NCBI GenBank assembly: GCA_964384425.1 | Contig: CAYLKE010000003.1 | Coordinates: 26,147-90,146 of the forward strand | DNA length: 64,000 bases | DNA from: an uncultured Methanosarcinales archaeon | GTDB taxonomy: Archaea; Nanobdellota; Nanobdellia; Woesearchaeales; JAGLXL01 | Direction: 5' to 3' | In this document: in pieces, positions 1-64,000 of the stretch | Position numbering within the stretch: the first letter of the stretch is position 1 | Layout: the number at the start of each line of letters is the position of its first letter | Position numbers and translations under genes: made by a program | Notes under the pieces: generated by a model | Told to the model about the DNA's origin: nothing | What the model saw: only the letters and a program-made list of their open reading frames with translations | Databases searched by the model: none

Positions 1-630
1 ATTAGAATCATCAAAATCATCAAGAGAATATTGAATTATTTTTGGAACCCTATCTTTATATTCAACATAAATTGTTGCTTTTTTTATAATAGTAAATTCT
101 CCATCTGAAACTGTTAATGAAACATTATATTTTCCACTATCACCTAATATAGTATTCCATTTTCCATTTTCATCAAGAGGATATGAAAAATCAATATCTA
201 AATTGTCATTATCAATATCATTAATATTATATACTACTTCAATACTATCTCCTTCTTCAATCCAATATTCTGGCTGTAATTCTACATCAGGTGCTTTGTT
301 TTTTGCCTCAACCACTAACAATACCTTTTCTTCAATAATATGTTTAGCATCAGATATTGAAATATTTATAACATACTCTCCTCTATCTCCATAATCTGTC
401 TGCCATTCCCCATTTTCATCTAAAGGATAAGAAAATTTGTAATATACATCATCTCCATCAGGATCAATAACAAGAGGTTTTATTTTAACAAACTCTGTTT
501 CTTTGACAATTATTGTTTTTAGATAAGGATTGTCTGCATAAGATATATAAGAATAAGAAATAGTAAATATTAATGAAAACAAAATTATAGCAAATACAGC
601 TTTTTTGATTTTTTGTTTATTGTTTTTCAT
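1..630 (-). CDS. Surface/secreted repeat protein, N-terminal part (runs off window start)
   Basis: Own translation from ATG at 630 gives MKNNKQKIKKAVFAIILFSLIF (signal anchor). Two ~90-aa modules follow with DPDGD...YPLDENGEWQTDYGD.GEY, an Ig/cadherin-like signature. The frame is open to position 1 and the protein is a paralog of 673..1779. Confidence 0.6.
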   Translation of the reverse strand, partial: MKNNKQKIKKAVFAIILFSLIFTISYSYISYADNPYLKTIIVKETEFVKIKPLVIDPDGDDVYYKFSYPLDENGEWQTDYGDRGEYVINISISDAKHIIEEKVLLVVEAKNKAPDVELQPEYWIEEGDSIEVVYNINDIDNDNLDIDFSYPLDENGKWNTILGDSGKYNVSLTVSDGEFTIIKKATIYVEYKDRVPKIIQYSLDDFDDSN

Positions 631-672
631 ATTATATCAAAAATATTTTAAAAAAATAAAAAATAAAAGTTC

Positions 673-1779
673 TTATTCAAGAACTATGTCCATTATTTCT
701 GGAGGCATGTTTACATCATTTACAATAAGAGTTATTTTTTCTTCTGTAATGTCTTGTCCATCATCTGCAGTTATTGTTACAATATATTCTCCATTTTCAG
801 TATAACCTATCTCCCACACTCCATCATTTCCAACAGGTTGAGAAATAGATATGTCAACTTCATCTCCATCTGGATCTGTAACAACTGGTGAAAGTTCAAG
901 TGTCTCTCCTTCATTAATAGATATTTCTTTTTCTATATTTGCAATTTCAGGAGCCCTATTAACATTTTCAACATAAAGTTTTGTTGTTTCTGAAACTTTT
1001 GCTTCTCCATCATCAGCAGTTATTGTTATTGTATATTCTCCTGCACTTTCATAATCTGTCTGCCATTCTCCATTTTCATCTAAAGGTTTTGAAAAAGTGA
1101 TTTCAACATAATCTTTGTTTTTATCTAATACTTTTGGGGACAAAGATACAATTTCTGTTTCTTTAATTTTTATCTCTTTAGGTACATCATTTATTTCAGG
1201 AGGAACATTTTTCTTTTCAACAACAAGTAATATTTTTTTATCATTTGAATGTACTCCATCTGTAACACTTATTGTGACTTCATATTCACCTGCATCAGCA
1301 TATTCTGTCTGCCATAAACCATTTTCATCTAAAGGTTCTGAAAATGAATATGATAATGTATCTTCATCTTTATCTGATGCTTTTATTGTTAAATTGATTA
1401 ATTCGGTTTCTTGAACAGTAATTGTTTTAAAATAATCATTACTATCATCAACATCATCTATAACTTCTTCATCTATATTGATTTCTTGTTCATCTTCTTT
1501 AGAAATTTCTGAATCTTCTTCTACAAGATTATCATCTAACACTTCTTCATTTACTAAATCATCATTAGTTGTATTTGTATTTTGTGCATCAACTTCATTT
1601 GTATTTTCAATTGTCTGTTGAGCATCTGTATTTTCAAGTTGTTGTTCTAATGCTTTTAATTGTGCATCAATATCATCTTGTTGTTCTATTTCCTGAACTT
1701 GTGATGAACAAGAAGCTATAAATAACACTAGAATAAATGTTAAAATTATATTTGTTTTCTTAAACATTCTGACCCCCAT
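673..1779 (-). CDS. Putative surface lipoprotein with acidic linker and tandem Ig/cadherin-like repeats
   Basis: N-terminus has a hydrophobic segment plus FIASCSS (lipobox-like), then a D/E/N/Q-rich linker. At least three repeats carry PLDENG.WQT.Y..AGEY..TI...DG. Confidence 0.6.
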   Translation of the reverse strand: MGVRMFKKTNIILTFILVLFIASCSSQVQEIEQQDDIDAQLKALEQQLENTDAQQTIENTNEVDAQNTNTTNDDLVNEEVLDDNLVEEDSEISKEDEQEINIDEEVIDDVDDSNDYFKTITVQETELINLTIKASDKDEDTLSYSFSEPLDENGLWQTEYADAGEYEVTISVTDGVHSNDKKILLVVEKKNVPPEINDVPKEIKIKETEIVSLSPKVLDKNKDYVEITFSKPLDENGEWQTDYESAGEYTITITADDGEAKVSETTKLYVENVNRAPEIANIEKEISINEGETLELSPVVTDPDGDEVDISISQPVGNDGVWEIGYTENGEYIVTITADDGQDITEEKITLIVNDVNMPPEIMDIVLE

Positions 1780-1972
1780 TTTTTGATTTTCATTTAGTTG
1801 TTATCCTTAAATAGTTATTAAGTATTTCTATTTTAGAATAGTCTCATCTTTTTAAATATTGTTGGTATGTTTTAATTGAATTTTAGAATATAAATTACAA
1901 ACTTAGTAATTATATTATATACTACTTAAGAATATTATAATTTAAATATAACTAATTTAATTTTTATTAAAA

Positions 1973-3205
1973 ATGAGCTTATTTAAGAAATTATTTCGAA
2001 AGAATGAAAAAAAGATAGATTGGCCAAGAATAGATATAAATTCAAGTAGATTTCTTTTTGAAAGTCCAAATATAATATATAAGACAACAGGTCAAAGACA
2101 TAAAAAAATTGTTTATACTATCTGTGGTGAATTAATACCTAATGATATTACAATAAACATATCTCCTTTACAAACACCAGATAAATACTTACCAGTTGTC
2201 AAATTTATAGGAGATGAAATAAATGGAAAGTATAAGAATATATATAAAAAAGATTTTGAAAAAAATATTTATTTAAAAGGCATATTTGATTCAAATGAAA
2301 ATATAATTAATTCCTTATTAGATAAGAATGTGATAAATAATAAAATATTTTATACAGAATATGAAGGATATGAATTTGATAGTATAAATAATAATTATAA
2401 AAAAAATAAAAATAAACAATATCATGGGGAAAATATACAAGACATACCCAGATTTAAAAACAATATAAAATCAACCGAACCTATACAAAAAGTTTATTCT
2501 GATAATGAAAGGTTTATGAAATTTGCAAATGAACTTGAAGAAAAAAACATAATTGATTCAATTGAATATTTGATACAACTTGAAGACAACCACATATATA
2601 AACTAAAATTAATCAGTACCAAAAATAATAAACGATTAGTTGAAGGTAAAGAACAATTCACACTTACAGGATTAACAAACCCATTATATGCAAAATTACA
2701 ATTTATAGGTTATGATAAATTGGATAGGGATGATGTAAATGAAATGTATGAAAAAAAATATCAATTAAAAAATAATTCTGAAAAAGATGATATGGAAAGT
2801 TTAAATGCACTTATTGATAATTCTTACAAGGAATCTATAGAATTTGTTAAAGACATACAAAATCAAAGTATATTATCTATAAGACATAAACAACTTGAGA
2901 ATTGTATAGAATCTATGGCTTATTATGGATCTAGTGTTTCTGCAAGAGGTACAACTGAAAAAAATTTTACTATGAAAGATAACACTTGTTATATAAGAGA
3001 TTATAGTAAGATAATTAGAGATCTTGATAATAAAACTGCTATAGGTCAAAGTATTTATTTTCTTATATATCAAACAAAAAAAACACATGATTTTAATGAC
3101 ATAAAAAAACTTATGGAACAAAAACCAACAGTAATTTGGGGTAATAGTCCAAAATCATATAAAACAAGTGGAAAAATAAAAAAGATATATAAGAGAATAA
3201 TATAA
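1973..3205 (+). CDS. Hypothetical N/K-rich protein
   Basis: 410-aa ORF with no motif I can recognise. Confidence 0.4.
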   Translation: MSLFKKLFRKNEKKIDWPRIDINSSRFLFESPNIIYKTTGQRHKKIVYTICGELIPNDITINISPLQTPDKYLPVVKFIGDEINGKYKNIYKKDFEKNIYLKGIFDSNENIINSLLDKNVINNKIFYTEYEGYEFDSINNNYKKNKNKQYHGENIQDIPRFKNNIKSTEPIQKVYSDNERFMKFANELEEKNIIDSIEYLIQLEDNHIYKLKLISTKNNKRLVEGKEQFTLTGLTNPLYAKLQFIGYDKLDRDDVNEMYEKKYQLKNNSEKDDMESLNALIDNSYKESIEFVKDIQNQSILSIRHKQLENCIESMAYYGSSVSARGTTEKNFTMKDNTCYIRDYSKIIRDLDNKTAIGQSIYFLIYQTKKTHDFNDIKKLMEQKPTVIWGNSPKSYKTSGKIKKIYKRII

Positions 3206-3212
3206 TTGCTTC

Positions 3213-4337
3213 TTAGATCTCATTCAAAAGATTTCTAAAATTCTTATCAGTTCTATTTTTCTTATATATTCTTGCGAGTTTTCTTACTTTCAAAGGTTTA
3301 TTTACAAGATGGTATTGTGTTATAAATTGTATAAATTGAGTAACATTTTTTGTTTTTTCAGTTTTATGACATCTTTCAAAATCAATAAAAACAGGTTTAT
3401 TTTTTATGATAATATGTTTTATAGGATGGTGCATTTCTTTTTTATTTACTCCAATATCATCCATTCTCCTACATTGTCTTAGTATGTCTTTTAATATACT
3501 TTTAGTTTGTTTAGGATTATCATTGATGAATTTAAAAATATTTTTACCTTCTACAAATTCATAAACAAGCATCTTATTTGTATGAAAAAGATAATTAGGT
3601 CCAATATCAATCTCATTCATTTTTTTCATCCAATATGTTTCTTTTTTTATAACATCTTTAGCTTCTGTTTTTGGATTTTTTATTTTGATAGCAACCTTTT
3701 TTCCATCATATATTCCAGTATAAATTTTACCTCTTTTTCCTTTTGTAAAATATCTAATTTTAGTTATATCTTTTTTATTCATATATTTTAATATATTTGA
3801 TTTTTTAACAGAATAAGTGTAAAGTGTCTCAAATGAAACTTTTTTTGTTCCCAGTAAGCGAGATTCAAAAAGATTATTTTCTATAATTTCATCTACTTTA
3901 TTTTTTTTTGTTAATGAAGAAAATACAATCAATATCCTACCATCATCTTTTAGAAAATCATTTACTTCTGAAAAAAATCTTGCAATAAGTTCATATCCTT
4001 TCTTTCCCCCAGTAGTTGCTGTTCTTGAATCAAGAGGCTCACGTTTATCTTCAGGCAAATAAGGAGGATTAAAGATTATTGTATCAAATTTTCCATTAAT
4101 TTTATCAAATAAATCAGAAACAACAAAATTTATTTTATTTTTTTTAATATTCTTTCGGCAATGATTTATAGATCTTTTACTGATATCAACCGCAACAACA
4201 TTTTTAGTTTTCTTATTAGAAAATGCTTCTGCAGCTTGGATACCTGTTCCTGTTCCAACATCCAACACATTTCCTGCTGCATATTTCTTTACAAAACTCT
4301 GAAGTAAATAAGAGTCTTCTGCAGGCTGATATATCAT
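3213..4337 (-). CDS. Fusion of HemK/Mtq2-type N5-glutamine methyltransferase and small Ser/Thr-kinase-like (Bud32/RIO/COG2112-like) domain
   Basis: N-terminal half has SAM motif LDVGTGTGIQA and catalytic FNPPYLP. C-terminal half has GKRGKIY...KKVAIKIK (Gly-loop plus VAIK-like Lys) and a short kinase-like core. Confidence 0.6.
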   Translation of the reverse strand: MIYQPAEDSYLLQSFVKKYAAGNVLDVGTGTGIQAAEAFSNKKTKNVVAVDISKRSINHCRKNIKKNKINFVVSDLFDKINGKFDTIIFNPPYLPEDKREPLDSRTATTGGKKGYELIARFFSEVNDFLKDDGRILIVFSSLTKKNKVDEIIENNLFESRLLGTKKVSFETLYTYSVKKSNILKYMNKKDITKIRYFTKGKRGKIYTGIYDGKKVAIKIKNPKTEAKDVIKKETYWMKKMNEIDIGPNYLFHTNKMLVYEFVEGKNIFKFINDNPKQTKSILKDILRQCRRMDDIGVNKKEMHHPIKHIIIKNKPVFIDFERCHKTEKTKNVTQFIQFITQYHLVNKPLKVRKLARIYKKNRTDKNFRNLLNEI

Positions 4338-4446
4338 ACCTTATTATGTATACCTTCTTTGTTTATAGTATTTATTAACTACGATTTAGTACTTAATATT
4401 TAAATAATTTAGCAAGATTTTTAAACTATCTAAAAAAAGATATCTT

Positions 4447-4848
4447 ATGGAAAAAGTTTTTTTTGTTAATATAAGATATAAAAAAGAACCTAAAAAAAAA
4501 GATATAAATCAAAAACTTCTTTTATTGGGTAATGCATTAGGTTTATTTAGTGCAAGAGATAAAGATAAAAGTCGTTTTAGGATATTTATCTCTCTCTTGA
4601 AAGCAAGAAAAAGAGGAATACTTCTTAGTTCTGATCAGTTAGCACACACATTACATTTAACTAGAGGAACAGTTGTACATCATCTGCATGAACTTATGGA
4701 TCAAGGAATTGTTGTTATTTATGATGGAAGATACACATTAAGATCTGATTCAATAAAAGGAATAGTGGAAAAGATTGAAGAAGATGTAGTTAAAATGATG
4801 AGTAATGTCAAAAGATTAGCAAAAGAAATAGATAATGAGATGGAGTAA
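4447..4848 (+). CDS. Winged-HTH transcriptional regulator (ArsR/TrmB-like)
   Basis: LSSDQLAHTLHLTRGTVVHHLHELMDQGIVV is a typical HTH recognition segment. Confidence 0.5.
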   Translation: MEKVFFVNIRYKKEPKKKDINQKLLLLGNALGLFSARDKDKSRFRIFISLLKARKRGILLSSDQLAHTLHLTRGTVVHHLHELMDQGIVVIYDGRYTLRSDSIKGIVEKIEEDVVKMMSNVKRLAKEIDNEME

Positions 4849-5006
4849 TCAACTTATTTTATATATTTTGTAATTTATTCTCTAATAATTATTGATTAAT
4901 TTTATATTTATGAGTAAAAATGCTTTTATGTTATTACTAAAAACTTTTTCAAATTCTACTATTATTTGTTTAGAAAAATTAAATATATAAAAATAATTAA
5001 AATAAA

Positions 5007-5462
5007 TTACTCTTCATTAGCTCTTCTAAGAACTCTTACAGATTCAATCTTAACAGTGATAGGTATAGGTACTGCTGCTTCTAATAATTCAACAACAACA
5101 TCTCCTTTTGTTTGATCTACTCTAACAACCTTTGCCTGTTCTCTTTTGAAAGGACCAGCTGTTAATTCAACAATATCACTTTTATTGATTTTAACTTCTG
5201 TTTTAACTTGTTCAAGCATATGATCTATTTCAGAATATTCAACATTACTTGCTAATAATCCTCTTGCATAAGGTATTCTTGAAATAGCTTTCTCAACATC
5301 ATTTCTTGTTTCTGCTTCGACAAAAATATATCCTTTCATACCTTGAGTTCTTATAATAGAATAAACCTCTATTTCTGGATGATTTTCTAATTTTGAGATG
5401 ATAAAGTCCATAACTTGATCTTCTCTGTTAGCTGTTGTTCTTAAAGCATATATTGTTGGCAT
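5007..5462 (-). CDS. spt5: Transcription elongation factor Spt5 (NusG family)
   Basis: NGN-like N-terminus (YALRTT.NRE..V) and a C-terminal KOW (GPFKREQAKVVRVDQTKGDVVVEL). Sits immediately downstream of secE, the conserved archaeal arrangement. Confidence 0.85.
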   Translation of the reverse strand: MPTIYALRTTANREDQVMDFIISKLENHPEIEVYSIIRTQGMKGYIFVEAETRNDVEKAISRIPYARGLLASNVEYSEIDHMLEQVKTEVKINKSDIVELTAGPFKREQAKVVRVDQTKGDVVVELLEAAVPIPITVKIESVRVLRRANEE

Positions 5463-5471
5463 TTTTTCTCC

Positions 5472-5684
5472 TTAAAATAATAATTGTTTTGTTATAGTAA
5501 ATAAAAATCCAATAAACCCAATTGCTAGAATTCCTAATCCTGCTACTTTTACAACTGTTAGATATTCTTTTTTATTTGGTTTACTAATTATTTTCATTAT
5601 TCTTACACATTCCTTAAGAAAGTGTTTAGCTTTTCCGAATATTCCCATTTTTATCTTTTTTTGAGTTTTATTTGTATTTCTCAA
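5472..5684 (-). CDS. secE: Preprotein translocase subunit SecE/Sec61-gamma
   Basis: Small protein with a single C-terminal TM (VAGLGILAIGFIGFLF), adjacent to spt5. The true start may be the internal Met at 5648. Confidence 0.7.
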   Translation of the reverse strand: MRNTNKTQKKIKMGIFGKAKHFLKECVRIMKIISKPNKKEYLTVVKVAGLGILAIGFIGFLFTITKQLLF

Positions 5685-5837
5685 TACTTTAACCTTGTTT
5701 TGTTAAAATATATAAGAATATATGTTAATAATATAAGCTATTTATAAAAGTTTTGGTGGATTACTATAAAATTGTTATTTATTTTATTATTTTAGTTAGA
5801 TAAAAACACGCCGCTTTGTTTGTGCTTTTATTCTTTA

Positions 5838-5864
5838 AATAAAAAAACACGCCGAGAGGGGGAT
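5838..5864. repeat. Direct repeat of the tRNA-Ser 3' end plus flank (partner at 6037..6064; shorter third copy 5802..5813)
   Basis: aaataaaaaaacacgccgagagggggat occurs identically at both sites. The second copy overlaps the last 15 nt of tRNA-Ser. Confidence 0.8.
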
Positions 5865-6049
5865 GTAAACGAAACTTGTCAACAATTTGTGAAAAAATTA
5901 CAAATTCTCGAGCACATCCTTGTTTTGAAGTTAATGGGATGTTTTGAAAAAGTTTATATGAAAATCATAGATTTTCAATTCTCCAAACAAGTTTGAAGAC
6001 ACCAAAATGAAGTATTTCGCTTTGCTCAATACCAATAAATAAAAAAACA

Positions 6050-6131
6050 CGCCGAGAGGGGGATTTGAACCCCCAATCCCAAAGGGACCAGCTTAGCAGG
6101 CTGGCGCAATACCAGATTATGCGATCTCGGC
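6050..6131 (-). tRNA. tRNA-Ser (anticodon GCT), type II with long variable arm
   Basis: Hand-folded: acceptor GCCGAGA/TCTCGGC, anticodon arm CCAGC-CTGCTAA-GCTGG, variable arm CCC-TTT-GGG, T arm GGGGG-TTCAAAT-CCCCC, discriminator G. No encoded CCA. Confidence 0.85.
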
Positions 6132-6191
6132 ATGATAAAACAATCAGAATCCCTAGCCTTCTCTTTTTAAGACAGCTTCAGTTAAAAAACA

Positions 6192-6293
6192 TGGGTCCGA
6201 GGGGATTTGAACCCCCGACCACCAGCTGTCTTAGATTTGTGTAGAACACAGCCTTATAAGACTGGCGCTCCAACCAGACTGAGCTACGGACCC
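6192..6293 (-). tRNA. Intron-containing tRNA, best read as tRNA-Ile (anticodon TAT) with a 27-nt intron after position 37
   Basis: Acceptor GGGTCCG/CGGACCC, D arm GCTC..GAGC, anticodon stem CCAGT/GCTGG, T arm GGGGG-TTCAAAT-CCCCT. 34 nt lie between the anticodon-stem strands; CTTATA|27 nt|A gives a 7-nt loop with U33 and anticodon TAT. Confidence 0.7.
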
Positions 6294-6302
6294 AGTATGA
6301 AG

Positions 6303-6375
6303 CGCCCCGAACCGGATTTGAACCGGCGACCTGACGGTTAACAGCCGTCCGCTCTAACCACTGAGCCATCGGGGC
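6303..6375 (-). tRNA. tRNA-Asn (anticodon GTT)
   Basis: Hand-folded 73-nt cloverleaf: GCCCCGA/TCGGGGC acceptor, GACGG-CTGTTAA-CCGTC anticodon arm, GCCGG-TTCAAAT-CCGGT T arm. Confidence 0.9.
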
Positions 6376-6404
6376 AATATTAAATAAGAATTATTAAGAG
6401 TTTA

Positions 6405-6413
6405 TTTATAAAT
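6405..6413 (-). promoter_or_regulatory. TATA box for the tRNA cluster
   Basis: tttataaat lies 30 nt upstream of the tRNA-Asn 5' end on the minus strand. Confidence 0.5.
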
Positions 6414-6420
6414 TTAACTC

Positions 6421-8523
6421 TTATTCAAGGGGCACATTGCTCCAAAATTTCCAATCTTCACTTGGACTATATGCTCCAATAACATGATAAGTTGGATTTG
6501 CTCTCCCATGATAAGCATTATGTACATTATTCCATGTGGGGCCAGTGATTCCATCAGATGAGAATCTTCCCAATCCTCCTACATTCATACCTAAATTCTT
6601 CCAAGTTTTAACTAATCCATGGAAATCTTTTCCACCAATTGTTGCATCAGCACCTGGCTCTATAACCATCTGTCCATTGAAACCTTGTTTTTTCATTCTT
6701 CTTATCATTTCTTTAACAGGAGTATTTCCATCTCCAGGTGAAAGATGCTCGTCACTATATCCAAAATTATCAACAAGATGTACTGATCCAATTCTATCAT
6801 TTTTTGCCATTTCTTCTGTTTTTTCAAGCAACCACTCATCAAATTCTTTTTGATTCTCCTCAACAGATTTTTTAGGATCTCCTTTCCAATATTTTCTCCA
6901 CATATTAAGATGTCCTGTATCAAGATGTCCTTTAATATGTTTTTTTGCAATTTTCATAGCCTCATTTTTAGATAGTTTATTTTCTTTCATAAGTTTATTA
7001 GCCATTGTTTTTCTCGCACCATCTACAAGTTTTATCCATTCATCTGGATGAGCACCATATGTTTCTGGAAATATATTTTCCATAGCGACGAATATAGGTT
7101 TTTTTAATTTTCCTTGTTTCTCAAGTTGTTCTGACTGCCTCATAGCTTTCATTCCTGCTTGAGCATACCCATCAAATGATCTTTTTAATGCATAATCTTC
7201 AACATTCTCCACATTTTGTATAAAGTTCTTATAATCTTTAACTTGAGTCATCTGACCCACAACACTAGTTTTAAGGTGATTTATTTGATTATCTATTTGA
7301 GATATCATAGAATTCATTTTATCTATCTTTTTTATTTTTCTACCCATTTGATCCATTTCATATAATGAAGCCTTATCCTCTTCAGATGTTGCTCTTTCCT
7401 CTATCATTTTAAGGGTTTCTCTCTGTTTCTCAATAGTTTGCTTTTCTTCAATAAGTTTCTTTATATCACTATCTTTTTTATAATAATTTGCCCAACCTTC
7501 TGCAGTTGCTATTTGATTTTCAAGTGTAGCAATAAAGTATGCTTCTTCAGGTTTTATGTGAATCTGACTAGGAGAAGAATATTCATTATTAAGAAATCTT
7601 TTCCAGGTAGAGTTATTAAATTCTTCTTGAGACATTTCTCCATTTTTCCATCTTTTCCATTCCTCTCTTGCCTCATTTGTGAGTTCTTTTGCTTCATCAT
7701 CAAAATATTCCCATTCTTGCATTTTGACTTCAAAATCTTTTTTATCAGGATCATATAATGGATGTCTTTCTGATCTATGCACTCTTTTATTTGCATAATC
7801 AGTGTATATATTATCATTTGCTTGAGCAACTTTTTTAGTTCCATCAAAATCAATGTATTCTTGGCCTTTTTTAGCCATCTGCCATTCAGGACGTGCAATT
7901 GCTTTAGATCTTTTAACTTGTTGTATTTCACCTGTTTCTCTATTTACAATCTGCATGACTTCTTCTTTTTCTTCATCTTCAAACATCTGAAATTTATCTT
8001 TCCATCTTCCATCCTTATTCCAGTTAGCTGACTGGACACCCCTATTAAACTCTCCGACATGAACAACAACATTTCCACCACGAGCAACGTCTGATGCAAA
8101 TTCAATAGCCCTATTTATTTCTCTCAAACCTTGTACTTGTTGTGCTTTAGAAAATCCTTGTTGTCCTCTTCCACTTAATCCAAAAACACCAACAGTTGCA
8201 TGTGTTCCAAATTCAACACCACTTGATTTCGCAATTTCTCTCAATGCTTGTCTCTGTTCTTTCCCATAAACTCCAGGAGTTTTTTGATTTCCTTGTGCTC
8301 TATCTACTCCACTAAAAGCAAGTTCTATTTTTTTTACACCAGTTCTTATCTTAGCTGCAACACCATGTGCATTATGTCCTGCAACACCAAATGGATGTGC
8401 CATTCCCACATCACTTAAAGAAAGTCCTAAATCATCTTCTTCAGCTTTTTGATTAGGTTCTGGATCACGATCTAAAGGATGAAAATAATTTATGTCGTGA
8501 AATTTGCCTCCGAAGTCAACCAT
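6421..8523 (-). CDS. Xylose-isomerase-like/AP-endonuclease-2-like TIM-barrel protein split by a ~330-aa charged insertion
   Basis: The N-terminal (...GGNVVVHVGEF) and C-terminal (HLDTGHLNMW..., GSVHLVDNFGYSDEHLSPGDG, MVIEPG) segments resemble sugar-phosphate isomerase/epimerase TIM-barrel strands. The middle is K/E-rich and coiled-coil-like. Confidence 0.4.
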   Translation of the reverse strand: MVDFGGKFHDINYFHPLDRDPEPNQKAEEDDLGLSLSDVGMAHPFGVAGHNAHGVAAKIRTGVKKIELAFSGVDRAQGNQKTPGVYGKEQRQALREIAKSSGVEFGTHATVGVFGLSGRGQQGFSKAQQVQGLREINRAIEFASDVARGGNVVVHVGEFNRGVQSANWNKDGRWKDKFQMFEDEEKEEVMQIVNRETGEIQQVKRSKAIARPEWQMAKKGQEYIDFDGTKKVAQANDNIYTDYANKRVHRSERHPLYDPDKKDFEVKMQEWEYFDDEAKELTNEAREEWKRWKNGEMSQEEFNNSTWKRFLNNEYSSPSQIHIKPEEAYFIATLENQIATAEGWANYYKKDSDIKKLIEEKQTIEKQRETLKMIEERATSEEDKASLYEMDQMGRKIKKIDKMNSMISQIDNQINHLKTSVVGQMTQVKDYKNFIQNVENVEDYALKRSFDGYAQAGMKAMRQSEQLEKQGKLKKPIFVAMENIFPETYGAHPDEWIKLVDGARKTMANKLMKENKLSKNEAMKIAKKHIKGHLDTGHLNMWRKYWKGDPKKSVEENQKEFDEWLLEKTEEMAKNDRIGSVHLVDNFGYSDEHLSPGDGNTPVKEMIRRMKKQGFNGQMVIEPGADATIGGKDFHGLVKTWKNLGMNVGGLGRFSSDGITGPTWNNVHNAYHGRANPTYHVIGAYSPSEDWKFWSNVPLE

Positions 8524-8560
8524 TTTAAATATAAAAATTAATTAATAAAAAATAATAAAA

Positions 8561-8845
8561 TTATTCCTCAATTGTATGAGGTGCTTGATGAGATGGTATT
8601 GCTGCTTTAGCTATTATCATTACATCGCCAACTGCCTTTACTAGATTATGTGGAATAATAACTCCTCTTGCATTATCCAATATTGATGTCAATAATGAAT
8701 TTTTAGTTGCTTTTATTTTCCAACTAGATACTTTATTAGGTCCTAGAATAGCTTCGTCAACATCACCAAAATAATACCCTTCATCTGTAAAGACTTTCAT
8801 ATCATAACAATGTGTGACTTTTCTTATTTTTAATACTCCTTTCAT
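8561..8845 (-). CDS. PRC-barrel domain protein
   Basis: 94 aa with V.TDEG...G.V.D..............I.. and a pattern typical of archaeal PRC-barrel proteins. Confidence 0.45.
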   Translation of the reverse strand: MKGVLKIRKVTHCYDMKVFTDEGYYFGDVDEAILGPNKVSSWKIKATKNSLLTSILDNARGVIIPHNLVKAVGDVMIIAKAAIPSHQAPHTIEE

Positions 8846-8959
8846 TTTTCCCCTCCTTTTGTTATTAGGTTTTTATAAATATTATTTTTATAGTATAAGA
8901 GTAATGCTTTTTAATTGTTTCTATTGTGCATAGTATTAATTAATATGTTTATATATAAT

Positions 8960-11212
8960 TTAATCACTTTCTAAATTTATTCCCAACATTTGATATTTAT
9001 CACTTATAGTTTTTATGCTTCCCAATATGTTAAGATCTTCCATCACTAATCTGTCTTTTGGAATTTCATCAAATGCAAATTCAAATATATTTAATATAAT
9101 TTTATCTGATGAATAAAGTTGTCCTGCTTCAATACTTATCTGTCCTTCATATCCTCCCATAAACATTTCTGAATCTATAACAATTGATGGAACATCAAAT
9201 TTTCTAGTATCTTCAGTAGCTTCTTTAATTATAGGATCATAAGTTGTAGGATCAAGAACATCTACATCTTGTTCAATTTCTCTTTCTTCTTTTGTTATGT
9301 TTATAATCACTGGAGTTATAAGTTTTGCATCAACATCATATTTTCCAGGTATTAAAGAAATATACTCATCAAAAAGATATTTTTTAACTGCAACTGAAGG
9401 TATTTCTCCTGTTGGGAGTTCATCATACAAGTGTCTTTCCATAGAAAGTAATACTTTATCATCTGACTCCATTTCTGAATCAGTCCTTATAAACATCCAA
9501 GCTCCTCTATTACCTCTTTTACTACCCAATATATCATAAGTTTCCATAAGATTATTAGGTGAAAGAGGATTAATTTCTCTAAAACAAGTATATTCTGTAC
9601 CTTTTCTTTTACAATTATAAAGTTTATTTATCTTAACTTCAATAGGTATTTTCTTTATCTGCCAAAGATCTATTTCAGCTAAATCATTCTCGCCCATAAG
9701 GTAAGTATCAAGAAAAATATTTTCTGTAGAATAACCTTCTCTTTCTGCAGATAATATTCCTCCAAATCCTTCAGGAACTTTTGCTGTTAAAAAACCATTT
9801 TCTCCAGTAATACCAATTGGACAACTTCTAATTTCATTTCCATAGAAAACAGACACATCTTTTAATGGTCTTTTTGTATGTCTATTTGTAACTTTTATTT
9901 TTATTTCTTTTGTTAATCCTTCAGGTTCACACATCATAGAAGGTATAAACATAATTGTTTTGTTTATAACTTCAACATCTCCCTTAGGAGCTAGATTATT
10001 TCTTATATTTCCTTCTAATCCAAAATTAAATGTAAATCCCTCTCCATCAAATGCTTTTCTTTGTTCTATAGAAACAACTACAGGAAATGAATAATCTATT
10101 ATAGTATCATATCTATTTATACATGTTGAACCAAATAAAAATGGAACACATGTTGATTTTGGTTTTATAAGTCCATTTTCTTCATTTACATCAAAATAAG
10201 TATTCCAATTTGGAAGATAATTATGTTTTATTTCATAATCAGTAATTTCCTGTTCTGAAATATCTGAATTATTTATTGGTATGGACCAATGATTTATTAT
10301 TGCGTTTTTAACATCTGAATATTCACTATTATCTCCTAGAGGAATAAATTGATTATAAGTATTTCTTATCTGAAGAAGAGGTATATGTGTAAACATCAAA
10401 TCATCAACATATCTTTTAACAAGTTCTTTTACCCAGAAATTACTTGCTACTAATGAAGTTCCTACATCTCTCATAGGAGGTAATCTACTATTTTTTCCTT
10501 CATAAAGAGAATAAACATTCAAAAAAAATTCTTCAAGATATTTATTTTGAGATTGAAATGTTGAAAGATATGATGCCATTTCATGCATTTTTTTAAGTCC
10601 AACATTATGAGATGCAAAGAAATTTGATATATCATCACTAACTCTTTCTTTTGATACTTTTATTTTATGTATTAATAATGCATCTACTGAAGAATCAGAT
10701 ATCCTCACATTTATATCATAATTTTCTCCTTCCTCTATCTCATATCCTATTTTCTTTAATTCAGAATAATCATCAAGACATTTTATTGTTTCTGTTAAAA
10801 CATAATTTTCAAGTTCTTTTTCCATAAAATTTTTTGAAGGTATTTTTAGAACATTTCTATATGATTGCTCATTTTTATCTGCATTATAATTCCAATAAGC
10901 AGTTTTTATGCCCTTATCATCCCAAACAACTCCTTCAGATTCAGTAGGAGATTGATAATTATATTTTCCTTCAAGATATATGTATCCACCTTGTTCACCC
11001 AAAAGTTTTATTCCTTGTTTAAGTGATCTTGCAAGACATCCATCAGTATATGTTTTTATAGGAAGAATCTCTGATTTGACTTCTTCAATTGTAGGTGTTA
11101 CTGTATCAAGTTCACCTGTCTGAAAATTCCTTATACCAATAATAATTCCAATAGAAGCAACTATCACAATACCTATAATGATAAATAATGTCAACTGACC
11201 TCTTTTTTTCAT
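8960..11212 (-). CDS. Large membrane-anchored extracellular protein, unknown function
   Basis: N-terminal TM (LTLFIIIGIVIVASIGIIIGI), then 720 aa with no recognisable catalytic motif. Confidence 0.5.
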   Translation of the reverse strand: MKKRGQLTLFIIIGIVIVASIGIIIGIRNFQTGELDTVTPTIEEVKSEILPIKTYTDGCLARSLKQGIKLLGEQGGYIYLEGKYNYQSPTESEGVVWDDKGIKTAYWNYNADKNEQSYRNVLKIPSKNFMEKELENYVLTETIKCLDDYSELKKIGYEIEEGENYDINVRISDSSVDALLIHKIKVSKERVSDDISNFFASHNVGLKKMHEMASYLSTFQSQNKYLEEFFLNVYSLYEGKNSRLPPMRDVGTSLVASNFWVKELVKRYVDDLMFTHIPLLQIRNTYNQFIPLGDNSEYSDVKNAIINHWSIPINNSDISEQEITDYEIKHNYLPNWNTYFDVNEENGLIKPKSTCVPFLFGSTCINRYDTIIDYSFPVVVSIEQRKAFDGEGFTFNFGLEGNIRNNLAPKGDVEVINKTIMFIPSMMCEPEGLTKEIKIKVTNRHTKRPLKDVSVFYGNEIRSCPIGITGENGFLTAKVPEGFGGILSAEREGYSTENIFLDTYLMGENDLAEIDLWQIKKIPIEVKINKLYNCKRKGTEYTCFREINPLSPNNLMETYDILGSKRGNRGAWMFIRTDSEMESDDKVLLSMERHLYDELPTGEIPSVAVKKYLFDEYISLIPGKYDVDAKLITPVIINITKEEREIEQDVDVLDPTTYDPIIKEATEDTRKFDVPSIVIDSEMFMGGYEGQISIEAGQLYSSDKIILNIFEFAFDEIPKDRLVMEDLNILGSIKTISDKYQMLGINLESD

Positions 11213-11533
11213 AGTACAACCTTTGTATATTTCTTAATAAGATTATATATTGATTTATATATTAGAGTATTTAAATATTTTGTTTAGAATTGTTTTACGA
11301 AAATATAAATATTGAATTTGTATAGTATGAAATAATGTAAAATATTATTTCAAAAAAGATAAAAAATAAAGGAATAGTAAATAGGGGAATAGTATTTTTA
11401 TAAGAGTAAAAAGATAATAAGAATAATTATTTGCATATTGAATAAACTTTGAAAATATTTGAAATAAAAAAATAAAAACATTTTAATACTATCATATAAC
11501 ACTAACTTATTATAACAACTAAAAGAGGTAATA

Positions 11534-13021
11534 ATGGCTGAAAGAAAACCAATTAAAGATTATACAACAAAAAAACCAATTATCCCTTCTCTAAAAAAAG
11601 ATTTAGGATTATTTCATACAACAGTTTATGGAGTGGGGCTTATTCTTGGAGCAGGAATTTATGTTCTTGCAGGAAAAGCAGCAGGATTGGCAGGAAATGC
11701 TGTATGGATATCTTTTTTAATTGCTGCAGTTATAGCTGCTCTTACTGGATTAAGTTATGCTGAATTATCTTCTCGTTTTACAAATGATGCAGGAGAATAT
11801 TATTATGCTTGGAAAGCACTTGGAAAAAAGATTGCATTTGTTGTGGGTTATCTTGTAATTCTTGCAGGAATAATATCAACATCAACAGTTGCACTTGGAT
11901 TTGCAGGATACTTTGCCTCATTATTAGGAATAAATTATCTTATTTTTATTGCAATAGGCATTACTCTTTTATTTTCAATAGTAAATTTTGTAGGTATAAA
12001 AAAAGCTGCATGGTTGAATATTATTTTTACAACAGTTGAAGTTGCAGGACTTTTGATAATAATTGCATTAGGTTTTAATTTTCTAGGTAGTGTGAATTAT
12101 TTAGATTATACTTCATTGTGGGAGGTATTTTCTGCATCATCACTTATATTTTTTGCATTTATAGGTTTTCAGAGTGTTGTTAAACTTGCAGAAGAAACAA
12201 GAAATCCTTCTAAAACAATTCCTCGTGCACTAATACTTTCAATAATCATAACAACAATACTTTATATTTTAATAGGAGTATCTATTGTGAGTGTTATGGG
12301 TTGGGAACAGCTTGGTGCATCAAATTCTCCTCTTGCAGATGTTGCAGCCATAGCAATGGGAAGTAAAGCATTCTTGCTTTTATCTATAATAGCATTATTT
12401 TCTACAGGAAATACAGTTCTTATTGGACTTATATCTGTATCTCGGATGGTTTATGGAATGAGCAAGTCAAATTGTTTTCCATCTTTCTTAAGTAAAGTCC
12501 ATAAAAAAAGAAAAACACCTGTTAATGCAATAATTGCAGTAACAATGCTTTCATTATTATTTATATTATTTGGAGATGTTGAGCTCATAGCAAGAACAAC
12601 AAATTTTATGATATTTTTAGTTTTTATAGCAGTTAATCTTTCTGTAATAATATTAAGATTTAAAAATAAAGGAGAAAGTAATTTTAGAGTACCTTTTAAT
12701 TTATTTAATGTTCCAATTCCAGCAGTTTTAGGAGTTATAACATCTATTTTTATGTTGTTTAATCTAGACATAGAAGTTATTATAATTGGATTATTGCTTG
12801 TAATAGCAGGAATAGTGTTGGAAATTGTTATGGATAAGTTCTTAAATGGAAGAAGAAAAATTAAAATTTATCCTGTTAAAGAGATTAAAACAAATGTAAA
12901 AGAAACTAAGAAAAAGATAAAGAAAATCAAAAAAGTTCATAAAAAAACTAAGGGAAAAGTTAAAAAGAAAGTTAAGAAAAAGATAAAGAAAACTAAGAAG
13001 AATATTAAAAAGAAAAAGTAA
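11534..13021 (+). CDS. APC-superfamily amino-acid/polyamine permease with lysine-rich C-terminal tail
   Basis: About 12 hydrophobic segments and an N-terminal G.G.I.G.GI(Y/F)V signature (GVGLILGAGIYVLAG). The last ~55 aa are K-rich (KKIKKIKKVHKKTKGKVKKKVKKKIKK...). Confidence 0.75.
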   Translation: MAERKPIKDYTTKKPIIPSLKKDLGLFHTTVYGVGLILGAGIYVLAGKAAGLAGNAVWISFLIAAVIAALTGLSYAELSSRFTNDAGEYYYAWKALGKKIAFVVGYLVILAGIISTSTVALGFAGYFASLLGINYLIFIAIGITLLFSIVNFVGIKKAAWLNIIFTTVEVAGLLIIIALGFNFLGSVNYLDYTSLWEVFSASSLIFFAFIGFQSVVKLAEETRNPSKTIPRALILSIIITTILYILIGVSIVSVMGWEQLGASNSPLADVAAIAMGSKAFLLLSIIALFSTGNTVLIGLISVSRMVYGMSKSNCFPSFLSKVHKKRKTPVNAIIAVTMLSLLFILFGDVELIARTTNFMIFLVFIAVNLSVIILRFKNKGESNFRVPFNLFNVPIPAVLGVITSIFMLFNLDIEVIIIGLLLVIAGIVLEIVMDKFLNGRRKIKIYPVKEIKTNVKETKKKIKKIKKVHKKTKGKVKKKVKKKIKKTKKNIKKKK

Positions 13022-13034
13022 TTAAAAATAACAA

Positions 13035-13475
13035 TTATCTATTAATTGAATATTTGAATATATCTAAGGGAGATTTCTTAATTTTTATTATATTCAAATT
13101 ATTATGAGATCTTATTTTGTAAACACCTATTCTACCCACAAGAATTTTATAATTAAATTTAATAAATTGATAATAATTATTTAATTGTTTTTGAATCTTT
13201 TTTTTAACATTATATATTTTACGATCAGAAGAATTACTTTTAATGGTTTTTGCTTCAACAACATAAAATCCATTATATGTATCTCTTAATATAAGGTCTG
13301 CATAAAAAGTTCCTTTTGAAGAACTCATCTTAACTTCTCTAAATGTTTCAACTATATTACTCAAACCAATTGTTTTAGGACTATTTTGAATAGATTCTAT
13401 CAAACTATCATGAGCCCTATTACTATCTGTATTGTTTTTTTCATTATTTTTTCTCAAAAATTGTAACAAATCCAT
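13035..13475 (-). CDS. Hypothetical protein, possible PD-(D/E)xK (YraN/Hjc-like) nuclease fold
   Basis: YADLIL...x9...FYVVEAKT resembles a D...ExK motif. The evidence is weak. Confidence 0.3.
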   Translation of the reverse strand: MDLLQFLRKNNEKNNTDSNRAHDSLIESIQNSPKTIGLSNIVETFREVKMSSSKGTFYADLILRDTYNGFYVVEAKTIKSNSSDRKIYNVKKKIQKQLNNYYQFIKFNYKILVGRIGVYKIRSHNNLNIIKIKKSPLDIFKYSINR

Positions 13476-13535
13476 AATAACAAATAAATAGAATATAATT
13501 TTAAATATTTTTTGTTAAAATAAAAGAAAAAGTAA

Positions 13536-15428
13536 TTATCTTAATCTTATTGTTTCTAGATTTTTAGGACTTATTGTCTCAACTTTCATTGTCTTATATA
13601 TCTTACTTGCTAATTCATTAACACTTCCTTGTTCACCGTGTTGTACAATAACTTTTCTAGGTCTAGGAACTGATTTTGTGACAAAATTCATAAGTTCTCT
13701 TCTATCTGAATGTCCTTTTACAGTAACCTTAGCAACTTCAAGATTTAAATTATATGTTGTAAAATTACCATTTTCTTTGAATGTTATTGCTCTTTCACCT
13801 TGCTGTATTCTTCTTCCTAAAGAATTCTGTGCTTGATAACATGAAAATATTAATGTATTCTTTTTATTTTCACCAAACATTTTCAGATACTGAACAGAAG
13901 GTCCTCCTGTAAGCATACCAGATGTTGCAAGTATTATGCAAGGTTCTTCATGATCTGCAAGTGCTAATCTTTCCTTATGAGATCCAACTTTCTTTATATT
14001 AGACATAAGAAATGGGTTCTCGTCTTTGTGGAAAATCTGTCTTCTTATATTTCTATTAAGAAATTCAGGATAAGCTGTATGAATAGCAGTTATATCCCAA
14101 ACCATTCCATCAATATAAATTGGAATAGCAGGTATTTTCTTTTTCTTAATAAGATTATGTAATATTATCAATATCTCTTGTGCTCTTCCTGAACCTAATA
14201 CAGGCATAAGAATTTTTCCTTTTCTCTTTATTGTCTTAGAAACAGTATCTACAAATTCATCATCAATTTCTTTTTGTGTCTTAACTTGAGATTCTTTTCC
14301 ACCATAAGTAGATTCAATAATCATAGATTCCATTCTTGCGAATTTGTTATTTGCTCCTTCTAGAAGATTTGTTCTTCCATACTTAAGATCTCCAGTATAA
14401 AGAAGGTTATGAAATCCATTTCCAATATTAAGATGTACCATTGATGAACCTAAAATATGTCCTGAATTAAAGAATGTTAATCTCACATCTGGTGTCACAT
14501 CTGTAACTTCATCCCACCCAACACAAATAGTATGCATTACCATCTTTTTTATGTCTTCTGTTCCATAAATTGGGTTTTTACCTTCTCCTGCTTGTATCTT
14601 TATCATATCCATCTGCAATAAAGCCATTACATCTCTAGTAGGGGCTGTACAATAAATAGGTCCTTCATACCCATATTTGAAAAGATATGGTATAAGTCCA
14701 CTATGATCGACGTGAGAGTGAGATATGATAACTGCATCAAGATCATTTATATTGAATTCTGGTGCTTCTAAGAAAGGGTATGCATCTTCATCACTTGCTG
14801 CAACATCTATTCCACAATCTAATAAAATACGTGATTCAGGAGTCTGTAAGTACATACATGATCTCCCTACTTGTCTTGCTCCCCCTAAAAACGTTAATCT
14901 AATCCATTCTTGTTTCTTTCCTCTCAACCACCCATCATAAATTCTATGACCTACTTTGTCAAGAAATTTTCTTCTATAATCAGAATTTTCATAAAGTGTT
15001 GCTCTTGTTTTTTCAATTATTTTTGATCTTATAGGAGGAATTCTTTTTACTATTGGTGTCCATAATGTTTTTTCTTTTATTTTTTTTAATAGTTCACCTT
15101 GTTTTCCTATTACCATTCCTGGTTTATCAACATGAATAATTAATCGAGACCTTTGTGCATCAAATATAATATCTGATATGTCTACATCTTTAGGGAGAAT
15201 TTTCTTGATAGCTTTCTTTGTATTGTCTGGATCCATTGTTATTGCTGGATCTGCTCTGACTTCTACTCGTTTTTTGAATTCATTAACTATCTTTCTTATA
15301 TCTTCTCTATTGTCTTTAAAGAATTCTCTATCTTTTGTGTAAAGAACAATATTTGCTCCTTCAAAATTTGCCTCGCTTATAACTTTGCTTGGTAATCGTT
15401 CTAATATTTCTTTTAATATATTTGCCAT
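13536..15428 (-). CDS. aCPSF1-type KH/metallo-beta-lactamase/beta-CASP ribonuclease (archaeal transcription termination factor FttA family)
   Basis: Two N-terminal KH-like modules (VIGKQGELLKKI), MBL motif HSHVDHSG, a beta-CASP C-terminal region, and the ~630-aa length typical of aCPSF1. Confidence 0.9.
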   Translation of the reverse strand: MANILKEILERLPSKVISEANFEGANIVLYTKDREFFKDNREDIRKIVNEFKKRVEVRADPAITMDPDNTKKAIKKILPKDVDISDIIFDAQRSRLIIHVDKPGMVIGKQGELLKKIKEKTLWTPIVKRIPPIRSKIIEKTRATLYENSDYRRKFLDKVGHRIYDGWLRGKKQEWIRLTFLGGARQVGRSCMYLQTPESRILLDCGIDVAASDEDAYPFLEAPEFNINDLDAVIISHSHVDHSGLIPYLFKYGYEGPIYCTAPTRDVMALLQMDMIKIQAGEGKNPIYGTEDIKKMVMHTICVGWDEVTDVTPDVRLTFFNSGHILGSSMVHLNIGNGFHNLLYTGDLKYGRTNLLEGANNKFARMESMIIESTYGGKESQVKTQKEIDDEFVDTVSKTIKRKGKILMPVLGSGRAQEILIILHNLIKKKKIPAIPIYIDGMVWDITAIHTAYPEFLNRNIRRQIFHKDENPFLMSNIKKVGSHKERLALADHEEPCIILATSGMLTGGPSVQYLKMFGENKKNTLIFSCYQAQNSLGRRIQQGERAITFKENGNFTTYNLNLEVAKVTVKGHSDRRELMNFVTKSVPRPRKVIVQHGEQGSVNELASKIYKTMKVETISPKNLETIRLR

Positions 15429-15522
15429 AATATTTCACCTTTTAAAAACTAAATCTTTTCATAATAAAAACTGAGGTTGTTTTAAAAATCAAATGAAAAA
15501 ATCATTTGAAAAAATAAAAAAA

Positions 15523-16158
15523 TTATTCAGAAAGTTTGTATACTAATTCTTCTCCCTTTAGATATTCTGCTCCTTTTGTTGTTACTTTAGCAATATCTAT
15601 TCCATTTCCAGAAGCACTGTCTCTTTGTAATGCTGCATTTACACATTTTATAACTAATTTAGTTGCTTCAGATTCTGTTAAATCTTTTTTATATGCAGAT
15701 TCTAAAACACCATATGCAAATACAGATCCACTTCCAGATGAGACATATTTATCAATTTCTGTTATTGATCCGTCTGGGAATATATCATATAAATGTTGGC
15801 CATCTCCATCTTTTCCACCTAATAAAAAGTGTGTTACAGATGGCATCATACTTGGCTGTCTTATACCACTATATAATATGCTTCCTAACATATTTGCTGC
15901 TTCTTTTATTGTTATATTTCTTTCTGTTCTAATCTCTTTTAATGCTACTTCTGCTTTTATGTACTTTATGAATAATTGAGCATCAGAAACATTTCCAGCA
16001 ATTGTCACTGCAATGTTTGGGTTTAATATATGTAGTTTTTTTGCCTTTTTATCCACAATCAAATTTCCTGCTGTTGCTCTCCTATCAGTTGCAAGGATCA
16101 CACCATCTTTATATTTTATTCCAACAGTTGTTGTTCCTGTTTTCAAGTTTTCTGTCAT
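15523..16158 (-). CDS. psmB: Proteasome subunit beta
   Basis: Short propeptide followed by the catalytic TTTVGIKYKDGVILATD. Ntn-hydrolase pattern throughout. Confidence 0.9.
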   Translation of the reverse strand: MTENLKTGTTTVGIKYKDGVILATDRRATAGNLIVDKKAKKLHILNPNIAVTIAGNVSDAQLFIKYIKAEVALKEIRTERNITIKEAANMLGSILYSGIRQPSMMPSVTHFLLGGKDGDGQHLYDIFPDGSITEIDKYVSSGSGSVFAYGVLESAYKKDLTESEATKLVIKCVNAALQRDSASGNGIDIAKVTTKGAEYLKGEELVYKLSE

Positions 16159-16335
16159 TAATACACCTCCTCTATAAATGTAAGAGTAGAATTTAATTTA
16201 TATATTGTTTTGATAATGGGGTTTATAAATGTTTTGTTTGAGTCTGAAAATCTTTCGGATTTTTTACCCATAGCTTTTTATACCTTAATTTTCAATTTTA
16301 TTATAGGATTCATGTTAAATAACGGAGGAAATAAA

Positions 16336-17625
16336 ATGAAAAGAACTCTTACTAATGATATCAAAGATAAAATTGGAAAAAATATTATGGTTAAAGGTTA
16401 CATCAAAAATATAAGAAAATTTGGTGGTGTAACTTTTTTAGCATTAAATGATTTATGTGGAAATCTACAATTAATTAGTAATGACGAAGACAAATTTAAT
16501 GATGTTAAAAAAAATGATATTGTTGCTGTTGAAGGACTAATTAGGGAAGATGATAGGTCCAAATTAGGTTACGAAATGTTAACTAATAAAATTGAAGTAA
16601 TTTCAACAACATCAGAAAAATACCCCTTAAGCATTAGTCCAAAAAGCCAATATAAGTTAGATAAAATTCTAAAAAATAGGCCATTAACAATCAGAAATCC
16701 AAAAATCTTAGATGTGTTTAAGGTTCAAGGAACTATTGCACAATCATTTAGGGGATTTTTAAATGATAACTATTTTAAGGAAATATTTACTCCAAAAATT
16801 GTTTCTCAAGTGGCTGAGAGTGGATCAGATATTTTTGCATTAGATTATTTTGGAAATAAACTTTCATTGACTCAAAGTCCTCAAATCTACAAACAAATAA
16901 TGGTTGGGTCGGGCCTTGAGAGAGTTTTTGAAGTTGGTCATGTATATAGAGCAGAAAAACATGATACTAAAAGACATTTAAATGAATATGTAAGTTTAGA
17001 CATTGAAATGGCATTTATTGATTCATATCATGATTTAATGGATTTAGAGGAAAAAATGATTAGGAAGATTGTTGGGGATGTTAAGGAAAAGCATTCAGAT
17101 GTATTAAAAAATTATTCTGTTGAAATTAACTTGCCTGAAAAAATTCCTAGAATGCCTCTCCATGAAGTTAAAAAAATATTAAGGGAAAGGTATAATCATA
17201 AAATCCCGGATTCAAAAGACATTGATCCTAAAGGAGAAAAATTAGTTGGTAAATTCTCTAAAGAAGAATATGGTTCTGATTTTATATTCTTAACAAAATA
17301 CCCAAAACTAAGTCGACCATTTTATACAAAACTTTGTAATAAAAATCCAAATTTAACAGATTCATTTGATTTTTTGATGAATGGAGCAGAAATTACAACT
17401 GGTGGACAAAGAATTCATGATTATTCTATTCTTCTTGATAGTATGAAAGACTTTGGATTAAATCCAGAACATTACGAAGATTATTTATCTGCATTTAAGT
17501 ATGGAATGCCACCTCATGGTGGAATGGGAATTGGAATAGAAAGATTGACTATGAAGATACTTAATTTAGATGATATCAGGGAAGCAAGCTTATTCCCAAG
17601 AGATAAAATAAGATATAAACCATGA
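16336..17625 (+). CDS. aspS: Aspartyl-tRNA synthetase, archaeal type (class IIb)
   Basis: OB-fold N-terminus, motif 2 YRAEKHDTKRHLNEY, GGQRIHD, motif 3 GMGIGIERL. Start moved to the ATG at 16336, preceded by ggagga; the track ORF starting at 16210 reads through the promoter region. Confidence 0.85.
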   Translation: MKRTLTNDIKDKIGKNIMVKGYIKNIRKFGGVTFLALNDLCGNLQLISNDEDKFNDVKKNDIVAVEGLIREDDRSKLGYEMLTNKIEVISTTSEKYPLSISPKSQYKLDKILKNRPLTIRNPKILDVFKVQGTIAQSFRGFLNDNYFKEIFTPKIVSQVAESGSDIFALDYFGNKLSLTQSPQIYKQIMVGSGLERVFEVGHVYRAEKHDTKRHLNEYVSLDIEMAFIDSYHDLMDLEEKMIRKIVGDVKEKHSDVLKNYSVEINLPEKIPRMPLHEVKKILRERYNHKIPDSKDIDPKGEKLVGKFSKEEYGSDFIFLTKYPKLSRPFYTKLCNKNPNLTDSFDFLMNGAEITTGGQRIHDYSILLDSMKDFGLNPEHYEDYLSAFKYGMPPHGGMGIGIERLTMKILNLDDIREASLFPRDKIRYKP

Positions 17626-18326
17626 GTTTGAAAATAATTGCAATTGGCGGTGGAGAAATTAATTACAATGGTAGTAGTCAAACTATTGCAATTGATGAGG
17701 AGATTATTTCACTTTCTAATAAAAAAACTCCCTTAGTTCTTTTTGTACCCACTGCAAGCAATGATTCTGATAGTTATTTTAATTCATTTAAATCATATTA
17801 TGAAGAGAAATTTAATTGTAATGTTCAAGTTCTTAAATTGATTGAAAGTAATATAAGTGAAAAAGAAATTGAAGAAAAAATATCTTTATGTGATATTATT
17901 TATGTTGGTGGCGGGGATACAGAAAAGTTAATGAATGTTTTGAAAGAAAAAAATATCAGAAAGATTATTAATCGTTATGCTAATAAATTAGTCCTTTCAG
18001 GTATCAGTGCTGGAGGTATTTGTTGGTTTAATGAAGGATATTCAAAAGATAAAAATATGTTCATGAGGGGCTTAAATCTTACTAATATTAGCTTTTTCCC
18101 ACATTATAATAAAAACGACGATCTTCTTATAAAAAAAATTGTTGAAAATAAAAAAATAATTGCCTGTGAAAATAAAACAGCTCTTGTTGTCTTAGGAGAT
18201 CAATTTAAAATAATTAATTCTGATAATTTTTCTTTTGCTTATTTATTTTACTTGGAAAATAACACTATAAAAAAAGAAAAACTAATTATCAATAAATTTT
18301 ACCCCTTAAGTGTGTTGAATTCTTAA
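17622..18326 (+). CDS. Peptidase S51 (dipeptidase E/cyanophycinase-like) family protein
   Basis: GGGDT...L and the nucleophile elbow SGISAGG. Its start overlaps the aspS stop. Confidence 0.65.
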   Translation: MSLKIIAIGGGEINYNGSSQTIAIDEEIISLSNKKTPLVLFVPTASNDSDSYFNSFKSYYEEKFNCNVQVLKLIESNISEKEIEEKISLCDIIYVGGGDTEKLMNVLKEKNIRKIINRYANKLVLSGISAGGICWFNEGYSKDKNMFMRGLNLTNISFFPHYNKNDDLLIKKIVENKKIIACENKTALVVLGDQFKIINSDNFSFAYLFYLENNTIKKEKLIINKFYPLSVLNS

Positions 18327-19597
18327 AGATTTTTTATTGCCCATGTTAAAAAATCATTAAAGAAAATACATTTTTGTTCATCACATATTAATTCTTTTTT
18401 ATCAGGATGCTTCATAATGCTTTGCATAGGACAGACCCCACCACAAACAGTTAATGCCATACAATCAGCACATTTTTTGTGATTTAATCCTGTTCTCCTA
18501 AACCAAGATTGAATTTCATCGTAATCAAAATCCTTTATCTCATCAACTTTTTTATTGAATAATTTTTTGCTATAATTGATAGTACAATAACTAACTCTTC
18601 CATCAGGTGTTATGGATACAGTAGCATTATCAAATGTATTTGAACAAGTTTTTAAGACAGGTGTTTTGTCTTTTAATGCATTTATAATTTGAGATACAGG
18701 AGATGTTAGATTAACATTATTGTCAATACATAATCTAAGTATTTTTTTCATTTTATTTGAAAACATAATCCCATCAATTCCCCAAGAATAATTATGTTGT
18801 GGCATGTTTATTGTAATAGATTTAGGTTTTAATTCCCTTATTACAAATTCAGCTAATTCATCTAACACATCAATATTATTTTTAGAAGGAGTTAGTAATA
18901 TAAAGTTGTTTACATTATTTTTCTTTAATAATTTAAAACCTTTTATTGTGATGTCATATGTTCCTTTTTCATTAGGAGTTACTCTGTTATTATCATTCAT
19001 TTCTTTTGGCCCATCTATTGAAACACCCACTTTAAAATTATTCTTATTAAAGAATTTAGCTTTTTCTTCTGTTATTAAAGATCCATTTGTTGTTATAACA
19101 TAATGGCATTCTTGATTTTTCTCTTTTAAGTATTCAACTGCTTTTTTTATTAAATCAAATTTTAATAAAGGTTCTCCACCAAAAAATTGAATTATGATTT
19201 TCTTTGATTTATTATTTTTGATTAACAAATTCAATGATTTTTTTATACTATCCCATGTAATATCTTCTTTATTTCTATTAACAAAACAGTATTTACAAGC
19301 ATAATTACAATTATTAGTTAGCAATAACCTATACGAATTAATATTGATCTTTGAATTAGATATTTTGTTTTTTATTTTTGATGAGTCTTTATTATCTGAT
19401 TTATTTACTATAAATCTATTTTGAGTTAAATAATCAAATATTTCTTTCTCAGTTTTCTTAATTTTTTCAAATAAAGAATTTTTCATTAAATCGAATAATT
19501 CTTTATCGCATTCTAAAACAAGTAAATTTATTCTATTAAAAATAAAATATTTTTCTTCTTCATTGAACATATAAGTGTTTTTAGATAATTTATACAT
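18323..19597 (-). CDS. Radical SAM/SPASM peptide-modifying enzyme with N-terminal RRE-like domain
   Basis: CNYACKYC (CX3CX2C), GGEPLL, C-terminal CADCMALTVCGGVC (SPASM CX2CX5CX3C). About 95 aa precede the radical-SAM core. Confidence 0.8.
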   Translation of the reverse strand: MYKLSKNTYMFNEEEKYFIFNRINLLVLECDKELFDLMKNSLFEKIKKTEKEIFDYLTQNRFIVNKSDNKDSSKIKNKISNSKININSYRLLLTNNCNYACKYCFVNRNKEDITWDSIKKSLNLLIKNNKSKKIIIQFFGGEPLLKFDLIKKAVEYLKEKNQECHYVITTNGSLITEEKAKFFNKNNFKVGVSIDGPKEMNDNNRVTPNEKGTYDITIKGFKLLKKNNVNNFILLTPSKNNIDVLDELAEFVIRELKPKSITINMPQHNYSWGIDGIMFSNKMKKILRLCIDNNVNLTSPVSQIINALKDKTPVLKTCSNTFDNATVSITPDGRVSYCTINYSKKLFNKKVDEIKDFDYDEIQSWFRRTGLNHKKCADCMALTVCGGVCPMQSIMKHPDKKELICDEQKCIFFNDFLTWAIKNL

Positions 19598-19643
19598 AAA
19601 ATACGTAAGATTTATTGTTTTATAATATTTACTGTCTATATCT

Positions 19644-19659
19644 CGAAAAACTTTCGGAT
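19644..19659. promoter_or_regulatory. Operator-like palindrome between divergent TATA boxes
   Basis: cgaaaaactttcggat (GAAA-N3-TTTC + GGAT) lies between TATA-like elements at ~19617-19625 (minus) and 19674-19682 (plus). Related copies occur at 16245..16260 and 22657..22671. Confidence 0.35.
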
Positions 19660-19673
19660 TACATATGAAAAAC

Positions 19674-19682
19674 TTTATAAAT
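19674..19682 (+). promoter_or_regulatory. TATA box for the small ORF / radical SAM operon
   Basis: tttataaat is centred 28 nt upstream of the ATG at 19706. Confidence 0.5.
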
Positions 19683-19705
19683 CTCTTTTATTAAATTTAC
19701 ATAAA

Positions 19706-19771
19706 ATGAAAATAAAACAAAAAGAAATAAAACTAAAAATCGAATCACATAAAACATGCGGTTCAATATAA
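19706..19771 (+). CDS. 21-aa small ORF, candidate RiPP precursor peptide (MKIKQKEIKLKIESHKTCGSI)
   Basis: Found by hand and absent from the ORF track. TATA at -28, a 27-nt T-rich spacer, then the radical SAM gene at 19799. Single Cys near the C-terminus. Confidence 0.45.
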   Translation: MKIKQKEIKLKIESHKTCGSI

Positions 19772-19798
19772 TTTTTTTATTTTCTTTTATTTTTTAAA

Positions 19799-20668
19799 AT
19801 GAAACCATTTATAATTTTACTAGATAAGTGTAATCTTAATTGTAAGTATTGTTTTTATAGACAAAAGAACGATGCATTAAATAAAGAACTTGATTTTGAT
19901 TCTCTTAAAGGATTTTTATCTTACACAAAAAGATTTATTGATAATGAGATTATGGTTACTGGTGGTGAGCCTTTATTATATTCTCGTTTTGATGATCTAA
20001 TGGATTATTTTATTGAATCAGATTATAAAATGAGACTAAATTCTAATCTTACTTTGTTAGATACAGTTAATCAAAATAAATTAAAACAAGCAGTTAGTAG
20101 AGTAGATACAACAATAGATCACTTAGATGAAAAAATCCATAACTTGTTGAGAGGTGGACATAATAAATCAATGCAAAGTCTGAAAACATTGAATGACATG
20201 AATATCCCATTTGGTATTTCTATTATTATGAATAAAAATAATTATTTAGATACAGAAAAAATATATGAAAACTTATCAACTTTAAATCCAGATTATATAT
20301 TCTTTCAACCAGTCCATACTTTTTCTAAAAAATATGAGAAAATGTTTGGGTTAGGTGATATAGGTCATAATTCACTTAAAAAAATGACTACTAATCTAGA
20401 AAGATGGGCAAAAGAACAAAATCAAGAACACAAGTTAGAGATGTTAAAAGATTATTATCTTAACAATAAAGGACCAGATACTTACTGTCAAATGATTCAA
20501 AATAATTTTGTAATTAATTGTAATGGAGATGTTAATCCTTGTTTTCATATAAGTAATGCTGAATATGGTAATTTATACAAAGATAATACTATGAAGATTA
20601 TTGAAAACATCAAAAATTATGATAAAAGAAAGAAATGCTTCGCAGAGAAATGTTTTCCTCTTTATTAA
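19799..20668 (+). CDS. Radical SAM enzyme (short, Cys-rich C-terminus)
   Basis: CNLNCKYC (CX3CX2C), GGEPLL, and C-terminal Cys residues (YCQ...NCNGDVNPC, KKCFAEKC) suggesting an auxiliary cluster. Confidence 0.75.
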   Translation: MKPFIILLDKCNLNCKYCFYRQKNDALNKELDFDSLKGFLSYTKRFIDNEIMVTGGEPLLYSRFDDLMDYFIESDYKMRLNSNLTLLDTVNQNKLKQAVSRVDTTIDHLDEKIHNLLRGGHNKSMQSLKTLNDMNIPFGISIIMNKNNYLDTEKIYENLSTLNPDYIFFQPVHTFSKKYEKMFGLGDIGHNSLKKMTTNLERWAKEQNQEHKLEMLKDYYLNNKGPDTYCQMIQNNFVINCNGDVNPCFHISNAEYGNLYKDNTMKIIENIKNYDKRKKCFAEKCFPLY

Positions 20669-21423
20669 TCGATGTTTAAAATTTTCTTAATCATTTTAAT
20701 GTTTTCATTAGCAATTCTATTTTCTAATATATGGCCTAATTCTGAGGATGAAAGAAGGGGATCACCAATAACACCTATTTTACTTACATCTTTTAAATCT
20801 CCTCCTTGGAGTAATTTTTGATGATTATATTTCATAATATTGCCTTGTTGAATTTTTGTTTTTCTTACTTTATTAGGATATTCATTAAGCATAAAAGATG
20901 TTTCATATAAACCTGCATGACAAGAGTGAATGTCATGATTACCTATATTTGTTTTGAGATGAGTTCTTGCTTCAGTATCAATTATTTTGTCAAATTCATC
21001 TATTAAAAGAAAATTGATTGGAATAGTCAAGTTTTGTTTTATTGTTTGTATATTGTTATTAATTGGATTAATATTGCCCCCATGAGTTGTTATCAAGATA
21101 ATTCTCTTAAACCCATGTTTTTGAAGTGATAAAAATATATCATTTAATAAAAATGCTAAAGTTCTTTCTCTAAGTGTTATAGTTCCTTTAAAACTCATAT
21201 GGTGTGAGGAATATCCAAATGGGATAATCGGGGCAACAAGGATATTGTCCACTTTTTTTATAATCTTCTTAGCAATTGAATATGATGATAATGTATCAGT
21301 ATTTATGGGTAAGTGAGGTCCATGTTGTTCCATTGCTCCGATCATTACTAAAACTGCATCTATACCATTTTTTATCTCATGGTTTACTTCTTTCCAGGTC
21401 ATGTTTTCAATAAATCTTTTCAT
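20665..21423 (-). CDS. Creatininase-family amidohydrolase (MftE-like peptidase or ArfB-like deformylase)
   Basis: GAMEQHGPHLP..TD, TTHGGN and HAGLYETS are the family metal-binding motifs. Confidence 0.75.
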   Translation of the reverse strand: MKRFIENMTWKEVNHEIKNGIDAVLVMIGAMEQHGPHLPINTDTLSSYSIAKKIIKKVDNILVAPIIPFGYSSHHMSFKGTITLRERTLAFLLNDIFLSLQKHGFKRIILITTHGGNINPINNNIQTIKQNLTIPINFLLIDEFDKIIDTEARTHLKTNIGNHDIHSCHAGLYETSFMLNEYPNKVRKTKIQQGNIMKYNHQKLLQGGDLKDVSKIGVIGDPLLSSSELGHILENRIANENIKMIKKILNID

Positions 21424-21435
21424 TTTATATTCTTA

Positions 21436-22620
21436 TTATAGTAATCTTCTTTTTGATAAAACAGGAAATAAATTTGATTTTTTTATGTCATCATCTTTCA
21501 TTAGTTCACAAAACATGATATCTACTCCCATTCCAATTCCACAACTTGGTGGACTACCACAAGCAAGAGAATTAATATAATTTTCAAAATTATTTTTATT
21601 TAACCCTTTTTTCTCAATATTTGCAATTAATTCATCGGAATTAATTACTCTTTCTCCACCAGATGCAATGTTTGAAAAAATATTTCCCCATAATTCAAAT
21701 GAATGACAATAATCTTTTTCATCTTTAGTAAATGTTTTGTTAAAAAATGCTTTTGATTTTAGAGGATAATTCATTACCCAGAAAAAATCAGTATTAACAT
21801 ATTTTCTAATATCATTCATAAGGCCTTGATTTATTTGATGACTTTCACCCCAATTTACAATATGTCCTTTTTTGTTTAACATAGACAATACGTCGTCGTA
21901 AGTTATTTTATCGAATGTAAATTCTCTTTCTGGTGCAGTTGATTTAATTAATCCTTCAAATAGATATATAAATTGATTTTTATTAGTATATGATTGGGTA
22001 ATGTCTAATACTTGAAATTCATCAAGACGTGATTTTCTTGGCTTATCGTTTTTTCTAAATAATTTATCAATTTCATACACTCTATCAAAATCAGAACTAA
22101 TCAATATTTGGTGATAAATTATATTACTTATTTTCAAATTTGCATCTTTTCCATAGAAATCAAGATTAAATGAATTGGTTTTACTTTGAACATGATCTCC
22201 AACAATCGTAGGGGAATTTACTTCCATGAATGTGTTATTCTGTAAGTAATTTCTAATATTATGTAAAAAATTAGACTTTTTTTTGAAATATTCTTTTGCT
22301 TCTGGATCAGATAATTGGTATGAACGATGATTATAATCAATTGTTCCCCATTTCTTTCTTTCATAAGGATAAGGAAGTCCTTTTTGATTTTTAGATAATA
22401 TTTCTAATTCACTTCCATTAATCTCATAAGTAAATTTATTACTTAATGATTCTTGTAAATTCCCTTTTACACATACAATATCTCTTAATGAAACAGATCT
22501 ATTTAATTTGCTTTTTACAATTACTTGGTATTTTTCACTATCATTCTCTATGATATAGAAATCATAATTCTTAGTTTTATTTATATTCATGACTCTTCCA
22601 TAAATTTTATTTTCATCCAT
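21436..22620 (-). CDS. Divergent class IIb aminoacyl-tRNA-synthetase paralog (Asp/AsnRS-like) with degenerate catalytic motifs
   Basis: OB-like N-terminus and motif 1-like FMEVNSP. Motif 2 reads LFRKNDKPRKSRLDEF where aspS has YRAEKHDTKRHLNEY. Motif 3 reads GIGMGVDIM where aspS has GIGIERL, so the Arg is lost. Confidence 0.6.
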   Translation of the reverse strand: MDENKIYGRVMNINKTKNYDFYIIENDSEKYQVIVKSKLNRSVSLRDIVCVKGNLQESLSNKFTYEINGSELEILSKNQKGLPYPYERKKWGTIDYNHRSYQLSDPEAKEYFKKKSNFLHNIRNYLQNNTFMEVNSPTIVGDHVQSKTNSFNLDFYGKDANLKISNIIYHQILISSDFDRVYEIDKLFRKNDKPRKSRLDEFQVLDITQSYTNKNQFIYLFEGLIKSTAPEREFTFDKITYDDVLSMLNKKGHIVNWGESHQINQGLMNDIRKYVNTDFFWVMNYPLKSKAFFNKTFTKDEKDYCHSFELWGNIFSNIASGGERVINSDELIANIEKKGLNKNNFENYINSLACGSPPSCGIGMGVDIMFCELMKDDDIKKSNLFPVLSKRRLL

Positions 22621-22744
22621 GAATATTCTTACTTTTTATTAATTAAAAAGGTTGTTGGAAAAAATTCGGATAATTTTCGATTTATTCTTTTTTACAGATA
22701 TAAATTTGTTTTTTATTGCAGGTTTGTCCCAAGACTCTACTAAA

Positions 22745-22969
22745 TCATAAAAAGATATTATGAAGTATTGCTTTGCAATATATTTCGCTTCTTGCAGAAC
22801 GAATTAATTTTGAACTTACATCACTTCCAAATTTTTGCTTAAATGAATGAAAAGTACTTTCAACCATATTTCTCTGGTTGTATCTTTTTTTTGGAAAATT
22901 TCTTTTCATCATTAACCTAAAATCCTCTTTTTGCACCTTTTCTCGAAGGAATAATAATTTCAATACCAT
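22745..22969 (-). pseudogene. C-terminal fragment of an IS5/IS4-type DDE transposase
   Basis: RYNQRNMVESTFHSFKQKFG matches the Y..R..VE..F...K..fG C-terminal transposase signature. Only 74 aa remain. Confidence 0.6.
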
Positions 22970-22983
22970 TATTCCTAAATAAT

Positions 22984-23210
22984 TTATTGAATAAAATATT
23001 CAGAAAATGCTTTATTATGATGTTTTACATAATGAATCGTAATAACTTCTTCTTTAATTTCAAAAATGATTACAAATGAACCTAAATGTGCTCTTCTATT
23101 TCCTTTTAAAATATTTTTTAGAGGTTTATAATGTTCTGGATTTTGTTTTAACTCTTTTATTTTTTTAATTGTTTTTCAAAAAATGGAGTAAAACGTATTG
23201 AATAATTCAT
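22984..23210 (-). pseudogene. RelE/ParE-family toxin gene interrupted by a frameshift in a poly-A run
   Basis: Own translation gives MNYSIRFTPFFEKQLKKK*. The +1 frame continues IKELKQNPEHYKPLKNILKGNRRAHLGSFVIIFEIKEEVITIHYVKHHNKAF, a RelE/ParE pattern. The ATG lies 1 nt after the antitoxin stop. Confidence 0.6.
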
Positions 23211-23211
23211 T

Positions 23212-23499
23212 TTATAAGGAATCAAAATAATTATCCATATCTTTGTCACTCTTAATGACTTTGCCCTTGCCAGACTTAGCTTCAGCCATGCTTTGTTTGA
23301 CACCAGCAATTAGTCTTTTATCACTATAGATTAATCTTTCATCCATATCATGGATTATTGGTCTCAATTCTTTGAATTCTTCTCGAATTCCACTTCTAAT
23401 AAGATCACTAAAATTAGAGAATAAACCTCTATTAACGAGTTCCATTCCTTCTTCATACAAGTTTTTTGGTAAAGATATTGTAAGTTTTTTAAATTCCAT
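23212..23499 (-). CDS. Ribbon-helix-helix (CopG-like) antitoxin
   Basis: LTISLPKNLYEEGMELV...FSNFSDLIRSGIRE is an RHH signature. Lies directly upstream of the RelE remnant. Confidence 0.6.
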   Translation of the reverse strand: MEFKKLTISLPKNLYEEGMELVNRGLFSNFSDLIRSGIREEFKELRPIIHDMDERLIYSDKRLIAGVKQSMAEAKSGKGKVIKSDKDMDNYFDSL

Positions 23500-23709
23500 T
23501 TATACCACCTTAATACATACTGAATAAGTATTATTATATAAATGTTACTAATTTTAAGATTTTTTAGTTTTGATATTATGTCTATAAATGAATTATTACA
23601 AAAAAACACTTGATAAATACAAAAGTGCCATTAATGCGGTTTAGGTCATTTGAAGTTAGTTGGTTATTAAGAATTTATTTAACACTAATTAAATCAAAAA
23701 TAGAAAATA

Positions 23710-24432
23710 CTAGTTTGTTATAAGATATTTATCTGTATTTTTTGGAGTATAATCTTTATCTCGTGAGTTCATTTCAAAAAACTTATTTGCATCCCTATAT
23801 TGTACATCTGCATCATTTTTCAAATGAGCATCCATGCATTTTATATTTGATGCAACTACATCATATTTATTTCTGTTAGTATCATTTTTTATTAAATCAC
23901 ATAATTTACTATCTATTTTCATTTCATTTCTTTTGAACTCAAATGCTCTGTACTGACCTTGGTGAGAATATACAAAAGCCACTCTCAAATCTTTTTCATT
24001 AGAATTTGAATTATTTTTTGCAACTTTTTCTTTTTCTGCAACTTTTTCTGTAAGTTTTTTGTAATCTGATTCAATATAATTTAATGTGTCTTCTATACTA
24101 TCACCATAAGATTCTCTAAAAATAATTTCATTATCATTATTTTCTTCAAAATAATCTTCTATGTTTAATTTTCCTGTTGAAAATATTAAAGCATATGCAC
24201 AATTTCCTTTTCCTAAATCATTTAAATGTCTTTTATAATTTTTAAGAATATCTTTGCCTTTTTTTAGTTTCAGTGATTCATATTGTCTTCTTGTACTTGT
24301 ATCAATAGTTATAGGTGATTTAGAGCCATCTGTAATTTCTTTTGGTTTTTCATCTGTAATGATACTTGTAAATGGCTTAGAACTATCTGTAAGATAAGCT
24401 GCTACAGGTATTTCATACTTTGATTGTGCCAT
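23710..24432 (-). CDS. Hypothetical protein
   Basis: 240-aa ORF, divergent from 24536..25654. No recognisable motif. Confidence 0.4.
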   Translation of the reverse strand: MAQSKYEIPVAAYLTDSSKPFTSIITDEKPKEITDGSKSPITIDTSTRRQYESLKLKKGKDILKNYKRHLNDLGKGNCAYALIFSTGKLNIEDYFEENNDNEIIFRESYGDSIEDTLNYIESDYKKLTEKVAEKEKVAKNNSNSNEKDLRVAFVYSHQGQYRAFEFKRNEMKIDSKLCDLIKNDTNRNKYDVVASNIKCMDAHLKNDADVQYRDANKFFEMNSRDKDYTPKNTDKYLITN

Positions 24433-24535
24433 TTTATTATATATAATAGATTGTACTATTTAAATATTTCTAATTATTTTTGTATCTCTAGAATAGGACA
24501 TAAACTTTAAAAACACAATCAAAAATCATTTAAAA

Positions 24536-25654
24536 ATGAACTATAGAGAAATAAATGATGATAGAAGAAGAAAACAATATCAGAAAAATCAAGAAAGAAC
24601 TTTAATTAGATTAGAGGATATTGATAAAGAAGTTGCTGAATATATTGAAGAAAACACTTTAGATATTAAAGTTTTGAAAGTTTTGGAAGTTTTGAAAGAA
24701 AAGCATTCTGATAGTGGACTTGTCAATATAAATTCTTTTGAAGATTTAGATAAAATAAATAATAATTATGAATCTGTTAGTTCTTTTTATGAAATATTTA
24801 CGAGATCATTAAGTTCCTACCTTGATGGTAGAAGTCCTTTGATAACTGTAATGAGTTATAATAATGAAATGAAATACTTTGGAGATATGGCTAAAAAACA
24901 CAGACATATAAAACATATTCCTGTGAAATGTGGTGTAAAAGCAAATGAATTCCTTAAAAATGATTTAGTTGATTTGATGATAGCAAATTATGATTTTATA
25001 GAAGATGGACATGGTACTAAAATAATTAATTCATTAATGCAATCAAAAGCTAAACTACTTATTGTACCTTCAAAAGAATCTTCTGTAACAGCTAGTTATG
25101 ATTTATTTTCTTTTCCTCATTATTTTGAAATAACTCCTATAACTCCTTGTTCTAATGAAGGTTATGAAAAAAGAAAATTAATTGAAGATTCTATTGGTAA
25201 TGATAATAATATTGTAGAAGGGGTTTCTAGTGTGAAGAAAAAAAGAATTGAATTGCCTTATAATGTTGGGAAAGTGATAAATCCTAAAGAAGTATATCAT
25301 CGTTTTTTTGACTCTATTTCAGAAATATATAGATCTGATGAAAAAAATATATCTAATGTAATTCCTTCACTTCCAAAATTATATCTTTTATCATATGAAT
25401 GTGGATTAATTGCAGGTAAAGATAAAGGTAAATTACTTCAAAGAAACAGAGATTTAAGATTAACTAATCCTAGTTGGTTGTTAGGTACATCTGTTCTTTT
25501 AGATAATATGTCTTATAGAGGAGAAATATCTAAAAAAGATAAACATTTAGAACAAATAAGATATATAATAAATACTTGTCCTATTAATAAAACTTCTTTA
25601 TGTGGTGAAGGTATGTGTGATATACAAACAGATGATATTAAAAGAAGACATTAG
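24536..25654 (+). CDS. Hypothetical protein
   Basis: 372-aa ORF upstream of the kinase genes. No recognisable motif. Confidence 0.4.
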   Translation: MNYREINDDRRRKQYQKNQERTLIRLEDIDKEVAEYIEENTLDIKVLKVLEVLKEKHSDSGLVNINSFEDLDKINNNYESVSSFYEIFTRSLSSYLDGRSPLITVMSYNNEMKYFGDMAKKHRHIKHIPVKCGVKANEFLKNDLVDLMIANYDFIEDGHGTKIINSLMQSKAKLLIVPSKESSVTASYDLFSFPHYFEITPITPCSNEGYEKRKLIEDSIGNDNNIVEGVSSVKKKRIELPYNVGKVINPKEVYHRFFDSISEIYRSDEKNISNVIPSLPKLYLLSYECGLIAGKDKGKLLQRNRDLRLTNPSWLLGTSVLLDNMSYRGEISKKDKHLEQIRYIINTCPINKTSLCGEGMCDIQTDDIKRRH

Positions 25655-25754
25655 TTCTTTAAAATAAAAACATTTATATATTATTACTATTTAATAGTGA
25701 TAAATATAATAAAGTATACAAAATATAATAAATTCCCCATAATTATAAGATAAA

Positions 25755-28700
25755 ATGGCACCAAATATCAATGAAATCAAAAAAATGCTTGTAGATAATT
25801 TTGAAGGAGATAATCGTAAAAAAGTCTTCAAATATCTAAAAAGTAGAAAATTTGATGTAGATAAAATAAAACCTTTTAGATTAGGTGGAAAAGTTATTGA
25901 CCTTAGGCCAATGATAGAGAAAATTGATAATTCTTTAGAAAATTTTGAAACTTCAGAAAATAATACAGTAGATTATAATGATAATCTTACAATGCAAGAA
26001 GATGGTGCTAATAATTCTTTAGGAAAAACACATGAAAAAAGATACACCAATAATGATTTTCTTCATTACGAATACAAAATAGAAGATAGTCCTAATTATG
26101 TTTTTTTACAAAATAAAGTTAAAGATAATACAATAAGAAAATCTCTTATTGAATTAGAGAAAAATAACCCAGATAGATATCATGAAATGAAGTTTTTTGG
26201 AAAACAAGGTGCAATGGGTGCTATGATACTTGCAAAAGACAGAAAAGCATATGATAGTAGTGTGTTGATTAAAGTTCCAAAAGATATATCAAATTCAAAT
26301 AGTTTAATTAGATTTAGAAAAGAAGCAAAAGCAACAAGAATAGCTTCTGAAAAAGCAACTTCCAATCATCTTGTTGATCTTCATATAAAACCTGGAGATG
26401 CTGCTTATTCTGTTCAGAAAAGATTGAGTGACAGATCAATTTCTGGTGCTGATTATCATCTTAGAGCAGGTAATAAAGGAAGTCATCTTAAATCAAAATA
26501 TAGTTTAGATGACATTGTGTCTACTTTTACAAATCTTGTAAAACAAATGGATATTTTATCTCATGAAGGTTTAATACATAGGGATATTAAACCAGATAAT
26601 TTCTTGGTTGATCCTGATTTTAATACAACAGATGTTCTTGATTGGGGTTTAACTAAAATATTAGATGATGATAATACTTTAGAAGATAATGATGTAAGAG
26701 ATAGAGCTGAAGCTTTTAAAAATTCTATGACATTGCATGATGTTATTCTTGATGAAAATGGAAATTATAGTTCAAAAAGTAGAACTAAAGACAATAAAGA
26801 AGTTGTTTTAACAATGAATGCTATGGGAACACCATTGTATATGTCTTCTGAACAGGCAGATTCTGAAAGATTAGATCAAGTATCACATCAAACTGATATT
26901 TATTCTCTGGGAGGAGTTCTTTATTATATGCTTACTGGTACTGATCCTCGTCCTCTTAGTGAGAGAGGAAGAAAGGTTAGTGGATTGCCAGGGATAATGC
27001 TTATGAAATATGATGGTAGTTTTTCAGAAAATCTTGATTACAGAAGAATTAGGAAATTGAAAAAAGGAAAAGCTTTGGAAGGTATGATTAAGAAGATGAT
27101 GGCATTTAATCTTGATGAAAGATATCAAGATTATGGAGAGATTGTTGATGATATTAATAAATGGAAAAATGATGAAGATCTTTCTTGTTATGAATATTCT
27201 AAATTAGACAAGTTTAAGTTTTGGGTAAAAAATCAAACAGGGAAAGCAGTTGGTGCTGGTGCTGGAGCTTTATTTGCAATAGCTTTGATTGCTGGTGGAA
27301 TAGGATTTATGAATTATCAGAGTGGTGTTGAGTTAAAGGAAGCTGAAACAAGATTAGAGTTGAAAGAGAAAGAGCAAGAGAAACAGAAGAGTGAGAATGA
27401 AAAGAAACTAGCTTTGGAAAGAGCTAAGAAAAAAGGATTGGAGAATAAGTTGTTGAGTTCTTTCAATGAAAAGATTAAGAACTTATTTGGAAGAAGAAAA
27501 AAGAAATTGAATACTATAAATGAAATTGGATTTATGAATAACAACCACAATGATAATCTTACATTAATTAAATACACATTAAAAGATAATGATTGGGCAA
27601 ATTACATTACAGATGAAGTTTTTTGGAAATTAACTTATGCTGTAAGACATGAAAATCTAAAAAAACAATTGCCAGAATTATTAGTTAATACTAAAAATGA
27701 AGATATGCAAAAAGCAATTCTTGAAAATTGCAAATATTTTGATATCATAAGATATGATAAAAAAGATCTTGAAGATGAGTGGAAAAGAAAAAATATGTTA
27801 TTAGAACTTAGAAATAATGAAGGATTTAATGTAATAGCAAGATACAATTATTTAGATAGTTTGAGAAAAGTCAAGATAAAAACTTTGTTTAATGAAATTG
27901 ATAAAGAACATGAGATTATCGGATCAAAGATTGAAAAGAATTATCAAAATGCAATATTGGAGATTGCTAATTTCTTGAATGCATCTGCAAAAGATAGATT
28001 AACATTAGATGAGATTCTTAAAATTAAAAATACTTCTAAAGTAAGTTATTTTGTTGAAAGAATGAAAGAAAGAAATAAAAAAGATAAAAAAGAATGGATG
28101 GAAAAATACATTTCTAAGATAGAAGAGAATAAAGACTATCATGAATTATGTTTAGATATATCATTTGATGTTTATGATTTGTTGTTGAATTTTTCAAGAA
28201 GGTCAATGATAAATACTGAAAAATTTGTGAAACAGATAAATGCTGGATTTAATGTATTGCCTGCAGAAAGAAAAGAAAAAAAGATATGGGAAAAGATAAG
28301 AGAATATGATAAAGAAGTTAATAAATTTGATAATAATTTTATTGCAAAATATAAACTAAATTTATTGTCTAGTTTTGGTTATAATCTCACGTCAGACATT
28401 AATTCTGCTAAGTATTTAGTCACATTTCATGGAAAAAATACAAAGGAAAATTTAAATGATTTTAAGAAAAAATTAAATTTTTACTTGAAAAAAAATACAG
28501 AATTTGCTAAATTTAATAACGCTCCTGATGGAGAAAAATTATATAGTTATTTTAATAATGAAAAATCAAAAGCAAAATATTTTTTATTGGAATTTAAATA
28601 CAATATAAGAAAGGAAGATGACATGAATGAAAGAGATAAAATATATCAAAAATATGAAAATAAAATTAATAAATTAATTAATGAAATGAAAGATTATCAA

Positions 28701-28826
28701 AAAGTAATTAGCAGTATTTTGGATTTAACTAATAAACAAAAAAAATGGTTTAATAAAACAATAAATTTTTATGGTTCTGCATGTGAAACAATAAGAAATC
28801 TAATAGAAAAAAATAAGAAAAAATAA
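25755..28826 (+). CDS. Membrane-anchored eukaryotic-like Ser/Thr protein kinase with long coiled-coil/helical C-terminal region
   Basis: GKQGAMGAM (Gly loop), VLIKV, HRDIKPDNF, DWG (DFG variant), GTPLYMSSE. Single TM at AVGAGAGALFAIALIAGGIGF, then EKE-rich coiled coil. Confidence 0.8.
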   Translation: MAPNINEIKKMLVDNFEGDNRKKVFKYLKSRKFDVDKIKPFRLGGKVIDLRPMIEKIDNSLENFETSENNTVDYNDNLTMQEDGANNSLGKTHEKRYTNNDFLHYEYKIEDSPNYVFLQNKVKDNTIRKSLIELEKNNPDRYHEMKFFGKQGAMGAMILAKDRKAYDSSVLIKVPKDISNSNSLIRFRKEAKATRIASEKATSNHLVDLHIKPGDAAYSVQKRLSDRSISGADYHLRAGNKGSHLKSKYSLDDIVSTFTNLVKQMDILSHEGLIHRDIKPDNFLVDPDFNTTDVLDWGLTKILDDDNTLEDNDVRDRAEAFKNSMTLHDVILDENGNYSSKSRTKDNKEVVLTMNAMGTPLYMSSEQADSERLDQVSHQTDIYSLGGVLYYMLTGTDPRPLSERGRKVSGLPGIMLMKYDGSFSENLDYRRIRKLKKGKALEGMIKKMMAFNLDERYQDYGEIVDDINKWKNDEDLSCYEYSKLDKFKFWVKNQTGKAVGAGAGALFAIALIAGGIGFMNYQSGVELKEAETRLELKEKEQEKQKSENEKKLALERAKKKGLENKLLSSFNEKIKNLFGRRKKKLNTINEIGFMNNNHNDNLTLIKYTLKDNDWANYITDEVFWKLTYAVRHENLKKQLPELLVNTKNEDMQKAILENCKYFDIIRYDKKDLEDEWKRKNMLLELRNNEGFNVIARYNYLDSLRKVKIKTLFNEIDKEHEIIGSKIEKNYQNAILEIANFLNASAKDRLTLDEILKIKNTSKVSYFVERMKERNKKDKKEWMEKYISKIEENKDYHELCLDISFDVYDLLLNFSRRSMINTEKFVKQINAGFNVLPAERKEKKIWEKIREYDKEVNKFDNNFIAKYKLNLLSSFGYNLTSDINSAKYLVTFHGKNTKENLNDFKKKLNFYLKKNTEFAKFNNAPDGEKLYSYFNNEKSKAKYFLLEFKYNIRKEDDMNERDKIYQKYENKINKLINEMKDYQKVISSILDLTNKQKKWFNKTINFYGSACETIRNLIEKNKKK

Positions 28827-28831
28827 AAATA

Positions 28832-29500
28832 TTAAATTAGGTTTTTAATAGATTTCAGCATAAAAGAAAATAAAGCCTCATCTTTATCAACAATAAATTT
28901 TTCTTGGGCTATTAATTTATCCCGATAGGTAGCATCAATTCTATAATAACCCTTAACAAGATCATTTATATAAAATTGGCCATCCACTTCCACTATATCT
29001 CCAAAATTTACATTAATTTTATTATATTTTTGTTTTAAGTCTGATGTATAATATAAAATATAATCTAAATCTTCATAATTATCTATTTCACTTTCAATAT
29101 TGAATAGTACACTACTTCCATAATTATAATGAGGAACATCTTGCCAATTATATTGATTAAAATCATAAAGAATATTATTAAAACCAAAATTATTAGCTCC
29201 GTTACTTTCTATACAATTTATTTCACAAGATTCAATACAATCTCTTATTTTTTTCTCAGGATCATCATTATATGTTGGGGTTGTGGTGGTTGGGTTATCA
29301 ACTAGTTCAAATTCTGGTTCTGAAGGGTCTTCATTATTTGGTGGAGAATTACTTCCTATATTAATAGAATCTTCATTTTCACTATCTACAGCTCCACCAA
29401 CACTATACCCAGTCATTCCTCCGAACATGAGTCCGACAAATGTAAACATAATAACAGAAAGTACTAAAGTAACAATGATTGCTTCATTTTTTTTATCCAT
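28832..29500 (-). CDS. Membrane-anchored hypothetical protein
   Basis: N-terminal TM (AIIVTLVLSVIMFTFVGLMFGG), then an acidic linker and a Cys-containing domain. Confidence 0.45.
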   Translation of the reverse strand: MDKKNEAIIVTLVLSVIMFTFVGLMFGGMTGYSVGGAVDSENEDSINIGSNSPPNNEDPSEPEFELVDNPTTTTPTYNDDPEKKIRDCIESCEINCIESNGANNFGFNNILYDFNQYNWQDVPHYNYGSSVLFNIESEIDNYEDLDYILYYTSDLKQKYNKINVNFGDIVEVDGQFYINDLVKGYYRIDATYRDKLIAQEKFIVDKDEALFSFMLKSIKNLI

Positions 29501-29660
29501 ATTAACACCTCTATTTAAACATTCTAATGAAATATTTATATAATAATAGAGTATATTATTGAAATAATATATTTAAAGGTTAGTATTAACTGATGAGTTA
29601 ATATTTATAAAGAAAACTTTATATATTTGTGTTTATTAATTAGTAGTGAAATGAAGTAAA

Positions 29661-30290
29661 ATGATTGAATTATATAAATATGTAAAAACTCGAAAAGCTC
29701 CCATTGATATAAAAAATGAACTAAGTCTATTAAAGAGTATTATGTTTCGCTATAAACGATTACATGAAAAATTATTACATATAAATATTCACCCAAAACA
29801 CATTTTTATTGAAAAACTAGAGAGATCTGAAGCTGAGATTATTAGTTTAAGACTATGTAATCTTCATGAACAAAATAAAAAAAAATATACTGAACTAAAT
29901 CAAGATAAAATTCCAGGGGTTATTCTTTATATGGCTCCAGAAAGAGCTAAAGCTGAGCCTGAAAAATTTAATATTACTACAGATACATATGCATTATCTG
30001 GCATAATTTATTATTTCTTTGCTGAAAAACATCCTGTTCCAGAAAAGTATATTAAAAACAAAAACACAATTGCTTTAATTAGTAAAATTAAATCTGGAAA
30101 AATAGTTGATGAAATTGATTTTGATCCAATTAGAAAATATCCACAAGGAATTGAATTAGAAAAAATTATCAGAAAAGGCATGAGATACGAACAAAAAGAT
30201 AGGTATCAAAGTTGTGATGAAATAATTGTAGAATTGAATAAGTATAATGATTTGGAAAAATACCAAAATAAAAAACAAAATGAATATTGA
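29661..30290 (+). CDS. Kinase C-lobe-only protein (pseudokinase or truncated kinase)
   Basis: LYMAPERA (APE) and D.YALSGIIYY (subdomain IX) are present. There is no Gly loop, VAIK or DFG, and the catalytic loop is degenerate (LHINIHPKHIFI). Confidence 0.55.
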   Translation: MIELYKYVKTRKAPIDIKNELSLLKSIMFRYKRLHEKLLHINIHPKHIFIEKLERSEAEIISLRLCNLHEQNKKKYTELNQDKIPGVILYMAPERAKAEPEKFNITTDTYALSGIIYYFFAEKHPVPEKYIKNKNTIALISKIKSGKIVDEIDFDPIRKYPQGIELEKIIRKGMRYEQKDRYQSCDEIIVELNKYNDLEKYQNKKQNEY

Positions 30291-31206
30291 ATATATTCTT
30301 AATGAATTTGAAAGATATAGGAGGAAAAAGTTTCTTATAGGTCAAGGAATAATAAAAGAAGAAAATGAAAAGGATAAAAAATTAAAAAATGTCACCAATT
30401 TAAATTCTGATGAAATTGAAGAAATAGAATATATTGTTGATTTGGATATTAATAATGATTTAATTAATGAAAAAGATGATCTATTTGATTATTATGAAAA
30501 ACAAGAACCAAAAAACACTATTGAATTGATTAAAGATGAAAGTGCATGGGATTTAGAAGAAAGTAATCCTTATGAGAATATTGATCAAATAAAAGAAAAA
30601 TATGAAATAAGAATTGACAAGTTCTTTGAAATGTGTAATAAAAATGATGCGCCAATAAGAGAAGAATTAGATCTCTATATTGAATGTATTAATGATTATT
30701 TGGTTGATGAGAAAATTATTGAAAATTTATTCAAGTATAAAGAATCAAATAATAAATTATTTTCAGACTATATTGATAAGATTATTAAATTATCAAATGA
30801 TAAAACAAAAGAAATTATTTCAGAAAAATTAAAATATACTAAAATAGACAAACAAATCCTTTCGTTACATAAATATTTTCTCAAAAAAAGTATGAATGAA
30901 ACCATGAAAGTTAATTCTCTTAAATCTTTATCTAGGATAATAGAATTAGATATCGATACATTTATTAGATTTTATAAAAAAACACTTCCCAAATTAGATG
31001 GTAGAGAAGCATACGAAGCATCATTGTTATTAGAGAAAATAGCTGAAAAAAATGAAGACAAAGCAATAAATTTGTTAGATTTGCATTTAGATTCTGATTT
31101 GTCTGTAACAGAGAGAGAATATAAACAAGCAGGAGTTATGAATTTCTATCTTAATTCAAAAAAAATATCAATGGAAGATAAGATAAATATGATTATAAAA
31201 ATATAG
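30280..31206 (+). CDS. Acidic helical protein; may be the N-terminal part of the downstream kinase gene
   Basis: ATG at 30280 overlaps the upstream stop. The downstream kinase frame is already open from 31182 and overlaps this ORF's end at an A5 run. Confidence 0.45.
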   Translation: MNIEYILNEFERYRRKKFLIGQGIIKEENEKDKKLKNVTNLNSDEIEEIEYIVDLDINNDLINEKDDLFDYYEKQEPKNTIELIKDESAWDLEESNPYENIDQIKEKYEIRIDKFFEMCNKNDAPIREELDLYIECINDYLVDEKIIENLFKYKESNNKLFSDYIDKIIKLSNDKTKEIISEKLKYTKIDKQILSLHKYFLKKSMNETMKVNSLKSLSRIIELDIDTFIRFYKKTLPKLDGREAYEASLLLEKIAEKNEDKAINLLDLHLDSDLSVTEREYKQAGVMNFYLNSKKISMEDKINMIIKI

Positions 31207-31343
31207 AATCAAGAAGAGTAATCATACATAAAAACCTATTTTCTAATTTACATATACTATTTAAAAATTATCAGAATGATTTTAGTTACATCATAAAAAA
31301 ATACTTTGGACATGTTAGTAAGACAGAACCAATAACACAATCA

Positions 31344-33086
31344 TTGATAAAATGTTTAGATTATGATATTGAAAGAGTTTTGAGTATTTTAGATTATAAA
31401 AATATAAGTTACACTCCATCAACTACAAATCTTATTAAAAAAGCCTATTTAATGAATTCAAAATTAACTGCAGAATATGTTAAGAAATATTTAAAAAAAG
31501 AAAATAAAGATAGCAAATATTTGTATCTTGCATTTAGGTTTATGGTAAAACACGATGCTGAAGTATTTGTAGATTTATACAAAAATATTACAAATAATAT
31601 TTTTGATAATCTATTTAATAATTCAAAAGACTATTCTGAAATAAGGCCCATAGTAAAAGCATTGAATTACTTAGTAAGAAAAAATATTAAATTATTTAAT
31701 GAATTGAGAGAAATGAGCAATACTTTTTTAGATTTTGAAATTGATGATAGCGACGATGAAAATTTATCTTTTAAAAAAATAATTAGTGTGTGTGAAAATT
31801 TTAAATATGCTTCTCAAAATTATGTTTTTAATTCTCCAACACAATTCTTAACTGATTATAATAATATAAATAATCAAATGAAAAAATTATTGTATATTAA
31901 TAAAATCAATGAAGAACAATTTAATACATTAAAGGAAGTGTATGTTCTCCCTGCATTAAGAAAATTAGCTAAAACCTTAGATTATGAAAAAATAAAACCC
32001 ATGGAAGAAATAGAATATAAATTTGTTAAAAAACTACTTAATGCGAATTTTATAAAGTGGGAAGGATGTGAAAGTGAAGAAGATATATTAAAAAAAATTA
32101 ATCCTTTATTTCATACAAGGAATAAATCTATACATTATAAAAAATATCATTCTATATTAGACGAGAAAAAGATTACGTCATTAAAAGAATTGCTTGAATG
32201 CGCTTCATATGATTTTGAAGGCATTTTCATAAAAAAATTAGGAGAAGGGTCTTTTGGTAATACTTATCTTGCCAAATTTATTGACAAAGGAGATAGGGCA
32301 GTTAAAATTATTAAAAAAAACAAAAACTTAGAAGAATCAATTATTTTGGATAAATTAAATCACAAGAACATTGTGAAGCTTTATCATTCGTCAGATAATG
32401 AGATTTCTAAATATGGAGAAGATTGTTCTTCTATATTTATGGAGTACATAGACGGAAAAGAACTAAGAGATATAATCGACAATAAAGAATTTAAAAAAGA
32501 AGATGCAAAGGAATGGACTTTAAACCTATTGGATGTTGTAAATTATCTTAATGAAAAAGAGATATACCACAGAGATATTAAACCAAGAAATATTAAAATA
32601 GATAGCAAGGGAATTTTAAAATTATTAGATTTTGGTGTTGCAACAACTAACATAGAAGAATATGAAGAAAAGTACAATAGAAAATATGGTGGAAGAAATA
32701 ATCTTTATTCTTTAAGTCTTATATCTTACGAATTATTTACAAGAGAATATCCTATTAAAAATGAAAAATTATTATCTACTAATTCCTTTAAAGATATGTT
32801 GAAAATATTAAAAGATGAGATGTTAGATAATGGAATCCTCAAAGATAAGTACAGATCTAAAATAAAAGAAAACATGCCTAAAGAGTTTCAAGAACCTATC
32901 ATTGCTGCTTTAGAATACAGACCACAAGAAGAATTAAATAAAGCTTTTTTTAATTTGAATGAAATAATCAAAATAAAAGAATTTGAAAGAAAAAGACCTA
33001 AAATAATCCAAACAATGAAAGATTGTGGATTTAATATTGATGGTATTACATATGATAAATATAAAAAAATAAAAAAATCATTTTAA
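31344..33086 (+). CDS. Ser/Thr protein kinase with N-terminal helical-repeat region
   Basis: GEGSFGNTY, AVKIIKK, HRDIKPRNIKID and LLDFGVA in the C-terminal 300 aa. The annotated start is TTG, and no ATG occurs in the open frame back to 31182. Confidence 0.75.
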   Translation: MIKCLDYDIERVLSILDYKNISYTPSTTNLIKKAYLMNSKLTAEYVKKYLKKENKDSKYLYLAFRFMVKHDAEVFVDLYKNITNNIFDNLFNNSKDYSEIRPIVKALNYLVRKNIKLFNELREMSNTFLDFEIDDSDDENLSFKKIISVCENFKYASQNYVFNSPTQFLTDYNNINNQMKKLLYINKINEEQFNTLKEVYVLPALRKLAKTLDYEKIKPMEEIEYKFVKKLLNANFIKWEGCESEEDILKKINPLFHTRNKSIHYKKYHSILDEKKITSLKELLECASYDFEGIFIKKLGEGSFGNTYLAKFIDKGDRAVKIIKKNKNLEESIILDKLNHKNIVKLYHSSDNEISKYGEDCSSIFMEYIDGKELRDIIDNKEFKKEDAKEWTLNLLDVVNYLNEKEIYHRDIKPRNIKIDSKGILKLLDFGVATTNIEEYEEKYNRKYGGRNNLYSLSLISYELFTREYPIKNEKLLSTNSFKDMLKILKDEMLDNGILKDKYRSKIKENMPKEFQEPIIAALEYRPQEELNKAFFNLNEIIKIKEFERKRPKIIQTMKDCGFNIDGITYDKYKKIKKSF

Positions 33087-34010
33087 ATTCAATCCATAAA
33101 TAGGAGATCCAGATTCATATATCTTGAATGCAATATTACATAAAATATGAATAATTCTAATTTCTTGTTTAGGAACTTTTTCTATTAATTCTAATCCTTT
33201 GTTATTCCATTTAGTTTTGTTATTTGCAATTCTTTCGCCTAATACTAAATCAAATGTATAATAGAAATTATAAAGATCATCAACCATTTTATTTACTTCC
33301 TTATATAAATTCATTGTAGATTTAGATACTGTAATGTTTTTTTCTTTAATTTCATCCATATATCTACAAATATACTTATAATCATCTGCAAGATCTTCTA
33401 GCCTCTGTAACAACAAAAACATAACTGTTGGTGTTTCAAATAAATTCTTTTGCATATTAACAACCCTACAACAATACATATAAAATTTATTTTGAGCATA
33501 TTCAAGACTTGCAATATTTTTTAATTCACCATATCTTTTATTTTTAATAGCATCATAAGATTCATTTGCAATAGATTTAGTTAAGAGAAATAATCTTCTA
33601 AATGATTTATCAAACTGCCCTTCATCTGTCTTAAATATGCTTTTTAAAACAACTATGCCTTTATTTTGTTCTGTTATTTCAAAACCCATCAATAAAGGTA
33701 AAGTTTTTTGGATGCTTTTAAGCATAGAAGTATCTTCATATTTTATTGATATCTCAGAAATACCTTTTCTATATAAATTAAATAGTGTTCTAGTTAGATG
33801 TCTTTTCCCTTGAATTTTCTTAAAAGAAAGTTCTATTTTCTTTTTTGTATTATATTTATCATAGTACAAACTTAATTTATTACCTTCTTCAACCAAATCA
33901 ACCTCATCTCCTTTCTTCACATTATTTGCCTTAACCCATTTACTTGGTAAACTCACCATCAATGTTGCAGGTCCTTGTTGTACGACTTTTCTTTTCATAT
34001 TTTTCACCAT
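33078..34010 (-). CDS. AbrB/SpoVT-domain + PhoU-like regulator
   Basis: N-terminal VVQQGPATLMVSLPSKWVKANNVKKGDEVDL (swapped-hairpin AbrB type), followed by a helical PhoU-like region. Confidence 0.6.
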   Translation of the reverse strand: MVKNMKRKVVQQGPATLMVSLPSKWVKANNVKKGDEVDLVEEGNKLSLYYDKYNTKKKIELSFKKIQGKRHLTRTLFNLYRKGISEISIKYEDTSMLKSIQKTLPLLMGFEITEQNKGIVVLKSIFKTDEGQFDKSFRRLFLLTKSIANESYDAIKNKRYGELKNIASLEYAQNKFYMYCCRVVNMQKNLFETPTVMFLLLQRLEDLADDYKYICRYMDEIKEKNITVSKSTMNLYKEVNKMVDDLYNFYYTFDLVLGERIANNKTKWNNKGLELIEKVPKQEIRIIHILCNIAFKIYESGSPIYGLNLK

Positions 34011-34129
34011 TTATTCTTATTTTTTAAAATATTCGAATATTATTATGCATTATTATTATATTAGGATTAAGTATATATAAATCTTTTCCATTATTCGTAA
34101 TATATTCAAAAAAGAGGAGGAAAACCAAA

Positions 34130-34582
34130 ATGAAAACGAAAGACATGAAAATTATCGCACACCTAAGGCAAAACGCAAGAATGCCTTTAACAAAAATGAG
34201 TAGAAAAACCCATATTCCAGTATCAACACTATTTGACAATTTAAAAGCAAAAGAAAAATCAATCATAAGAAAACACACAAGTCTTCTAAACTTCAGTAAA
34301 TTAGGATATGATGCAAGAGCAAATATTGCATTAAAAGTAGACAGAGATGATAAAGAAAATCTATTAAAACAATTGAAGATGGCAAATGAAGTTAATTCTC
34401 TGTATAAAATAAACAATGGATTTGATTTTATGATAGAAGGGATATTCAAGAATGTTAGAGAAATGGAATCTTTTATAGAAAACTTAGAAAATAAATTCAA
34501 GATAACAGACAAGAAATTCTTTTTTATTATAGAAGATCTAAAGAGAGAGGAATTTATGGGGAATCCTAATCTAATTAATTAA
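34130..34582 (+). CDS. Lrp/AsnC-family transcriptional regulator (copy A)
   Basis: HTH_AsnC N-terminus (KIIAHLRQNARMPLTKMSRKTHIPVSTLFDNL) plus a RAM-like C-terminus. Near-identical to 36992..37441. Confidence 0.8.
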   Translation: MKTKDMKIIAHLRQNARMPLTKMSRKTHIPVSTLFDNLKAKEKSIIRKHTSLLNFSKLGYDARANIALKVDRDDKENLLKQLKMANEVNSLYKINNGFDFMIEGIFKNVREMESFIENLENKFKITDKKFFFIIEDLKREEFMGNPNLIN

Positions 34583-34601
34583 TTTTTTATTTTGTTTTTA
34601 T

Positions 34602-35210
34602 TTAATATTTACTTAACACATACTCTTCAATTAATTGCCTAAATTCTATTGCTTTATCAACTGCTTTCTTTGCTTCATGCATTTCAGCCAATCTTGTCAT
34701 TCTATAAGTAAAGAAGTTTCTATTGTCTTTTTGTTTTTTCAAATCTCTTGCACATTTTTTAACTCTCTGTAATTCCAAAGTTTCGTCTTGTAAATCTTGA
34801 AACATTGCCAATGCTTTTGACATCCTACTAGTTGTTATTTTGTTGTTATTTTTTTGTTCAAGTTCAGAACCTTTAATAATATAATAAAACAAAAATGCCA
34901 AATAGGTTTTTTTATGAGTATCTTTCACATTATCTGGAAGTTTTTTATTATCTAAACTCAAAAGATATTCTACTTCAAAAAACATAGAATAATAACTTTG
35001 AGTAATTATCCAAATAAAAACACTTTCGTTATCATTCAATTCATTTGTTTTTTCTATCTTATCCAAAAGATAAATTGATAAGTTCAATGAATCTTTTGCT
35101 TTTCTTTTACAATGTTCTATAAATTCTTCAGAAGGTATTTTCCAAATATTTTTATTATCCCATTTAATAAAAACTTTTTTTGCTTCTTCAATATCCCTTT
35201 TCTCTAACAT
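34602..35210 (-). CDS. HEPN-domain protein (pair 1)
   Basis: All-helical, with QSYYSMFF and NRNFFTY motifs. Overlaps the stop of the upstream MNT gene. Confidence 0.55.
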   Translation of the reverse strand: MLEKRDIEEAKKVFIKWDNKNIWKIPSEEFIEHCKRKAKDSLNLSIYLLDKIEKTNELNDNESVFIWIITQSYYSMFFEVEYLLSLDNKKLPDNVKDTHKKTYLAFLFYYIIKGSELEQKNNNKITTSRMSKALAMFQDLQDETLELQRVKKCARDLKKQKDNRNFFTYRMTRLAEMHEAKKAVDKAIEFRQLIEEYVLSKY

Positions 35211-35826
35211 ACTGTTTCACCATTGCATAATATTGTTCTGTTCCAAAAACAACAATTCCATGTTGAAAGGCACTTCTTCCGACACTATTTCTTTTTTCAA
35301 GCATCTTCATAAAATCTTCAACACAAACAATATTTATGTCTTTTTTGAATGCAGTATGTAATCTAGATATTTTATTAAGTCTTTCCTTGTATTTCTCGGT
35401 ATCTTTCCGATAAGGAATAATAAAAAGTAAATCCAAATCTGAATTTTTAGTATGTTTTTGTTTTGCATAAGAACCAAAAATAACTAAACTATAAAACATA
35501 TCATATAAATCTTCTTTTATTTCTTTTAAAAAAAGAACAATTTTTGGTTTTTTCTTCAAAAAATTATTTCCCTCATATAATATAGCAGAACTTAACCTAT
35601 CTATTGAAACATTGCAAAAATCAATAGATATCAAATTAGATCTTCCTTTTTTCTCTAATTTTATTATTTTTCTCTTAATCAATCCAGGAATTATTTTATG
35701 TACTGTTACATAAGACAAATTAGTTTCTTTTGATATTTGGTTTAAACTTTTACTTTCCAAAGGAGATCTAAGTAATTTTCCAATTATTTTATTTTTAGTA
35801 TCAGTATAATTTTTCATATTATTCAC
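35188..35826 (-). CDS. wHTH + minimal nucleotidyltransferase (MNT) protein (pair 1)
   Basis: IFGSYAKQKHTKNSDLDLLFI (GS...D.D NTase motif) with an N-terminal wHTH. Confidence 0.75.
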   Translation of the reverse strand: MNNMKNYTDTKNKIIGKLLRSPLESKSLNQISKETNLSYVTVHKIIPGLIKRKIIKLEKKGRSNLISIDFCNVSIDRLSSAILYEGNNFLKKKPKIVLFLKEIKEDLYDMFYSLVIFGSYAKQKHTKNSDLDLLFIIPYRKDTEKYKERLNKISRLHTAFKKDINIVCVEDFMKMLEKRNSVGRSAFQHGIVVFGTEQYYAMVKQYVREKGY

Positions 35827-35932
35827 TTAGTATATAATATTATATACTAAATATATAAATGTTTCTATACTTATATTAAATTGTTAATTATTTTACATAA
35901 AAACCATTTATTATATTATTAATATAAATTAT

Positions 35933-36874
35933 CTAATGAAGAATTTTCTCAACTTCTATTCTATATTCCATAATGGTTGCATCACCAATATGTTTATGAA
36001 TCTCTTTTCTTATTTTTTTATATTGTTCGTCTTTTTCTGTTTGAAATGCATAATATAAATTAACATATCCTACTGCTTTAATGATTATTACAAAATGAGG
36101 ATTTCCTCTGGCCCATTTAATAAATTTCTCAATCTTTTCTTCTTCAGCAGGATTAATTCTGCAAATAAAGGTATACTCTCTAATTCCAATTTTAGGAAAT
36201 TCAACTAAAGGGTAAAATCTTTGAATAATGCCTTCTTTTTGTAATTTTTTCATTCTTCTCTTAATAGTATCATGATGAACATTAATTTTTTTAGACATAT
36301 CTAATATATGCATTCTAGAATTTTCTTTTAATAAATGAATAATTCTTTTATCAGTTTCATCAATAATTATATTTTTAGTTTTATCTTTTATATCGCATTT
36401 AGCAATTTTATCTTTATTTAGTAATCTTGTGAGATAAGTATAACTCCTGACACTTTGAAAACTAATATAATTAGTTACATGATCCTTTAAAATTTTAAGA
36501 ACCTTTGTTTGTATTTTATCATATTCTTCAATTGTTTTAGTCCAGACACTCACATATAATTTCCATTGACTGATTTCATGTAAAACATAACAGCAACTAA
36601 TCTTTTTAATTTTTAAAATTTCATTTATTTTTTTATTTATTTCATCATCATAAGTATTTTTAAGATCAAAATATATTGAATGTCTATTCATACTTAAAAG
36701 TTGATAATTAATCATAGTAGTAAATTTAGTTATAATGCCTTCATTAATCATCTTATTGATTCTATTAGAAATAGTTTTTTCAGGTATTTTTGTTATTTTT
36801 GACAATTGTTTATTTGATAACCTTGAATTTTGAAATAATTCAAATAATATTATTTTATCTTTTTTATCGAGCAT
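35933..36874 (-). CDS. Tandem (double) Lrp/AsnC-type regulator
   Basis: Two HTH_AsnC modules (KIILFELFQNSRLSNKQLSKITKIPEKTISNRI and RIIHLLKENSRMHILDMSKKINVHHDTIKRRM). Start set at MLDKKDK. Confidence 0.7.
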   Translation of the reverse strand: MLDKKDKIILFELFQNSRLSNKQLSKITKIPEKTISNRINKMINEGIITKFTTMINYQLLSMNRHSIYFDLKNTYDDEINKKINEILKIKKISCCYVLHEISQWKLYVSVWTKTIEEYDKIQTKVLKILKDHVTNYISFQSVRSYTYLTRLLNKDKIAKCDIKDKTKNIIIDETDKRIIHLLKENSRMHILDMSKKINVHHDTIKRRMKKLQKEGIIQRFYPLVEFPKIGIREYTFICRINPAEEEKIEKFIKWARGNPHFVIIIKAVGYVNLYYAFQTEKDEQYKKIRKEIHKHIGDATIMEYRIEVEKILH

Positions 36875-36991
36875 AAAATAATTAAAAAGCATATTTTATA
36901 AATATTTGCTTAATTTCAGCCATTTTTCTTAAAGAATATATAATAACATGAAAAATATTTTCTTTGTAAACAAAAAAAAGGAGGATTTACA

Positions 36992-37441
36992 ATGAAACCG
37001 AAAGAATTGAAAATTATCGCACACCTAAGACAAAACGCAAGAATGCCTTTAACAAAGATGAGCAGAAAAACCCATATTCCAGTATCAACATTATTTGACA
37101 ATTTAAAAGCAAAGGAAAAATCAATTATAAGAAAACATACTAGTCTTTTAAACTTCAGCAAATTAGGATATGATGCAAGAGCAAATATTGCATTAAAAGT
37201 AGACAGAGACGATAAAGAAAATCTATTAAAACAATTGAAGATGGCAAATGAAGTTAATTCTCTGTATAAAATAAACAATGGATTTGATTTTATGATAGAA
37301 GGGATATTCAAGAATGTTAGAGAAATGGAATCTTTTATAGAAAACTTAGAAAATAAATTCAAGATAACAGACAAGAAGTTTTTCTTTATCATAGAAGATC
37401 TGAAAAGAGAGGAATTCATGAGTAATGAGAACTTGGTTTAG
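36992..37441 (+). CDS. Lrp/AsnC-family regulator (copy B) with replaced C-terminus
   Basis: Near-identical to copy A up to ...REEF. It ends MSNENLV where copy A ends MGNPNLIN, because an inserted cassette starts at ~37417. Confidence 0.8.
   Translation: MKPKELKIIAHLRQNARMPLTKMSRKTHIPVSTLFDNLKAKEKSIIRKHTSLLNFSKLGYDARANIALKVDRDDKENLLKQLKMANEVNSLYKINNGFDFMIEGIFKNVREMESFIENLENKFKITDKKFFFIIEDLKREEFMSNENLV
37336..37420. repeat. 85-bp direct repeat, left copy (right copy 43873..43957)
   Basis: Base-by-base comparison shows the copies are identical except one C/T at 37417/43954. Confidence 0.9.
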
Positions 37442-37541
37442 GCATATAATGTCGGAAAGTTTACGAAATCTGAAACATATAATTAATATAGACTTTTCAT
37501 TATATTGTATTTTTATATATGTATTAAGACAATTCAGAAAA

Positions 37542-38408
37542 ATGAATAAAATTAAAGCAAATAAAATAAATCTAGCAATTATTTCTCCTTTTAATTATTT
37601 GGAACACTCTCTAAAAGGAGATATACACATGGCTTTAACTCATTTAGTTCTAAATGAAGATAATTTAGAATATGTTCAGTTTTATCGTCAATCGAATAAA
37701 TATAAAATATTAGATAATTCGGCATTTGAGCTAGAAGAATTAGGGGTTGGGTTAAAATCAAACCTAGTTTTAAAAGCAGCTGATATTATTTCAGCAGATG
37801 AAATAATTGCAACAGATGTACTTTACAAAGCAGAGGAAACAATTGAATCAACAATAAATTTCATAAATGATGTAAAAAATAAAAATAAACATTCAGATTA
37901 TAAAATTCAGGCTGTTGCTCAAGGATCATCAAAAAAAGAGATTTTATATTGTTTTCATGAATTAATGAAAATGAATAGTGTTAATGTGATTGGATTAAGC
38001 AAATTAGGAATTCCTGCTTCATATAAAGATCACATAATGGAAGGCGATGTCATGAGATCAAGAATTAGTTTCATTAACACAATAATTAATTCTAAAAAAT
38101 ACAAATTAATAAATTCACAACTTCAATTTAAAGATTATTCTCCAAAAAGCTTACATTTATTGGGGAGCGATAACAGGGGCTTTCAAGAATTATGGTACTA
38201 TAGGAATATTCCATTCATAAGATCCATGGATACTTCAATGCCTATTTGGTATGCATTAAATGGAAAATACATAAGTGAAAGTGAAAATTTTATTCCTGAA
38301 TTATTTAAAGAGAAAGTTGATTTTAAATATACAGAAGAAAATAAAAAATTGTCCTCAAAAAGAATTAAGAATAATTTAGAAAAACTAATGAAAAATTCAT
38401 GGAGGTAA
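37542..38408 (+). CDS. TGT-superfamily TIM-barrel protein, DpdA-like (putative base-exchange transglycosylase)
   Basis: Ordered motif matches to tRNA-guanine transglycosylase: LDNSAFE (cf. DSGGFQ), QAVAQGSS (cf. GIVQGG), NVIGLSKLG (cf. AIGGL), LHLLGSDN (cf. YLMGVG), SMDTSMP (cf. FDCVLP). No Zn site or PUA domain. Start set at the ATG at 37542. Confidence 0.5.
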   Translation: MNKIKANKINLAIISPFNYLEHSLKGDIHMALTHLVLNEDNLEYVQFYRQSNKYKILDNSAFELEELGVGLKSNLVLKAADIISADEIIATDVLYKAEETIESTINFINDVKNKNKHSDYKIQAVAQGSSKKEILYCFHELMKMNSVNVIGLSKLGIPASYKDHIMEGDVMRSRISFINTIINSKKYKLINSQLQFKDYSPKSLHLLGSDNRGFQELWYYRNIPFIRSMDTSMPIWYALNGKYISESENFIPELFKEKVDFKYTEENKKLSSKRIKNNLEKLMKNSWR

Positions 38409-38782
38409 AAATGAAAATCAAAAGATGGGTAACTATAAAAACATCATTTAATGGAATTCATAATTGGGAAAGATGCCCTATCAAAAGTGTAAATTTTCTT
38501 AAATATCCACATAGACATAAATTTTTAGTTAATTTAAGCATTCAAGTAAATGATGCTGATAGAGAAATTGAATTTTTTGTATTTCAAAAACAAATCAATG
38601 AAATAATAAAATCTTTATTTGAGAAACAAGAAAATGGTTGTTTGAATTTGGGATCAAGAAGTTGTGAACATGTATCTGATTTAATTTATAATAAAATAAG
38701 TGAAATTTATGGTAATGCAAATTGCCGAATAACTATTAGTGAGGATGGTGAAAATGAAGCAACCTGTGAATATGTCAATTGA
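38399..38782 (+). CDS. QueD/6-pyruvoyl-tetrahydropterin-synthase-like (T-fold) protein
   Basis: FNGIHNW..C...YPHRHKF.V.L (His triad plus Cys pattern), SCEH, and a C-terminal ...ATCEY comparable to the QueD C-terminus. Overlaps the upstream gene. Confidence 0.55.
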   Translation: MEVKMKIKRWVTIKTSFNGIHNWERCPIKSVNFLKYPHRHKFLVNLSIQVNDADREIEFFVFQKQINEIIKSLFEKQENGCLNLGSRSCEHVSDLIYNKISEIYGNANCRITISEDGENEATCEYVN

Positions 38783-39776
38783 AGAAAAATACATGAAGAT
38801 AGCTATTGAATTATCTAAAAAAGGTAATTTAATTCATAGTCCTTATGTTGGATGCGTTGTTGTTAAATCAGATAAAATTATTGGAAAGGGATTTTACGAA
38901 TATGAAGGAGCTCAACATGCTGAAGTAATGGCTTTTAAGAATATACCTTCGAATGATGCAAATAAATCTACAGTGTATGTAACTGTAGAACCATGTTCAG
39001 TTTATTCACGTACTCCTCCATGCACCAGACTTCTAATAGAAAAAGGTATTGAAAAAGTAGTTATGGGTATGTTAGATCCAAATCCATTGACTAAGGGAAG
39101 AAGTATTAAAAAATTTAAAGAAAATAACATTGACTTCCAAATTGGGATTTACGAACAGGAAATAATTAAATTAAATCAAAATTATATAAATACTGTATTA
39201 AACAACATAGATAATAAGGAGTGTTTTAAATATCGTGGTGTTCTTTCATTATGTGGGTTACCCGGATCAGGAAAAAGTCAAATAAGTAGAATCGTAAAAT
39301 CAATGTATGATATTGATGTTTTAGATGTTAGCTCAAAGTTACGAAGTATATCTATTGAACGATATGGCAATTCAAACAGAAACAATCTCATAAAAACTAG
39401 AGAAAAGATTATTAATTCTATGGGCAAAACAGGAGTTTTGGAATTAGCTTTATCAGAACATAAACTCAATTCTGATATTCTTTTAATCGATAGTGTTAGA
39501 ATTCTAAAAGACATAGAATTATTGTATAATAAATTTTCATCTTATTCTAAGACTATTGGGGTAATTGCTTCAAAGTATCAAAGATATCAAAGAATAAAAG
39601 AAAGAAGTAACAATAACATTTCCCATGAAGAGTTTATATCAAGAGATAAATGGGAGAAGAAAATAGGTGTCACAGAATGTATTGCTTCTTCAGATTATGT
39701 AATAAATAATTTGACTGATTTAAGCAACTTAAAAAAACAAATCCATGATTTGTTAGACCATTTTTATTTATTATAA
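38772..39776 (+). CDS. RibD-type cytidine/deoxycytidylate-deaminase-fold domain fused to a P-loop nucleotide kinase
   Basis: HAEVMAF...TVYVTVEPCSVYSRTPPC...MLDPNP (RibD deaminase signature), then GLPGSGKS (Walker A) and an R-rich lid (QRYQRIKER). The start is ambiguous (38739 GTG, or 38754 or 38772 ATG). Confidence 0.7.
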   Translation: MSIEEKYMKIAIELSKKGNLIHSPYVGCVVVKSDKIIGKGFYEYEGAQHAEVMAFKNIPSNDANKSTVYVTVEPCSVYSRTPPCTRLLIEKGIEKVVMGMLDPNPLTKGRSIKKFKENNIDFQIGIYEQEIIKLNQNYINTVLNNIDNKECFKYRGVLSLCGLPGSGKSQISRIVKSMYDIDVLDVSSKLRSISIERYGNSNRNNLIKTREKIINSMGKTGVLELALSEHKLNSDILLIDSVRILKDIELLYNKFSSYSKTIGVIASKYQRYQRIKERSNNNISHEEFISRDKWEKKIGVTECIASSDYVINNLTDLSNLKKQIHDLLDHFYLL

Positions 39777-40558
39777 TTAGAACAGGAAGAATTAATTTTG
39801 CAAGAAGAACATAATTTTTTACTACAACCATATGAACCTGTAATCCACATAGCCCTATCTAAATCAAGAATATTAATATCATTATCTTTGCAGTAATCAG
39901 TATAGAATTTCTGTAGCTGAGATGCATAAAAATATTTGTCTTCTCGTGAATTTGTTTCTAAAGCAATTTTTGTCCACAAACTAATATTTACATCATGAGA
40001 ATCAATAGGCATCATCAATCCATCTAAACTTTTTGGACTTATAAGTTTTTGTTCTATCATGAAAAAGACGAGTAAATTTGATATTTTTGGACCAAACCCA
40101 TAAAAGTCAGATAAATTATTTAAGATATTCTTCACATCACCCTTAAAGACATTTTTTACATTCGATTGGTAATTATTAACTAATAATTGTGAATTATTTA
40201 ACCATCTTTTAATAGCTTGATTAGGAAATCTAGGTTTTAAATATTTTCTTAGATCTGATGATAATGTTTCTTCTTCATATTTAATAATTTGTTCTGCATC
40301 AAATAATTTGGGATTTTCATTATACATAGCAATCCCTCTTTCAATCAAAGAACTCATTTTAGTCCCATAATTAATGGAATTCATATAAAATAAAAATTTA
40401 AAGTGTTCTTCACTACCTGTTTTTATTGATGAAGGAATATTTTGATCAGGAGTGATAATATTCTCAGTAAATATGCCTGTTTTGTTATAAAATGAACTCA
40501 TTAATTCATTAATGACTTTTTTACTACGAGACAAATTAAATTTTAATTTATATTTCAT
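39764..40558 (-). CDS. HhH-GPD superfamily DNA glycosylase with C-terminal 4-Cys (Fe-S loop-like) motif
   Basis: HhH FYGFGPKISNLL, catalytic-Asp region MPIDSHD, and C-terminal GCSKKLCSSCKINSSC (C-x5-C-x2-C-x5-C, close to the EndoIII/MutY cluster spacing). Confidence 0.65.
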   Translation of the reverse strand: MKYKLKFNLSRSKKVINELMSSFYNKTGIFTENIITPDQNIPSSIKTGSEEHFKFLFYMNSINYGTKMSSLIERGIAMYNENPKLFDAEQIIKYEEETLSSDLRKYLKPRFPNQAIKRWLNNSQLLVNNYQSNVKNVFKGDVKNILNNLSDFYGFGPKISNLLVFFMIEQKLISPKSLDGLMMPIDSHDVNISLWTKIALETNSREDKYFYASQLQKFYTDYCKDNDINILDLDRAMWITGSYGCSKKLCSSCKINSSCSNYNK

Positions 40559-41465
40559 ATTTTTTTAGTATGTGGTCTATTTTCTTTATTGCGTAAGATG
40601 TTGTTTTTATAAATCTATCAGTTTTAATAAGGTTGTTAATTTTTTCATGATTCAAATTAAAATCATACCCTACTTGACTAATAGATTCACTAGCAATAAA
40701 AGTAGCAAATTTTAATGAACTGATTAAATTATTAGTTAAATTATAATTATATATAAAACTAGTTGCAAAGAAGTCTCCCGCACCAGTAGAGTCAATTTCT
40801 TTATTTGGATACGAACTAGTATGGTAAATTTTATTATTTTTAAATAATAAAGAACCTTCTTTATCTAATGTAACAAATAACATCAAATCTTTGTTACTTT
40901 TTGTTAATTGATTTATAGTACTTATTGTATTTTGATTTTCTAATTCTTTAATTTCACTCTTGTTAACAAATAAATAATTAACATTTTTAGAGATAGATAA
41001 TAATCTTTTAAGATTCCGAGCATAATCTCCTTGTGGGGAGAATGCCAAAGGAATATTTTCTCTCTTTGCTTTATTGGAAACATTTTTATGAAGTGAGTAA
41101 TTTGAAGTACATAAATAAATGAATTCAGAGTTCCAGAATTCATAAGGTAATCTCTCTAATTTCATTAATTTTTGTGATTCTCCAGATATCAATACTTTCC
41201 TTTCGTCTTCACAACGATAATCCAAAGTTATTCTTTTTGTTTTGACATTTTCTTTATTAATCTTCAAATTAATATTTTTCTTTTTAAGAAAATCAATAAA
41301 TTTAGGAGAGAAATCGTTGCCTATTGTAGTATATAATGAAACATCTGATTTAAATTGTGTAAAACTCAGAGATGCATAAATTGCAGAACTTCCCATTAAA
41401 GTAATTTCTTTATCATTATAAATTAAATTATCTATAGAGATTGAACCAAGTACAGAATATTTCAT
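40548..41465 (-). CDS. PfkB-family (ribokinase-like) sugar/nucleoside kinase
   Basis: C-terminal signature DSTGAGDFFATSFIY. Length and N-terminal beta-strand pattern are typical of the family. Confidence 0.75.
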   Translation of the reverse strand: MKYSVLGSISIDNLIYNDKEITLMGSSAIYASLSFTQFKSDVSLYTTIGNDFSPKFIDFLKKKNINLKINKENVKTKRITLDYRCEDERKVLISGESQKLMKLERLPYEFWNSEFIYLCTSNYSLHKNVSNKAKRENIPLAFSPQGDYARNLKRLLSISKNVNYLFVNKSEIKELENQNTISTINQLTKSNKDLMLFVTLDKEGSLLFKNNKIYHTSSYPNKEIDSTGAGDFFATSFIYNYNLTNNLISSLKFATFIASESISQVGYDFNLNHEKINNLIKTDRFIKTTSYAIKKIDHILKKYEI

Positions 41466-42442
41466 TTTTCTAGATCTATTATGTCTCCAATATTTGGACC
41501 TTTTGTTAAAAGAGCCACCTTAACATTCGTTTGTTCTTCTATAAAGTTAATGGTTTTTTGAACATTTCTATCTATTTCATTGTTCATTGAAATATAATCT
41601 GTGAAAGTTAATGCTATTTTAGTTGCACCATTTACTATAGAAGCATTTTTAATCAAATCAACATCCAGACCCCCAACTCTCCGTAATCTTTTAGTTATCG
41701 ATGAATATTCTTTTATATTACTATTTGTTTCTTCTTGATACAATCTTCCTGGTCCAACTCTGCTTTCTCTACATCTTACAACTAAATAAACCTCTTTAAC
41801 TCTTTGAGGAGATAAGCCTAGACTAGACAGAGCCTCTGAAGTTGTTGTATCTCTACTAGTAACGTAAGGATAATCTCCATGATATAAAGATAATCCAAAT
41901 CCTTGACTCCCTTCGACAATCAAAGAATCTCCATTATTTAATCTTGAATTTATCTCTTTTACTGTATCTATTTGATATTCACTTAATATTTTAATATCTT
42001 TCATCAATTTAGCTTTTCTTAAAATTCTATCAGAATATGCTTCTCCAACACCTGATAAAGTTGATCCAACTTCTTTTTCAAGAAATTTATTTTGTTTTTC
42101 TCTAAGAATATATTCTTCTTCAATAACTGCACTAAATTTATCGACTTTGACTCTATTTGGGTTTAATTTAAACATATTGATTTCAGTAAGTAATGTCTGG
42201 GGGTGAATTAACATTCCTCTAGATAAATACAATGTTGTGTTATTGTTTGTAACTCCTGCAGGAATATGTCTTAATACTATTTTTTCATTGTTGTAATGAA
42301 TAGTATGTCCTGAATTATATGATCCTACTCTTGCCGCCATATTAAAATTATCTCTATTACATAAATAAGATGAAATTCGCCCTTTTCCTTCATTACCATA
42401 TTGAGATCCAATAACTAGAGTAACTTCATTTTTATAATCCAT
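41462..42442 (-). CDS. Short adenylosuccinate-synthetase-family enzyme (PurA/PurZ-like) with Asp->Asn in the P-loop
   Basis: GSQYGNEGKGR (cf. PurA GTQWGDEGKGK), NSGHT (cf. NAGHT), VEGSQG, YPYVTS, SRVGPG, KRLRRVGGLD. 326 aa, like short archaeal PurA. Confidence 0.7.
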   Translation of the reverse strand: MDYKNEVTLVIGSQYGNEGKGRISSYLCNRDNFNMAARVGSYNSGHTIHYNNEKIVLRHIPAGVTNNNTTLYLSRGMLIHPQTLLTEINMFKLNPNRVKVDKFSAVIEEEYILREKQNKFLEKEVGSTLSGVGEAYSDRILRKAKLMKDIKILSEYQIDTVKEINSRLNNGDSLIVEGSQGFGLSLYHGDYPYVTSRDTTTSEALSSLGLSPQRVKEVYLVVRCRESRVGPGRLYQEETNSNIKEYSSITKRLRRVGGLDVDLIKNASIVNGATKIALTFTDYISMNNEIDRNVQKTINFIEEQTNVKVALLTKGPNIGDIIDLEK

Positions 42443-42791
42443 TTTGAATCATCCCCTTATCAGTATCAAAACTTAACATATTAATATCATCAATTGGTAT
42501 CCACATTAATTCTTCTGCTTCATTTGTTTTAATTTCTCCATCCCATTGAGATATCAAGTAATAATTTATGTTCAGGACATTTCTTGTTTTAGTTCCTAAG
42601 AATTTAATCTCTTTTGCTTTAATATTTAATTCTTCTTTAATTTCTCTTGTGACTGCATTTTCATGCGATTCATTAGCCTCAACTTTTCCACCAGGAATCA
42701 TGATTGTATCTGGATCTAATAATTTATTTTTCTTTCTTTTTTCAACAAGAATCATATTTTCTTTTTTTAATATAAAAGATACAATTTCCAT
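42432..42791 (-). CDS. Nudix hydrolase (MutT-like)
   Basis: Nudix box GKVEANESHENAVTREIKEELNI fits G-x5-E-x7-REUxEE. Confidence 0.8.
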   Translation of the reverse strand: MEIVSFILKKENMILVEKRKKNKLLDPDTIMIPGGKVEANESHENAVTREIKEELNIKAKEIKFLGTKTRNVLNINYYLISQWDGEIKTNEAEELMWIPIDDINMLSFDTDKGMIQNGL

Positions 42792-42954
42792 AAAGTTAGC
42801 AAATTTAAGTAATATATAAAGATTATCTTAATTTAATAGTATAATGTCGGAAATAATCTGACAGTAAGTTTAATAAATAAGTTTATCACTTAGATGATAT
42901 AAAAAAATAAATCAAAAAGATGCTAAAAAATATGCATTACAATAATTTAAGAAA

Positions 42955-43344
42955 ATGCCTGAATTAGAAAAGCAGTGGAATATTATTCATTCAGAATCAA
43001 TAATAGAAATATTGAACGTTATTGCTACTAACAAAAATATGAATTTAGAAAAATTCTTTTCTTTGGCATGGCTACATGATATTGGAAAAATTAAATCAGA
43101 AAAAAACCATGCAGAAATAAGTTTAGAAATGTTAAAAGAAGAATTTGAATTGGATGAAATTGATAAAGATTGTATTTTAAATCATGGATCCTCATCAGAA
43201 CCAAAGACCAAAGAAGGAGAAATATTTCGTTATGCTGATGGATTATCTTTATTTACTAATGAATCGATTAAGTTTAGATTCTATGCAGAGGCTAAAGAAG
43301 GATTAGATTTTGAACAAATCAAAGAAAAACTCAAAAAGATATAA
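42955..43344 (+). CDS. Small HD-domain phosphohydrolase
   Basis: LAWLHDIGK (HD dyad) with downstream H (NHAE, LNHG) and D (YADG) residues. 129 aa. Confidence 0.6.
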   Translation: MPELEKQWNIIHSESIIEILNVIATNKNMNLEKFFSLAWLHDIGKIKSEKNHAEISLEMLKEEFELDEIDKDCILNHGSSSEPKTKEGEIFRYADGLSLFTNESIKFRFYAEAKEGLDFEQIKEKLKKI

Positions 43345-43421
43345 AAAGTATAAGATAAAATATTAAGATTTGAAAACAACATTATATTTTCAAAGAAACT
43401 ACATCAGCTAAAAATACAAAA

Positions 43422-43871
43422 ATGAAAAACTTAACTAAATTCCTAAAATATGCAAAAAAGAAAGCATATGCTTCGAAATTAACTTTTCCTAAGAAGACAA
43501 TTTTTAATGGTAAACGACATATAATTAAAAAAGATGATTTGATTTATATTGATACTTATTATGGAGATAAAACATTTTCAGGTAAGGAAGTTATATTAAT
43601 TAAAAAATCTCCTGTTTGGTCTATGGTTTATTATGGAGGTATTAAAGATAATGACTTAAATAAAAAAGATATTTACAAATTCTTAAAATATTGTTTAAGA
43701 GATATTCCAGATACATTTCCAATAAGAGGGAAAAACAATATTGTTAAAAATAGATTCAAATATGTAAATAAATGGAAAGGGGATTTAAAATCATTTGAAG
43801 GAAACGAAAGGATTTATTTTAAAGAAAAATTAGTGTATTCTTTGAGATATATTGGTGGAAAAATCAATTAA
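43422..43871 (+). CDS. Hypothetical protein (DUF5680-like by recollection)
   Basis: The pattern Y.D.Y.G...F.G.E.V......P.W.M.Y.GG is recalled from DUF5680-type proteins. The assignment is unverified. Confidence 0.3.
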   Translation: MKNLTKFLKYAKKKAYASKLTFPKKTIFNGKRHIIKKDDLIYIDTYYGDKTFSGKEVILIKKSPVWSMVYYGGIKDNDLNKKDIYKFLKYCLRDIPDTFPIRGKNNIVKNRFKYVNKWKGDLKSFEGNERIYFKEKLVYSLRYIGGKIN

Positions 43872-43872
43872 A

Positions 43873-43981
43873 TATAGAAAACTTAGAAAATAAATTCAAG
43901 ATAACAGACAAGAAGTTTTTCTTTATCATAGAAGATCTGAAAAGAGAGGAATTTATGGGGAATCCTAATCTAATTAATTAA
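43873..43981 (+). pseudogene. Orphan 3' fragment of the Lrp/AsnC gene
   Basis: Its 5' part is identical to copy B (37336..37416). Its 3' part and downstream 17 nt are identical to copy A (34553..34599). It encodes ...EEFMGNPNLIN*. Confidence 0.85.
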
Positions 43982-44002
43982 TTTTTTATTTTGTTTTTGT
44001 TT

Positions 44003-44107
44003 ATTATGATTTATAAATTCCTCGCTAGTACTTGTCCAGTGTGTCCAGTGGAATCATTCCGAATAATTGTTAGAAGTGTTTTTAAAAAATATTTCTTAAG
44101 AAAAGTT
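44003..44107. repeat. Junction repeat A, copy 1
   Basis: attatgatttataaattcctcgctagtacttgtccagtgtgtccagtggaa + hairpin ggaat-c-attcc + ..ttgttagaagtgtttttaaaaaatatttcttaagaaaagtt, ending at a start codon (44108). Confidence 0.85.
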
Positions 44108-44761
44108 ATGGAAAACCGAAAACTATTTAAATGTTTAAATAATATAAACAATTGTTTAAAAATGTTAAACATAATAAATAAAGGTTATAAAAAGATATTG
44201 AAGTTATTTTATGATAATAGAAAGAGTTTTCATCTTAGGGAAATTGCTAAAAAAACTTCTCTTAATGAAAATAGTGCATATCGTTTTCTTAATGTTTTAG
44301 AAAAAGAAAACATATTAAAATCAAATAAAAAAGCTAATCTTAAGCTTTTTTCATTAAATAAAAACAATAAAGTTTATTCTTTGTTGTCTTGTTTTGATAT
44401 TGAAAGATATGAAAAACTTCCTTCTATAAAAAAACAAGCAATAGGATATTTTTTAGAAAAATTAGATAAAAAACCATTTATAGTGATACTATTTGGTTCA
44501 ACAGCAAAAGAAACTTATAGAAAAGATTCAGATATTGATTTGTTTTTAATAGTCAATGAAAAGATAAATACTAGAAAAGCAAAAAATTACACTGATTCAC
44601 AAACAGCACAAATAATAAATGATTTTCAAATAAGTTTTAATGATTTTAAAAAAGATCTTAAAATGAAATCAGAAAAAGTTCTGCAATCAGCTCTTGAAAC
44701 AGGATATCCCATATTAAATCATATTGAGTTTTATAGGTGTGTTGAAGATGAAGAAATATGA
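44108..44761 (+). CDS. wHTH + MNT nucleotidyltransferase (pair 2)
   Basis: LFGSTAKETYRKDSDIDLFLI. Start moved to the ATG at 44108, because the track's N-terminal extension translates repeat A. Confidence 0.75.
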   Translation: MENRKLFKCLNNINNCLKMLNIINKGYKKILKLFYDNRKSFHLREIAKKTSLNENSAYRFLNVLEKENILKSNKKANLKLFSLNKNNKVYSLLSCFDIERYEKLPSIKKQAIGYFLEKLDKKPFIVILFGSTAKETYRKDSDIDLFLIVNEKINTRKAKNYTDSQTAQIINDFQISFNDFKKDLKMKSEKVLQSALETGYPILNHIEFYRCVEDEEI

Positions 44762-45263
44762 TATTGATAGATATCTTGATAATAAAAATCTTGTTGAAAA
44801 AAAGATAAATGAATTTATTAAGGATAAGGTAATTGTTAAAGAAACTTCTCCATCTGAGATAAAAGGACATATGCTAAAAGCAAGTCATAATCTTGAATTT
44901 ATAAAAAAGATAAGTAAAACAGAATTTAAAGATTGGGCTGTTACTGGATGTTATTATGCTTCGTATCATGCAGCATTGGCTTTGATAATGACAAGAGGAT
45001 ATTCTTCTAAAAATCATCTTGCCACTTTTTTAATAATAGTAAAAGAATTCTATAAAAAAGGATTAGAAAAAGAAGATATTGAAGTTTTTTCAGACATGTT
45101 GGATTATGAAGATATATTATTTTATGTTGAGTTTAAAAACAAAAGAGAAGATGCAAGTTATTCAACTAATCTTTTATTTGATAAAAAAGATGTTGAAGAA
45201 TTAAGAATAAAAGCAGTATTGTTTGTTTCTAAGATAAGATCTATTATTAGGAATAATTCTTAA
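44748..45263 (+). CDS. HEPN-domain protein (pair 2)
   Basis: GCYYASYHAALAL...SKNH...REDASY. ATG at 44748 overlaps the MNT stop. Confidence 0.65.
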   Translation: MKKYDIDRYLDNKNLVEKKINEFIKDKVIVKETSPSEIKGHMLKASHNLEFIKKISKTEFKDWAVTGCYYASYHAALALIMTRGYSSKNHLATFLIIVKEFYKKGLEKEDIEVFSDMLDYEDILFYVEFKNKREDASYSTNLLFDKKDVEELRIKAVLFVSKIRSIIRNNS

Positions 45264-45295
45264 ATATTTAATAATAGATTTAAAATTTTTGATGT

Positions 45296-45649
45296 TTATT
45301 TTTTGAGATTAGTCCATTTTATATTTTTTTCTCCTCTAGAAATAGATATTTTTTTACTCATATCATCACTTACAGAATACTTTATATATTCATCAAAATA
45401 ACAATCAATATAATTTAATTTATTTTTTAAATACCAAATTATTTGTTCATAAAATTCTGGAAGACAAACTATACAATATCCCTTTCCCAAATAATCACCT
45501 TCTTTAATTTTATTGTCAACAATACTTTCTGCAAATTCTTTAGCTTTTATAAGGTCTTTTTCAAATTCTTTATGAGAGACATCTTTAACCAATATATTAT
45601 AGTCATATTCTCCTTCATACCAATGATATTCTATTTTAAAAATTCTCAT
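45296..45649 (-). CDS. Hypothetical protein
   Basis: 117-aa ORF with no recognised motif. Confidence 0.35.
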   Translation of the reverse strand: MRIFKIEYHWYEGEYDYNILVKDVSHKEFEKDLIKAKEFAESIVDNKIKEGDYLGKGYCIVCLPEFYEQIIWYLKNKLNYIDCYFDEYIKYSVSDDMSKKISISRGEKNIKWTNLKK

Positions 45650-45684
45650 TTTTCCCCTCCTTTTTAATAATAATATTTTTAGAA

Positions 45685-45843
45685 ATTATGATTTATAAAT
45701 TCCTCGCTAGTACTTGTCCAGTGTGTCCAGTGGAAAGATACTAAAAACTCAAAAGTTTTGGTATCTTAAAAAATCTTTGATTTTTGTAAGATTTCCGATT
45801 AATTGTTAGAATCACTTTTAAAAGAATTTTCTTAAGAAAAGTT
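45685..45843. repeat. Junction repeat A, copy 2 (with 53-nt insertion 45738..45790 in the hairpin loop)
   Basis: First 50 nt are identical to copy 1. The insertion is flanked by aagat/aagat and contains a 12-bp stem (agatactaaaac/gttttggtatct, one U-G pair). The repeat runs into the radC start. Confidence 0.85.
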
Positions 45844-46500
45844 ATGAAAATAAAAGAGATGTGTGTAAGGGAAAGACCAAGAGAGAGGTTGAAGAAAGAT
45901 GGAGTTAGTTGTTTGAGTAATTCTGAGTTGTTAGGTGTTGTTTTAGGCAATGGAAGTAGAAAAGAGAATGTTGTTGATATGTGTAATAGATTGATTTCTA
46001 ATATTGGAATGAAGAAGTTGAGTAAAAGTAGTTTGAAAGAGTTGCAAGAGTTTCATGGAGTTGGTTTTTGTAAAGCTTGTCAGATACTTGCTTTGTTTGA
46101 GTTTTGTAAACGGGTGGAAGTTATTAAGAATGAAAGAGTTATTATTAAAAGTGCTAAAGATGTTTTTAATTATATTTATCCAAAAGTTAAAGATTTAGAT
46201 AAAGAACATTTTATTGTTTTGATGTTAGACACAAGAAATGGAATTATTAAAGATGAAGTTGTATCAGTGGGAACGTTAAATAGTTCTTTAATTCATCCTC
46301 GTGAAGTGTTTAAGTCAGCTATAAAAGAAAGTGCAAATGCATTGATCCTCGTTCACAACCATCCATCAGGTGATTGTAGTCCATCAGATGAAGATATTGA
46401 TGTTACAAAGAAGTTGATAAAAGTTGGAGAGGTTGTTGGAATAAAAGTACTAGATCATGTAATTGTTGGAGGAGGGAAATGGTGGAGTTGGGATGGATGA
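45844..46500 (+). CDS. radC: RadC-like JAB-domain protein
   Basis: N-terminal RERPRERL...LSNSELLGVVLG, HhH-like region, JAMM motif HNHPSG...PS..D. Confidence 0.85.
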   Translation: MKIKEMCVRERPRERLKKDGVSCLSNSELLGVVLGNGSRKENVVDMCNRLISNIGMKKLSKSSLKELQEFHGVGFCKACQILALFEFCKRVEVIKNERVIIKSAKDVFNYIYPKVKDLDKEHFIVLMLDTRNGIIKDEVVSVGTLNSSLIHPREVFKSAIKESANALILVHNHPSGDCSPSDEDIDVTKKLIKVGEVVGIKVLDHVIVGGGKWWSWDG

Positions 46501-46515
46501 GTTATGTTTTTTCTT

Positions 46516-47019
46516 TTATTCATTTTGTATGATATCTTCTGTTTTTTGAATAAAATCTAAAACTTGTTTTTCATATAAATTTATTAATTTATTTGTAAAA
46601 TATTTATCTGTTTGATAACTTGCATGGTGTCTATCTGATTTAAGATTTGTGTATAATTCTGCATCTTCTTTGTTAATGGATAAGTTATTAATCAAGTCAG
46701 CTTCTTTTTTTGTTATACTATATTCTTTTATTAAAATAAGGATTGTTGCATAATGATTTTTAGAAGAATAATTTTTATTAGTTATTAATGCTAAAGCTGA
46801 ATGATAAAGTGCATAATATAAAATAACAATAAGCCAATCATTGAAATTGCTTTGATTTTTGTTTATTTTATAGAAATTTATATTGTGCTTTGCTTTTTTT
46901 AAATATGATTTAACTAATTCATTGTTTTCGTCAATTTTAAGAATGTGTTTTTTCTTTATGAAAAATTGCAATTCTTTTTCTAAATATTTTTTATTAATAA
47001 ATAATTCTTCAATATCCAT
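46516..47019 (-). CDS. HEPN-domain protein (pair 3)
   Basis: YYALYHSALAL...SKNH...DRHHASY. Confidence 0.65.
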   Translation of the reverse strand: MDIEELFINKKYLEKELQFFIKKKHILKIDENNELVKSYLKKAKHNINFYKINKNQSNFNDWLIVILYYALYHSALALITNKNYSSKNHYATILILIKEYSITKKEADLINNLSINKEDAELYTNLKSDRHHASYQTDKYFTNKLINLYEKQVLDFIQKTEDIIQNE

Positions 47020-47581
47020 CTAAAAGCACCTCATAAAAATTCTGTTCTTTATATATTGGAAATCCTGTTTTTCTTGCTTGAATAATAACATCATCAATAT
47101 TTTTTATAAATTCACGAATATTATATTGAAAAATATTAATTGGGTAATTTGATATTAATTCTCCTTCTTTTTTATTTTTATTTATATTTATTTTTTTATG
47201 TGAGATTATTAATAAATCTATATCACTTCCTTCTCTTTCTTGTTTTCGTGATGCAGAACCAAAAAGAATTATTGTGTATATTCCTTTGTTTATGTTTTTT
47301 AGGAAGTTATTTAGTGGTATTCTTACTCCTCTGTTTAATTCTTGGAATTTTTTTATTGCTAGTTCAGAAAATTTCAATTCAAATAGTTTTTTATTTTTTA
47401 TTGTATAATAGGTATTTGATTTAGTTTTTTCTTTAGATAATATTTTATTTTTTATTAGTTTATTTAATGTATTAGTCAAAGAACTATCTGATAGTTTTGA
47501 AAGTTCTTTTATTTCATTAAAATATAATCTACTTTTTTTACTCTTGAAATATGCTTTATATACTTTTTCTTCAGGTCTCAT
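47009..47581 (-). CDS. wHTH + MNT nucleotidyltransferase (pair 3)
   Basis: LFGSASRKQEREGSDIDLLII. Palindromic TATA atttataaat at 47603..47612, 26 nt upstream of the ATG. Confidence 0.75.
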   Translation of the reverse strand: MRPEEKVYKAYFKSKKSRLYFNEIKELSKLSDSSLTNTLNKLIKNKILSKEKTKSNTYYTIKNKKLFELKFSELAIKKFQELNRGVRIPLNNFLKNINKGIYTIILFGSASRKQEREGSDIDLLIISHKKININKNKKEGELISNYPINIFQYNIREFIKNIDDVIIQARKTGFPIYKEQNFYEVLLDGY

Positions 47582-47611
47582 GTTATGTTAATAAAAGTCC
47601 TTATTTATAAA

Positions 47612-47707
47612 TGCTTCTGTTTTTGAAGTGATTGCTTCTGTTTTTGAAGTGTTAAGTTTAGTTTATATGTATTAAGTTTAGTTTATACATATTAAGTTTA
47701 GTTTATA
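47612..47707. repeat. Two sets of short tandem repeats upstream of the MNT promoter
   Basis: tgcttctgtttttgaagtg x2 (47612..47630 and 47633..47651). ttaagtttagtttata x3 with 20-nt period (47652, 47672, 47692). Confidence 0.85.
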
Positions 47708-47786
47708 CTAAAGTAAGCTCTGATTTTTGTAGACCACCATCTTAATATCTTGATTTTTCTTATGAATATATTTCAATTACAAAAAT

Positions 47787-48639
47787 TTAGTATAATTTAT
47801 TCAATATTGTTTTTGTGTTTTTATTAAGTTTTGAGAAAGCAAACCATTTCTTACCAAGATCCTTTAATGATGCACCTATATGATAAAGTTCTTTGTTATC
47901 TATTATCATAAATCTATCATGAGAATCTTTAAATTGTTTTATAGTTATTTTTGAATATTGGTTATTATGTTTTTCTAAATCTAGTTTTAGTTGTTTTGTT
48001 AATTCTTTAGTGTATATAATTACCTTAACATTTTTTTCTTTTTGTAAATAATGTTAGAACAGAATCATCAATGTAATTATCTATTAATATTATTTCTTTT
48101 TTAGCTGAACGAATTAAGTCTGAAATGAAAATATGTGCATCAAATACTTGTCCATTAAAGAATACTCCTTTTGATGGTTTGATATCTTTGCTTTCAATCG
48201 CTTTGAAAACTTTTTCAAACTTTTGATCATGTTCTAGTTGTTTATGTTCTATTTTATCTAATCTTTGATAAGTTAAAAGATTAGATGAAATCATCTTTTT
48301 TATATGAACAAAAGCACGAATTATAAGAATATTGACACTAATAGCTGTTTCACTATTTAAAACACCTGAAAGCATTGCAACACCATGTTCTGTAAATGCG
48401 TAAGGAAAACTAGTTGAATGTTTCAAGTTTTTGAACCGGTCACAATTTGTGACCAGTTTGTTTTTTTCTTTTTCTGATAATTGAAACATGAAATCGTTTG
48501 GAAATCTTATAAGGTTTCTTTTAACAGCCTGATTTAACACTTTAGTGCTTACTCCATATAACTCAGCTAAATCCCCATCTAACATAACTTGTTTTCCTCT
48601 AATTGTTTGGATTTTATTTTTAATAGTTATTTCATTCAT
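47787..48639 (-). pseudogene. ORF6N-domain DNA-binding protein gene, frameshifted in a poly-A run near 48025..48035
   Basis: The track ORF 48025..48639 ends ...LFTKRKKC*. A shifted frame continues KNVKVIIYTKELTKQLKLDLEKHNNQYSKITIKQFKDSHDRFMIIDNKELYHIGASLKDLGKKWFAFSK...*, the expected C-terminal half. Confidence 0.6.
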
Positions 48640-48660
48640 ATAACTTAAAGTAGAAAATTA

Positions 48661-48815
48661 ATTTATAAATTTCTCGCTAGTGGTTGTCCAGTGTGTCCAG
48701 TGGAAAGGTTTCCGATTAGTTGTTAGAAGTGCTTTTAAAAAATATTTTTTTAATTAGTTATATGAAGATAAAAGAGATGTGTGTAAGGGAGAGGCCTAGA
48801 GAGAGGTTGAGGAAA
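48661..48815. repeat. Junction repeat A, copy 3, including an 18-codon radC 5' fragment (48762..48815)
   Basis: atttataaatttctcgctagtggttgtccagtgtgtccagtggaaaggtttccgattagttgttagaagtg..., then atgaagataaaagagatgtgtgtaagggagaggcctagagagaggttgaggaaa (MKIKEMCVRERPRERLRK). Homology to radC stops there. Confidence 0.85.
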
Positions 48816-48853
48816 TTTATCATTTTGTCTGAGCCAACAAAATGCCTTATTAT

Positions 48854-49291
48854 TTAATCATTAGTAATTTTCTTATATATTTTATTTGTAAAATCCATTG
48901 CTTTTTCTGCATATTCTTTATCTAAAATAGTTCCATAATATAACATTCCATTTCTAAAATATCTTAATTGATCAGTAAATTGTACGTCTTTTTCATTAAA
49001 TCCTAAAATCCTCATATATGAAACCTCTGCTTCATGCGCTCCATGTCCAGAAGAATTATATCCTTTCAATAACATCTTGGCTCTTATAGACTCCATAATA
49101 ACATCATAACAAGATTTAACAATATCATTTGCATTTTCTTCATCAATACCAAATACTTTTATTTTTTTAAGTAAAAAATTATAAGATTTTTCTGATTCTT
49201 TTATAAGAAATTCTGCTCTTGATTTATCAGGAGATTGTTTTTTTACAATACCTTCTTCTATGAATTCTTTAAATTGCTTTATTGCTTTCAT
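48854..49291 (-). CDS. HEPN-domain protein (pair 4)
   Basis: Helical 145-aa protein whose ATG overlaps the stop of the MNT gene (ATGA). RYFRNGMLYYG motif region. Confidence 0.55.
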   Translation of the reverse strand: MKAIKQFKEFIEEGIVKKQSPDKSRAEFLIKESEKSYNFLLKKIKVFGIDEENANDIVKSCYDVIMESIRAKMLLKGYNSSGHGAHEAEVSYMRILGFNEKDVQFTDQLRYFRNGMLYYGTILDKEYAEKAMDFTNKIYKKITND

Positions 49292-49845
49292 AATTCAAAT
49301 CCTCCAATAAGCACAATCCCATTTGCTAGATTTTCTTTTAGATTTTTATGTATTTTTTTAAATGATTCATAAAAGTTGATATTTATTTCTCTTTCTAATA
49401 ATTTTTCATATTTATTTAAATTCGTATCTTTTTCTTTTCTTCCTATAATTGCAATATCAATATCTGAATTTATTGTGTCTTCACCTCTTGCATAACTTCC
49501 AAAAAGAATAATTGTTGCTCCAGCATATTCTTTTTCTAAATAATCAACTAAATTAGATTCATATACTTGTAGAAGGTTATCAACTCTCTTTAATTGCATG
49601 ACTTCATGATTTTGTGTATTTAATGATATTGACCATCTTTTTGTTTCTTTGTCTTTGTTTAATTTGATAAGATTATTTTTTTCTAATAAAGGAATTGCTT
49701 TTATTATGGCTGGCTGAGAAACATTTAATGCTAGTGCTATCTGTCTTTGATTTAGAACAGAACCTGTTTTAATGAATAATAATCTCAAAATCTGATTCTG
49801 TAAAGATGTTAACTTAAGTTTATATATGTTTACCATTGTTAACAT
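49288..49845 (-). CDS. wHTH + MNT nucleotidyltransferase (pair 4)
   Basis: LFGSYARGEDTINSDIDIAII. tgttaac-type 10-nt periodic repeats span its start (49837..49863). Confidence 0.75.
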   Translation of the reverse strand: MLTMVNIYKLKLTSLQNQILRLLFIKTGSVLNQRQIALALNVSQPAIIKAIPLLEKNNLIKLNKDKETKRWSISLNTQNHEVMQLKRVDNLLQVYESNLVDYLEKEYAGATIILFGSYARGEDTINSDIDIAIIGRKEKDTNLNKYEKLLEREININFYESFKKIHKNLKENLANGIVLIGGFEL

Positions 49846-49890
49846 ATGTTAACTTATGTTAATATATAAATGTTTTGGTTTTTTGATTAA

Positions 49891-49964
49891 AAGAATTCCT
49901 GATGGTTGTTAGAAGTGTTTTTAAAAGAATTTTCTTAAGAAAAATCATGAAGATAAAAGATATG
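49891..49964. repeat. Junction repeat A, partial copy 4, with radC start remnant (ATG 49947)
   Basis: gaattcctgatggttgttagaagtgtttttaaaagaattttcttaagaaaaatcatgaagataaaagatatg. It lacks the ctcgctagt...ccagtgg half. Confidence 0.75.
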
Positions 49965-49972
49965 AATGAGAC

Positions 49973-50473
49973 TTAGATTTTTTGGAATTTCTCTCTTATA
50001 TTCTTTATTTGTTGAATATTTAAGTTGTTAGCATAAGCTAATATTTTAATATTAAATTCTTTTGCAGTTTTAATTCTTTCAGAACATTTTTCTTTATTTA
50101 TTGGTTCAGAATCAGTTACAGGTACATAATATTGATTATCTATTCTATCTGTTTTAAATTCTGAAAAAATGTCATGTAATTCATCTAATTCAAATATTTT
50201 TTTTATCAACTTTACTGCTGCTGAATGATTTTCACATTTTATTCCACATTTAAAAAATAATGACAATACAGAATTATATATTGAATAGTATGCTTCTGAA
50301 ACTGAATTTTCATAAATCCCTGCACTATATGCCAATTCAGCAACTTTTATACATTTATCACTTTTTATTAAATAAGATTTTGATATTTCTTCAGAAGGTT
50401 CAACTAATTCTAAAACTTCTTTTCTTTTTAATTTAGTCAAAAAACTTAATTTTTTCATAATATTTTTCTCCAC
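49973..50473 (-). CDS. HEPN-domain protein (pair 5)
   Basis: EAYYSIYNSVLSL...CENH...DRIDNQYY. Confidence 0.6.
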   Translation of the reverse strand: MEKNIMKKLSFLTKLKRKEVLELVEPSEEISKSYLIKSDKCIKVAELAYSAGIYENSVSEAYYSIYNSVLSLFFKCGIKCENHSAAVKLIKKIFELDELHDIFSEFKTDRIDNQYYVPVTDSEPINKEKCSERIKTAKEFNIKILAYANNLNIQQIKNIREKFQKI

Positions 50474-50984
50474 CTTTTAATATTACATGATTTTTTATTA
50501 TCTCTTTTATTAATAAATTATTTGGATTAAATTTTCCTATCTTTATACTTAGTGAGGGGTAGATCTCTTGTGTAGCTTTTTTTATTTTTTGACTTGTTGT
50601 ATCTATATAAATATCTATATCACTATCTTTTTTTTCTTTTCCTTTTGCATAGCTTCCAAATAAGATTATCATTGAATTAGAACTTTTAATTAATTGTTTA
50701 ACAATTGGCTCTAAAAAAGTGTGTTTTCTTAATAATCTTATTAATTTATAATTTTCAGCATTTAATAATAATGATTTTGAAATAATGTTTTTTTTAATAA
50801 AATAAACATGGTTTTTCCCTACTTTCCTATAATCTACTGCATTAATATCTCTTAATTCTTTTAATACAGATTGTATTCTAGTGAGAGAAGTATTAAGTAT
50901 TTTTGCAAGTTCTCTCTGATGCATCTCTGATTTTAATAGAGAAAGTAAAACTTCATATGTGTAATTGACTTTTATTTGTTTCAT
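50433..50984 (-). CDS. wHTH + MNT nucleotidyltransferase (pair 5)
   Basis: LFGSYAKGKEKKDSDIDIYID with an N-terminal wHTH (HQRELAKILNTSLTRIQSVLKEL). Confidence 0.75.
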   Translation of the reverse strand: MKQIKVNYTYEVLLSLLKSEMHQRELAKILNTSLTRIQSVLKELRDINAVDYRKVGKNHVYFIKKNIISKSLLLNAENYKLIRLLRKHTFLEPIVKQLIKSSNSMIILFGSYAKGKEKKDSDIDIYIDTTSQKIKKATQEIYPSLSIKIGKFNPNNLLIKEIIKNHVILKGGEKYYEKIKFFD

Positions 50985-51004
50985 ATGACTTTTAAATAAG
51001 TCAT

Positions 51005-51060
51005 AGTATTTAAATGTTTCTTTAATTTGATGTTTTGGGGTGTTGTTAGAAATTAGTATA
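51005..51060. repeat. Junction repeat A, partial copy (gttgttagaaatt variant) plus shared minus-strand promoter block
   Basis: agtatttaaatgtttctttaattt...gttgttagaaatt parallels 52418..52476. Confidence 0.6.
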
Positions 51061-51154
51061 ATTTATTTGATTGTTTAAAGTCACGTAATTTCAAATTATT
51101 AGTTTATATTTCAATTTATTAAATAATTATTTCTCTTTGATTAATTTCTTTTTT

Positions 51155-51598
51155 CTAAGAAAGTTCTGTTTCATAAGCAATTAATTTATTTCTAGCTTTG
51201 ATTCTCTCTTGTAATGAAATTCTTTCTTCTATTAATTCTTGTTTTCTTGTTTGAATAGCAAAATAAGACTGAGCAAATGATATCTCATCTTTTCTTGAAT
51301 CTCCATTTTGAGTAATTAAATAACATGCATATCTTGTAAGCATAATGTCTTGTATTTCTCTTTCTGCTCCAGAACCTAATTGGACCTTTTTGTCTGCTTC
51401 GACAAAATGGTCTAATATATCTACTCCTGAATTTTTACAAGATTCTTTAGCTTTTTTTATAACACCTAAAAACTTTCTCCATTCAACATAGCCCAATAAC
51501 TTTTGTAAATCTCTAGCAAACCAAAATTCAACTCCTTCTGTTTCATTAGAATGGTCTTCAAATAGCTTTTTGAGTTTTATTATTAATTCTTTGTTCAT
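51155..51598 (-). CDS. DinD-like (DNA-damage-inducible protein D family) N-terminal fragment
   Basis: WFARDLQKLLGY.EWRKF...AKESCKNSG..ILDHF....K.V..GSGA.R.I.DI.LTRYACYL..QNGD......AQSYFAIQTRKQEL closely parallels E. coli DinD. It stops at ~147 aa, whereas DinD is ~270 aa. Confidence 0.65.
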   Translation of the reverse strand: MNKELIIKLKKLFEDHSNETEGVEFWFARDLQKLLGYVEWRKFLGVIKKAKESCKNSGVDILDHFVEADKKVQLGSGAEREIQDIMLTRYACYLITQNGDSRKDEISFAQSYFAIQTRKQELIEERISLQERIKARNKLIAYETELS

Positions 51599-51618
51599 AT
51601 CAATTGTTAGTTATTATT

Positions 51619-51719
51619 CTTTATAAATTCCTCGCTAGTGGTTGTCCAGTGTGTCCAGTGGAAAGATTTCCGGATGATTGTTAGAAGTGTTTTTAAAAAA
51701 TATTTTTATAATTTTTTTA
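51619..51719. repeat. Junction repeat A, copy 5
   Basis: ctttataaattcctcgctagtggttgtccagtgtgtccagtggaaagatttccggatgattgttagaagtgtttttaaaaaatattttt..., ending at the PIN start codon. Its TATA is centred 26 nt from the ATG of the minus-strand DinD fragment. Confidence 0.85.
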
Positions 51720-52139
51720 ATGAAATATTATTTAGATACTTGTATTTGGAGAGATCATTATGAAAATAGAATTGGTTTTAATGGAAGACCGTTAGGAGAC
51801 TATGCTACTAAGCTTTTTTCTAAAATTATGAAAAATAAAGATATTGTTTTATTTTCATCGTTTATTAACTCTGAATTAAAAATAAAATATAATCAAAAAG
51901 AAATTAATGACATGATCAAAATTTTATCTTTAATAAAAATTCTTAAATATGTAAAAATTAATCAGAATAATATTGATGAAGCAAAATTATTATCAAAAGA
52001 AAGAAGAATACCTATGGGTGATGCTTTACATGCTATTTTAGCTAGAAATAATAAAGCAGTTCTTATTACTCAAGATATGAAAGATTATAATAAATTAAGA
52101 GATATTGCAATTATTAAAAAACCAGAAGAAATAATCTAA
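51720..52139 (+). CDS. PIN-domain (VapC-like) nuclease
   Basis: YYLDTCIW (Asp1), GDALHA, LITQD. Start set at the ATG at 51720. Confidence 0.65.
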   Translation: MKYYLDTCIWRDHYENRIGFNGRPLGDYATKLFSKIMKNKDIVLFSSFINSELKIKYNQKEINDMIKILSLIKILKYVKINQNNIDEAKLLSKERRIPMGDALHAILARNNKAVLITQDMKDYNKLRDIAIIKKPEEII

Positions 52140-52399
52140 AGTTTCCACCCATTTTCTTTTGCTAATTCTATTAATGCTTGTTCTCTTATTTGTTTTCTTT
52201 CTTTATTAGTTGTTTTAATTTTGGATTTTCCTTTAAAACTCATAAATTTATTGATTAGTTCTTCTCTAGTTAAGTTTTCAAGTTTATCTCTTATTGCATC
52301 TCTAATAAATTCAGTTCTAGTGCTAAAATTATGTTTTTTAAGAGTATTATCTACATTATTTAACATATTTTCATCAATTTTTAAGCTTATTGTTTCCAT
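52136..52399 (-). CDS. Ribbon-helix-helix (CopG-like) protein
   Basis: ISLKIDENMLNNVDNTLKKHNFSTRTEFIRDAIRDKL. Convergent with the PIN gene, with overlapping 3' ends. Confidence 0.6.
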   Translation of the reverse strand: METISLKIDENMLNNVDNTLKKHNFSTRTEFIRDAIRDKLENLTREELINKFMSFKGKSKIKTTNKERKQIREQALIELAKENGWKL

Positions 52400-52417
52400 A
52401 ATACTTAGTAATACAAA

Positions 52418-52493
52418 GTATTATTTAAATATTTCTTTAATTTAAATGGAATGTTTCCGGATGATTGTTAGAAATTATAATATTTCTTAAGAG
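52418..52493. repeat. Junction repeat A, partial copy 6
   Basis: agtattatttaaatatttctttaattt + tggaatgtttccggatgattgttagaaattataatatttcttaagag. Confidence 0.7.
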
Positions 52494-52693
52494 TAGTAGA
52501 TTAATAAAATATTTTAAGAAAATAATTCAGATACTGATAAGTGAATATATTATTTTAAATATTTCAAGATTATTGTGCTATTTGGTGAGATTGGTTTACA
52601 TTATTATGTTGATGATTGTGGAAATGTTTGTGTTAAGAGATGAAGATTGAGTTTAACTGGAATTGAAACTATTTTATGGATTTTAGGTGTGTT

Positions 52694-52825
52694 ATGAAAA
52701 AATTAAAAGATTATTTAATGGATAAGGAAGATTTTATTGAAGTAATAAAATGGGTTTTTTATGTATTAATATTTTCATTTGCACTTGCATTAATCTTTGA
52801 AGGAGTACAATATTTGTTAAAATGA
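52694..52825 (+). CDS. 43-aa single-TM small protein
   Basis: Hand-found: MKKLKDYLMDKEDFIEVIKWVFYVLIFSFALALIFEGVQYLLK. Its stop overlaps the next ATG (ATGA). Confidence 0.35.
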   Translation: MKKLKDYLMDKEDFIEVIKWVFYVLIFSFALALIFEGVQYLLK

Positions 52826-53094
52826 TTAGAACTAAGAAAAAAGAAACAAAAGCAATTCTGTTTTTTAATGGATTTATGATCTTATTGATGTTTGTAATGT
52901 TCATAACAGGTGTATTAAGTAAAGTTAATTTTTATTTTATAACAATAATCTTTGTATCTTTGATAATAATTTTAATATCTTTGTTGAATATTAATAAAAT
53001 CAATAAATGGATGTTGTGGCATTGGGATGATATTACATTTGTTGCTTGGTTGTGTGTTTCTGGATATTTATTTTTGAAAGCTAGAGGAGTTTGA
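52822..53094 (+). CDS. Small membrane protein (3 predicted TM)
   Basis: Hydrophobic segments ILFFNGFMILLMFVMFITGV, FYFITIIFVSLIIILISLL and FVAWLCVSGYLF. Confidence 0.4.
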   Translation: MIRTKKKETKAILFFNGFMILLMFVMFITGVLSKVNFYFITIIFVSLIIILISLLNINKINKWMLWHWDDITFVAWLCVSGYLFLKARGV

Positions 53095-53205
53095 GAGGTT
53101 TGAGAATAAAAGAATAGTTGTTTTGAATCTAAAATAGGTGGGGTGTTGTTGAGAGGGTTGTTGAGAGGGGATGGACGAGTTAAATTTTTCTTTTATTTAT
53201 TTTAA
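53086..53205 (+). pseudogene. Decayed radC 3' end plus its downstream T-rich tail
   Basis: gtttgagaggtttgagaataaaagaatag ... ggggatggacgagttaaatttttcttttatttatttt parallels radC 46424..46526 (gttggagaggttgttggaataaaagtactag ... tgggatggatgagttatgttttttcttttattcatttt). Contains stops. Confidence 0.6.
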
Positions 53206-53212
53206 AGGATTT

Positions 53213-53401
53213 TTAATTTGAGATTAAATCAATATATTTCTTACATGTTTTTTCATTATTATATTTTTTTACAATCTTTTTATTTCCATATAATTTTGAA
53301 TCATCTAAAGCAACAACAAAAAAAGAATTTTTATCTAGTATCACCTTCCAAAGCCCATCATCTTCATCTAAAAAATATTTATAACCTTTATATTTTTTCA
53401 T
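53213..53401 (-). CDS. Hypothetical small protein
   Basis: 62-aa ORF with no motif. Confidence 0.3.
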   Translation of the reverse strand: MKKYKGYKYFLDEDDGLWKVILDKNSFFVVALDDSKLYGNKKIVKKYNNEKTCKKYIDLISN

Positions 53402-53460
53402 ATTATAATTATTAACAAGTATTTAATAAGAATTACTATAATAAAATCGGAAATAATTCG

Positions 53461-55341
53461 TTATTTTTGCTTTAATCTTTTCTTTAAATAATCAGATAAT
53501 TTTTTATCACAGCAATAAATATAACATCCTTTTTGTCCTCTAGTCATCAATGTTCGATATGTGTTTCTAATTACTTGGTCTGCTAATTTTTTAGCCTTTT
53601 TAGGATTTTCTTTAAGCATTTTTTTTAAACCCCACAAAGATCTATCTGTTGAAGCTCTTTTTGTATGGTCTGTTACAACTTTATCATTTTCGTATCTTAA
53701 GTCTTCTCCAATTATTACACCAACATAATCAAATTCTAATCCTTGTGATGTATGAATACATCCTGCTTGTTTAACAGAATCTGGATCTATTGCCCAAGTA
53801 GAACTATTTCCTAAATTCCAACTCATTTTAAAATCATCCCCAATAACAATATCATAAATATTAGGATTATTTTTTTCTTTAGTTATCCATTTCCAACAAT
53901 AACCAGCCACAATTCTTGATTTATTATTTAATTTATTTTTCTTTTCTATTTCATTTTGCATTTCTTTAGGATTATCAAAAACTTTAATCTCATAATTCAT
54001 CTCAAATCCATCTGCATTTGCTGTTTCTCTTATTCCTAAAACATCATCTAACCAAGCTAAATAGCCATCTGATCCATTACATCTGAATTGAGAATCTAGT
54101 TTATGAAAGAATATTTTTGCATTTAATCTATTTGCAAACTTTTCTATTTCTTCTTTAGAACCAATATCAAAAATATCAACTTTTTGATCTTCATCAATAA
54201 AAAATACACTAAATTTAGAAGCATGAATTATTTCTTTTATCTGATTTTCACCTTTATTTCTAAATAATCCTGATTTTTCATTTAGTCTGTGAGCTTCATC
54301 CACAACTAATGCAGGAAAAACATTCTTTTCAGAATCATGAAATGCTCCAGAACCTCTAAATAAGTGGTTAATTTGACCATTTTTGATATTACCTTTTAAT
54401 TTTGAACAATAAACATTTCTCGGAGATGCGTTTTTTGAAATATATTGAGATGTTATGTTTTTTTCAATAAATTTAACCAATAAATTAATAGCAAGAACAG
54501 ACTTTCCTGTTCCTGGACCCCCTTCAACAACCAATACTCTTTTTTTATCATCTTTGTATGATTTAAGAGCAAGTTTCAATGCTTCTTCATATACAAGTTT
54601 TTGAGAATCAATCATAATAAATTCTTGATTTCCTTGTAGCATGCTACAAACAGAATCTTGTAATGATTTTGAAGGTTTAATTTTTCCATTATTTATTTCA
54701 TATAAATTTTGTTTTTTATCTCCAAATTTTATATGTTTTTTAATAAATTCTCTCAGTTTTAATGCATCTCCTTTCAAGTATAATGGAGCAGCATCAACAT
54801 AGTAAGAATATATATTATTATCTAATTCATCTCTAAATTCTTTTTCAAAATTATGTAAATAAGCACAAGGAAGTAATTTAATTTCACCTTTTTGAATAGT
54901 TTCATTAAAATCACTTATAAATTTAAAATAAGACCATGCTTGATAAGAAGGATGTGTTGTTTCTCTTATTCCTCCACCTAAAAATGTTTTAACAATACCA
55001 TCTTTATCTTCAACTCTTGTAGTATCTTTACCAGACCATTGTTTTAATTCAATAATTATAACATTTCCATTCTTTTTTTCATCATATCCAGAAATAATAA
55101 AATCAATTCTTTTAGATGTTAAAGGAATCTTAAATTCGATAGCAATCCCAGAATCATCAGGAATAGTATCACATGATAATACTTTATACATATAGTTTAA
55201 TGAATTTTTCCAAGATCTAACTTCAGATTCGCTTCCAACATGTAAATTATTTCTTAAGTAAGCACTTCTAATCTTATCTACTATTGTTTCATTAAAAGAA
55301 TCATTCAAAAATTCGCTTTTTGTTGCTTCATATATTAACAT
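53461..55341 (-). CDS. DUF2075-type nuclease-helicase (N-terminal PD-(D/E)xK-like + P-loop SF1-like ATPase)
   Basis: IDFIISG...IIIELKQW (D...ExK), GGPGTGKS (Walker A), VVDEAHRL (Walker B), C-terminal GLEFDYVGVIIG. Start set at MLIYEATK (55341), 1 nt after the MazG stop. Confidence 0.7.
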   Translation of the reverse strand: MLIYEATKSEFLNDSFNETIVDKIRSAYLRNNLHVGSESEVRSWKNSLNYMYKVLSCDTIPDDSGIAIEFKIPLTSKRIDFIISGYDEKKNGNVIIIELKQWSGKDTTRVEDKDGIVKTFLGGGIRETTHPSYQAWSYFKFISDFNETIQKGEIKLLPCAYLHNFEKEFRDELDNNIYSYYVDAAPLYLKGDALKLREFIKKHIKFGDKKQNLYEINNGKIKPSKSLQDSVCSMLQGNQEFIMIDSQKLVYEEALKLALKSYKDDKKRVLVVEGGPGTGKSVLAINLLVKFIEKNITSQYISKNASPRNVYCSKLKGNIKNGQINHLFRGSGAFHDSEKNVFPALVVDEAHRLNEKSGLFRNKGENQIKEIIHASKFSVFFIDEDQKVDIFDIGSKEEIEKFANRLNAKIFFHKLDSQFRCNGSDGYLAWLDDVLGIRETANADGFEMNYEIKVFDNPKEMQNEIEKKNKLNNKSRIVAGYCWKWITKEKNNPNIYDIVIGDDFKMSWNLGNSSTWAIDPDSVKQAGCIHTSQGLEFDYVGVIIGEDLRYENDKVVTDHTKRASTDRSLWGLKKMLKENPKKAKKLADQVIRNTYRTLMTRGQKGCYIYCCDKKLSDYLKKRLKQK

Positions 55342-55342
55342 T

Positions 55343-55705
55343 TTAGTATTCCGAATATTTTTTATTACATCCTTTTGCTTTTTCAACAGGATATTTTTTA
55401 TTGTTTTTTTCAATCTTATCAAATAATTCTGTAGCCAAATCGATATCATATCTTTGTGCTAATCTCAATAAGAAATAAAATACATCTGCCATTTCTTCAG
55501 TTAATTCCTTTCTTTTATTTTCATCTTTAAACATTTCTTTGATTTGTTCTTCTGATTTAAATCTAAAATGTTGTAATAATTCAGATGCTTCTGTAACAAT
55601 ACCTATAGATAATTCCTTTGCATTGTGAAATTGATCCCAATCTCTCACTTCACAGAAATCTTTTACTTTTTCTTTAAGTTGATTTATGTTAGTTTTGTAA
55701 TCCAT
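55343..55705 (-). CDS. MazG-like nucleoside triphosphate pyrophosphohydrolase
   Basis: IVTEASELLQHF and LTEEMADVFYFLLRLA (EExxE/D metal-binding helices). ~120 aa all-alpha NTP-PPase type. Confidence 0.7.
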   Translation of the reverse strand: MDYKTNINQLKEKVKDFCEVRDWDQFHNAKELSIGIVTEASELLQHFRFKSEEQIKEMFKDENKRKELTEEMADVFYFLLRLAQRYDIDLATELFDKIEKNNKKYPVEKAKGCNKKYSEY

Positions 55706-55871
55706 GAATGGAATAAGAAGGTTTTGTTTAAAAATATTGTGAAAACATAAAGCACAGTATTTAAATACTTTTTATACAATAAAAATTATACTCCTATTAG
55801 TGTAAGTTTAATTGGTGTTAATCTCAATAATTTTTTGGGCTACGAACTGTTTAAGGGGGAGAGAAAACTAA

Positions 55872-56432
55872 TTATCTTAAATCTATGATAGTACTTCCAT
55901 TAACATATTTAACTCTTTCAATAGATGTTAAATTGTTATTAGCGACAATAGTTTGATTCTTTTCATTGGTAATTTCCTTTATTCCATCTTTTTTATGTAA
56001 AATAATTGGAGATGATAATCTTGAAAAAAAATTTATCCAATCAAAATCATAAGATATTTCAATATTACAATTGTCAATAGGGGCATTTAGTGACTTAATG
56101 TTTAATAAAATATCTTCATCCATACTAAACCTGTTACATTCAAAGGTATTTATTCCTCTTTTTAAAGAACAATTCGAACTAGATTCTTCTATTTTTAAAT
56201 CATATAATCCCAAATTACATGTATCTTCAATTTTAACACTTAAACTATTTATTGTTTTAAAACCTTTATGATGTATAAAGAAAGTTATATCTAATCCCTT
56301 ATTTAAATCGTTTGTTTTATAAAATCCAATAGCATTAAGATCAAAGGCAGAGTTGACAAAAACATATGTTACTGATAACGTTATGATTGCAATAAAAATT
56401 GCTCCTAAAATTGTTGCAAAGACTTTTTTCAT
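55872..56432 (-). CDS. Membrane-anchored hypothetical protein
   Basis: N-terminal TM (VFATILGAIFIAIITLSVTYVF). Confidence 0.4.
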   Translation of the reverse strand: MKKVFATILGAIFIAIITLSVTYVFVNSAFDLNAIGFYKTNDLNKGLDITFFIHHKGFKTINSLSVKIEDTCNLGLYDLKIEESSSNCSLKRGINTFECNRFSMDEDILLNIKSLNAPIDNCNIEISYDFDWINFFSRLSSPIILHKKDGIKEITNEKNQTIVANNNLTSIERVKYVNGSTIIDLR

Positions 56433-56484
56433 TTTATCCTTATTATTGGTTAAAAGTTATAATTCTTTCTATTTTGTAATTTGT

Positions 56485-56754
56485 TTAATTGAATATTTTT
56501 CTAAAATTCTTTTTAATTTTATTTATAATTCTTTTGCCTGCCATCAAAAGAGTTAATATCTCTAGAATGATAAATACAAAAGCAAGAATTAAAAAAAATA
56601 TTGCCCAATTAGTCATATTTTTTGTTGCATTCCAAAACGCTACAAGAATCATAGCTCCAATAATATATTGGCCAGGAACACCATACATTGCAAGCAAGAT
56701 TTCTACAATGTCTTTTTTTATTTGTTTATTCATATTGATATAAATTATTATCAT
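56485..56754 (-). CDS. Small multi-TM hypothetical protein
   Basis: Two to three hydrophobic segments in 89 aa. Confidence 0.35.
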   Translation of the reverse strand: MIIIYINMNKQIKKDIVEILLAMYGVPGQYIIGAMILVAFWNATKNMTNWAIFFLILAFVFIILEILTLLMAGKRIINKIKKNFRKIFN

Positions 56755-56771
56755 AAATATAAATTTATCTT

Positions 56772-57383
56772 TTAATTTTTATAACTAATTAATTTTAATG
56801 AAATATCATTTGGGTTAATGGTATTTTTTCTTTCAATATGAAACTTAATTTTATATGGGGCAAAATTATCTCCACTAAAAATTAAAATAATGTCATATTC
56901 TCCTGGTTCAATAATAGATTTAATTCCAATACTAACATCATGGTATTTTTCTAAATGGATATCTGAATCAACATTTAATGCTAAAGCAAGATCCAAAAAT
57001 TCGGATTCCCCACGTGCAATATTCAGTCTTTCACCACTTGCTTGATTTATTATTGCTTCTGGACGACCGGCCCACCTAAGAGGAAATCCTTGATATTCGC
57101 CATATTTTTTTCCATTTTTTAGGATAATTTGGATTTGACATCGGCAATTAATTGCGGATGCTCTACCATCATTTTTTACCATAAATCTTAAATATGTTCC
57201 TTTAAAATTAGGATTGTTATTAATAATTGTATTTTCTTTTCTATATGGACTTAATTCAGAATATTTAAATTTTAATGCAGGTTTTATGAACAAAGGTAAA
57301 ATAAAGTCTTTTAATAATGTGAATAAAATTGCAATTATTGATAAGACAATTGGGATCCATATCACATATGTTGATTCAGGCAT
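56772..57383 (-). CDS. Membrane-anchored hypothetical protein
   Basis: N-terminal TM (YVIWIPIVLSIIAILFTLL) followed by a beta-rich domain. Confidence 0.4.
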   Translation of the reverse strand: MPESTYVIWIPIVLSIIAILFTLLKDFILPLFIKPALKFKYSELSPYRKENTIINNNPNFKGTYLRFMVKNDGRASAINCRCQIQIILKNGKKYGEYQGFPLRWAGRPEAIINQASGERLNIARGESEFLDLALALNVDSDIHLEKYHDVSIGIKSIIEPGEYDIILIFSGDNFAPYKIKFHIERKNTINPNDISLKLISYKN

Positions 57384-57418
57384 ATGTTCATTTTTAATTT
57401 CAAATATATAAGTATTTC

Positions 57419-57556
57419 TCGCCCCCAGTATCTTGTTCTAGAAGACTCACTTTGTTCGCACGATTGGACGCCCAAAAAATTACTTCTCACTATCGTTCGA
57501 CACTACGTGGAGATTAACAGGCCCGATGTTAATCTTAATCGAGAAAGAGGGCTAAG
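57419..57556. repeat. GC-rich structured intergenic element E1
   Basis: Core acttctcactatcgttcgac (57482..57501), hairpin gattaaca-ggcccga-tgttaatc (57512..57534), arm tcgagaaagagggc (57539..57552). Markedly GC-richer than its surroundings. Confidence 0.7.
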
Positions 57557-57569
57557 AAAATAAGTATAA

Positions 57570-58343
57570 TTAGACAACAAATGATCTCAAAAATGAACCT
57601 AAATCTTTCTTTTTAATATTCTGGTCCAAAATAGATTGACTAATAACAATTCCATATTTATTAAATAATGCCTGAAGCTTGTTAATAAAATCTCCCATTA
57701 AACAAATTTTATTAAATACTGAATCTACATTAATCCGCTTTTTTTTATAAAATATTTTTTTATTGTTGAAAGTATAATTCTCATGAGCAACACTATTTCG
57801 CAAATCCCTATTAAGAAATTTCAATAAATAATTATAAAAAAACAGATTATGTTTTTTAAATAATAATTCTACATGTTCTGCAGTCCTAATTTGCTCAATA
57901 ACTTGCTGATTATTGTTCGAAATTACATATCGTTTTCCAGATTTAATTTTTTTTGCTATTGGCTTTAAAAAATTAATTAAACAATCGAAATGACTTGCAT
58001 AAAAATGAAGAATTGTATAAATAAACGTTCCTCTTTGAATTTGGTTATTATTTACAAAATCTTTCAGTATTATCAAGTCCATAGCATAATTTTTAAGATT
58101 ATTAGTTCGTAATTGTAATTTATTCATGTCCTTAAAAAAATCTTTTACAGAATAATCAATATTTGAATCATTTATAGCATCATGATATAATAAATCGAGA
58201 TTAAATCGAGAGCTTTGTATTTTCAAATTATGAATCTTCCTAATTGAATTCGCTTTTTTTCTTGCATCTATGGATAGAGAATAATATTTTTTAAATTGTA
58301 CCAAATCCTTTTGTACATCTTGATGAAATTTGCTTACTTTCAT
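57570..58343 (-). CDS. HEPN/Abi-like protein (RNxxAH motif)
   Basis: LNRDLRNSVAHENY fits the Rx4H HEPN/Abi_2-type motif in a helical 257-aa protein. Confidence 0.45.
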   Translation of the reverse strand: MKVSKFHQDVQKDLVQFKKYYSLSIDARKKANSIRKIHNLKIQSSRFNLDLLYHDAINDSNIDYSVKDFFKDMNKLQLRTNNLKNYAMDLIILKDFVNNNQIQRGTFIYTILHFYASHFDCLINFLKPIAKKIKSGKRYVISNNNQQVIEQIRTAEHVELLFKKHNLFFYNYLLKFLNRDLRNSVAHENYTFNNKKIFYKKKRINVDSVFNKICLMGDFINKLQALFNKYGIVISQSILDQNIKKKDLGSFLRSFVV

Positions 58344-58419
58344 ATCATTATGAATATTATAAGTTATTTATATTTCTTTTGAATAATTATACTCATCTAT
58401 CTTATTCTTAATGTATCAC

Positions 58420-58570
58420 ATTCGCTCTTTTGACGAAACGCCCTCTTTCTCGACTTCTCCGTTTCACTCCGACTTTTGCTAAAGCAAAAGAAGATTAACA
58501 TGCCTGTAGTTAATTGCAATTCTAAAATTGCCTATTCTACTACGAGAAACTAACGTTTAGGGAGAGGAGA
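58420..58570. repeat. GC-rich structured intergenic element E2
   Basis: Arm gccctctttctcga (58440..58453, inverted relative to E1). Core acttctccgtttcactccgac. Three consecutive perfect hairpins: cttttgc-taaa-gcaaaag, attaac-N9-gttaat, gcaatt-ctaa-aattgc. Confidence 0.7.
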
Positions 58571-58598
58571 GAAAAAATATATAACAAAAAATATCATG

Positions 58599-60944
58599 TT
58601 ATTCGACTAAATCTAATCCTTTTCTTTTATGATCTTTTTTATTAGGTATATATTCTTCAACACTTAAAATCTTATTGAATTCAGAGATAATATTTGATTT
58701 TGTAATATAATTATCATTTTGTAAAATATTTTCAAATATAATGCTAAAATTAGAACTTCTTAATATTTTATCTCGAGATTTCTTGTCAGCAAAAATATTT
58801 CCCAAAGTTATTAATTCTTCAATATTAATACAACAAAACTTAACTTCCTTTAATCTTTTATAAAATGGGTTTAATTTCTTTTTTCTTTTTATATGAATAA
58901 ATTTATTTTTTTCAATTATTTCATCTATCTTTTGTTGTACCTTATTGAAATCATCCTTATGTGTACTTGAGGTTACAAAAAGATAGTATTTAAGATTACC
59001 CTTCTTATATCTTTTTTCTTTTTTCAATGATTCTAACACATATTGAACATCTTTAATAGCACCTTTCTTTGATTTTTTTGCGTAACTACTTAATTTAGTA
59101 TCATCATATCTTTTTGCATCCCAAAAAATATATTTTATTTCTTCTAAATTTTTTATTCCAATTATCCCATCGGGTAAATTAGGACCTCCCCATAAATCAC
59201 TTATGGGAAAAATATAATTAAATATATTTGCTGTTAATCTTTCATATTGATTACCTTTTTTCTTTTTATCTAATAAATTCTTATTTTTAGTAATCTTTCT
59301 TAATTCAGTAAGAGATTTGTCAAATGAGTTTTCTAATTGTTCAGCTAAAGATTGCGTTAAAACTTTTTCTTTGAAGAAATCATTAAATTTAGTTTCTTTA
59401 AATATTCTAAATATGAATTTTGATGCATCTTCCTGATATAAGAATTCTGGGAATTTTTTAATCTCTCCAGAAAAGTTTATACAATACAAGGGTCTGGGAT
59501 ATAATGAAAAATCTTTCAATAAATCTTTTGTTAAACCTTTCTTATTAAAAAATAAATTAATATCCTTTTCACCATCTAATGAAATCTTATGTAATTCATA
59601 TTTTTTGTTATAAAATAAAGATCTTATTTTTGAATATTTTATTTTTTCTTTAAGTAATTTCTTTTTTAATTGATTTATAATTTCATTAAAATCAAAGTTT
59701 ATATGTTGTCCTTGTACAAAAATTTTAATCTTATTATTTTTTTTACAAAATGGACACTTTTTTGTTCTGAATGCAGAATTGTGCCAACATTTCATCGAAT
59801 TGTAACATTTATATAAATTTACTTCTTTAACATCTTTTACTAGTTTTAAATTATTTAATTTTTCCATAATTTTTTCAAATATTGTTAGTTTACTTTCTTT
59901 TACAGATAAAAAACCTCGAATTATTATTTGTTGAAATAAATTTTCATGAGACATTTTTTCAGTATCAATAATAGGACTATTAATTTTAATTCCTAATTCA
60001 ACAAGATTTTTTTCTAAATCGGAATCTTTATTTTTACTTTTATTCTCTATAAGTAAACCAGAATTTGTTTGTGTAAATTTTAAATAATTAGTATGTTTTT
60101 TGTTAAATCTTATTCTCATATAATCAATATAAGACAAATCAAACTTTTCAGAATCTATAAAAATTGCATCTTTTTTATTTAATAAATTAGATACGTATTG
60201 TTTAATGTTGCCTTGATTAGATTTTATGATTATTTTTTCTCCAGATGAAATATCTGTTATATTAAAACCAATTTCTTCAATTTCAATATCTTTATAATGG
60301 GGATTTATTATCGATTGACTTAAATTTTTCCAAGACCCAATTTCAGGAATTTTTGGTTGAACTAAGGGAGCTTTAATCTCATTTTGTAACAAAGTTTCAA
60401 ATAAAAGACCTAATTTAGGAGGCATATTTTTAATTTTTAACGATTTATTAATTTTATCAAAATAGATTCCAATAATTTCCCTTATATCCTTATTGTTTGG
60501 TCTAATTCTCTTTTTATTTCCTAACCTAGCATTTTCTTGAAGGAGATATAAAATAAAAATAGAATAATCTTTTTCATAAAGAATACGATCTTCATCTAAA
60601 GAAAATCTTTCGTTTTCTCTTATTATTTTAGTCAATCTAACACAAGTAAGTCTAATTGATTTCATCAAATCTTCATCTGCGATTTTGAAATTATCTGGCA
60701 ATTTATATCTTACAACACCTATGTCTTCACTAAAACTAGTTTTAAAATGAGATAATAATATGCTCTTCTGAGAAGGATATTTTTCTACAGTTTCTATGGA
60801 ATCAATAAATTCTTTGTTTTCTTCATAGTATTTTTCTATAGTCTTTATAGTTGGTCGACTATTATAATGAATTTTTTTAAGACTTGTTAACAAACTTTTT
60901 TCTTCAGAAGAGTATTTGGATTTAAACAATATGACCATCTCCAT
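58599..60944 (-). CDS. Large protein with Zn-ribbon and C-terminal PD-(D/E)xK nuclease-like motif (candidate restriction/defence nuclease)
   Basis: CYNSMKCWHNSAFRTKKCPFCKK (Cys4 ribbon) mid-protein. C-terminal LPDGIIGIKNLEEIKYIFWDAKRY gives PD...x17...DxK. Confidence 0.45.
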   Translation of the reverse strand: MEMVILFKSKYSSEEKSLLTSLKKIHYNSRPTIKTIEKYYEENKEFIDSIETVEKYPSQKSILLSHFKTSFSEDIGVVRYKLPDNFKIADEDLMKSIRLTCVRLTKIIRENERFSLDEDRILYEKDYSIFILYLLQENARLGNKKRIRPNNKDIREIIGIYFDKINKSLKIKNMPPKLGLLFETLLQNEIKAPLVQPKIPEIGSWKNLSQSIINPHYKDIEIEEIGFNITDISSGEKIIIKSNQGNIKQYVSNLLNKKDAIFIDSEKFDLSYIDYMRIRFNKKHTNYLKFTQTNSGLLIENKSKNKDSDLEKNLVELGIKINSPIIDTEKMSHENLFQQIIIRGFLSVKESKLTIFEKIMEKLNNLKLVKDVKEVNLYKCYNSMKCWHNSAFRTKKCPFCKKNNKIKIFVQGQHINFDFNEIINQLKKKLLKEKIKYSKIRSLFYNKKYELHKISLDGEKDINLFFNKKGLTKDLLKDFSLYPRPLYCINFSGEIKKFPEFLYQEDASKFIFRIFKETKFNDFFKEKVLTQSLAEQLENSFDKSLTELRKITKNKNLLDKKKKGNQYERLTANIFNYIFPISDLWGGPNLPDGIIGIKNLEEIKYIFWDAKRYDDTKLSSYAKKSKKGAIKDVQYVLESLKKEKRYKKGNLKYYLFVTSSTHKDDFNKVQQKIDEIIEKNKFIHIKRKKKLNPFYKRLKEVKFCCINIEELITLGNIFADKKSRDKILRSSNFSIIFENILQNDNYITKSNIISEFNKILSVEEYIPNKKDHKRKGLDLVE

Positions 60945-60973
60945 TTCTTGATATTATTAAGCATATACTCATT

Positions 60974-61300
60974 TTATAATTGTCTAAATTTAAAATCAAT
61001 CTGATTTTTATATTTCTCTCTTAAATCGCTTGACGACGGTTTCATTAAACAATCATTACATGCATATTTCCAATTTTTTCCATCTTCTAATAACTCATAA
61101 CATATTGTTTCCTTACCACACATCCCACACATTTCTTTTTTTAACCTAACCAAATTATTATATCCTTTATCTAATAACCAATTCATAATTATATTCTTTG
61201 CTCTTATTGAATCTTTATTTCCTAAATATTGGGGTTTCTTAAATAATTCATATTCTCCATCATCCAATGTTAATACAATTCTTTGTGACATCAAAATCAC
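60974..61300 (-). CDS. Small RHH-like + Zn-ribbon protein
   Basis: N-terminal IVLTLDDGEYELF is a beta-strand start like RHH. CGMCGK...CNDC is a Cys4 ribbon. Lies directly upstream of the 781-aa gene. Confidence 0.4.
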   Translation of the reverse strand: MILMSQRIVLTLDDGEYELFKKPQYLGNKDSIRAKNIIMNWLLDKGYNNLVRLKKEMCGMCGKETICYELLEDGKNWKYACNDCLMKPSSSDLREKYKNQIDFKFRQL

Positions 61301-61520
61301 CTCCTGTATACTTTAATATATTAGAATATCTTTTAGTATATAAATATTGTTATTTAATTAAATCAAAAGATTTTTATAATAAGTAGAATTACTGAAATTA
61401 AACGATGGTTTTGAAATCTAAGAACATTAAAAATATTATTTTTGACAATAACTCTCGAGTATTATTTTTACCTTAGAATATATGATTAAATGAATGAGTT
61501 GTAATATTGGGAGCGATAAA

Positions 61521-61577
61521 ATGACTTATCCAGAATTGATATTAATTTTAATTCTTCTTGTATTATTGAAGAATTAA
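61521..61577 (+). CDS. 18-aa hydrophobic micro-ORF (MTYPELILILILLVLLKN)
   Basis: Hand-found. gggag lies 7 nt upstream, and the perfect hairpin aaggga-ttta-tccctt plus a T run lies immediately downstream. Confidence 0.25.
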   Translation: MTYPELILILILLVLLKN

Positions 61578-61626
61578 ATAAGGGATTTATCCCTTTTTAA
61601 AAAGATTAAATTTACTGAATAATAAA

Positions 61627-62589
61627 ATGGCAGAAAAAGTAAAAAATCATTTTATTCCTAATTTTATTATAAACAATTTTTCATTTGTTGAAAAAAATGA
61701 GGGAAAAGATGTTTGGAGAATTTCTTTTTTGATGAAACCCTGCAATTTAATTCAAAAGAATATTCTTTCTAAAACCCAATGTCAAAAAAGATATTTTTAT
61801 TCTAAAAAACATATTTCCGTATTATTAAAGGAATTTAAACACATAAAATTAAATCCTATTTTTAACAATATTAATAACACTCTTGAAGAAAATTTAGATA
61901 TTTATCTTGAAAATAAATTTGCTAGGATTTACTCTAATTTTAAAATGACTAATAATGTTATTGAATTAAATCTTGAAAACGAGTTCATTAAAGAATATTT
62001 TGTTATTCAGTATCTTAGGGCAGAGAAGTTTAAAGATTTTTTAAAAAATAACCCTTTCCACCCTAACATAAATTATGAGCAGACATTAAAAGAAAACATA
62101 CTAAAAACAACAAAAATGCCGTCAAGTAAAGTAAAAAAATTACTTAAAACTAACAAATACAAAAAATTATTATCTAAACATGCAAAAAATTGTAAAGTTA
62201 ATGTCAATAAGTATGCTGATGCTGAGGATAGACATACTCTAGAAATACTAAGCGCAAAAAATAGAGAAAGCATATTTATGGATTACGAATTAAAAAAGAA
62301 AAACATGACTATCTTATTAAATAAAACAGATACCCCTTTTGTGTTATCTGATTGGGGAATATTGATTATGAAATCTAAAAATTCAGAGAACAAAAATGAT
62401 TATGAATTCTTTTTATCTATATCTCCCACTACAAGTATTTTATTCTCAAAAAATATTAATTTAGTTGAAAAAATTTCAGAAGATTATGTAAATTCTATTA
62501 ATCAGATGTTATTTGATGAATCAAAAAAAATAATTTATTCATCAGATATTACATATTTAAAGTCATTTAAAAAGTCTCGTTCTTTTTAA
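61627..62589 (+). CDS. DUF4238-like protein
   Basis: The N-terminal NHFIPNFIINNFSF matches the H.VP..YL..F start recalled for DUF4238. Unverified. Confidence 0.35.
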   Translation: MAEKVKNHFIPNFIINNFSFVEKNEGKDVWRISFLMKPCNLIQKNILSKTQCQKRYFYSKKHISVLLKEFKHIKLNPIFNNINNTLEENLDIYLENKFARIYSNFKMTNNVIELNLENEFIKEYFVIQYLRAEKFKDFLKNNPFHPNINYEQTLKENILKTTKMPSSKVKKLLKTNKYKKLLSKHAKNCKVNVNKYADAEDRHTLEILSAKNRESIFMDYELKKKNMTILLNKTDTPFVLSDWGILIMKSKNSENKNDYEFFLSISPTTSILFSKNINLVEKISEDYVNSINQMLFDESKKIIYSSDITYLKSFKKSRSF

Positions 62590-62599
62590 AAAAGAACCA

Positions 62600-62745
62600 A
62601 AACATCTCCCTTCCAAGTATTTAGTTGCTACACAAGATATAATAAGAAGATTCACGGCAGGTTTTAGAACTTCTTCGCTTCACTCGACTTTTTTAGCGAA
62701 AAGGCAATTAACAAGATTTTAACGACTTCGTTTCACTACATTCAA
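62600..62745. repeat. GC-rich structured intergenic element E3
   Basis: Left part ctcccttccaagtatttagttgcta resembles the E1 left part ctcgcccccagtatcttgttcta. Core acttcttcgcttcactcgac (62669..62688), hairpin ctttt-ttagcg-aaaag, second core copy acttcgtttcact (62725..62737). Confidence 0.65.
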
Positions 62746-62895
62746 ATCTTTTTAATAGATTTAAGATAAAAGAGAATAAGAAATTGAAAAAATATCTGGA
62801 ATATGCTACAAAAAATAGGAACTTTTATAAATTATTTCTTGATACTTAGTACTGATCGTATGAATCTAGAAGATCTGTAAAAAAGAGGTTAAATA

Positions 62896-64000
62896 ATGAA
62901 GAATAATTTTACTGTTGCTGATTTTTTTTGTGGTGCTGGAGGGTTCTCTGAGGGCTTTAGACTAGCTGGATTTGATGTAGTATTTGCTTTAGATAATTGG
63001 GACATTGCAAGACACACTCACAAACTTAATCATCCAAAATCTAAACATCCTGGTCTTGATTGTTTTCATGAAACGAGAGGCGATATACTTTCCATTCCAC
63101 CTGAAAGAGTTGACGAGATTGTTGATGATACTGATGTCATTGTAGGCTCTCCACCTTGTGTTTCTTTCTCATCTTCAAATAGAGCAGGAAAAGCTGATAA
63201 ATCGTTAGGTATAAAGTTGATTGAAAAATATTTTCAGATAGTGGCTATTAAAAAACACAAGAAAAATTCAGTATTAAAGTATTGGATTATGGAAAATGTT
63301 CCTAACGCAAGAAAATTTATAAAAAAATCCTATACATTCAAAGAAATAGGACTTAACAACAAAATTCTAAAGAAGTTGAAGATAAGAAAAAAAGAGAACG
63401 ATGTTGCTCTTGAAATAAATTCCTCTTCAAAGATATATAATTCTGTTTACTTTGGTGTACCACAAAAAAGAAAAAGATTTTTTTGTGGAGATTTTCCAAT
63501 ACCAAAGAAAAAAACAAAATCAAGAGAAGAGACATTCACTTTAGGAATGGTTTTAGACTCATTAAGACCAAATGGAAATCTAAAAAAAGATCCACTCTAC
63601 AATTTTACAATTAATGATAATGAACTTACTGATCATTATTATGATACTACCATTCCCGAATTAGCTTGGAAGCAAGCCAAACTTAAAAAACAACAAGCCA
63701 GATATTATGGCAGAATGTCTTTTCCAGAGAATGAAAAAGCTCCTAGTAGGACCATTATGGCGACTAAATCTAATATGACTCGAGAAGCGATGATTTTTCA
63801 TAATGGAAAACCAAATGTTTATCGAGCACCAACTATAAGAGAAATTGCTTCGATAATGTCTTTTCCAATAACCTATCTTTTTCAAGGTAATAATGAATTA
63901 GATAAATATAGGCTTGTTGGGAATGCTGTCTGTCCAAAAATGGCGTTCGCTTTTGCAGAAGCCATTTTACTTGATCGAAATAAAAAACCTAAACTATCCA
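62896..64000 (+). CDS. dcm: DNA (cytosine-5)-methyltransferase, partial (runs off window end)
   Basis: Own translation, not in the track. Motif I FCGAGG, IV GSPPC, VI ENV, VIII QKRKR, IX TIREIASIMSFP, X GNAV. No stop codon up to position 64000; aagaggt lies upstream of the ATG. Confidence 0.9.
   Translation, partial: MKNNFTVADFFCGAGGFSEGFRLAGFDVVFALDNWDIARHTHKLNHPKSKHPGLDCFHETRGDILSIPPERVDEIVDDTDVIVGSPPCVSFSSSNRAGKADKSLGIKLIEKYFQIVAIKKHKKNSVLKYWIMENVPNARKFIKKSYTFKEIGLNNKILKKLKIRKKENDVALEINSSSKIYNSVYFGVPQKRKRFFCGDFPIPKKKTKSREETFTLGMVLDSLRPNGNLKKDPLYNFTINDNELTDHYYDTTIPELAWKQAKLKKQQARYYGRMSFPENEKAPSRTIMATKSNMTREAMIFHNGKPNVYRAPTIREIASIMSFPITYLFQGNNELDKYRLVGNAVCPKMAFAFAEAILLDRNKKPKLS

Follow-up and report, generated by a model that had tools for sequence, protein, structure and literature searches.

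The window, i.e. the whole 64,000-nt stretch of DNA that was analysed, contains a micro-ORF encoding the 21-residue peptide MKIKQKEIKLKIESHKTCGSI between two radical-SAM genes (Table 1). The genes named in a previous sequence-only reading of this DNA were recovered here: the micro-ORF between the two radical-SAM genes, a divergent radical-SAM/SPASM enzyme with an N-terminal RRE-like domain, a flanking S51 peptidase, a flanking creatininase-family gene and a catalytically degenerate class II aaRS paralog, together with the 27-nt T-rich gap that precedes the small radical-SAM gene.

Table 1. Features at the micro-ORF locus (positions are those of the window)
Feature	Coordinates	Strand	Remarks
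Archaeal non-discriminating AspRS, genuine	16210..17625	+	NCBIfam 523 bits, cut-off 353
S51-family serine peptidase, 234 aa	17622..18326	+	GISAG Ser and His conserved
Large radical-SAM/SPASM maturase, 424 aa	18323..19597	-	RRE (approx. residues 1-65), radical-SAM core, seven-Cys SPASM
TATA-box-like octamer, TTTATAAA	19674..19681	+	25-32 nt 5' of micro-ORF start
Micro-ORF, 21 aa	19706..19771	+	In ORF list; homologues at L001, L089, L002, L005 and L090
T-rich spacer, 27 nt	19772..19798	+	Sequence; micro-ORF stop to small radical-SAM start
Small radical-SAM enzyme, 289 aa, without RRE	19799..20668	+	CX3CX2C and C-terminal Cys C230, C248, C280, C285
Creatininase-family amidohydrolase, 252 aa	20665..21423	-	Metal motif ExHGxHLPxxTD present
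AspRS paralog, 394 aa	21436..22620	-	Degenerate active-site motifs; 12 nt upstream of creatininase gene, same strand

By size alone the micro-ORF is unremarkable, as 13 kb hold 131 ORFs of 20 aa or more, and it stands above chance because it is conserved in homologous loci. A TATA box had been claimed for it at -28, and the octamer TTTATAAA is indeed located at -32 to -25 from the ATG; however, this octamer occurs 22 times in the window against 21.4 expected, so that it is not evidence in itself and only its position is suggestive. That position is compatible with a leaderless archaeal transcript of the micro-ORF. By analogy with oligo-T termination in archaea, which is the general basis for the prediction, the spacer downstream may be a partial terminator that sets the ratio of precursor to enzyme transcript.

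Approximately seven independent loci, several of them on short contigs, were compared. Homologous loci have a Lys-rich ORF of 19-34 aa immediately 5' of the first radical-SAM gene, and the hallmark of the encoded peptide is a single invariant Cys with Ser at +2 or +3, i.e. C-x(1-2)-S. The C-terminus of the window peptide is ...KIESHKTCGSI, whose C-G-x-x had been called reminiscent of the MftA ...CGVY end, though with a final Ile and not Tyr; the L001 peptide, MEIREKTSELENIETHKSC (...IETHKSC), is encoded in the same divergent position by an ORF that the contig end interrupts. Peptides of L089 (...TVESCGSI, 9 nt 5' of the large radical-SAM gene) and L002 (...KGNSCQSGS, 18 nt 5' of the small radical-SAM gene) carry the same motif, and those of L005 and L090 share ...CMQSGGC[ST]D.P.., while at L087 a radical-SAM pair is present with no precursor visible and the upstream sequence cut. 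Of the window's 393 small ORFs, only 2 both begin with M[KE][ILVY] and have a Cys at positions 17-21 with x(1-2)S after it. Known peptide families gave no match to the micro-ORF peptides.

The use of different synonymous codons at identical residues indicates selection on the peptide. Thus, in the block IE[ST]HK[TS]C shared by the window and L001 the codons differ at four of five identical residues, the nine residues conserved between the L005 and L090 peptides include four synonymous changes, and in the CGSI common to the window and L089 the Ser and Ile codons differ synonymously only. The peptide has been conserved although the large radical-SAM proteins share only 34-50% identity between loci. 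Conservation with a coding-type substitution pattern was therefore found, and not the absence or random pattern that the sequence-only reading had named as its refutation; the micro-ORF is, as judged from these comparisons, a genuine conserved small gene. We regard its product as a candidate precursor in which a Lys-rich leader precedes a short core, TCGSI, that contains the Cys.

The large enzyme was assigned from its motifs (CX3CX2C and seven SPASM Cys) and from profile and fold matches. An AF2 model (overall pLDDT 88) places beta strands followed by three helices in the RRE region, with pLDDT above 90. The best solved-structure match is TigE (8VPO; 208 bits, full-length alignment spanning the RRE), followed among PDB entries by CteB at 198 bits, again with the RRE included; Foldseek returned the same two proteins at TM 0.75 and 0.73, respectively, with the RRE domain covered. 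The NCBIfam matches listed for this enzyme all act on peptides or proteins (PapB, CcpM, HxsB and the SCIFF maturase among others, with the maturases of anaerobic sulfatase and quinohemoprotein amine dehydrogenase also included), and more distant homologues adjoin Cys-rich precursors at L092 and L174. The four conserved C-terminal Cys of the small enzyme suggest one auxiliary cluster (twitch or partial SPASM). SkfB is its best PDB sequence match (107 bits), SkfB and CteB being closest, and its AF2 model (pLDDT 86) has SuiB, BlsE, anSME and SkfB as fold neighbours. Neither window enzyme reached a curated family cut-off; both nevertheless fall among peptide-modifying families, and not into the non-peptide families that would have spoken against the earlier proposal. 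Large and small genes are paired in the window and at L002, L004, L005, L087 and L173, and the small-enzyme family is seemingly very rare, with only four proteins scoring above 190 bits in a word-indexed search.

The S51 gene and the large radical-SAM gene converge and share 4 nt; a further 4 nt of S51 overlap the AspRS stop. An S51 gene lies beside the radical-SAM gene(s) at five of six informative loci (window, L001, L002, L004 and L005), and at L005 it is translationally coupled to the operon by a 4-nt overlap. The enzyme, previously listed only as a flanking gene, is accordingly a conserved peptidase partner and a candidate processor of the peptide. It is not specific to the system, however, since S51 genes (36-43% identity) are found beside AspRS or LysRS at loci without a radical-SAM gene, and AspRS-S51 adjacency recurs at L096, L097, L117 and L155. 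The window AspRS, whose NCBIfam alignment begins at residue 42 so that the true start is probably near 16333, is apparently co-transcribed with S51, probably as a housekeeping pair and not as a pathway gene.

The creatininase homologue scored 127 bits against MftE (cut-off 172) and 130 bits against creatininase, also below the cut-off; it is not ArfB (24.6 bits, cut-off 180), an identity that would have told against the sequence-only reading. None of the homologous loci whose flanks could be read (L001, L002, L004, L005 and L087) has this gene, and its membership in the system is doubtful. In the AspRS paralog QSPQ has become ISNI and the motif 2 Glu and motif 3 Arg are lost; a search of 5.8 billion proteins left it an orphan that occurs in the window only. 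Both genes are probably lineage-specific neighbours and not part of the core.

A conserved small gene beside an RRE-bearing radical-SAM/SPASM enzyme with peptide-maturase relatives makes a RiPP-type locus the best reading, and this part of the earlier proposal stands while its mycofactocin part does not. The locus is best regarded, with a probability of about two in three, as a compact system for modifying ribosomal peptides that has not been described before, the mechanism of which we infer as follows. A TATA-like promoter of its own would transcribe the micro-ORF as a leaderless mRNA, and only part of this transcription would pass the T-rich spacer and reach the small radical-SAM gene. The Lys-rich leader would be bound by the RRE domain of the large enzyme, and this enzyme, via its two auxiliary clusters, would modify the Cys of the core or a position adjoining it, the likeliest reaction by analogy with its relatives CteB and PapB being a Cys-sulfur-to-carbon (thioether) cross-link. 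The small enzyme may add a second radical modification, and the S51 serine peptidase would trim or release the product. Against this reading, a 21-aa precursor with a leader of ∼14 residues is unusually short for RRE-dependent recognition, and no cross-link acceptor residue is conserved except the Ser at +2 or +3; against a thioether in particular, TigE, the closest solved structure to the large enzyme, makes cyclopropylglycine. The three-gene core of precursor, large and small radical-SAM genes is conserved both on archaeal contigs rich in AT and in bacteria carrying the labels Falkowbacteria and Dojkabacteria; the system appears to be shared between AT-rich archaea and ultra-small bacteria.

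That the micro-ORF might be a functionless chance ORF in AT-rich intergenic DNA is suggested by the abundance of ORFs of similar size and by the chance frequency of the TATA octamer, but the comparative data, i.e. conservation across such divergent loci with synonymous codon turnover at the conserved residues, led to rejection of this reading, which is now scarcely credible. It is improbable, although less so, that the ORF is a regulatory upstream ORF or encodes a small structural peptide, with a protein or some other molecule as the substrate of the radical-SAM enzymes. The position of the ORF directly 5' of the first radical-SAM gene is constant, an attenuator role is conceivable for the T-rich spacer, and whole proteins are matured by some SPASM enzymes, with anSME among the matches; yet it is the C-terminal Cys motif that is conserved and not codon composition, the large enzyme bears an RRE domain, and distant relatives adjoin classical Cys-rich precursors. 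A mycofactocin-like pathway, in which a radical-SAM/SPASM enzyme oxidises the peptide C-terminus and a creatininase-family peptidase excises a small redox cofactor or metabolite, is very unlikely. The gene types are all in the window and the creatininase homologue, with its metal-binding motif intact, is nearly equidistant from MftE and creatininase, but it falls below the MftE cut-off and is not kept with the system; MftC is not in the best 25 NCBIfam matches of either window radical-SAM enzyme, the L002 small enzyme reaches only 76 bits against MftC (cut-off 265), the peptides end in CGSI, QSGS or ...DVPAK and not in Gly-Val-Tyr, and the neighbours scanned include no MftB, MftD or MftF equivalents. 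These membership tests largely refute the mycofactocin logic (MftA/MftC/MftE) claimed in the sequence-only reading.

Aminoacyl-tRNA synthetase genes are unusually frequent near these clusters, with aaRS or aaRS-like genes within a few genes at four of six informative family loci (AspRS and its paralog in the window; class I LysRS and a class II LysRS with intact motifs at L001; TrpRS and an AlaRS-like protein at L002; an AlaRS-like protein at L005) and at two distant ones (SerRS at L139 and AspRS at L149). The product, or a fragment released by S51, could feasibly mimic an amino acid or aminoacyl-adenylate against which the nearby aaRS genes and paralogs would give self-protection, in the manner of microcin C, or aaRS-like proteins could attach an amino acid to the peptide. 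The S66 peptidase family includes MccF, and an S66 peptidase is encoded at L004; GNAT-domain fusions occur in some distant homologues, and in the three visible cases the core type tracks the aaRS (CGSI with AspRS-like, C(M)QSG with AlaRS-like). However, AspRS-S51 and LysRS-S51 neighbours occur without a radical-SAM gene, so that much of the aaRS signal may accompany S51, and the window paralog, an orphan, probably neither activates Asp nor substitutes for AspRS, having lost the motif 3 Arg and QSPQ. Moreover, a nucleotidyl transferase is absent, no aaRS gene is present at L004 or L087, translation genes are abundant in small genomes, and the AlaRS-like genes may encode the subunits of a split housekeeping enzyme. 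Such a link to aaRS is considered unlikely overall.

The peptide, with its two radical-SAM enzymes, appears to represent a small, new family of enzyme-modified peptides that is not of mycofactocin type. The mycofactocin system (MftA/B/C/D/E/F) resembles the locus in that a creatininase-family protein is encoded near a small peptide and a radical-SAM/SPASM enzyme, and differs in the respects given above. The His-Xaa-Ser system (HxsB/HxsC) likewise pairs a large RRE/SPASM enzyme with a radical-SAM enzyme of ∼300 aa, but the window large enzyme scores 117 bits against HxsB (cut-off 370), the L002 small enzyme 66 bits against HxsC (cut-off 268), and the peptide is without HXS repeats. The TigE/TvgB cyclopropylglycine synthases (PDB 8VPO) match the large enzyme best by profile and by fold, tigD and tigE likewise give the tig cluster two radical-SAM genes (PMC10878394), and the TigB repeat TIGSVS is loosely similar to TCGSI. 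However, the GYW motif that defines the TigE/TvgB family, the Tyr of which ligates auxiliary cluster I (PMC10878394), is replaced by ...LTSPVSQ..., the precursor lacks a repeat structure, and the invariant residue is Cys as opposed to Val or Ile. The thioether radical-SAM/SPASM maturases, i.e. CteB (SCIFF peptides), PapB (ranthipeptides) and sactisynthases such as SkfB, share the RRE, radical-SAM and seven-Cys SPASM architecture and likewise have a precursor with Cys encoded next to them. Among NCBIfam families PapB matches the large enzyme best (150 bits, below the cut-off of 340), and the SCIFF maturase cut-off of 425 was missed also. Unlike those systems, the locus described here combines a short precursor of 19-34 aa, with one Cys (two in the bacterial form) instead of six or more, with two radical-SAM enzymes and an S51 peptidase, in hosts that are AT-rich archaea and CPR bacteria.

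With 131 ORFs of 20 aa or more in 13 kb, a 21-codon ORF is unremarkable by itself. The conservation of the micro-ORF at homologous loci, which the sequence-only reading had named as a check on its proposal of a peptide-derived metabolite, was examined by finding homologues of the 424-aa radical-SAM/SPASM protein (the large enzyme), retrieving their contigs and reading the neighbouring small ORFs. Counterparts were present at five of the homologous loci (L001, L089, L002, L005 and L090). In the nearest relative, L001 (50% identity), the genes diverge as they do in the window, and the minus-strand ORF reads MEIREKTSELENIETHKSC before the contig ends, the window counterpart finishing in KLKIESHKTCGSI. 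At L089 (38% identity) the peptide MEYELKKMDVAEQYTVESCGSI terminates 9 nt upstream of the large enzyme gene, and at L002 the peptide MKVKKIKKLKRSIKGNSCQSGS, also closed by a stop codon, lies 18 nt upstream of the gene for the small radical-SAM enzyme. Complete small peptides are encoded as well at L005, labelled Falkowbacteria (MKLVQRKKQKIKTSSSTKLCMQSGGCSDVPAK), and at L090 (MKLQRKRKKAQIKASTKVKYCMQSGGCTDNPKTR). At L004 the candidate is less certain: an ORF of 67 aa with a TTG start, which begins MKLISKNPQKSTVVSGELCLRSTS and has Cys at position 19 with Ser at +3. All of the peptides are Lys-rich at the start and have a Cys within positions 18-21, with a Ser 2-3 residues further on; a start of this type and the Cys-Ser motif occur together in only 2 of the 393 small ORFs in the window. 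Conserved residues are specified by synonymous codons between the window and L001 (GAA/GAG, CAT/CAC, AAA/AAG and TGC/TGT), between the window and L089 (TCA/TCT and ATA/ATT), and between L005 and L090 (CAG/CAA, TCA/TCT, GGA/GGT and CCT/CCC). As judged from these codon comparisons, the micro-ORF peptide is under purifying selection, and a conserved candidate precursor gene adjoins the maturase gene, as is characteristic of the radical-SAM/SPASM class of RiPPs. The peptides matched no curated family in NCBIfam at E values up to 10; the acidic acceptor that PapB substrates carry at a constant distance from the Cys was sought in them and not found.

Coordinates of features in the window and at the compared loci
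Sequence	Feature	Position	Strand	Remarks
Window	Third tRNA	6192-6293	-	102 nt; Rfam call between tRNA-Ser and tRNA-Asn; no ARAGORN call
Window	aCPSF1	13536-15428
Window	Proteasome beta subunit	15523-16158
Window	True non-discriminating AspRS	16210-17625	+	523 bits versus cut-off of 353
Window	N-terminal extension of AspRS ORF	16210-16332		Hydrophobic; probably untranslated
Window	AspRS-S51 pair	16210-18326
Window	S51 peptidase	17622-18326	+	Overlaps AspRS stop by 4 nt
Window	Large radical-SAM/SPASM enzyme, 424 aa	18323-19597	-	Convergent with S51
Window	Micro-ORF, 21 codons	19706-19771	+
Window	Small radical-SAM enzyme, 289 aa	19799-20668	+	27-nt T-rich spacer ahead of start
Window	Creatininase-family gene	20665-21423	-	Convergent with small enzyme gene
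Window	AspRS-like paralog, 394 aa	21436-22620	-	12 nt upstream of creatininase-family gene
Window	Eukaryotic-type Ser/Thr protein kinase domain	25755-28826		1023 aa
Window	Eukaryotic-type Ser/Thr protein kinase domain	31344-33086		580 aa
L001	Class I LysRS (true), adjoining class II LysRS-like gene	2196-5175		Class I: 352 bits versus cut-off of 147
L002	TrpRS
L002	AlaRS catalytic-domain-like protein	11878-13014		378 aa
L004	Cluster (bacterial)	3499-8419		Downstream of dnaG and rpoD
L005	Cluster (bacterial)	5245-8339		Downstream of dnaG and rpoD
L005	AlaRS catalytic-domain-like protein	12901-14100		399 aa; active site altered
L139	SerRS beside distant relative	5332-6511		Two overlapping ORFs
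L149	Radical-SAM/SPASM gene, distant relative	4963-6253		Two overlapping ORFs; AspRS adjoins

The descriptive statements of the sequence-only reading on gene order, the spacer and the position of the TATA-like octamer were all correct. The octamer, TTTATAAA, lies 25-32 nt ahead of the micro-ORF ATG, and its frequency in the window is that of chance (22 found versus 21.4 expected). The G+C content of the region is ∼25%, and the presence of aCPSF1 and the proteasome beta subunit indicates that it is archaeal. Rfam and tRNA scans gave no match in the micro-ORF/radical-SAM region of the window; elsewhere in the window, the third tRNA may be an intron-containing archaeal tRNA. The AspRS ORF has a TTG start 41 codons ahead of the onset of homology (Met42, at 16333). 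Both kinase-domain genes lie a few kb downstream of the cluster, with several family-less ORFs between and around them.

The large enzyme has the CX3CX2C motif (C97, C101 and C104) and a seven-Cys SPASM motif of the form CX9-15GX4C ... CX2CX5CX3C ... C (C318, G333, C338; C376, C379, C385, C389; C410), and all of these residues are invariant across 16 homologues. Its AlphaFold2 model, with an overall pLDDT of 88, predicts for residues 1-65 (pLDDT >90) strands followed by helices at 32-39, 43-49 and 51-59, consistent with the winged helix-turn-helix of three beta strands and three helices of a leader-binding RRE domain. The RRE domain of TigE comprises residues 3-85 (PMC10878394), and the family profile of the large enzyme aligns to TigE (8VPO) over its full length from residue 9, RRE domain included, with 208 bits, compared with 198 bits for CteB; these two proteins also gave the best superpositions of the model (TM 0.75 and 0.73, respectively). 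The NCBIfam matches listed for the large enzyme are all maturases of peptide or protein substrates, headed by PapB (150 bits) and followed by CcpM, anaerobic sulfatase maturase, HxsB, quinohemoprotein amine dehydrogenase maturase and SCIFF maturase, with every score far under the respective cut-off. More distant homologues adjoin Cys-rich precursors at L092 and L174, which suggests that the clade acts on Cys-containing peptides. A scan of genome contigs with the large-enzyme alignment was overwhelmed by matches to the generic patterns CxxxCxxC and GGEPL, and none of the loci that it returned (L007-L086) had S51 or the small enzyme nearby; a scan of viral contigs gave only generic radical-SAM genes, at no more than 30% identity over long matches. 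The split radical-SAM/SPASM gene at L149 may reflect a frameshift, a pseudogene or an assembly error. Several distant homologues of both radical-SAM enzymes (P0019, P0042, P0047, P0050, P0060, P0066 and P0157), one of them annotated as archaeal, are fused to GNAT acetyltransferases.

The small enzyme is without an RRE domain and has four conserved C-terminal Cys residues. By sequence it is nearest to SkfB (107 bits), and also to CteB, and its fold neighbours are SuiB, BlsE, anSME and SkfB; for structure prediction, database homologues were used in place of the locus-derived sequences. It accompanies the large enzyme as a constant partner at L002, L004, L005, L087 and L173, in varying gene order. 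The family looks rare, since a word-indexed protein search returned only four proteins above 190 bits, one of them labelled Dojkabacteria. At L004 and L005 at least one small gene separates the cluster from dnaG and rpoD, whose location upstream in both cases suggests that the cluster keeps its chromosomal position in this bacterial lineage. Pfam searches at E values up to 1 with accessory genes of L004, L087 and L090 revealed nothing beyond a faint resemblance to metalloproteases.

The window peptidase belongs to family S51 (Pfam PF03575, 124.9 bits versus a gathering threshold of 23.9), with S129 (in GISAG) and H161 invariant in five cluster-linked homologues; the cut-offs of the PepE and cyanophycinase equivalogs were missed. 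The gene adjoins the radical-SAM pair in the window and at L001, L002, L004 and L005, at the last of which it overlaps the stop codon of the small enzyme by 4 nt. A metagenome scan with the S51 alignment returned 80 generic S51 loci, which served as a control; they are as close to the window S51 as are the cluster-linked ones, and almost all of them have no radical-SAM gene. In a census of 114 S51 neighbours, class II Asp/Lys/Asn tRNA synthetases (tRNA-synt_2; 5/114) were the joint most frequent family, tied with methyltransferases and GNAT acetyltransferases, indicating that AspRS and S51 recur as a pair independently of the radical-SAM cluster. Besides the window, S51 lies next to an archaeal-type AspRS at L096, L097, L117 and L155, and next to a class II LysRS-like gene at L129 and L151; such pairs recur in unrelated metagenomic contigs that carry no radical-SAM gene. 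One possibility is that the AspRS pairing couples an Asp-X dipeptidase to Asp charging. A 2023 review does not include S51 in its list of RiPP leader peptidases (PMC10885120). S51 is a plausible but uncertain participant in peptide processing.

The locus is not of the mycofactocin type that had been suggested from the combination of peptide, radical-SAM/SPASM enzyme and creatininase-family protein. The MftC family (TIGR03962, cut-off 265 bits) is absent from the 25 best NCBIfam matches of either window enzyme, and the small enzyme of L002 reaches only 76 bits against it. The creatininase homologue falls short of MftE (127 bits versus the TIGR03964 cut-off of 172), misses the creatininase cut-off, and is not ArfB either (24.6 bits versus the NF033501 cut-off of 180), so that this alternative, against which the earlier proposal had been hedged, did not arise. 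Nor is the gene conserved with the cluster: no homologue was found at L001-L006, nor in the gene calls for L087 and L089-L092. The likeness drawn between the peptide and the CGVY terminus of MftA likewise did not hold, the ends being CGSI, SCQSGS or CMQSGGC.D.P.., never GVY. The creatininase homologue and the AspRS paralog are treated as probable lineage-specific neighbours of the system.

The description of that paralog as catalytically degenerate was borne out (QSPQ to ISNI, YRAE to FRKN, GIGIERL to GMGVDIM), with loss of the Asp-binding QSPQ motif, the motif 2 Glu (fRxE) and the motif 3 Arg (GxGxGxxR). It scores 214 bits against the AspRS equivalog (cut-off 353), and a search of 5.8 billion proteins returned only itself and true AspRS at ∼20% identity. 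By a rough count, aaRS-type genes make up ∼9 of 40 neighbouring genes, and aaRS or aaRS-like genes seem to lie around these clusters more often than expected, at L001, L002 and L005 as well as in the window, and beside distant relatives at L139 and L149. This distribution could be explained if the product were a mimic of an amino acid or aminoacyl-adenylate, with adjacent aaRS copies, paralogs and S51/S66 hydrolases providing self-protection, or if the aaRS-like proteins aminoacylated the peptide. However, the S51-aaRS pairing accounts for part of the signal, and translation genes are abundant in small genomes, for which reasons a functional aaRS link is considered unlikely. Were it real, the clustering might indicate that peptide natural products and translation are connected in a new way. 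With either of these functions, the module would be common to DPANN-like archaea and CPR bacteria, possibly as a tool of a host-dependent lifestyle.

Among the individual aaRS genes, the class II LysRS-like gene of L001 is a divergent neighbour of the class I gene with motifs 2 and 3 intact, albeit at 318 bits versus a cut-off of 468; it is unusual for one archaeon to have the two LysRS classes as neighbours. The AlaRS-like proteins of L002 and L005 lie far under AlaRS cut-offs and resemble each other only weakly (30 bits), and in that of L005 a Lys replaces the Arg of the conserved CxR motif, as aligned to A. aeolicus AlaRS; the two proteins may represent paralogs or the subunits of a split AlaRS. 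The split SerRS of L139 may be a frameshift, a pseudogene or an assembly error.

The comparison of loci establishes a conserved peptide gene, a radical-SAM/SPASM enzyme with an RRE domain, a second radical-SAM enzyme paired with it, and S51 as a frequent neighbour. In a minimal RiPP pathway built from these components, the RRE domain would bind the Lys-rich leader, with radical modification then taking place at the invariant Cys, most likely to form a thioether. The small enzyme would introduce a second modification and S51 would trim or release the product, while partial termination at the T-rich spacer may raise the level of precursor transcript. If confirmed, this would constitute a minimal RiPP family with a 21-aa precursor, very short for a candidate radical-SAM substrate, and a single reactive Cys, combining two radical-SAM enzymes with an S51 peptidase. 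Its hosts are small-genome archaea and CPR bacteria, in which secondary metabolism is barely explored; in one survey, the CPR and DPANN genome set yielded only 37 putative BGC regions (PMC12153355). Its small size makes the system easy to reconstitute in a heterologous host, and such reconstitution would disclose its chemistry.

In the literature searched, on radical-SAM enzymes with S51 or aaRS and on CPR or DPANN RiPPs, no account of the system turned up. Identity with the PapB ranthipeptide maturase was rejected on score (150 bits versus the NF047865 cut-off of 340) and on the single Cys of a precursor that is not multi-Cys, and identity with the SCIFF maturase CteB on the same grounds (114 bits versus the TIGR03974 cut-off of 425; single Cys). 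The cyclopropyl synthases TvgB and TigE have a strictly conserved GYW motif and act on a precursor of Val/Ile repeats (PMC10878394), whereas the TGYWH of TigE faces non-conserved residues here (NLTSPVSQ in the window) and the precursor is non-repetitive. In its mode of working the locus probably resembles the sactipeptide, ranthipeptide and SCIFF radical-SAM RiPP systems; however, it reaches none of their family thresholds, and its precursor size, number of Cys residues, set of enzymes and host range are all different.

Follow-up and report, generated by a model that had tools for sequence, protein, structure and literature searches.

The window analyzed here, a 64-kb stretch of a 106-kb archaeal contig, contains a 6.5-kb block of nine genes that is located within the tail of a gene for an Lrp/AsnC regulator (Table 1). 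Two copies of this regulator gene are present, and both match AsnC_trans_reg and HTH_24. Copy A is found at the ancestral position, divergent from an AbrB/PhoU-like gene (33078-34010). Copy B shows 95% DNA identity to copy A from the ATG onward, and 17 of the 21 differences between the two ORFs are at third codon positions. A tract of 167 nt is exactly the same in both copies, within a gene that is otherwise 5% diverged. The last seven codons and the stop codon of copy B derive from cassette DNA, and the replacement tail (FMSNENLV and stop) fits the family consensus FMSN-x-NL-V/I (120 homologs).

Table 1. Positions of the Lrp copies, the cassette genes, the repeats and the U-modules in the window.
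Feature	Position	Strand	Basis or remark
Lrp/AsnC copy A	34130..34582	+	Pfam matches; 150 aa, ends EEFMGNPNLIN-stop
Lrp/AsnC copy B	36992..37441	+	149 aa, ends EEFMSNENLV-stop
Left 85-nt repeat copy	37336..37420	+	codons for IENLENKFKITDKKFFFIIEDLKREEFM of Lrp B
Cassette-borne replacement Lrp tail (SNENLV-stop)	37421..37441	+	~58% identical to displaced tail
DpdA3-family TGT-like transglycosylase	37542..38408	+	structure, profile homology
QueD/PTPS-like T-fold protein, conserved partner of DpdA3-like gene	38411..38782	+	family profile, synteny
RibD-like deaminase domain fused to P-loop nucleotide kinase	38739..39776	+	Pfam dCMP_cyt_deam_1, AAA_18
HhH-GPD-like DNA-glycosylase-like protein	39764..40558	-	weak TIGR03252 match
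PfkB-family (ribokinase/nucleoside-kinase-like) kinase	40548..41465	-	Pfam E 4.5e-21; NCBIfam matches
Short archaeal-type adenylosuccinate-synthetase homolog (PurA/PurZ-like)	41462..42442	-	homology
NUDIX (MutT-like) hydrolase	42432..42791	-	
Small HD-domain phosphohydrolase	42955..43344	+	Pfam E 2.7e-10
DUF5680 protein	43422..43871	+	stop codon 1 nt before right repeat
Right 85-nt repeat copy	43873..43957	+	
Displaced original Lrp tail (GNPNLIN-stop) and ~25 nt native downstream sequence	43958..44007	+	
U-module copy 1	43993..44110	+	TATA box TTTATAAAT, leader with GTCCAGTG twice, ATG
U-module copy 2	45675..45846	+	native RadC promoter and leader (RadC 45844-46500)
U-module copy 3	48645..48815	+	with 54-nt RadC 5' remnant
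U-module copy 4	49890-49950		degenerate
U-module copy 5	51603..51705	+	ahead of PIN-domain gene

The block is bracketed by an 85-nt direct repeat, the copies of which are identical at 84 of 85 positions with a start-to-start spacing of 6537 nt. The identity is exact over the first 81 nt; at the single differing position, 37417 reads C and 43954 reads T, and from there it is 4 nt to the point where the sequences diverge. When 20 sequences were simulated from the dinucleotide transition frequencies of the window, the longest exact direct repeat that arose by chance was 16-21 nt. Both cassette borders are abrupt, with the right repeat following directly on the last gene of the cassette, and terminal inverted repeats were looked for but not found. 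Beyond the right repeat the fragment runs on into ATGGGGAATCCTAATCTAATTAATTAA and the sequence downstream; its match to copy A is perfect as far as 34599, and homology extends to 34608/44007. These data agree with the initial annotation, which had described repeats identical except for one base, a copy B that runs into cassette DNA and gains a new C-terminus, and an original Lrp 3' end that survives to the right of the cassette. Six variants common to both repeat copies set them apart from copy A, and over its first 41 nt the repeat does not vary among the three Lrp-derived copies. An insertion is the most economical reading of these junctions, but it is not proven. Against it we count that the composition of the cassette is not foreign (tetranucleotide z = 0.18; GC 0.26 vs 0.24-0.25 in the flanks) and that the source contig, which stems from a short-read metagenome assembly, has three nearly identical Lrp segments in a span of 10 kb. 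An Lrp-X-Lrp architecture is furthermore conserved in two relatives (L017 and L020), and the multiple Lrp copies here could therefore be old.

Exact repeats of 81 and 167 nt, as present in this region, exceed typical k-mers, and the arrangement could be an assembly artefact: the chromosomal copy B would be intact, and the 6.5-kb unit would be a separate molecule (excised circle, plasmid-like episome or strain variant) that was threaded in via the common 85 bp. The Logan assembly of run SRR15425353 contains a contig identical to 37387-43902. Its start is the first 31-mer to include the C variant, and its other end lies 30 nt inside the right repeat; the reads of this run therefore contain both forms of the repeat. 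The de Bruijn graph breaks exactly at the repeat borders, a loop traversed once fits equally, and the assembly graph is compatible with an integrated copy and a circular copy alike. We nevertheless consider an artefact improbable. The unit encodes no replication, partition or integrase functions, which would be odd for an autonomous replicon, and the deposited contig resolves the region along one consistent path. Even as a separate molecule the element would have an att-like stretch of 85 bp in common with copy B, and the biology would therefore change little.

The related loci suggest another reading, in which no insertion took place. Relatives have two or three Lrp paralogs, either in tandem or flanking 2.4-2.7 kb of other genes; accordingly, the right fragment could be a decayed third paralog that lost its 5' part and was homogenised over 81 nt with copy B by gene conversion, and the cassette genes would merely lie between old paralogs. 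The 167-nt exact tract indicates that gene conversion is active here, and the native composition of the cassette fits as well. This scenario requires, however, two coincidences: a deletion that ends 1 nt past the last stop codon, and a conversion tract that ends exactly at the tail switch of copy B. Moreover, the native tail of copy B would be only about 58% identical to that of its sister, against 95% for the rest of the gene, and distant taxa have the self-contained module as one unit, while related Lrp loci lack it. We regard the decay of an old paralog as a doubtful explanation.

Among the nine cassette ORFs there was no match to integrase, transposase or resolvase families in Pfam, PHROGs, NCBIfam or PADLOC, as expected from the initial annotation, which had noted no recombinase inside the 6537-bp unit. 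Such genes were also undetected across the window, where about 60 ORFs of at least 90 aa were scanned. In addition we compared 79 related archaeal loci with 100 Lrp genes. A PhoU-like gene adjoins Lrp in 37 of these loci and forms a conserved pair with it, and the distance from Lrp to RadC is 0.9 kb (L069) and 4.6 kb (L034) in two relatives vs 11.3 kb here. None of the 100 genes was accompanied by an orphan 3' fragment or by another 3'-end duplicate of at least 24 nt, which indicates that the site is not recurrently used. Except for a NUDIX homolog, the cassette genes had no counterpart in the 79 loci. A close relative was absent from every collection searched, and for this reason neither an empty site nor a circular form was found, nor was the cassette seen in a second context; this, too, counts against the insertion reading.

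The core genes Lrp and RadC delimit an accessory island, and the cassette is one of several segments in it that are flanked by repeats. Another segment, with HEPN, NTase and two HTH genes, lies between copies A and B of Lrp, which are direct repeats of 480 nt (95%). A second type of repeat, the U-module, corresponds to the promoter and 5' end of RadC and is present in four to five copies with RadC 5' remnants. U-modules bracket NTase/HEPN, ORF6N and Bro-N cassettes, and copy 1 drives the NTase gene. The initial annotation had mentioned neither these further repeat-bracketed segments nor the DpdA3-type base-modification cargo described below.

Integrative islands such as tRNA-targeting islands and the tycheposon islands of Prochlorococcus insert at the 3' end of a gene and bring a new 3' end for it. 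For tycheposon islands, tandem accretion has been described, with scattered partial copies of the target and with remnants that are degenerate and have no integrase (bioRxiv 10.1101/2020.12.28.424599). Our locus resembles such islands in the direct repeats of the target's 3' end that bracket the cargo, in the Lrp B target kept intact by an element-borne tail, in the stacking of several segments within a single variable island that has conserved genes on either side and in a cargo of adaptive or defence type. A site-specific integrative element, with the 85-bp repeat as attL/attR, the Lrp tail as the attP portion that repairs the target gene and an integrase that was lost or is encoded elsewhere in the genome, would produce this standard signature. 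The 41 invariant nucleotides of the repeat would also fit, and our inspection was confined to 64 kb of this one contig. We judge such an element unlikely all the same. In contrast to the islands above the target is a protein-coding gene and not a tRNA, no integrase was detected, not even a fragment, and the Lrp site is not reused in the related loci. Also unlike in those islands, the brackets are of several kinds (85 nt, 480 nt of whole Lrp, promoter modules of about 120 nt); since they differ in sequence and length, they would not stem from one att-specific enzyme. No cassette homolog was seen beside an integrase in the homologous loci. The initial annotation had left open whether this att-like footprint was site-specific or homology-driven: the junctions are as expected of an insertion at the Lrp 3' end, and the site-specific alternative found no support. 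Because the island holds Lrp-duplicate and RadC-5'-end brackets too, homology-driven accretion is favoured over a dedicated site-specific system.

The repeat-flanked block without a recombinase of its own is thus probably a horizontally acquired cassette. With moderate confidence we interpret 37421-43872 as a nine-gene module with base-modification cargo that joined the accessory island in the chromosome of a DPANN (Woesearchaeota-like) archaeon via Lrp-homology recombination. For the direction and the mechanism of the event we infer the following course. The incoming DNA would already have contained an Lrp 3' end, and a crossover between this end and the chromosomal copy B would have placed the module inside the gene. 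The last codons of copy B would have been swapped for the element-borne tail with the family consensus retained, and the far side would have kept 85 bp of Lrp and the displaced native tail. The agent was most likely the host homologous-recombination machinery rather than a dedicated integrase, because unit and window are devoid of recombinase-like genes and neighbouring segments are likewise bracketed by duplicated core-gene ends. The insertion may have been of the Campbell type, by a circle carrying an Lrp fragment, or may have combined a one-ended homologous crossover with an illegitimate join, which would have led to the duplication of 85 bp. It counts against this interpretation that a single crossover alone leaves the six variants common to both repeats unexplained and needs a same-lineage donor or later gene conversion.

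In naturally transformable bacteria, foreign DNA can recombine into the genome by a Campbell-type or a homology-facilitated (one-ended) process. Similar to these cases, short homology would guide the insertion here, recipient sequence is duplicated or rearranged at the junction and no element-encoded recombinase is needed. Different from them, the process would have recurred at both borders of one island, and to our knowledge such insertions have not been documented for DPANN archaea.

The first gene of the cassette encodes the transglycosylase. Its ORF as called mechanically starts at 37425, homologs align from about residue 40 and a TATA-like TTTTATATAT is located about 25 nt upstream of the ATG at 37542. 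The AF2 model (pLDDT 87.7) shows a TGT/DpdA-like TIM-barrel, and with this model Foldseek matched ArcTGT, TGT and DpdA (7ui4) at E ~1e-6. An hhalign comparison with DpdA3 of Cellulophaga phage phiST (CGPG_00065) revealed full-length profile homology (99.9%, E 7e-31) at an identity of only about 26%. The family profile of the T-fold partner matches PH0634 (2dj6; E 1.7e-4), and 10 of 40 members match PF01242. In the fusion protein the RibD deaminase part was matched at E 3e-38, and the kinase part resembles the kinase of an anti-phage dCTP deaminase. The HhH-GPD-like protein has a C-terminal C-x5-C-x2-C-x5-C motif and aligns weakly with the HhH-GPD protein of metagenomic contig L006. In the PurA/PurZ-like enzyme Asn replaces the catalytic Asp13 (GNEGKG), a position mostly occupied by Ser or Gly in the nearest database relatives; the NCBIfam PurZ score is 165.8 vs a cutoff of 300, and the best structural relative is PurA from P. 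horikoshii.

The DpdA3-like gene, its T-fold partner, the kinase, PfkB and HhH-GPD recur together in L006 and, with an additional NUDIX gene that flanks the module there too, in a Micromonospora chromosome (L091). In both loci the T-fold gene adjoins the DpdA3-like gene, and a bona fide HhH-GPD gene holds the equivalent place of the cassette gene. The L091 module is accompanied by FolE, QueD and QueE-like genes, with a Mu-type transposase 5 kb away, and FolE, QueE and QueD genes are also found near DpdA3-like homologs in L005 and L009. In the window there is no FolE, QueE or QueC as a source of the 7-deazaguanine precursor, which counts against the base-modification reading given below.

DpdA3 is a subfamily of DNA 7-deazaguanine transglycosylases, with phiST CGPG_00065 as an example (Cui et al. 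2023, PMC10516641). The cassette protein is similar in its full-length profile homology, its TIM-barrel model and its QueD-like neighbour. In contrast to DpdA3 as described in phages (PMC10516641), it is encoded in a cellular archaeal chromosome and travels with an HhH-GPD glycosylase, PfkB, nucleotide kinases and NUDIX, a set that is not mentioned in the cited literature. The Z-cluster of 2-aminoadenine phages consists of PurZ, DatZ and MazZ (PMC8342488, PMC12884076). Like PurZ, the short archaeal-type enzyme of the cassette has no catalytic Asp13, and as in the Z-cluster its gene lies beside genes for a phosphohydrolase of the HD type and for a pyrophosphatase-type enzyme acting on nucleoside triphosphates. 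It differs in the Asn at the place of the Ser of PurZ, and the cassette differs from the Z-cluster in a pyrophosphatase that is NUDIX and not MazG, in an HD protein whose sequence matches neither DatZ nor any PDB chain and in having no DpoZ. The bacterial Dpd restriction-modification island comprises dpdA-K in about 20 kb (PMC10164549). As in this island, a chromosomal DpdA-family transglycosylase would label the cell's own DNA with a derivative of 7-deazaguanine. Unlike it, the cassette measures only 6.5 kb and its transglycosylase belongs to a different DpdA subfamily; homologs of DpdB, DpdC and DpdD-K were not detected with PADLOC, Pfam and NCBIfam.

From homology and synteny we infer that the cargo is a predicted 7-deazapurine-type nucleotide and DNA base-modification system. 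The role of the DpdA3-family transglycosylase would be a base exchange in DNA, and the QueD-like, PfkB, deaminase-kinase, NUDIX, HD and PurA/PurZ-like proteins would produce or condition the pool of modified nucleotides. The HhH-GPD-like glycosylase may act on DNA. Taken together, the cargo, with its predicted synthesis of a modified purine and insertion of this purine into DNA, would be more unusual than the insertion scar.

Alignment of the two repeat copies confirmed the 85-bp direct repeat described in the initial annotation. Only one position is different (C at 37417, T at 43954), and the first 81 nt are identical. By chance, the longest exact direct repeat was 16 to 21 nt in 20 simulated sequences with the dinucleotide transition frequencies of the window. 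The other two junction claims, a new C-terminus of Lrp B and a displaced original 3' end on the far side of the cassette, were also found to be correct: Lrp B terminates with EEFMSNENLV and Lrp A with EEFMGNPNLIN, and to the right of repeat copy 2 the tail GNPNLIN with its stop codon is followed by native downstream DNA, identical to copy A through 34599. The homology between copy A and this displaced tail stops at 34608/44007. Both borders of the cassette are abrupt. At the left border repeat identity stops at ...GAGGAATT(C/T)ATG, and past this point Lrp B runs on as AGTAATGAGAACTTGGTTTAG, which shows about 58% identity to the displaced tail. At the right border the last cassette gene ends with TAA, and the repeat starts 1 nt past this stop codon. 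Since the encoded end of Lrp B fits the family consensus FMSN-x-NL-(V/I) derived from 120 homologs, a genuine Lrp 3' end appears to have come in on the incoming DNA; a donor of this tail was not found among 79 related loci. From the junction anatomy an insertion, as had been proposed, is likely; the mobility that was part of the same proposal is unproven.

Positions of the cassette, its brackets, neighboring features and compared loci (window positions unless another locus is named)
Feature	Position	Remarks
Tandem repeats	99-1344	five units of ~246-249 nt; minus strand ORF 673-1779
Third tRNA	6192-6293 (-)	102 nt; between tRNA-Ser and tRNA-Asn
Ser/Thr protein-kinase-domain genes	25755-28826, 29661-30290, 31344-33086	directly upstream of the PhoU-like/Lrp pair
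AbrB/PhoU-like gene	33078-34010	divergent neighbor of Lrp
Lrp A	34130-34582	
Lrp B	36992-37441	
Whole-gene Lrp duplication	34129-34608 and 36991-37420 + 43958-44007	480 nt, 95% identity
Identical Lrp A/B tract	34349-34515	167 nt
Region rich in A/B differences	34516-34555	seven differences
HEPN/NTase/2xHTH segment	34609-36990	bracketed by Lrp A and Lrp B, the whole-gene repeat of 480 nt (95%)
Direct repeat copies 1 and 2	37336-37420, 43873-43957	85 nt
Cassette	37421-43872	bracketed by the 85-nt Lrp 3' piece
Logan contig, run SRR15425353	37387-43902	identical to the window
U-module copy 1	43993-44110	fused at ATG to NTase gene
U-module copy 2	45675-45846	native RadC promoter
Extra segment in copy 2	45740-45792	53 nt, mid-leader
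U-module copy 3	48645-48815	54 nt of RadC 5' remnant
U-module copy 4	49890-49950	degenerate; ~18 nt of RadC 5' remnant
U-module copy 5	51603-51705	fused at ATG to PIN gene
L091, Micromonospora sp. Llam7, JAHCDI010000004.1	957-11747	module; actinobacterial chromosome
L006, metagenomic contig	1186-6348	module; 37% GC
L009, ENA BAEC19-1 scaffold_4049	3130-13101	gene set on a 35-kb contig
L002 and L003, cargo-homolog loci	816-5096 and 2524-6828	operon with Gly-type PurA homolog
L017 and L020, related Woesearchaeota	9950-13329 and 6821-10456	Lrp paralogs around ThyA-like and ~550-aa genes

Pfam identified both Lrp A and Lrp B as Lrp/AsnC proteins, and the duplication comprises the whole gene from the ATG to 25 nt beyond the stop. 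Comparison of a reconstructed pre-insertion copy B with copy A revealed 21 differences in 453 coding positions, of which 17 fall on third-codon positions, and three amino acids are changed. Because the differences are patchily spread and the identical tract is the longest exact repeat of the window, gene conversion between both copies is suggested. The B-type variants in the region where differences are crowded are common to both 85-nt repeat copies, which needs a donor of the same lineage, a subsequent homogenisation of the copies, or an illegitimate right-hand join at which 85 bp of the recipient were truly duplicated.

The window has a GC content of about 25% and encodes the archaeal markers FttA/aCPSF1, a proteasome subunit, Spt5 and class II aminoacyl-tRNA synthetases. 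Its Lrp homologs stem overwhelmingly from Woesearchaeota and Nanoarchaeota MAGs. A close relative is absent from the 5.8 billion proteins searched, as the best Lrp homolog outside the contig is only 74% identical. The AbrB/PhoU-like gene is the divergent Lrp neighbor in 37 of 79 related loci, which places copy A at the ancestral position. The downstream distance from Lrp to RadC is 11.3 kb in the window versus 0.9 kb and 4.6 kb in two related loci (L069 and L034). Several relatives have a pair of Lrp paralogs that enclose a ThyA-like gene plus a gene of ~550 aa; in L017 and L020 these paralogs are 57 to 62% identical to each other, the Lrp-X-Lrp layout matches the window and the content differs. 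Among the related loci, L012, L016 and L025 likewise have kinase genes upstream of Lrp. Among the more distant features, the third tRNA was found by Rfam (57.6 bits), not by ARAGORN, and probably carries an intron, and the tandem repeats near the start of the window reflect PKD/Ig-like domains in a protein of surface type.

The claim that no recombinase lies inside the unit withstood a search with four libraries: Pfam, PHROGs, NCBIfam and PADLOC assigned no integrase, transposase or resolvase family to any of the nine cassette ORFs, and the other scanned window ORFs of at least 90 aa were likewise negative, so that no tyrosine or serine recombinase was detected in or beside the cassette. The scar left by the insertion belongs to a known type. 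The direct repeats, with 84 of 85 positions identical and an overlap with the 3' end of Lrp B, are as expected of a site-specific integrative element, and this classical look of the junctions, together with the precedent of the tycheposons of Prochlorococcus (bioRxiv 10.1101/2020.12.28.424599), speaks for such an element whose integrase was lost or acts in trans. Against it stand the missing integrase in the cassette and the scanned window ORFs and the missing recurrent use of the site. Across 79 related loci, an orphan Lrp 3' fragment accompanied not one of the 100 full-length Lrp genes, which rules out a recurrent att site at the Lrp 3' end in the relatives, and none had a 3'-end duplicate of at least 24 nt when full paralogs were set aside. 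The att-like character that the initial annotation gave to the repeats is thus unsupported in the site-specific sense, and we consider a site-specific element unlikely.

Other element classes could be rejected. Neither a transposon nor a casposon is compatible with the cassette, which shows no terminal inverted repeats (the longest end-to-end match is 11 nt and A/T-rich), no transposase and no Cas1, and the duplication of 85 nt is not short. An integron gene cassette was rejected due to the missing integrase and the nature of the repeats, which are gene ends or promoters and not hairpin-forming sites; inverted repeats were not found at the cassette borders. A foreign composition of the cassette was ruled out by a native tetranucleotide signature (z = 0.18). 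A scan for sigma-70 promoters and terminators remained below shuffle expectation and is uninformative for an archaeon.

A window-wide repeat search combined with alignments revealed that segments of the island are bracketed by duplicated ends of the bordering core genes Lrp and RadC. Besides the Lrp-derived brackets, four to five copies of a promoter and leader unit of ~120 nt, the U-module, flank toxin-antitoxin-type cassettes. The module consists of the TATA box TTTATAAAT, a leader containing GTCCAGTG twice in tandem, and a start codon; the extra segment in the leader of the RadC copy is missing from the other copies. A 22-mer of the module occurs four times in the window compared with zero expected occurrences. 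It had no exact match in metagenome-contig and viral-contig collections and is missing upstream of RadC in relatives. For the leader, a structured RNA was rejected (consensus energy -1.5 kcal/mol, no covariation, no conserved fold). The window contains five NTase genes, each followed by a HEPN gene (two Pfam hits) or a HEPN-like ORF, and between and beyond the core genes additional accessory genes for ORF6N, Bro-N, PIN, a Schlafen-type helicase and DUF4238 are located. By this gene content, the region represents a typical accessory or defence island. The brackets differ in sequence and length, which argues against one att-specific enzyme and favours homology-guided recombination as the recurring process.

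For the cassette itself, the reading that we regard as somewhat probable is that host recombination, guided by homology, inserted an acquired module into Lrp B. The module could have entered as a circle with an Lrp fragment by a Campbell-type event. In a second possible route, a one-ended homologous crossover near 37417-37420 would have been combined with an illegitimate join at 37336, duplicating 85 bp; this would account for the B-type variants in both repeats and for the sole mismatch at the edge of the crossover. A decayed third Lrp paralog in combination with gene conversion would require two positional coincidences and is very improbable. An independent Logan assembly of run SRR15425353 contains one contig covering the cassette, whose ends coincide with forced branch points of the 31-mer graph; therefore both repeat variants are present in the reads. 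The graph is equally readable as an integrated or a circular copy. That the assembly threaded a separate molecule into the chromosome appears to us a rather remote explanation. An invariant 41-mer of the repeat had no exact match in genome-contig and metagenome-contig collections, and the homologous contigs L006 and L007 showed no terminal overlap indicative of circularity.

The core of the inserted cassette comprises genes for a DpdA3-like transglycosylase, a T-fold partner, a kinase (in the cassette fused to a RibD-like deaminase), an HhH-GPD-like protein bearing an Fe-S-type Cys motif, PfkB and NUDIX; a PurA-like enzyme, an HD protein and DUF5680 are found in addition. This core recurs in the Micromonospora locus L091 and, apart from NUDIX, in the metagenomic contig L006. 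L091 carries genes for a methyltransferase, a radical-SAM protein, FolE, PTPS, a QueE-like protein, PfkB and two Tmk-like kinases and also contains a FAD protein, HhH-GPD, a DpdA3-like protein, its T-fold partner and NUDIX; a Mu-type transposase and IstB are located 5 kb from this module. L006 encodes a DpdA3-like protein, the partner, a Tmk-like kinase, a FAD protein, PfkB and HhH-GPD. An identity of the deaminase-kinase as anti-phage dCTP deaminase was rejected (42.8 bits versus a cutoff of 400). A bacterial Dpd restriction-modification system was rejected as well: PADLOC detected no DpdB, DpdC or DpdD-K, only a partial dCTPase-kinase and PDC-S07 (the NUDIX protein). Based on the homologies of the cargo, the conserved gene set and the likeness to a deazapurine route, we infer a 7-deazapurine-type nucleotide and DNA-modification module, with the chemistry deduced from these relationships. 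A sequence-only PDB search gave no match for the 327-aa protein, the 127-aa protein (single sequence), the HD protein and DUF5680.

As the alignment with homologs sets in at residue ~40, ATG 37542 is the probable start of the transglycosylase gene. Only 15 homologs were found in a large protein collection, and Pfam gave no match. An AlphaFold (AF2) model showed a TGT-type TIM barrel (pLDDT 87.7, pTM 0.84), for which the best Foldseek matches were archaeosine TGT (1j2b), TGT from bacteria (2pot) and DpdA (7ui4), the insertase that places preQ0 into DNA (E 1e-6 to 7e-6, TM ~0.5). Comparison of the family profile with CGPG_00065 of the Cellulophaga phage phiST resulted in an hhalign probability of 99.9% (E 7e-31, 255 columns), and tblastn aligned 78% of the query to the same phage protein (E 4e-9). 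By homology and modelled fold the cassette transglycosylase would belong to the DpdA3 subfamily, with base exchange as predicted activity. CGPG_00065 was named DpdA3 by Cui et al., and the subfamily is tied to complete guanine replacement (PMC10516641). The partner gene adjoins the DpdA3-like gene in both L006 and L091; it belongs to a large family, in which one member in four matches Pfam PTPS and whose profile matches PH0634, a PTPS/QueD homolog. With respect to 7-deazaguanine synthesis, the window contains this QueD-like partner and no FolE, QueE or QueC. FolE/FolE2, PTPS and QueE-like genes are present in the homologous loci L005, L009 and L091.

The PurA-like enzyme is nearest to PurA from P. 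horikoshii (E 1e-64) with clear kinship at the level of the fold. At the position of the catalytic Asp13, which is Asp in 99% of PurA sequences (PMC12884076), it contains Asn within the motif GNEGKG. Its nearest database relatives (at most 43% identity) mostly have Gly (48) or Ser (41) at this position. Ser was reported for every one of the 147 phage PurZ sequences and Ser or Gly for four archaeal sequences (PMC12884076). Neither identity could be assigned: PurZ was rejected because of Asn instead of Ser and an NCBIfam score of 165.8 below the cutoff of 300, and PurA because of Asn at Asp13 and scores of 325.6 versus a cutoff of 368 (NF003295) and 231.8 versus 395.55 (TIGR00184). A viral scan with the protein gave no match. 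The gene set of L009 encodes a DpdA3-like protein, PTPS, a nucleoside deoxyribosyltransferase, an IMPDH/GMPR-family protein, a PurA homolog whose Asp13 position is occupied by Ser, and FolE2. It resembles the GMPR and AdSS route of toyocamycin biosynthesis, which leads from preQ0 nucleotide to 7-deazaadenines (bioRxiv 10.64898/2026.04.15.718813), and would fit the formation of a 7-deazaadenine-type nucleotide from one of the 7-deazaguanine type. The operon of L002 and L003, with an RNase_H_2-domain protein, the PurA homolog, a DCD-like protein and a deoxynucleoside/thymidylate kinase, stands for a large clade of non-Asp PurA homologs on cellular and metagenomic contigs.

Two further readings, which we put forward as speculative and ourselves doubt, are an undescribed cellular DpdA3-type DNA-modification system and an integrase-independent stacking of cassettes in DPANN archaea. 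The system of the first reading, defined by the cassette together with the Micromonospora and L006 modules, would be built from a DpdA3-type transglycosylase, a T-fold partner, an HhH-GPD glycosylase and nucleotide kinases, and possibly acts in modification-restriction. In an archaeal extension, an Asn-type PurZ-like enzyme could yield a 7-deaza- or 2-amino-adenine-type base in chromosomal DNA. In the second reading, the duplicated Lrp 3' end and the RadC promoter and 5' end would be landing pads that homologous recombination can use repeatedly. Unusual are the cellular DpdA3-type cargo with an Asn-type PurA and the stacking of a whole island with no recombinase detected in the 64-kb window. 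DPANN archaea have tiny genomes, and since recognisable mobile elements are few, their acquisition of accessory genes is poorly understood. Brackets derived from the ends of core genes, with no recombinase in sight, would point to plain homologous recombination as a route of cassette capture in these organisms. In the cited literature DpdA3 transglycosylases stem from phages only and replace all guanines (PMC10516641). A cellular DpdA3 within a conserved module of glycosylase and kinases suggests a use for self-marking or defence in bacteria and archaea, and the Asn-type PurA homolog would represent a third variant beside PurA (Asp) and PurZ (Ser/Gly).

Follow-up and report, generated by a model that had tools for sequence, protein, structure and literature searches.

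The 64-kb window analysed here is a stretch of archaeal chromosome carrying an insertion of about 6.45 kb (37421–43873), bracketed by an 84-nt near-identical direct repeat and lying within the 3′ terminal part of an Lrp-type gene (Table 1). Copy B of the repeat departs from copies A and C at ~37420, and because the cassette starts there, the Lrp/AsnC-type gene on the left ends in codons that differ from its paralogue's. A first-pass annotation had described a repeat-bracketed cassette in a toxin–antitoxin island. The bracket is real and sharper than was claimed, and the setting holds: the cassette sits in a defence and toxin–antitoxin island, amid HEPN/MNT pairs, RadC paralogues, a Schlafen-type helicase and MADS6/PglW-like kinases. 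All eight annotated open reading frames are intact at the coordinates originally reported. Genes g1–g3 form a run on the + strand (37542–39776) with overlapping stops and starts. The run g7–g6–g5–g4 on the − strand (42791–39764), whose reading frames also overlap, is convergent to it and is followed by g8 on the + strand. A ninth gene, g9, also lies within the repeat bracket.

Table 1. Features of the cassette and its flanking repeats (positions in the window)
Feature	Coordinates	Strand	Description
Left 84-nt repeat copy	37337–37420	+	3′ part of the Lrp/AsnC-type gene 36992–37441; near-identical to 43874–43957
g1	37542–38408	+	DpdA3-family TGT-fold transglycosylase, 288 aa
g2	38399–38782	+	DpdL-family QueD-like T-fold protein
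g3	38739–39776	+	RibD-type CDA-fold deaminase fused to UPF0200/AdkA-like P-loop kinase
g4	39764–40558	−	EndoIII/AGOG-type HhH-GPD glycosylase
g5	40548–41465	−	PfkB-family kinase, ribokinase or nucleoside-kinase type; TGAGD motif
g6	41462–42442	−	Short archaeal-type PurA homologue
g7	42432–42791	−	Small MutT-like Nudix hydrolase
g8	42955–43344	+	HD-domain phosphohydrolase, 129 aa; PF01966, E 2.7e-10
g9	43422–43871	+	DUF5680 protein; final gene before the right repeat
Right 84-nt repeat copy	43874–43957	+	Sequence beyond it matches the downstream flank of the paralogous Lrp gene (34.5 kb)

The first two genes can be assigned more specifically than in the first-pass annotation, which did not recognise them as DpdA3 and DpdL. 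A tblastn search identified CGPG_00065 of phage phiST, named DpdA3 by Cui, Hutinet et al. 2023 (PMC10516641), as a homologue of g1, which also matches phrog_20335. The length given for g1 is counted from the homologue-supported start codon, the frame being open from 37425. A Pfam search of g1 gave no match, and assignment to bDpdA was rejected for want of a PADLOC or Pfam match. All invariant columns of the alignment seeded with g1 are present in g1 itself. The AF2 model (pLDDT 92.9) was compared with the PDB using Foldseek, and the top 50 matches are all TGT, ArcTGT or DpdA structures, including DpdA 7ui4; the top viral match in BFVD is the phiST protein M4SLA5 (E 2.6e-16).

The g2 motif FLKYPHRHKF fits the DpdL signature LxxxHRHxF, and the protein has 12 of the 12 columns that are invariant in a 24-sequence DpdL alignment that g2 seeded. 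It matches phiST DpdL at 7e-11 (phmmer) and a phage QueD at 87% probability (E 3.7e-6, hhalign), and in the PDB the DpdL family profile finds the PTPS homologue 2dj6 (E 3.7e-5). The proposed activity is that of a 7-carboxy-7-deazaguanine decarboxylase. The 2023 description of DpdA3 and DpdL came from Cellulophaga phage phiST, in whose DNA all dG is replaced by 7-deaza-dG; the activities of the two proteins have never been reconstituted, and the authors' tests in Escherichia coli failed (PMC10516641). Together, g1 and g2 belong to two families that mark phages in which 7-deazaguanine-type bases have taken the place of all dG.

By family, g3–g8 are enzymes of nucleotide, nucleobase or DNA metabolism. 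In g3, the deaminase domain (residues about 13–153) contains HAE and PC..C motifs and scores 132 bits against TIGR00326 and 113 bits against 3zpc; the kinase domain spans residues about 168–341. The glycosylase g4 has a lysine in its HhH motif (GFGPK), a catalytic-type aspartate (PIDSHD) and four cysteines spaced C-x4-C-x2-C-x5-C. Across its family (361 homologues in a representative library), K158 and D186 never vary, while the cysteine positions are invariant or nearly so. The g4 family profile matches EndoIII (9nzc, E 4e-9), as well as AGOG, ROS1 and MutY; Pfam AGOG is matched by 16 of 50 family members and Q_salvage, weakly, by 2 of 50. The Nudix box of g7 is intact except for the last glycine, and its best match overall is PADLOC PDC-S07, a candidate defence Nudix. 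A sequence search of the PDB with g8 gave no match.

The PurA homologue g6 reads GNEGKG where PurA has GDEGKG, with asparagine in place of the catalytic Asp13. This aspartate is reported to be 99% conserved in true PurA and replaced, by Ser or Gly, in the PurZ group. The TKRLRR, STLSG and NSGHT motifs are common to g6 and non-Asp PurZ-related homologues, which carry Gly or Ser at the Asp13 position. Identity is 30–32% to the aligned PurZ and PurZ0 sequences and 35% to a third phage homologue, and g6 scores below the PurZ model cut-off. Asn13 argues against g6 being a housekeeping PurA. All eight family assignments of the first-pass annotation are confirmed by profiles or structure; the TGT-like, QueD-like and PurA-like proteins were not reassigned to unrelated families, TGT, PTPS/DpdL and PurA being upheld. 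Its remark that FolE, QueC, QueE and PurB are missing is also borne out: no homologues of FolE, QueD, QueE, QueC or PurB, and no source of CDG or preQ0, were found in the 64-kb window.

Scans of viruses, genomes and metagenomes yielded roughly 250 related loci. DpdA3 and DpdL are adjacent in most of them, and viruses and cells alike keep the two genes as a fixed unit. Family analogues of the P-loop kinase and the Fe-S HhH-GPD protein recur beside the pair, and PfkB or Nudix proteins do so less often; this recurrence is mostly at family level and mostly does not involve orthologues of the cassette genes. Nucleotide kinases and NTP pyrophosphatases are recurrent neighbours of the pair in general, the Fe-S HhH-GPD glycosylase in cells. 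The clearest examples are a conserved actinobacterial cluster and the nearest DpdA3 relative. Longispora and at least 12 metagenome contigs carry the cluster, FolE–QueD–Tmk–QueE–Tmk–FAD–HhH-GPD–DpdA3–DpdL–Nudix, and we found no description of it. The nearest DpdA3 relative (40% identity) lies in a locus ordered DpdA3–DpdL–Tmk–FAD–PfkB–HhH-GPD, in which the kinase, FAD protein and HhH-GPD protein are orthologues of those in Longispora. Actinobacteria with clusters of DpdA3, DpdL, kinase and HhH-GPD include Actinoplanes, Streptomyces, Micromonospora and Frankia; in an Actinoplanes locus, a weak g5 homologue adjoins DpdA3. Of the first set of 97 loci, 73 encode a DCD/dUTPase-like protein and 13 a dNMP kinase, and a MazG-like gene adjoins DpdL in phiST.

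Only 2 of the roughly 250 loci combine DpdA3 with a PurA homologue: the cassette and locus L192, which encodes a GSEGKG homologue as well as a GMP-reductase/IMPDH-like and an NDT-like protein. No orthologues of g3, g4, g7, g8 or g9 were detected beside any other DpdA3 in the related loci, and their link to DpdA3 therefore rests on family-level analogy and adjacency at one locus. Co-localisation in relatives, which the first-pass annotation had set as a refutation test, is thus graded: it extends to g1–g2 in most loci and, mostly at family level, to some of the other genes (the non-Asp PurA once), but not to the RibD-like deaminase domain or the HD protein, which have no counterpart in other DpdA3 loci. 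The claim that the combination was undescribed likewise divides: the DpdA3/DpdL pair is already published (PMC10516641), whereas the g3–g8 set beside it was not found in the literature searched. The gene combination as a whole is not yet described.

Several known systems share parts of this arrangement. As in phiST (PMC10516641), the DpdA3 and DpdL genes are adjacent, with nucleotide hydrolase genes nearby, and g1 and g2 are homologous in sequence and structure to CGPG_00065 (DpdA3) and CGPG_00067 (DpdL). Unlike the phage system, the cassette lies in an archaeal chromosome, has the order DpdA3 to DpdL without FolE, QueD and QueE beside the pair, and adds the deaminase–kinase fusion, EndoIII-like glycosylase, PfkB, Asn13 PurA homologue, Nudix and HD proteins. 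The bacterial Dpd system (DpdA/B/C modification and DpdD–K restriction) also ties a TGT-fold enzyme to 7-deazaguanine in cellular DNA within a genomic island; the cassette, however, lacks DpdB, DpdC and DpdD–K, and its DpdL implies 7-deazaguanine rather than preQ0 or ADG. With the actinobacterial FolE-to-Nudix cluster, the cassette shares DpdA3–DpdL, a P-loop kinase, an Fe-S HhH-GPD protein with Lys and Asp, a Nudix protein and, in one member, PfkB. Its kinase, glycosylase and Nudix protein are of different subfamilies, the FAD protein and precursor genes are missing from the window, and the deaminase, PurA homologue and HD protein are additional.

The phage 2-aminoadenine clusters (PurZ/MazZ/DatZ and PurZ0/DutZ/DmtZ) resemble the cassette in placing an Asp13-less PurA homologue by NTP pyrophosphatase-type and HD enzymes, and in their nucleotide-pool logic. 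The link drawn to them in the first-pass annotation is no more than suggestive: g6 falls below the PurZ cut-off and carries Asn instead of Ser, a Nudix protein takes the place of MazG or Dut as pyrophosphatase, and g8 is a generic 129-residue HD protein with no DatZ-type sign. DpoZ polymerase is also absent. The Streptomyces tubercidin cluster is organized around CDG, with a decarboxylase, a 2-deaminating enzyme, a Nudix hydrolase, a carbohydrate kinase and PurA/PurB chemistry (PMC6112128). The steps proposed for the cassette would parallel those of the tubercidin and toyocamycin clusters in 7-deazaguanine-core decarboxylation, 2-amino removal, PurA-type C6 amination, and the use of a Nudix protein and a carbohydrate-family kinase. 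None of the cassette enzymes is orthologous, however: a T-fold protein stands in place of UbiD, a RibD-type hydrolytic deaminase in place of GMP reductase and a TGT-fold enzyme in place of the PRPP transferase, and the window lacks precursor genes and an exporter.

The most likely reading, to which we give even odds (about 0.5), sees in the insertion a mobile module for 7-deazapurine nucleotides and DNA modification, built on DpdA3–DpdL and with putative chemistry. The starting material would be a 7-substituted 7-deazaguanine supplied from outside the cassette, either CDG or a scavenged nucleoside that g5 would phosphorylate. DpdL would trim the base to 7-deazaguanine, for which DpdA3 would exchange guanine; exchange in DNA is the published proposal (PMC10516641), and exchange on a deoxynucleotide before replication is, in our view, equally likely. 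The Nudix enzyme may convert (d)GTP to (d)GMP and the HD protein may remove competing nucleotides, with re-phosphorylation of the product by the kinase half of g3. The RibD-like half of g3 and Asp13-less g6 could remodel the 2-amino-6-oxo ring in the direction of an adenine-type 7-deazapurine, which would require a lyase encoded outside the cassette, and g4 might edit or police the DNA. Against such a module, the 64-kb window has no CDG/preQ0 source and no PurB. RibD-type deaminases, moreover, are hydrolytic and yield a 2-oxo product, whereas the toyocamycin/tubercidin routes use reductive deamination; the g3 domain is near enough to real RibD (about 113 bits) that it may have an unrelated role.

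It is rather unlikely that g1–g2 alone form a 7-deazaguanine module and that g3–g9 share the cassette by chance, as purine salvage for a host-dependent archaeon or a separate nucleotide-depleting defence. The lack of g3–g9 orthologues beside DpdA3 elsewhere is consistent with this, as are the closeness of g3 to genuine RibD, the resemblance of its kinase domain to the kinase-like domain of anti-phage dCTP deaminases, the defence Nudix match of g7 and the division of the genes over two convergent strands and a third unit. Yet kinase and HhH-GPD families recur by DpdA3–DpdL in independent lineages, though non-orthologous (PfkB and Nudix in fewer loci), the non-Asp PurA homologue recurs in L192, all nine genes occupy one repeat-bounded insertion with overlapping frames within each run, and Asn13 of g6 speaks against a housekeeping enzyme.

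Less probable still is that the cassette, in tubercidin/toyocamycin fashion, makes or recycles free 7-deazapurine nucleosides or nucleotides instead of modifying DNA. DpdA3 would then build the nucleoside or nucleotide scaffold via base exchange, the deaminase and PurA homologue would turn a guanine-type into an adenine-type ring, the Nudix and HD enzymes would fix the phosphorylation state, and the glycosylase would shield the producer's DNA from misincorporated analogue. A purely post-replicative base swap in DNA would have no use for kinases, and the tub cluster offers functional parallels: the decarboxylase TubF, TubD, the Nudix hydrolase TubG, the carbohydrate kinase TubH and steps of the PurA/PurB type. 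The occurrence of DpdA3–DpdL–kinase–HhH-GPD clusters in actinobacteria and the GMPR-like and PurA-like proteins of L192 also speak for it. However, the sole experimental tie of DpdA3/DpdL is to modified phage DNA (PMC10516641), the cassette has neither exporter nor PRPP transferase and the window no precursor pathway, and an Fe-S EndoIII-type enzyme in a defence island suits a DNA role. We regard tRNA modification by archaeosine- or queuosine-type salvage as very improbable: the TGT-fold protein would insert scavenged 7-deazaguanine into tRNA, and PfkB and a Qng1-like use of the HhH-GPD protein would free the base from nucleotides. The TGT fold, the few weak Q_salvage matches and the lack of de novo genes would suit this role, but g1 has no Pfam TGT match and belongs to a clade tied to phage DNA, g4 has the Fe-S, HhH, Lys and Asp features of DNA glycosylases, and the set is on a mobile insertion within a defence island.

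For the cassette, an accessory role, as the first-pass annotation preferred, is favoured over a housekeeping one. If the reading as a DpdA3–DpdL-based module is correct, competitors' nucleases and other defence proteins would read the modified DNA poorly, or it would provide a self/non-self mark within the defence island.

By its sequence, the window is a piece of archaeal chromosome, encoding aCPSF1 (TIGR03675, 846 bits), an archaeal non-discriminating AspRS and tRNA genes. Its G+C content is ~25%, and that of the cassette (~26%) is near that of its flanks. A provirus reading of the region was rejected: structural and integrase genes were looked for and none was found. A third tRNA between tRNA-Ser and tRNA-Asn (6192–6293, ~102 nt; Rfam, 57.6 bits) is missed by ARAGORN and probably contains an intron. 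At 16210–22620, a full AspRS (16210–17625) and a shorter AspRS paralogue (21436–22620) bracket two radical-SAM/SPASM maturase-like genes and a creatininase/MftE-like gene, an arrangement that looks like a peptide-modification cluster.

An Lrp/AsnC-type gene is present twice, at 34130 and at 36992. The second copy, which precedes g1, departs from its paralogue at ~37420, and the sequence from 43874 onward, directly after g9, consists of the last 84 nt of the same gene followed by the region downstream of its first copy. These points of match and divergence place an insertion at 37421–43873 in the 3' end of the Lrp/AsnC-type gene, with an 84-nt near-identical direct repeat on both sides. These repeats split a public short-read assembly of the same sequence, leaving a 6516 bp contig. 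The first-pass annotation had described a repeat-bracketed cassette with eight consecutive genes at 37.5–43.3 kb; both observations are confirmed, the eight genes are intact, and a ninth (g9) follows. Genes g1–g3 are read from the forward strand with overlapping stops and starts, g2 beginning 10 nt before the end of g1. The run g7-g6-g5-g4 also overlaps and converges on g3 from the opposite strand, and g8 and g9 come next on the forward strand. No recombinase gene is present in the cassette. The surroundings include HEPN/MNT pairs and, with repeated leader regions, RadC paralogues. They also include MADS6/PglW-like kinases together with a Schlafen-group-3 helicase and an ORF6N protein, two kinds of protein typical of defence or mobile regions, and the repeated leaders suggest a common promoter or recombination site.

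Cassette genes and surrounding island features (window coordinates; family names are predictions)
Feature	Position	Strand	Remarks
g1	37542–38408	+	DpdA3 family
g2	38399–38782	+	DpdL family
g3	38739–39776	+	RibD-type deaminase/P-loop kinase fusion
g4	39764–40558	-	HhH-GPD glycosylase
g5	40548–41465	-	PfkB kinase
g6	41462–42442	-	PurA homologue
g7	42432–42791	-	Nudix
g8	42955–43344	+	HD protein
g9	43422–43871	+	DUF5680
Three ORFs with Ser/Thr kinase domains	25755–33086		matches include defence-associated MADS6 and BREX PglW; just upstream of the toxin–antitoxin/cassette region
Schlafen-group-3 helicase-domain protein	53461–55449		PF09848, 351 bits; same island
ORF6N-domain protein	48025–48639		same island
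Repeated 58–82 nt leaders, motif TTGTCCAGTGTGTCCAGTGGAA included	43994–44114, 45676–45850, 48646–48815, 49896–50000		upstream of MNT gene, RadC paralogues and other island genes

The first two genes form a DpdA3–DpdL pair. Both g1 and g2 match neighboring genes of the Cellulophaga phage phiST in tblastn searches. The phage genes, CGPG_00065 and CGPG_00067, have been named DpdA3 and DpdL, respectively; DpdA3 is a distant TGT/DpdA homologue, and dG is wholly replaced by 7-deaza-dG in phiST DNA (PMC10516641). Neither activity has been reconstituted so far, including those of the founding phage members (PMC10516641). The g1 product matches CGPG_00065 across 82% of the protein by tblastn (E 3e-9; phmmer, 7.8e-17), and the two align along their whole length with the invariant residues D58, N59, D92, Q127, H205, S228 and D230 in common. 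The structure model of g1 (pLDDT 92.9) has a TGT-type TIM barrel: among PDB structures, the 50 top-ranked hits belong without exception to TGT, ArcTGT, QTRT1 or DpdA (probability 1.00 for each), and among viral proteins the phiST protein itself (M4SLA5) ranks first, with a target-normalised TM-score of 0.77. The predicted function is insertion of a 7-deazaguanine base, by which DNA would come to carry the modification. Neither g1 nor g2 has a Pfam match, single-sequence searches of PDB sequences gave nothing useful for either, and both match PHROGs of unassigned function.

DpdL is a QueD paralogue and has been proposed to be a 7-carboxy-7-deazaguanine decarboxylase with the signature LxxxHRHxF (PMC10516641). 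The g2 motif FLKYPHRHKF (L34-KYP-H38-R39-H40-K-F42) fits this signature, which stands where QueD has CxxxHGH. All 12 residues that are invariant in a 24-member DpdL alignment, phiST protein included, are held by g2, and the match to CGPG_00067 is direct (phmmer, 7e-11). The DpdL family profile matches phage QueD (hhalign probability 87%, E 3.7e-6) and the PTPS homologue PH0634 (PDB 2dj6, E 3.7e-5), pointing to a PTPS/QueD T-fold. The fold assignment comes from these profiles; the single-sequence AF2 model has a pLDDT of 48.

The fourth gene has no Pfam match and no relative detectable by word-indexed homologue search. An exhaustive search recovered 361 relatives, and a profile built from 50 of them matches endonuclease III (9nzc, E 4e-9), AGOG, ROS1 and MutY; the Pfam AGOG family is matched by 16 of the 50. 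The g4 sequence contains GFGPK (K158), PIDSHD (D186) and C-x4-C-x2-C-x5-C. In the family alignment, K158 of the HhH motif and D186, which aligns with the VDTH of EndoIII, are invariant, and the cysteine positions are invariant or nearly so. Conservation of these positions indicates that g4 is an EndoIII-type HhH-GPD Fe-S enzyme with the residues of a bifunctional glycosylase/lyase. Viral scans found no relative of the g4 family in viral contigs.

The genes g3, g5, g6, g7 and g8 have direct Pfam or NCBIfam matches. The g3 product joins a RibD-type deaminase domain (TIGR00326, 132 bits; RibD 3zpc, 113 bits) to a P-loop kinase closest to the archaeal UPF0200/AdkA-like protein SSO1041. This C-terminal half (39242–39776) shares homology with the kinase-like domain found in anti-phage dCTP deaminases (NF041025; PADLOC dCTPase). 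The kinase domain follows a RibD-type deaminase in g3 and precedes a dCMP-type deaminase in the anti-phage proteins. PfkB and Nudix families are matched by g5 and g7, the latter being a pyrophosphatase of Nudix rather than MazG or Dut type. The sole match of g8 at E ≤0.01 is to the generic Pfam HD family, and a single-sequence search of PDB sequences gave nothing useful. The family calls made earlier for these four genes are thus matched by Pfam and NCBIfam, and those for g1 (TGT superfamily), g2 (QueD/PTPS-like) and g4 (Fe-S HhH-GPD glycosylase) agree with the homologies, structure matches, profiles and motifs described here.

The most unusual member of the set is g6, which matches Adenylsucc_synt and has the short PurA of Pyrococcus horikoshii as its best solved relative (221 bits). 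Its score falls below the NCBIfam equivalog cut-off for archaeal PurA (NF003295, 325.6 bits versus 368) and below that for PurZ (NF038379, 165.8 bits versus 300). The P-loop reads GNEGKG in place of the canonical GDEGKG, putting Asn at the position of PurA Asp13. According to a 2026 paper, Asp13 is 99% conserved in PurA, all phage PurZ have Ser at this position, and a few archaeal PurZ-related sequences have Ser or Gly. Among the 120 best g6 homologues (at most 43–44% identity), the majority have Gly or Ser, the rest have Asp, and none has Asn. The equivalents of His41, Lys16, Gln224 and Arg303/305 are kept, as are other catalytic and aspartate-binding residues. A housekeeping PurA was rejected for g6 on Asn13 and the sub-threshold score. 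The altered P-loop reported in the first-pass annotation is therefore real, and the PurZ pathway that it named is a suggestive parallel, g6 having Asn in place of the PurZ Ser and a score under the PurZ cut-off.

In alignments, g6 and the Gly/Ser proteins share TKRLRR, STLSG and NSGHT, where Asp-type PurA has TGR(R/K)RR, STGTG and NAGHT/S. A rough neighbor-joining tree is ambiguous: the long g6 branch joins basal to the Asp-type archaeal PurA, between that clade and the Gly/Ser clade. We therefore took its placement from the shared motifs. Gly or Ser occupies the Asp13 position in the closest g6 homologues, and these occur in a conserved bacterial four-gene cluster (L101 816–5096; L103 6362–10707, Candidatus Manganitrophus). 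This cluster encodes a PF13482 RNase_H_2/nuclease-like protein, the PurA-like protein, a DCD-like protein and a dNK/Tmk-like kinase, and resembles a cellular version of a PurZ-type nucleotide pathway.

No homologue of FolE, QueD, QueE, QueC or PurB was found in the 64-kb window, part of a 106-kb contig, in line with the earlier report that FolE/QueC/QueE and PurB are absent. A radical-SAM ORF at 19799–20668 with a weak QueE match was rejected as QueE and is a generic SPASM-type enzyme. Since FolE, QueD, QueE and QueC are absent from the window, the precursor would have to be made by genes in another part of the genome or be taken up by the cell. In contrast, most phage DpdA3 loci have FolE, QueD and QueE beside the pair. 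The window also differs from the bacterial Dpd system (bDpdA with DpdB, DpdC and DpdD-K), and no ATPase/helicase of the DpdD-K set occurs among the cassette neighbors. No PADLOC model matches g1, g2, g4, g5, g6 or g9, and g3, g7 and g8 match only models of unrelated systems.

We collected ~250 loci by scanning genome, viral and metagenome collections with DpdA3 alignments, taking the best 80 per scan of >500 viral and 320 metagenomic matches. A DpdL gene adjoins DpdA3 in most of them; the pair is a fixed unit, and the co-localisation that the first-pass annotation proposed to check holds for g1 and g2. In viral loci the pair usually occurs with FolE or FolE2, QueD and QueE. Nucleotide kinases and NTP pyrophosphatases are the commonest neighbors of the two families; in the first 97 loci, neighbor clustering found a DCD/dUTPase-like protein in 73, a dNMP kinase in 13 and QueC in 11. 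A ten-gene cluster in Longispora sp. NPDC051575 (L104 4724–11736) has the order FolE-QueD-Tmk-like-QueE-Tmk-like-FAD protein (PF21688)-HhH-GPD-DpdA3-DpdL and is accompanied by a Nudix gene on the other strand. The cluster is repeated in actinobacterial genomes and in at least 12 soil metagenome contigs (further loci: L123, L130–L142 and L190). The closest DpdA3 relative of g1 (40% identity) lies in the arrangement DpdA3-DpdL-Tmk-like-FAD-PfkB-HhH-GPD, and its kinase, FAD protein and glycosylase are orthologues of those of Longispora.

Among the fetched loci, the kinase, glycosylase and Nudix protein of the window have no detectable orthology to their counterparts beside other DpdA3 genes. The g4-family profile only weakly touches the HhH-GPD proteins of these loci, and the PfkB of an Actinoplanes DpdA3 locus weakly matches g5. 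The same kinds of enzyme thus appear to join the pair in separate lineages, drawn from different subfamilies, and this recurrence is real, though indirect, evidence of a functional link. A metagenomic locus (L192 3130–13005; ENA ERZ23486238 scaffold_4049) places the pair together with NDT-like, IMPDH/GMP-reductase-like and DERA-like proteins and a GSEGKG PurA homologue, between QueD and QueE/FolE2. This layout resembles the logic of the toyocamycin pathway and may indicate an adenine-type 7-deazapurine. Only L192 and the window have a PurA homologue beside DpdA3 among the ~250 loci. A viral scan for the L192 PurA homologue found nothing, and one seeded with L192-type DpdA3 found no close relative.

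In phages, the DpdA3 and DpdL families are markers of 7-deazaguanine-type DNA. In the pathway that we propose as the most likely, a 7-substituted 7-deazaguanine, scavenged or separately made, would be trimmed by g2, and g1 would swap guanine for the trimmed base. In the 2023 paper, post-replicative exchange in DNA is the favoured route (PMC10516641). Exchange on a deoxynucleotide, with the product then re-phosphorylated and incorporated by a polymerase, seems to us about as likely, because kinases recur beside the pair, as do dUTPase, MazG or Nudix enzymes, because replacement is complete in DpdA3 phages, and because DmtZ provides a recent precedent in transferring the deoxyribose phosphate of dAMP to a free base (2026 paper). 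On this second route, g7 would supply (d)GMP from (d)GTP, g8 would remove competitors, g5 and the kinase half of g3 would phosphorylate, and g4 would edit or police the DNA.

The strongest rival is a chance assembly of a DpdA3–DpdL module with unrelated salvage or defence genes, since for five of the nine genes the fetched loci show no orthologue next to another DpdA3. We consider it unlikely, given how the same enzyme kinds recur beside the pair in separate lineages. A pathway to a free nucleoside, in which the glycosylase would serve self-protection, seems less probable still. Tubercidin and toyocamycin clusters encode GCH I, QueD, QueE, a PRPP transferase and GMP reductase, all of which are absent from the window; the window has functional analogues only. 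Salvage of tRNA bases is very improbable for a pair whose families mark phage DNA.

Within the DNA-directed pathway, the ring would then be remodelled by g6 and the deaminase half of g3, in the manner of ToyE/ToyG and TubD/PurA in the making of 7-deazaadenosine antibiotics (PMC6112128). This is the weakest step, because a RibD-type deaminase is hydrolytic and no lyase is at hand. In a long-shot reading, the deaminase and the Asn13 PurA homologue would turn a 7-deazaguanine nucleotide into a deoxynucleotide with an adenine-type 7-deazapurine, and the product, made at the nucleotide level before replication and not by post-replicative base exchange, would be built into the DNA of an archaeon. 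Candidate products are 7-deazaadenine, 2-amino-7-deazaadenine or, with a hydrolytic deaminase, a 2-oxo (isoguanine-like) form. If true, an adenine-type 7-deazapurine in DNA would be a purine so far unknown in natural DNA.

The combination had been noted as undescribed, which is correct for the accessory set and incorrect for the core pair, known from phages since 2023. Judged by the searchable literature, the presence of the pair in an archaeal chromosome, this accessory set and the association with an Asp13-less PurA homologue are new. The same applies to the actinobacterial cluster of the pair with kinases, FAD protein, HhH-GPD glycosylase and Nudix hydrolase, of which we found no description there. 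DpdA3 and DpdL accompany complete replacement of guanine, and no part of 7-deazaguanine DNA biology is less well understood. Together, the window and the related cellular clusters name kinases, NTP pyrophosphatases and an Fe-S glycosylase as partners that recur, and these make installation of the base at the nucleotide level, before replication, a testable alternative. An Asp13-less PurA homologue is tied to 7-deazapurine genes in two independent loci, the window and L192, which hints at adenine-type 7-deazapurines beyond the known antibiotics. The locus thereby offers testable partners for two enzymes of still unproven chemistry.
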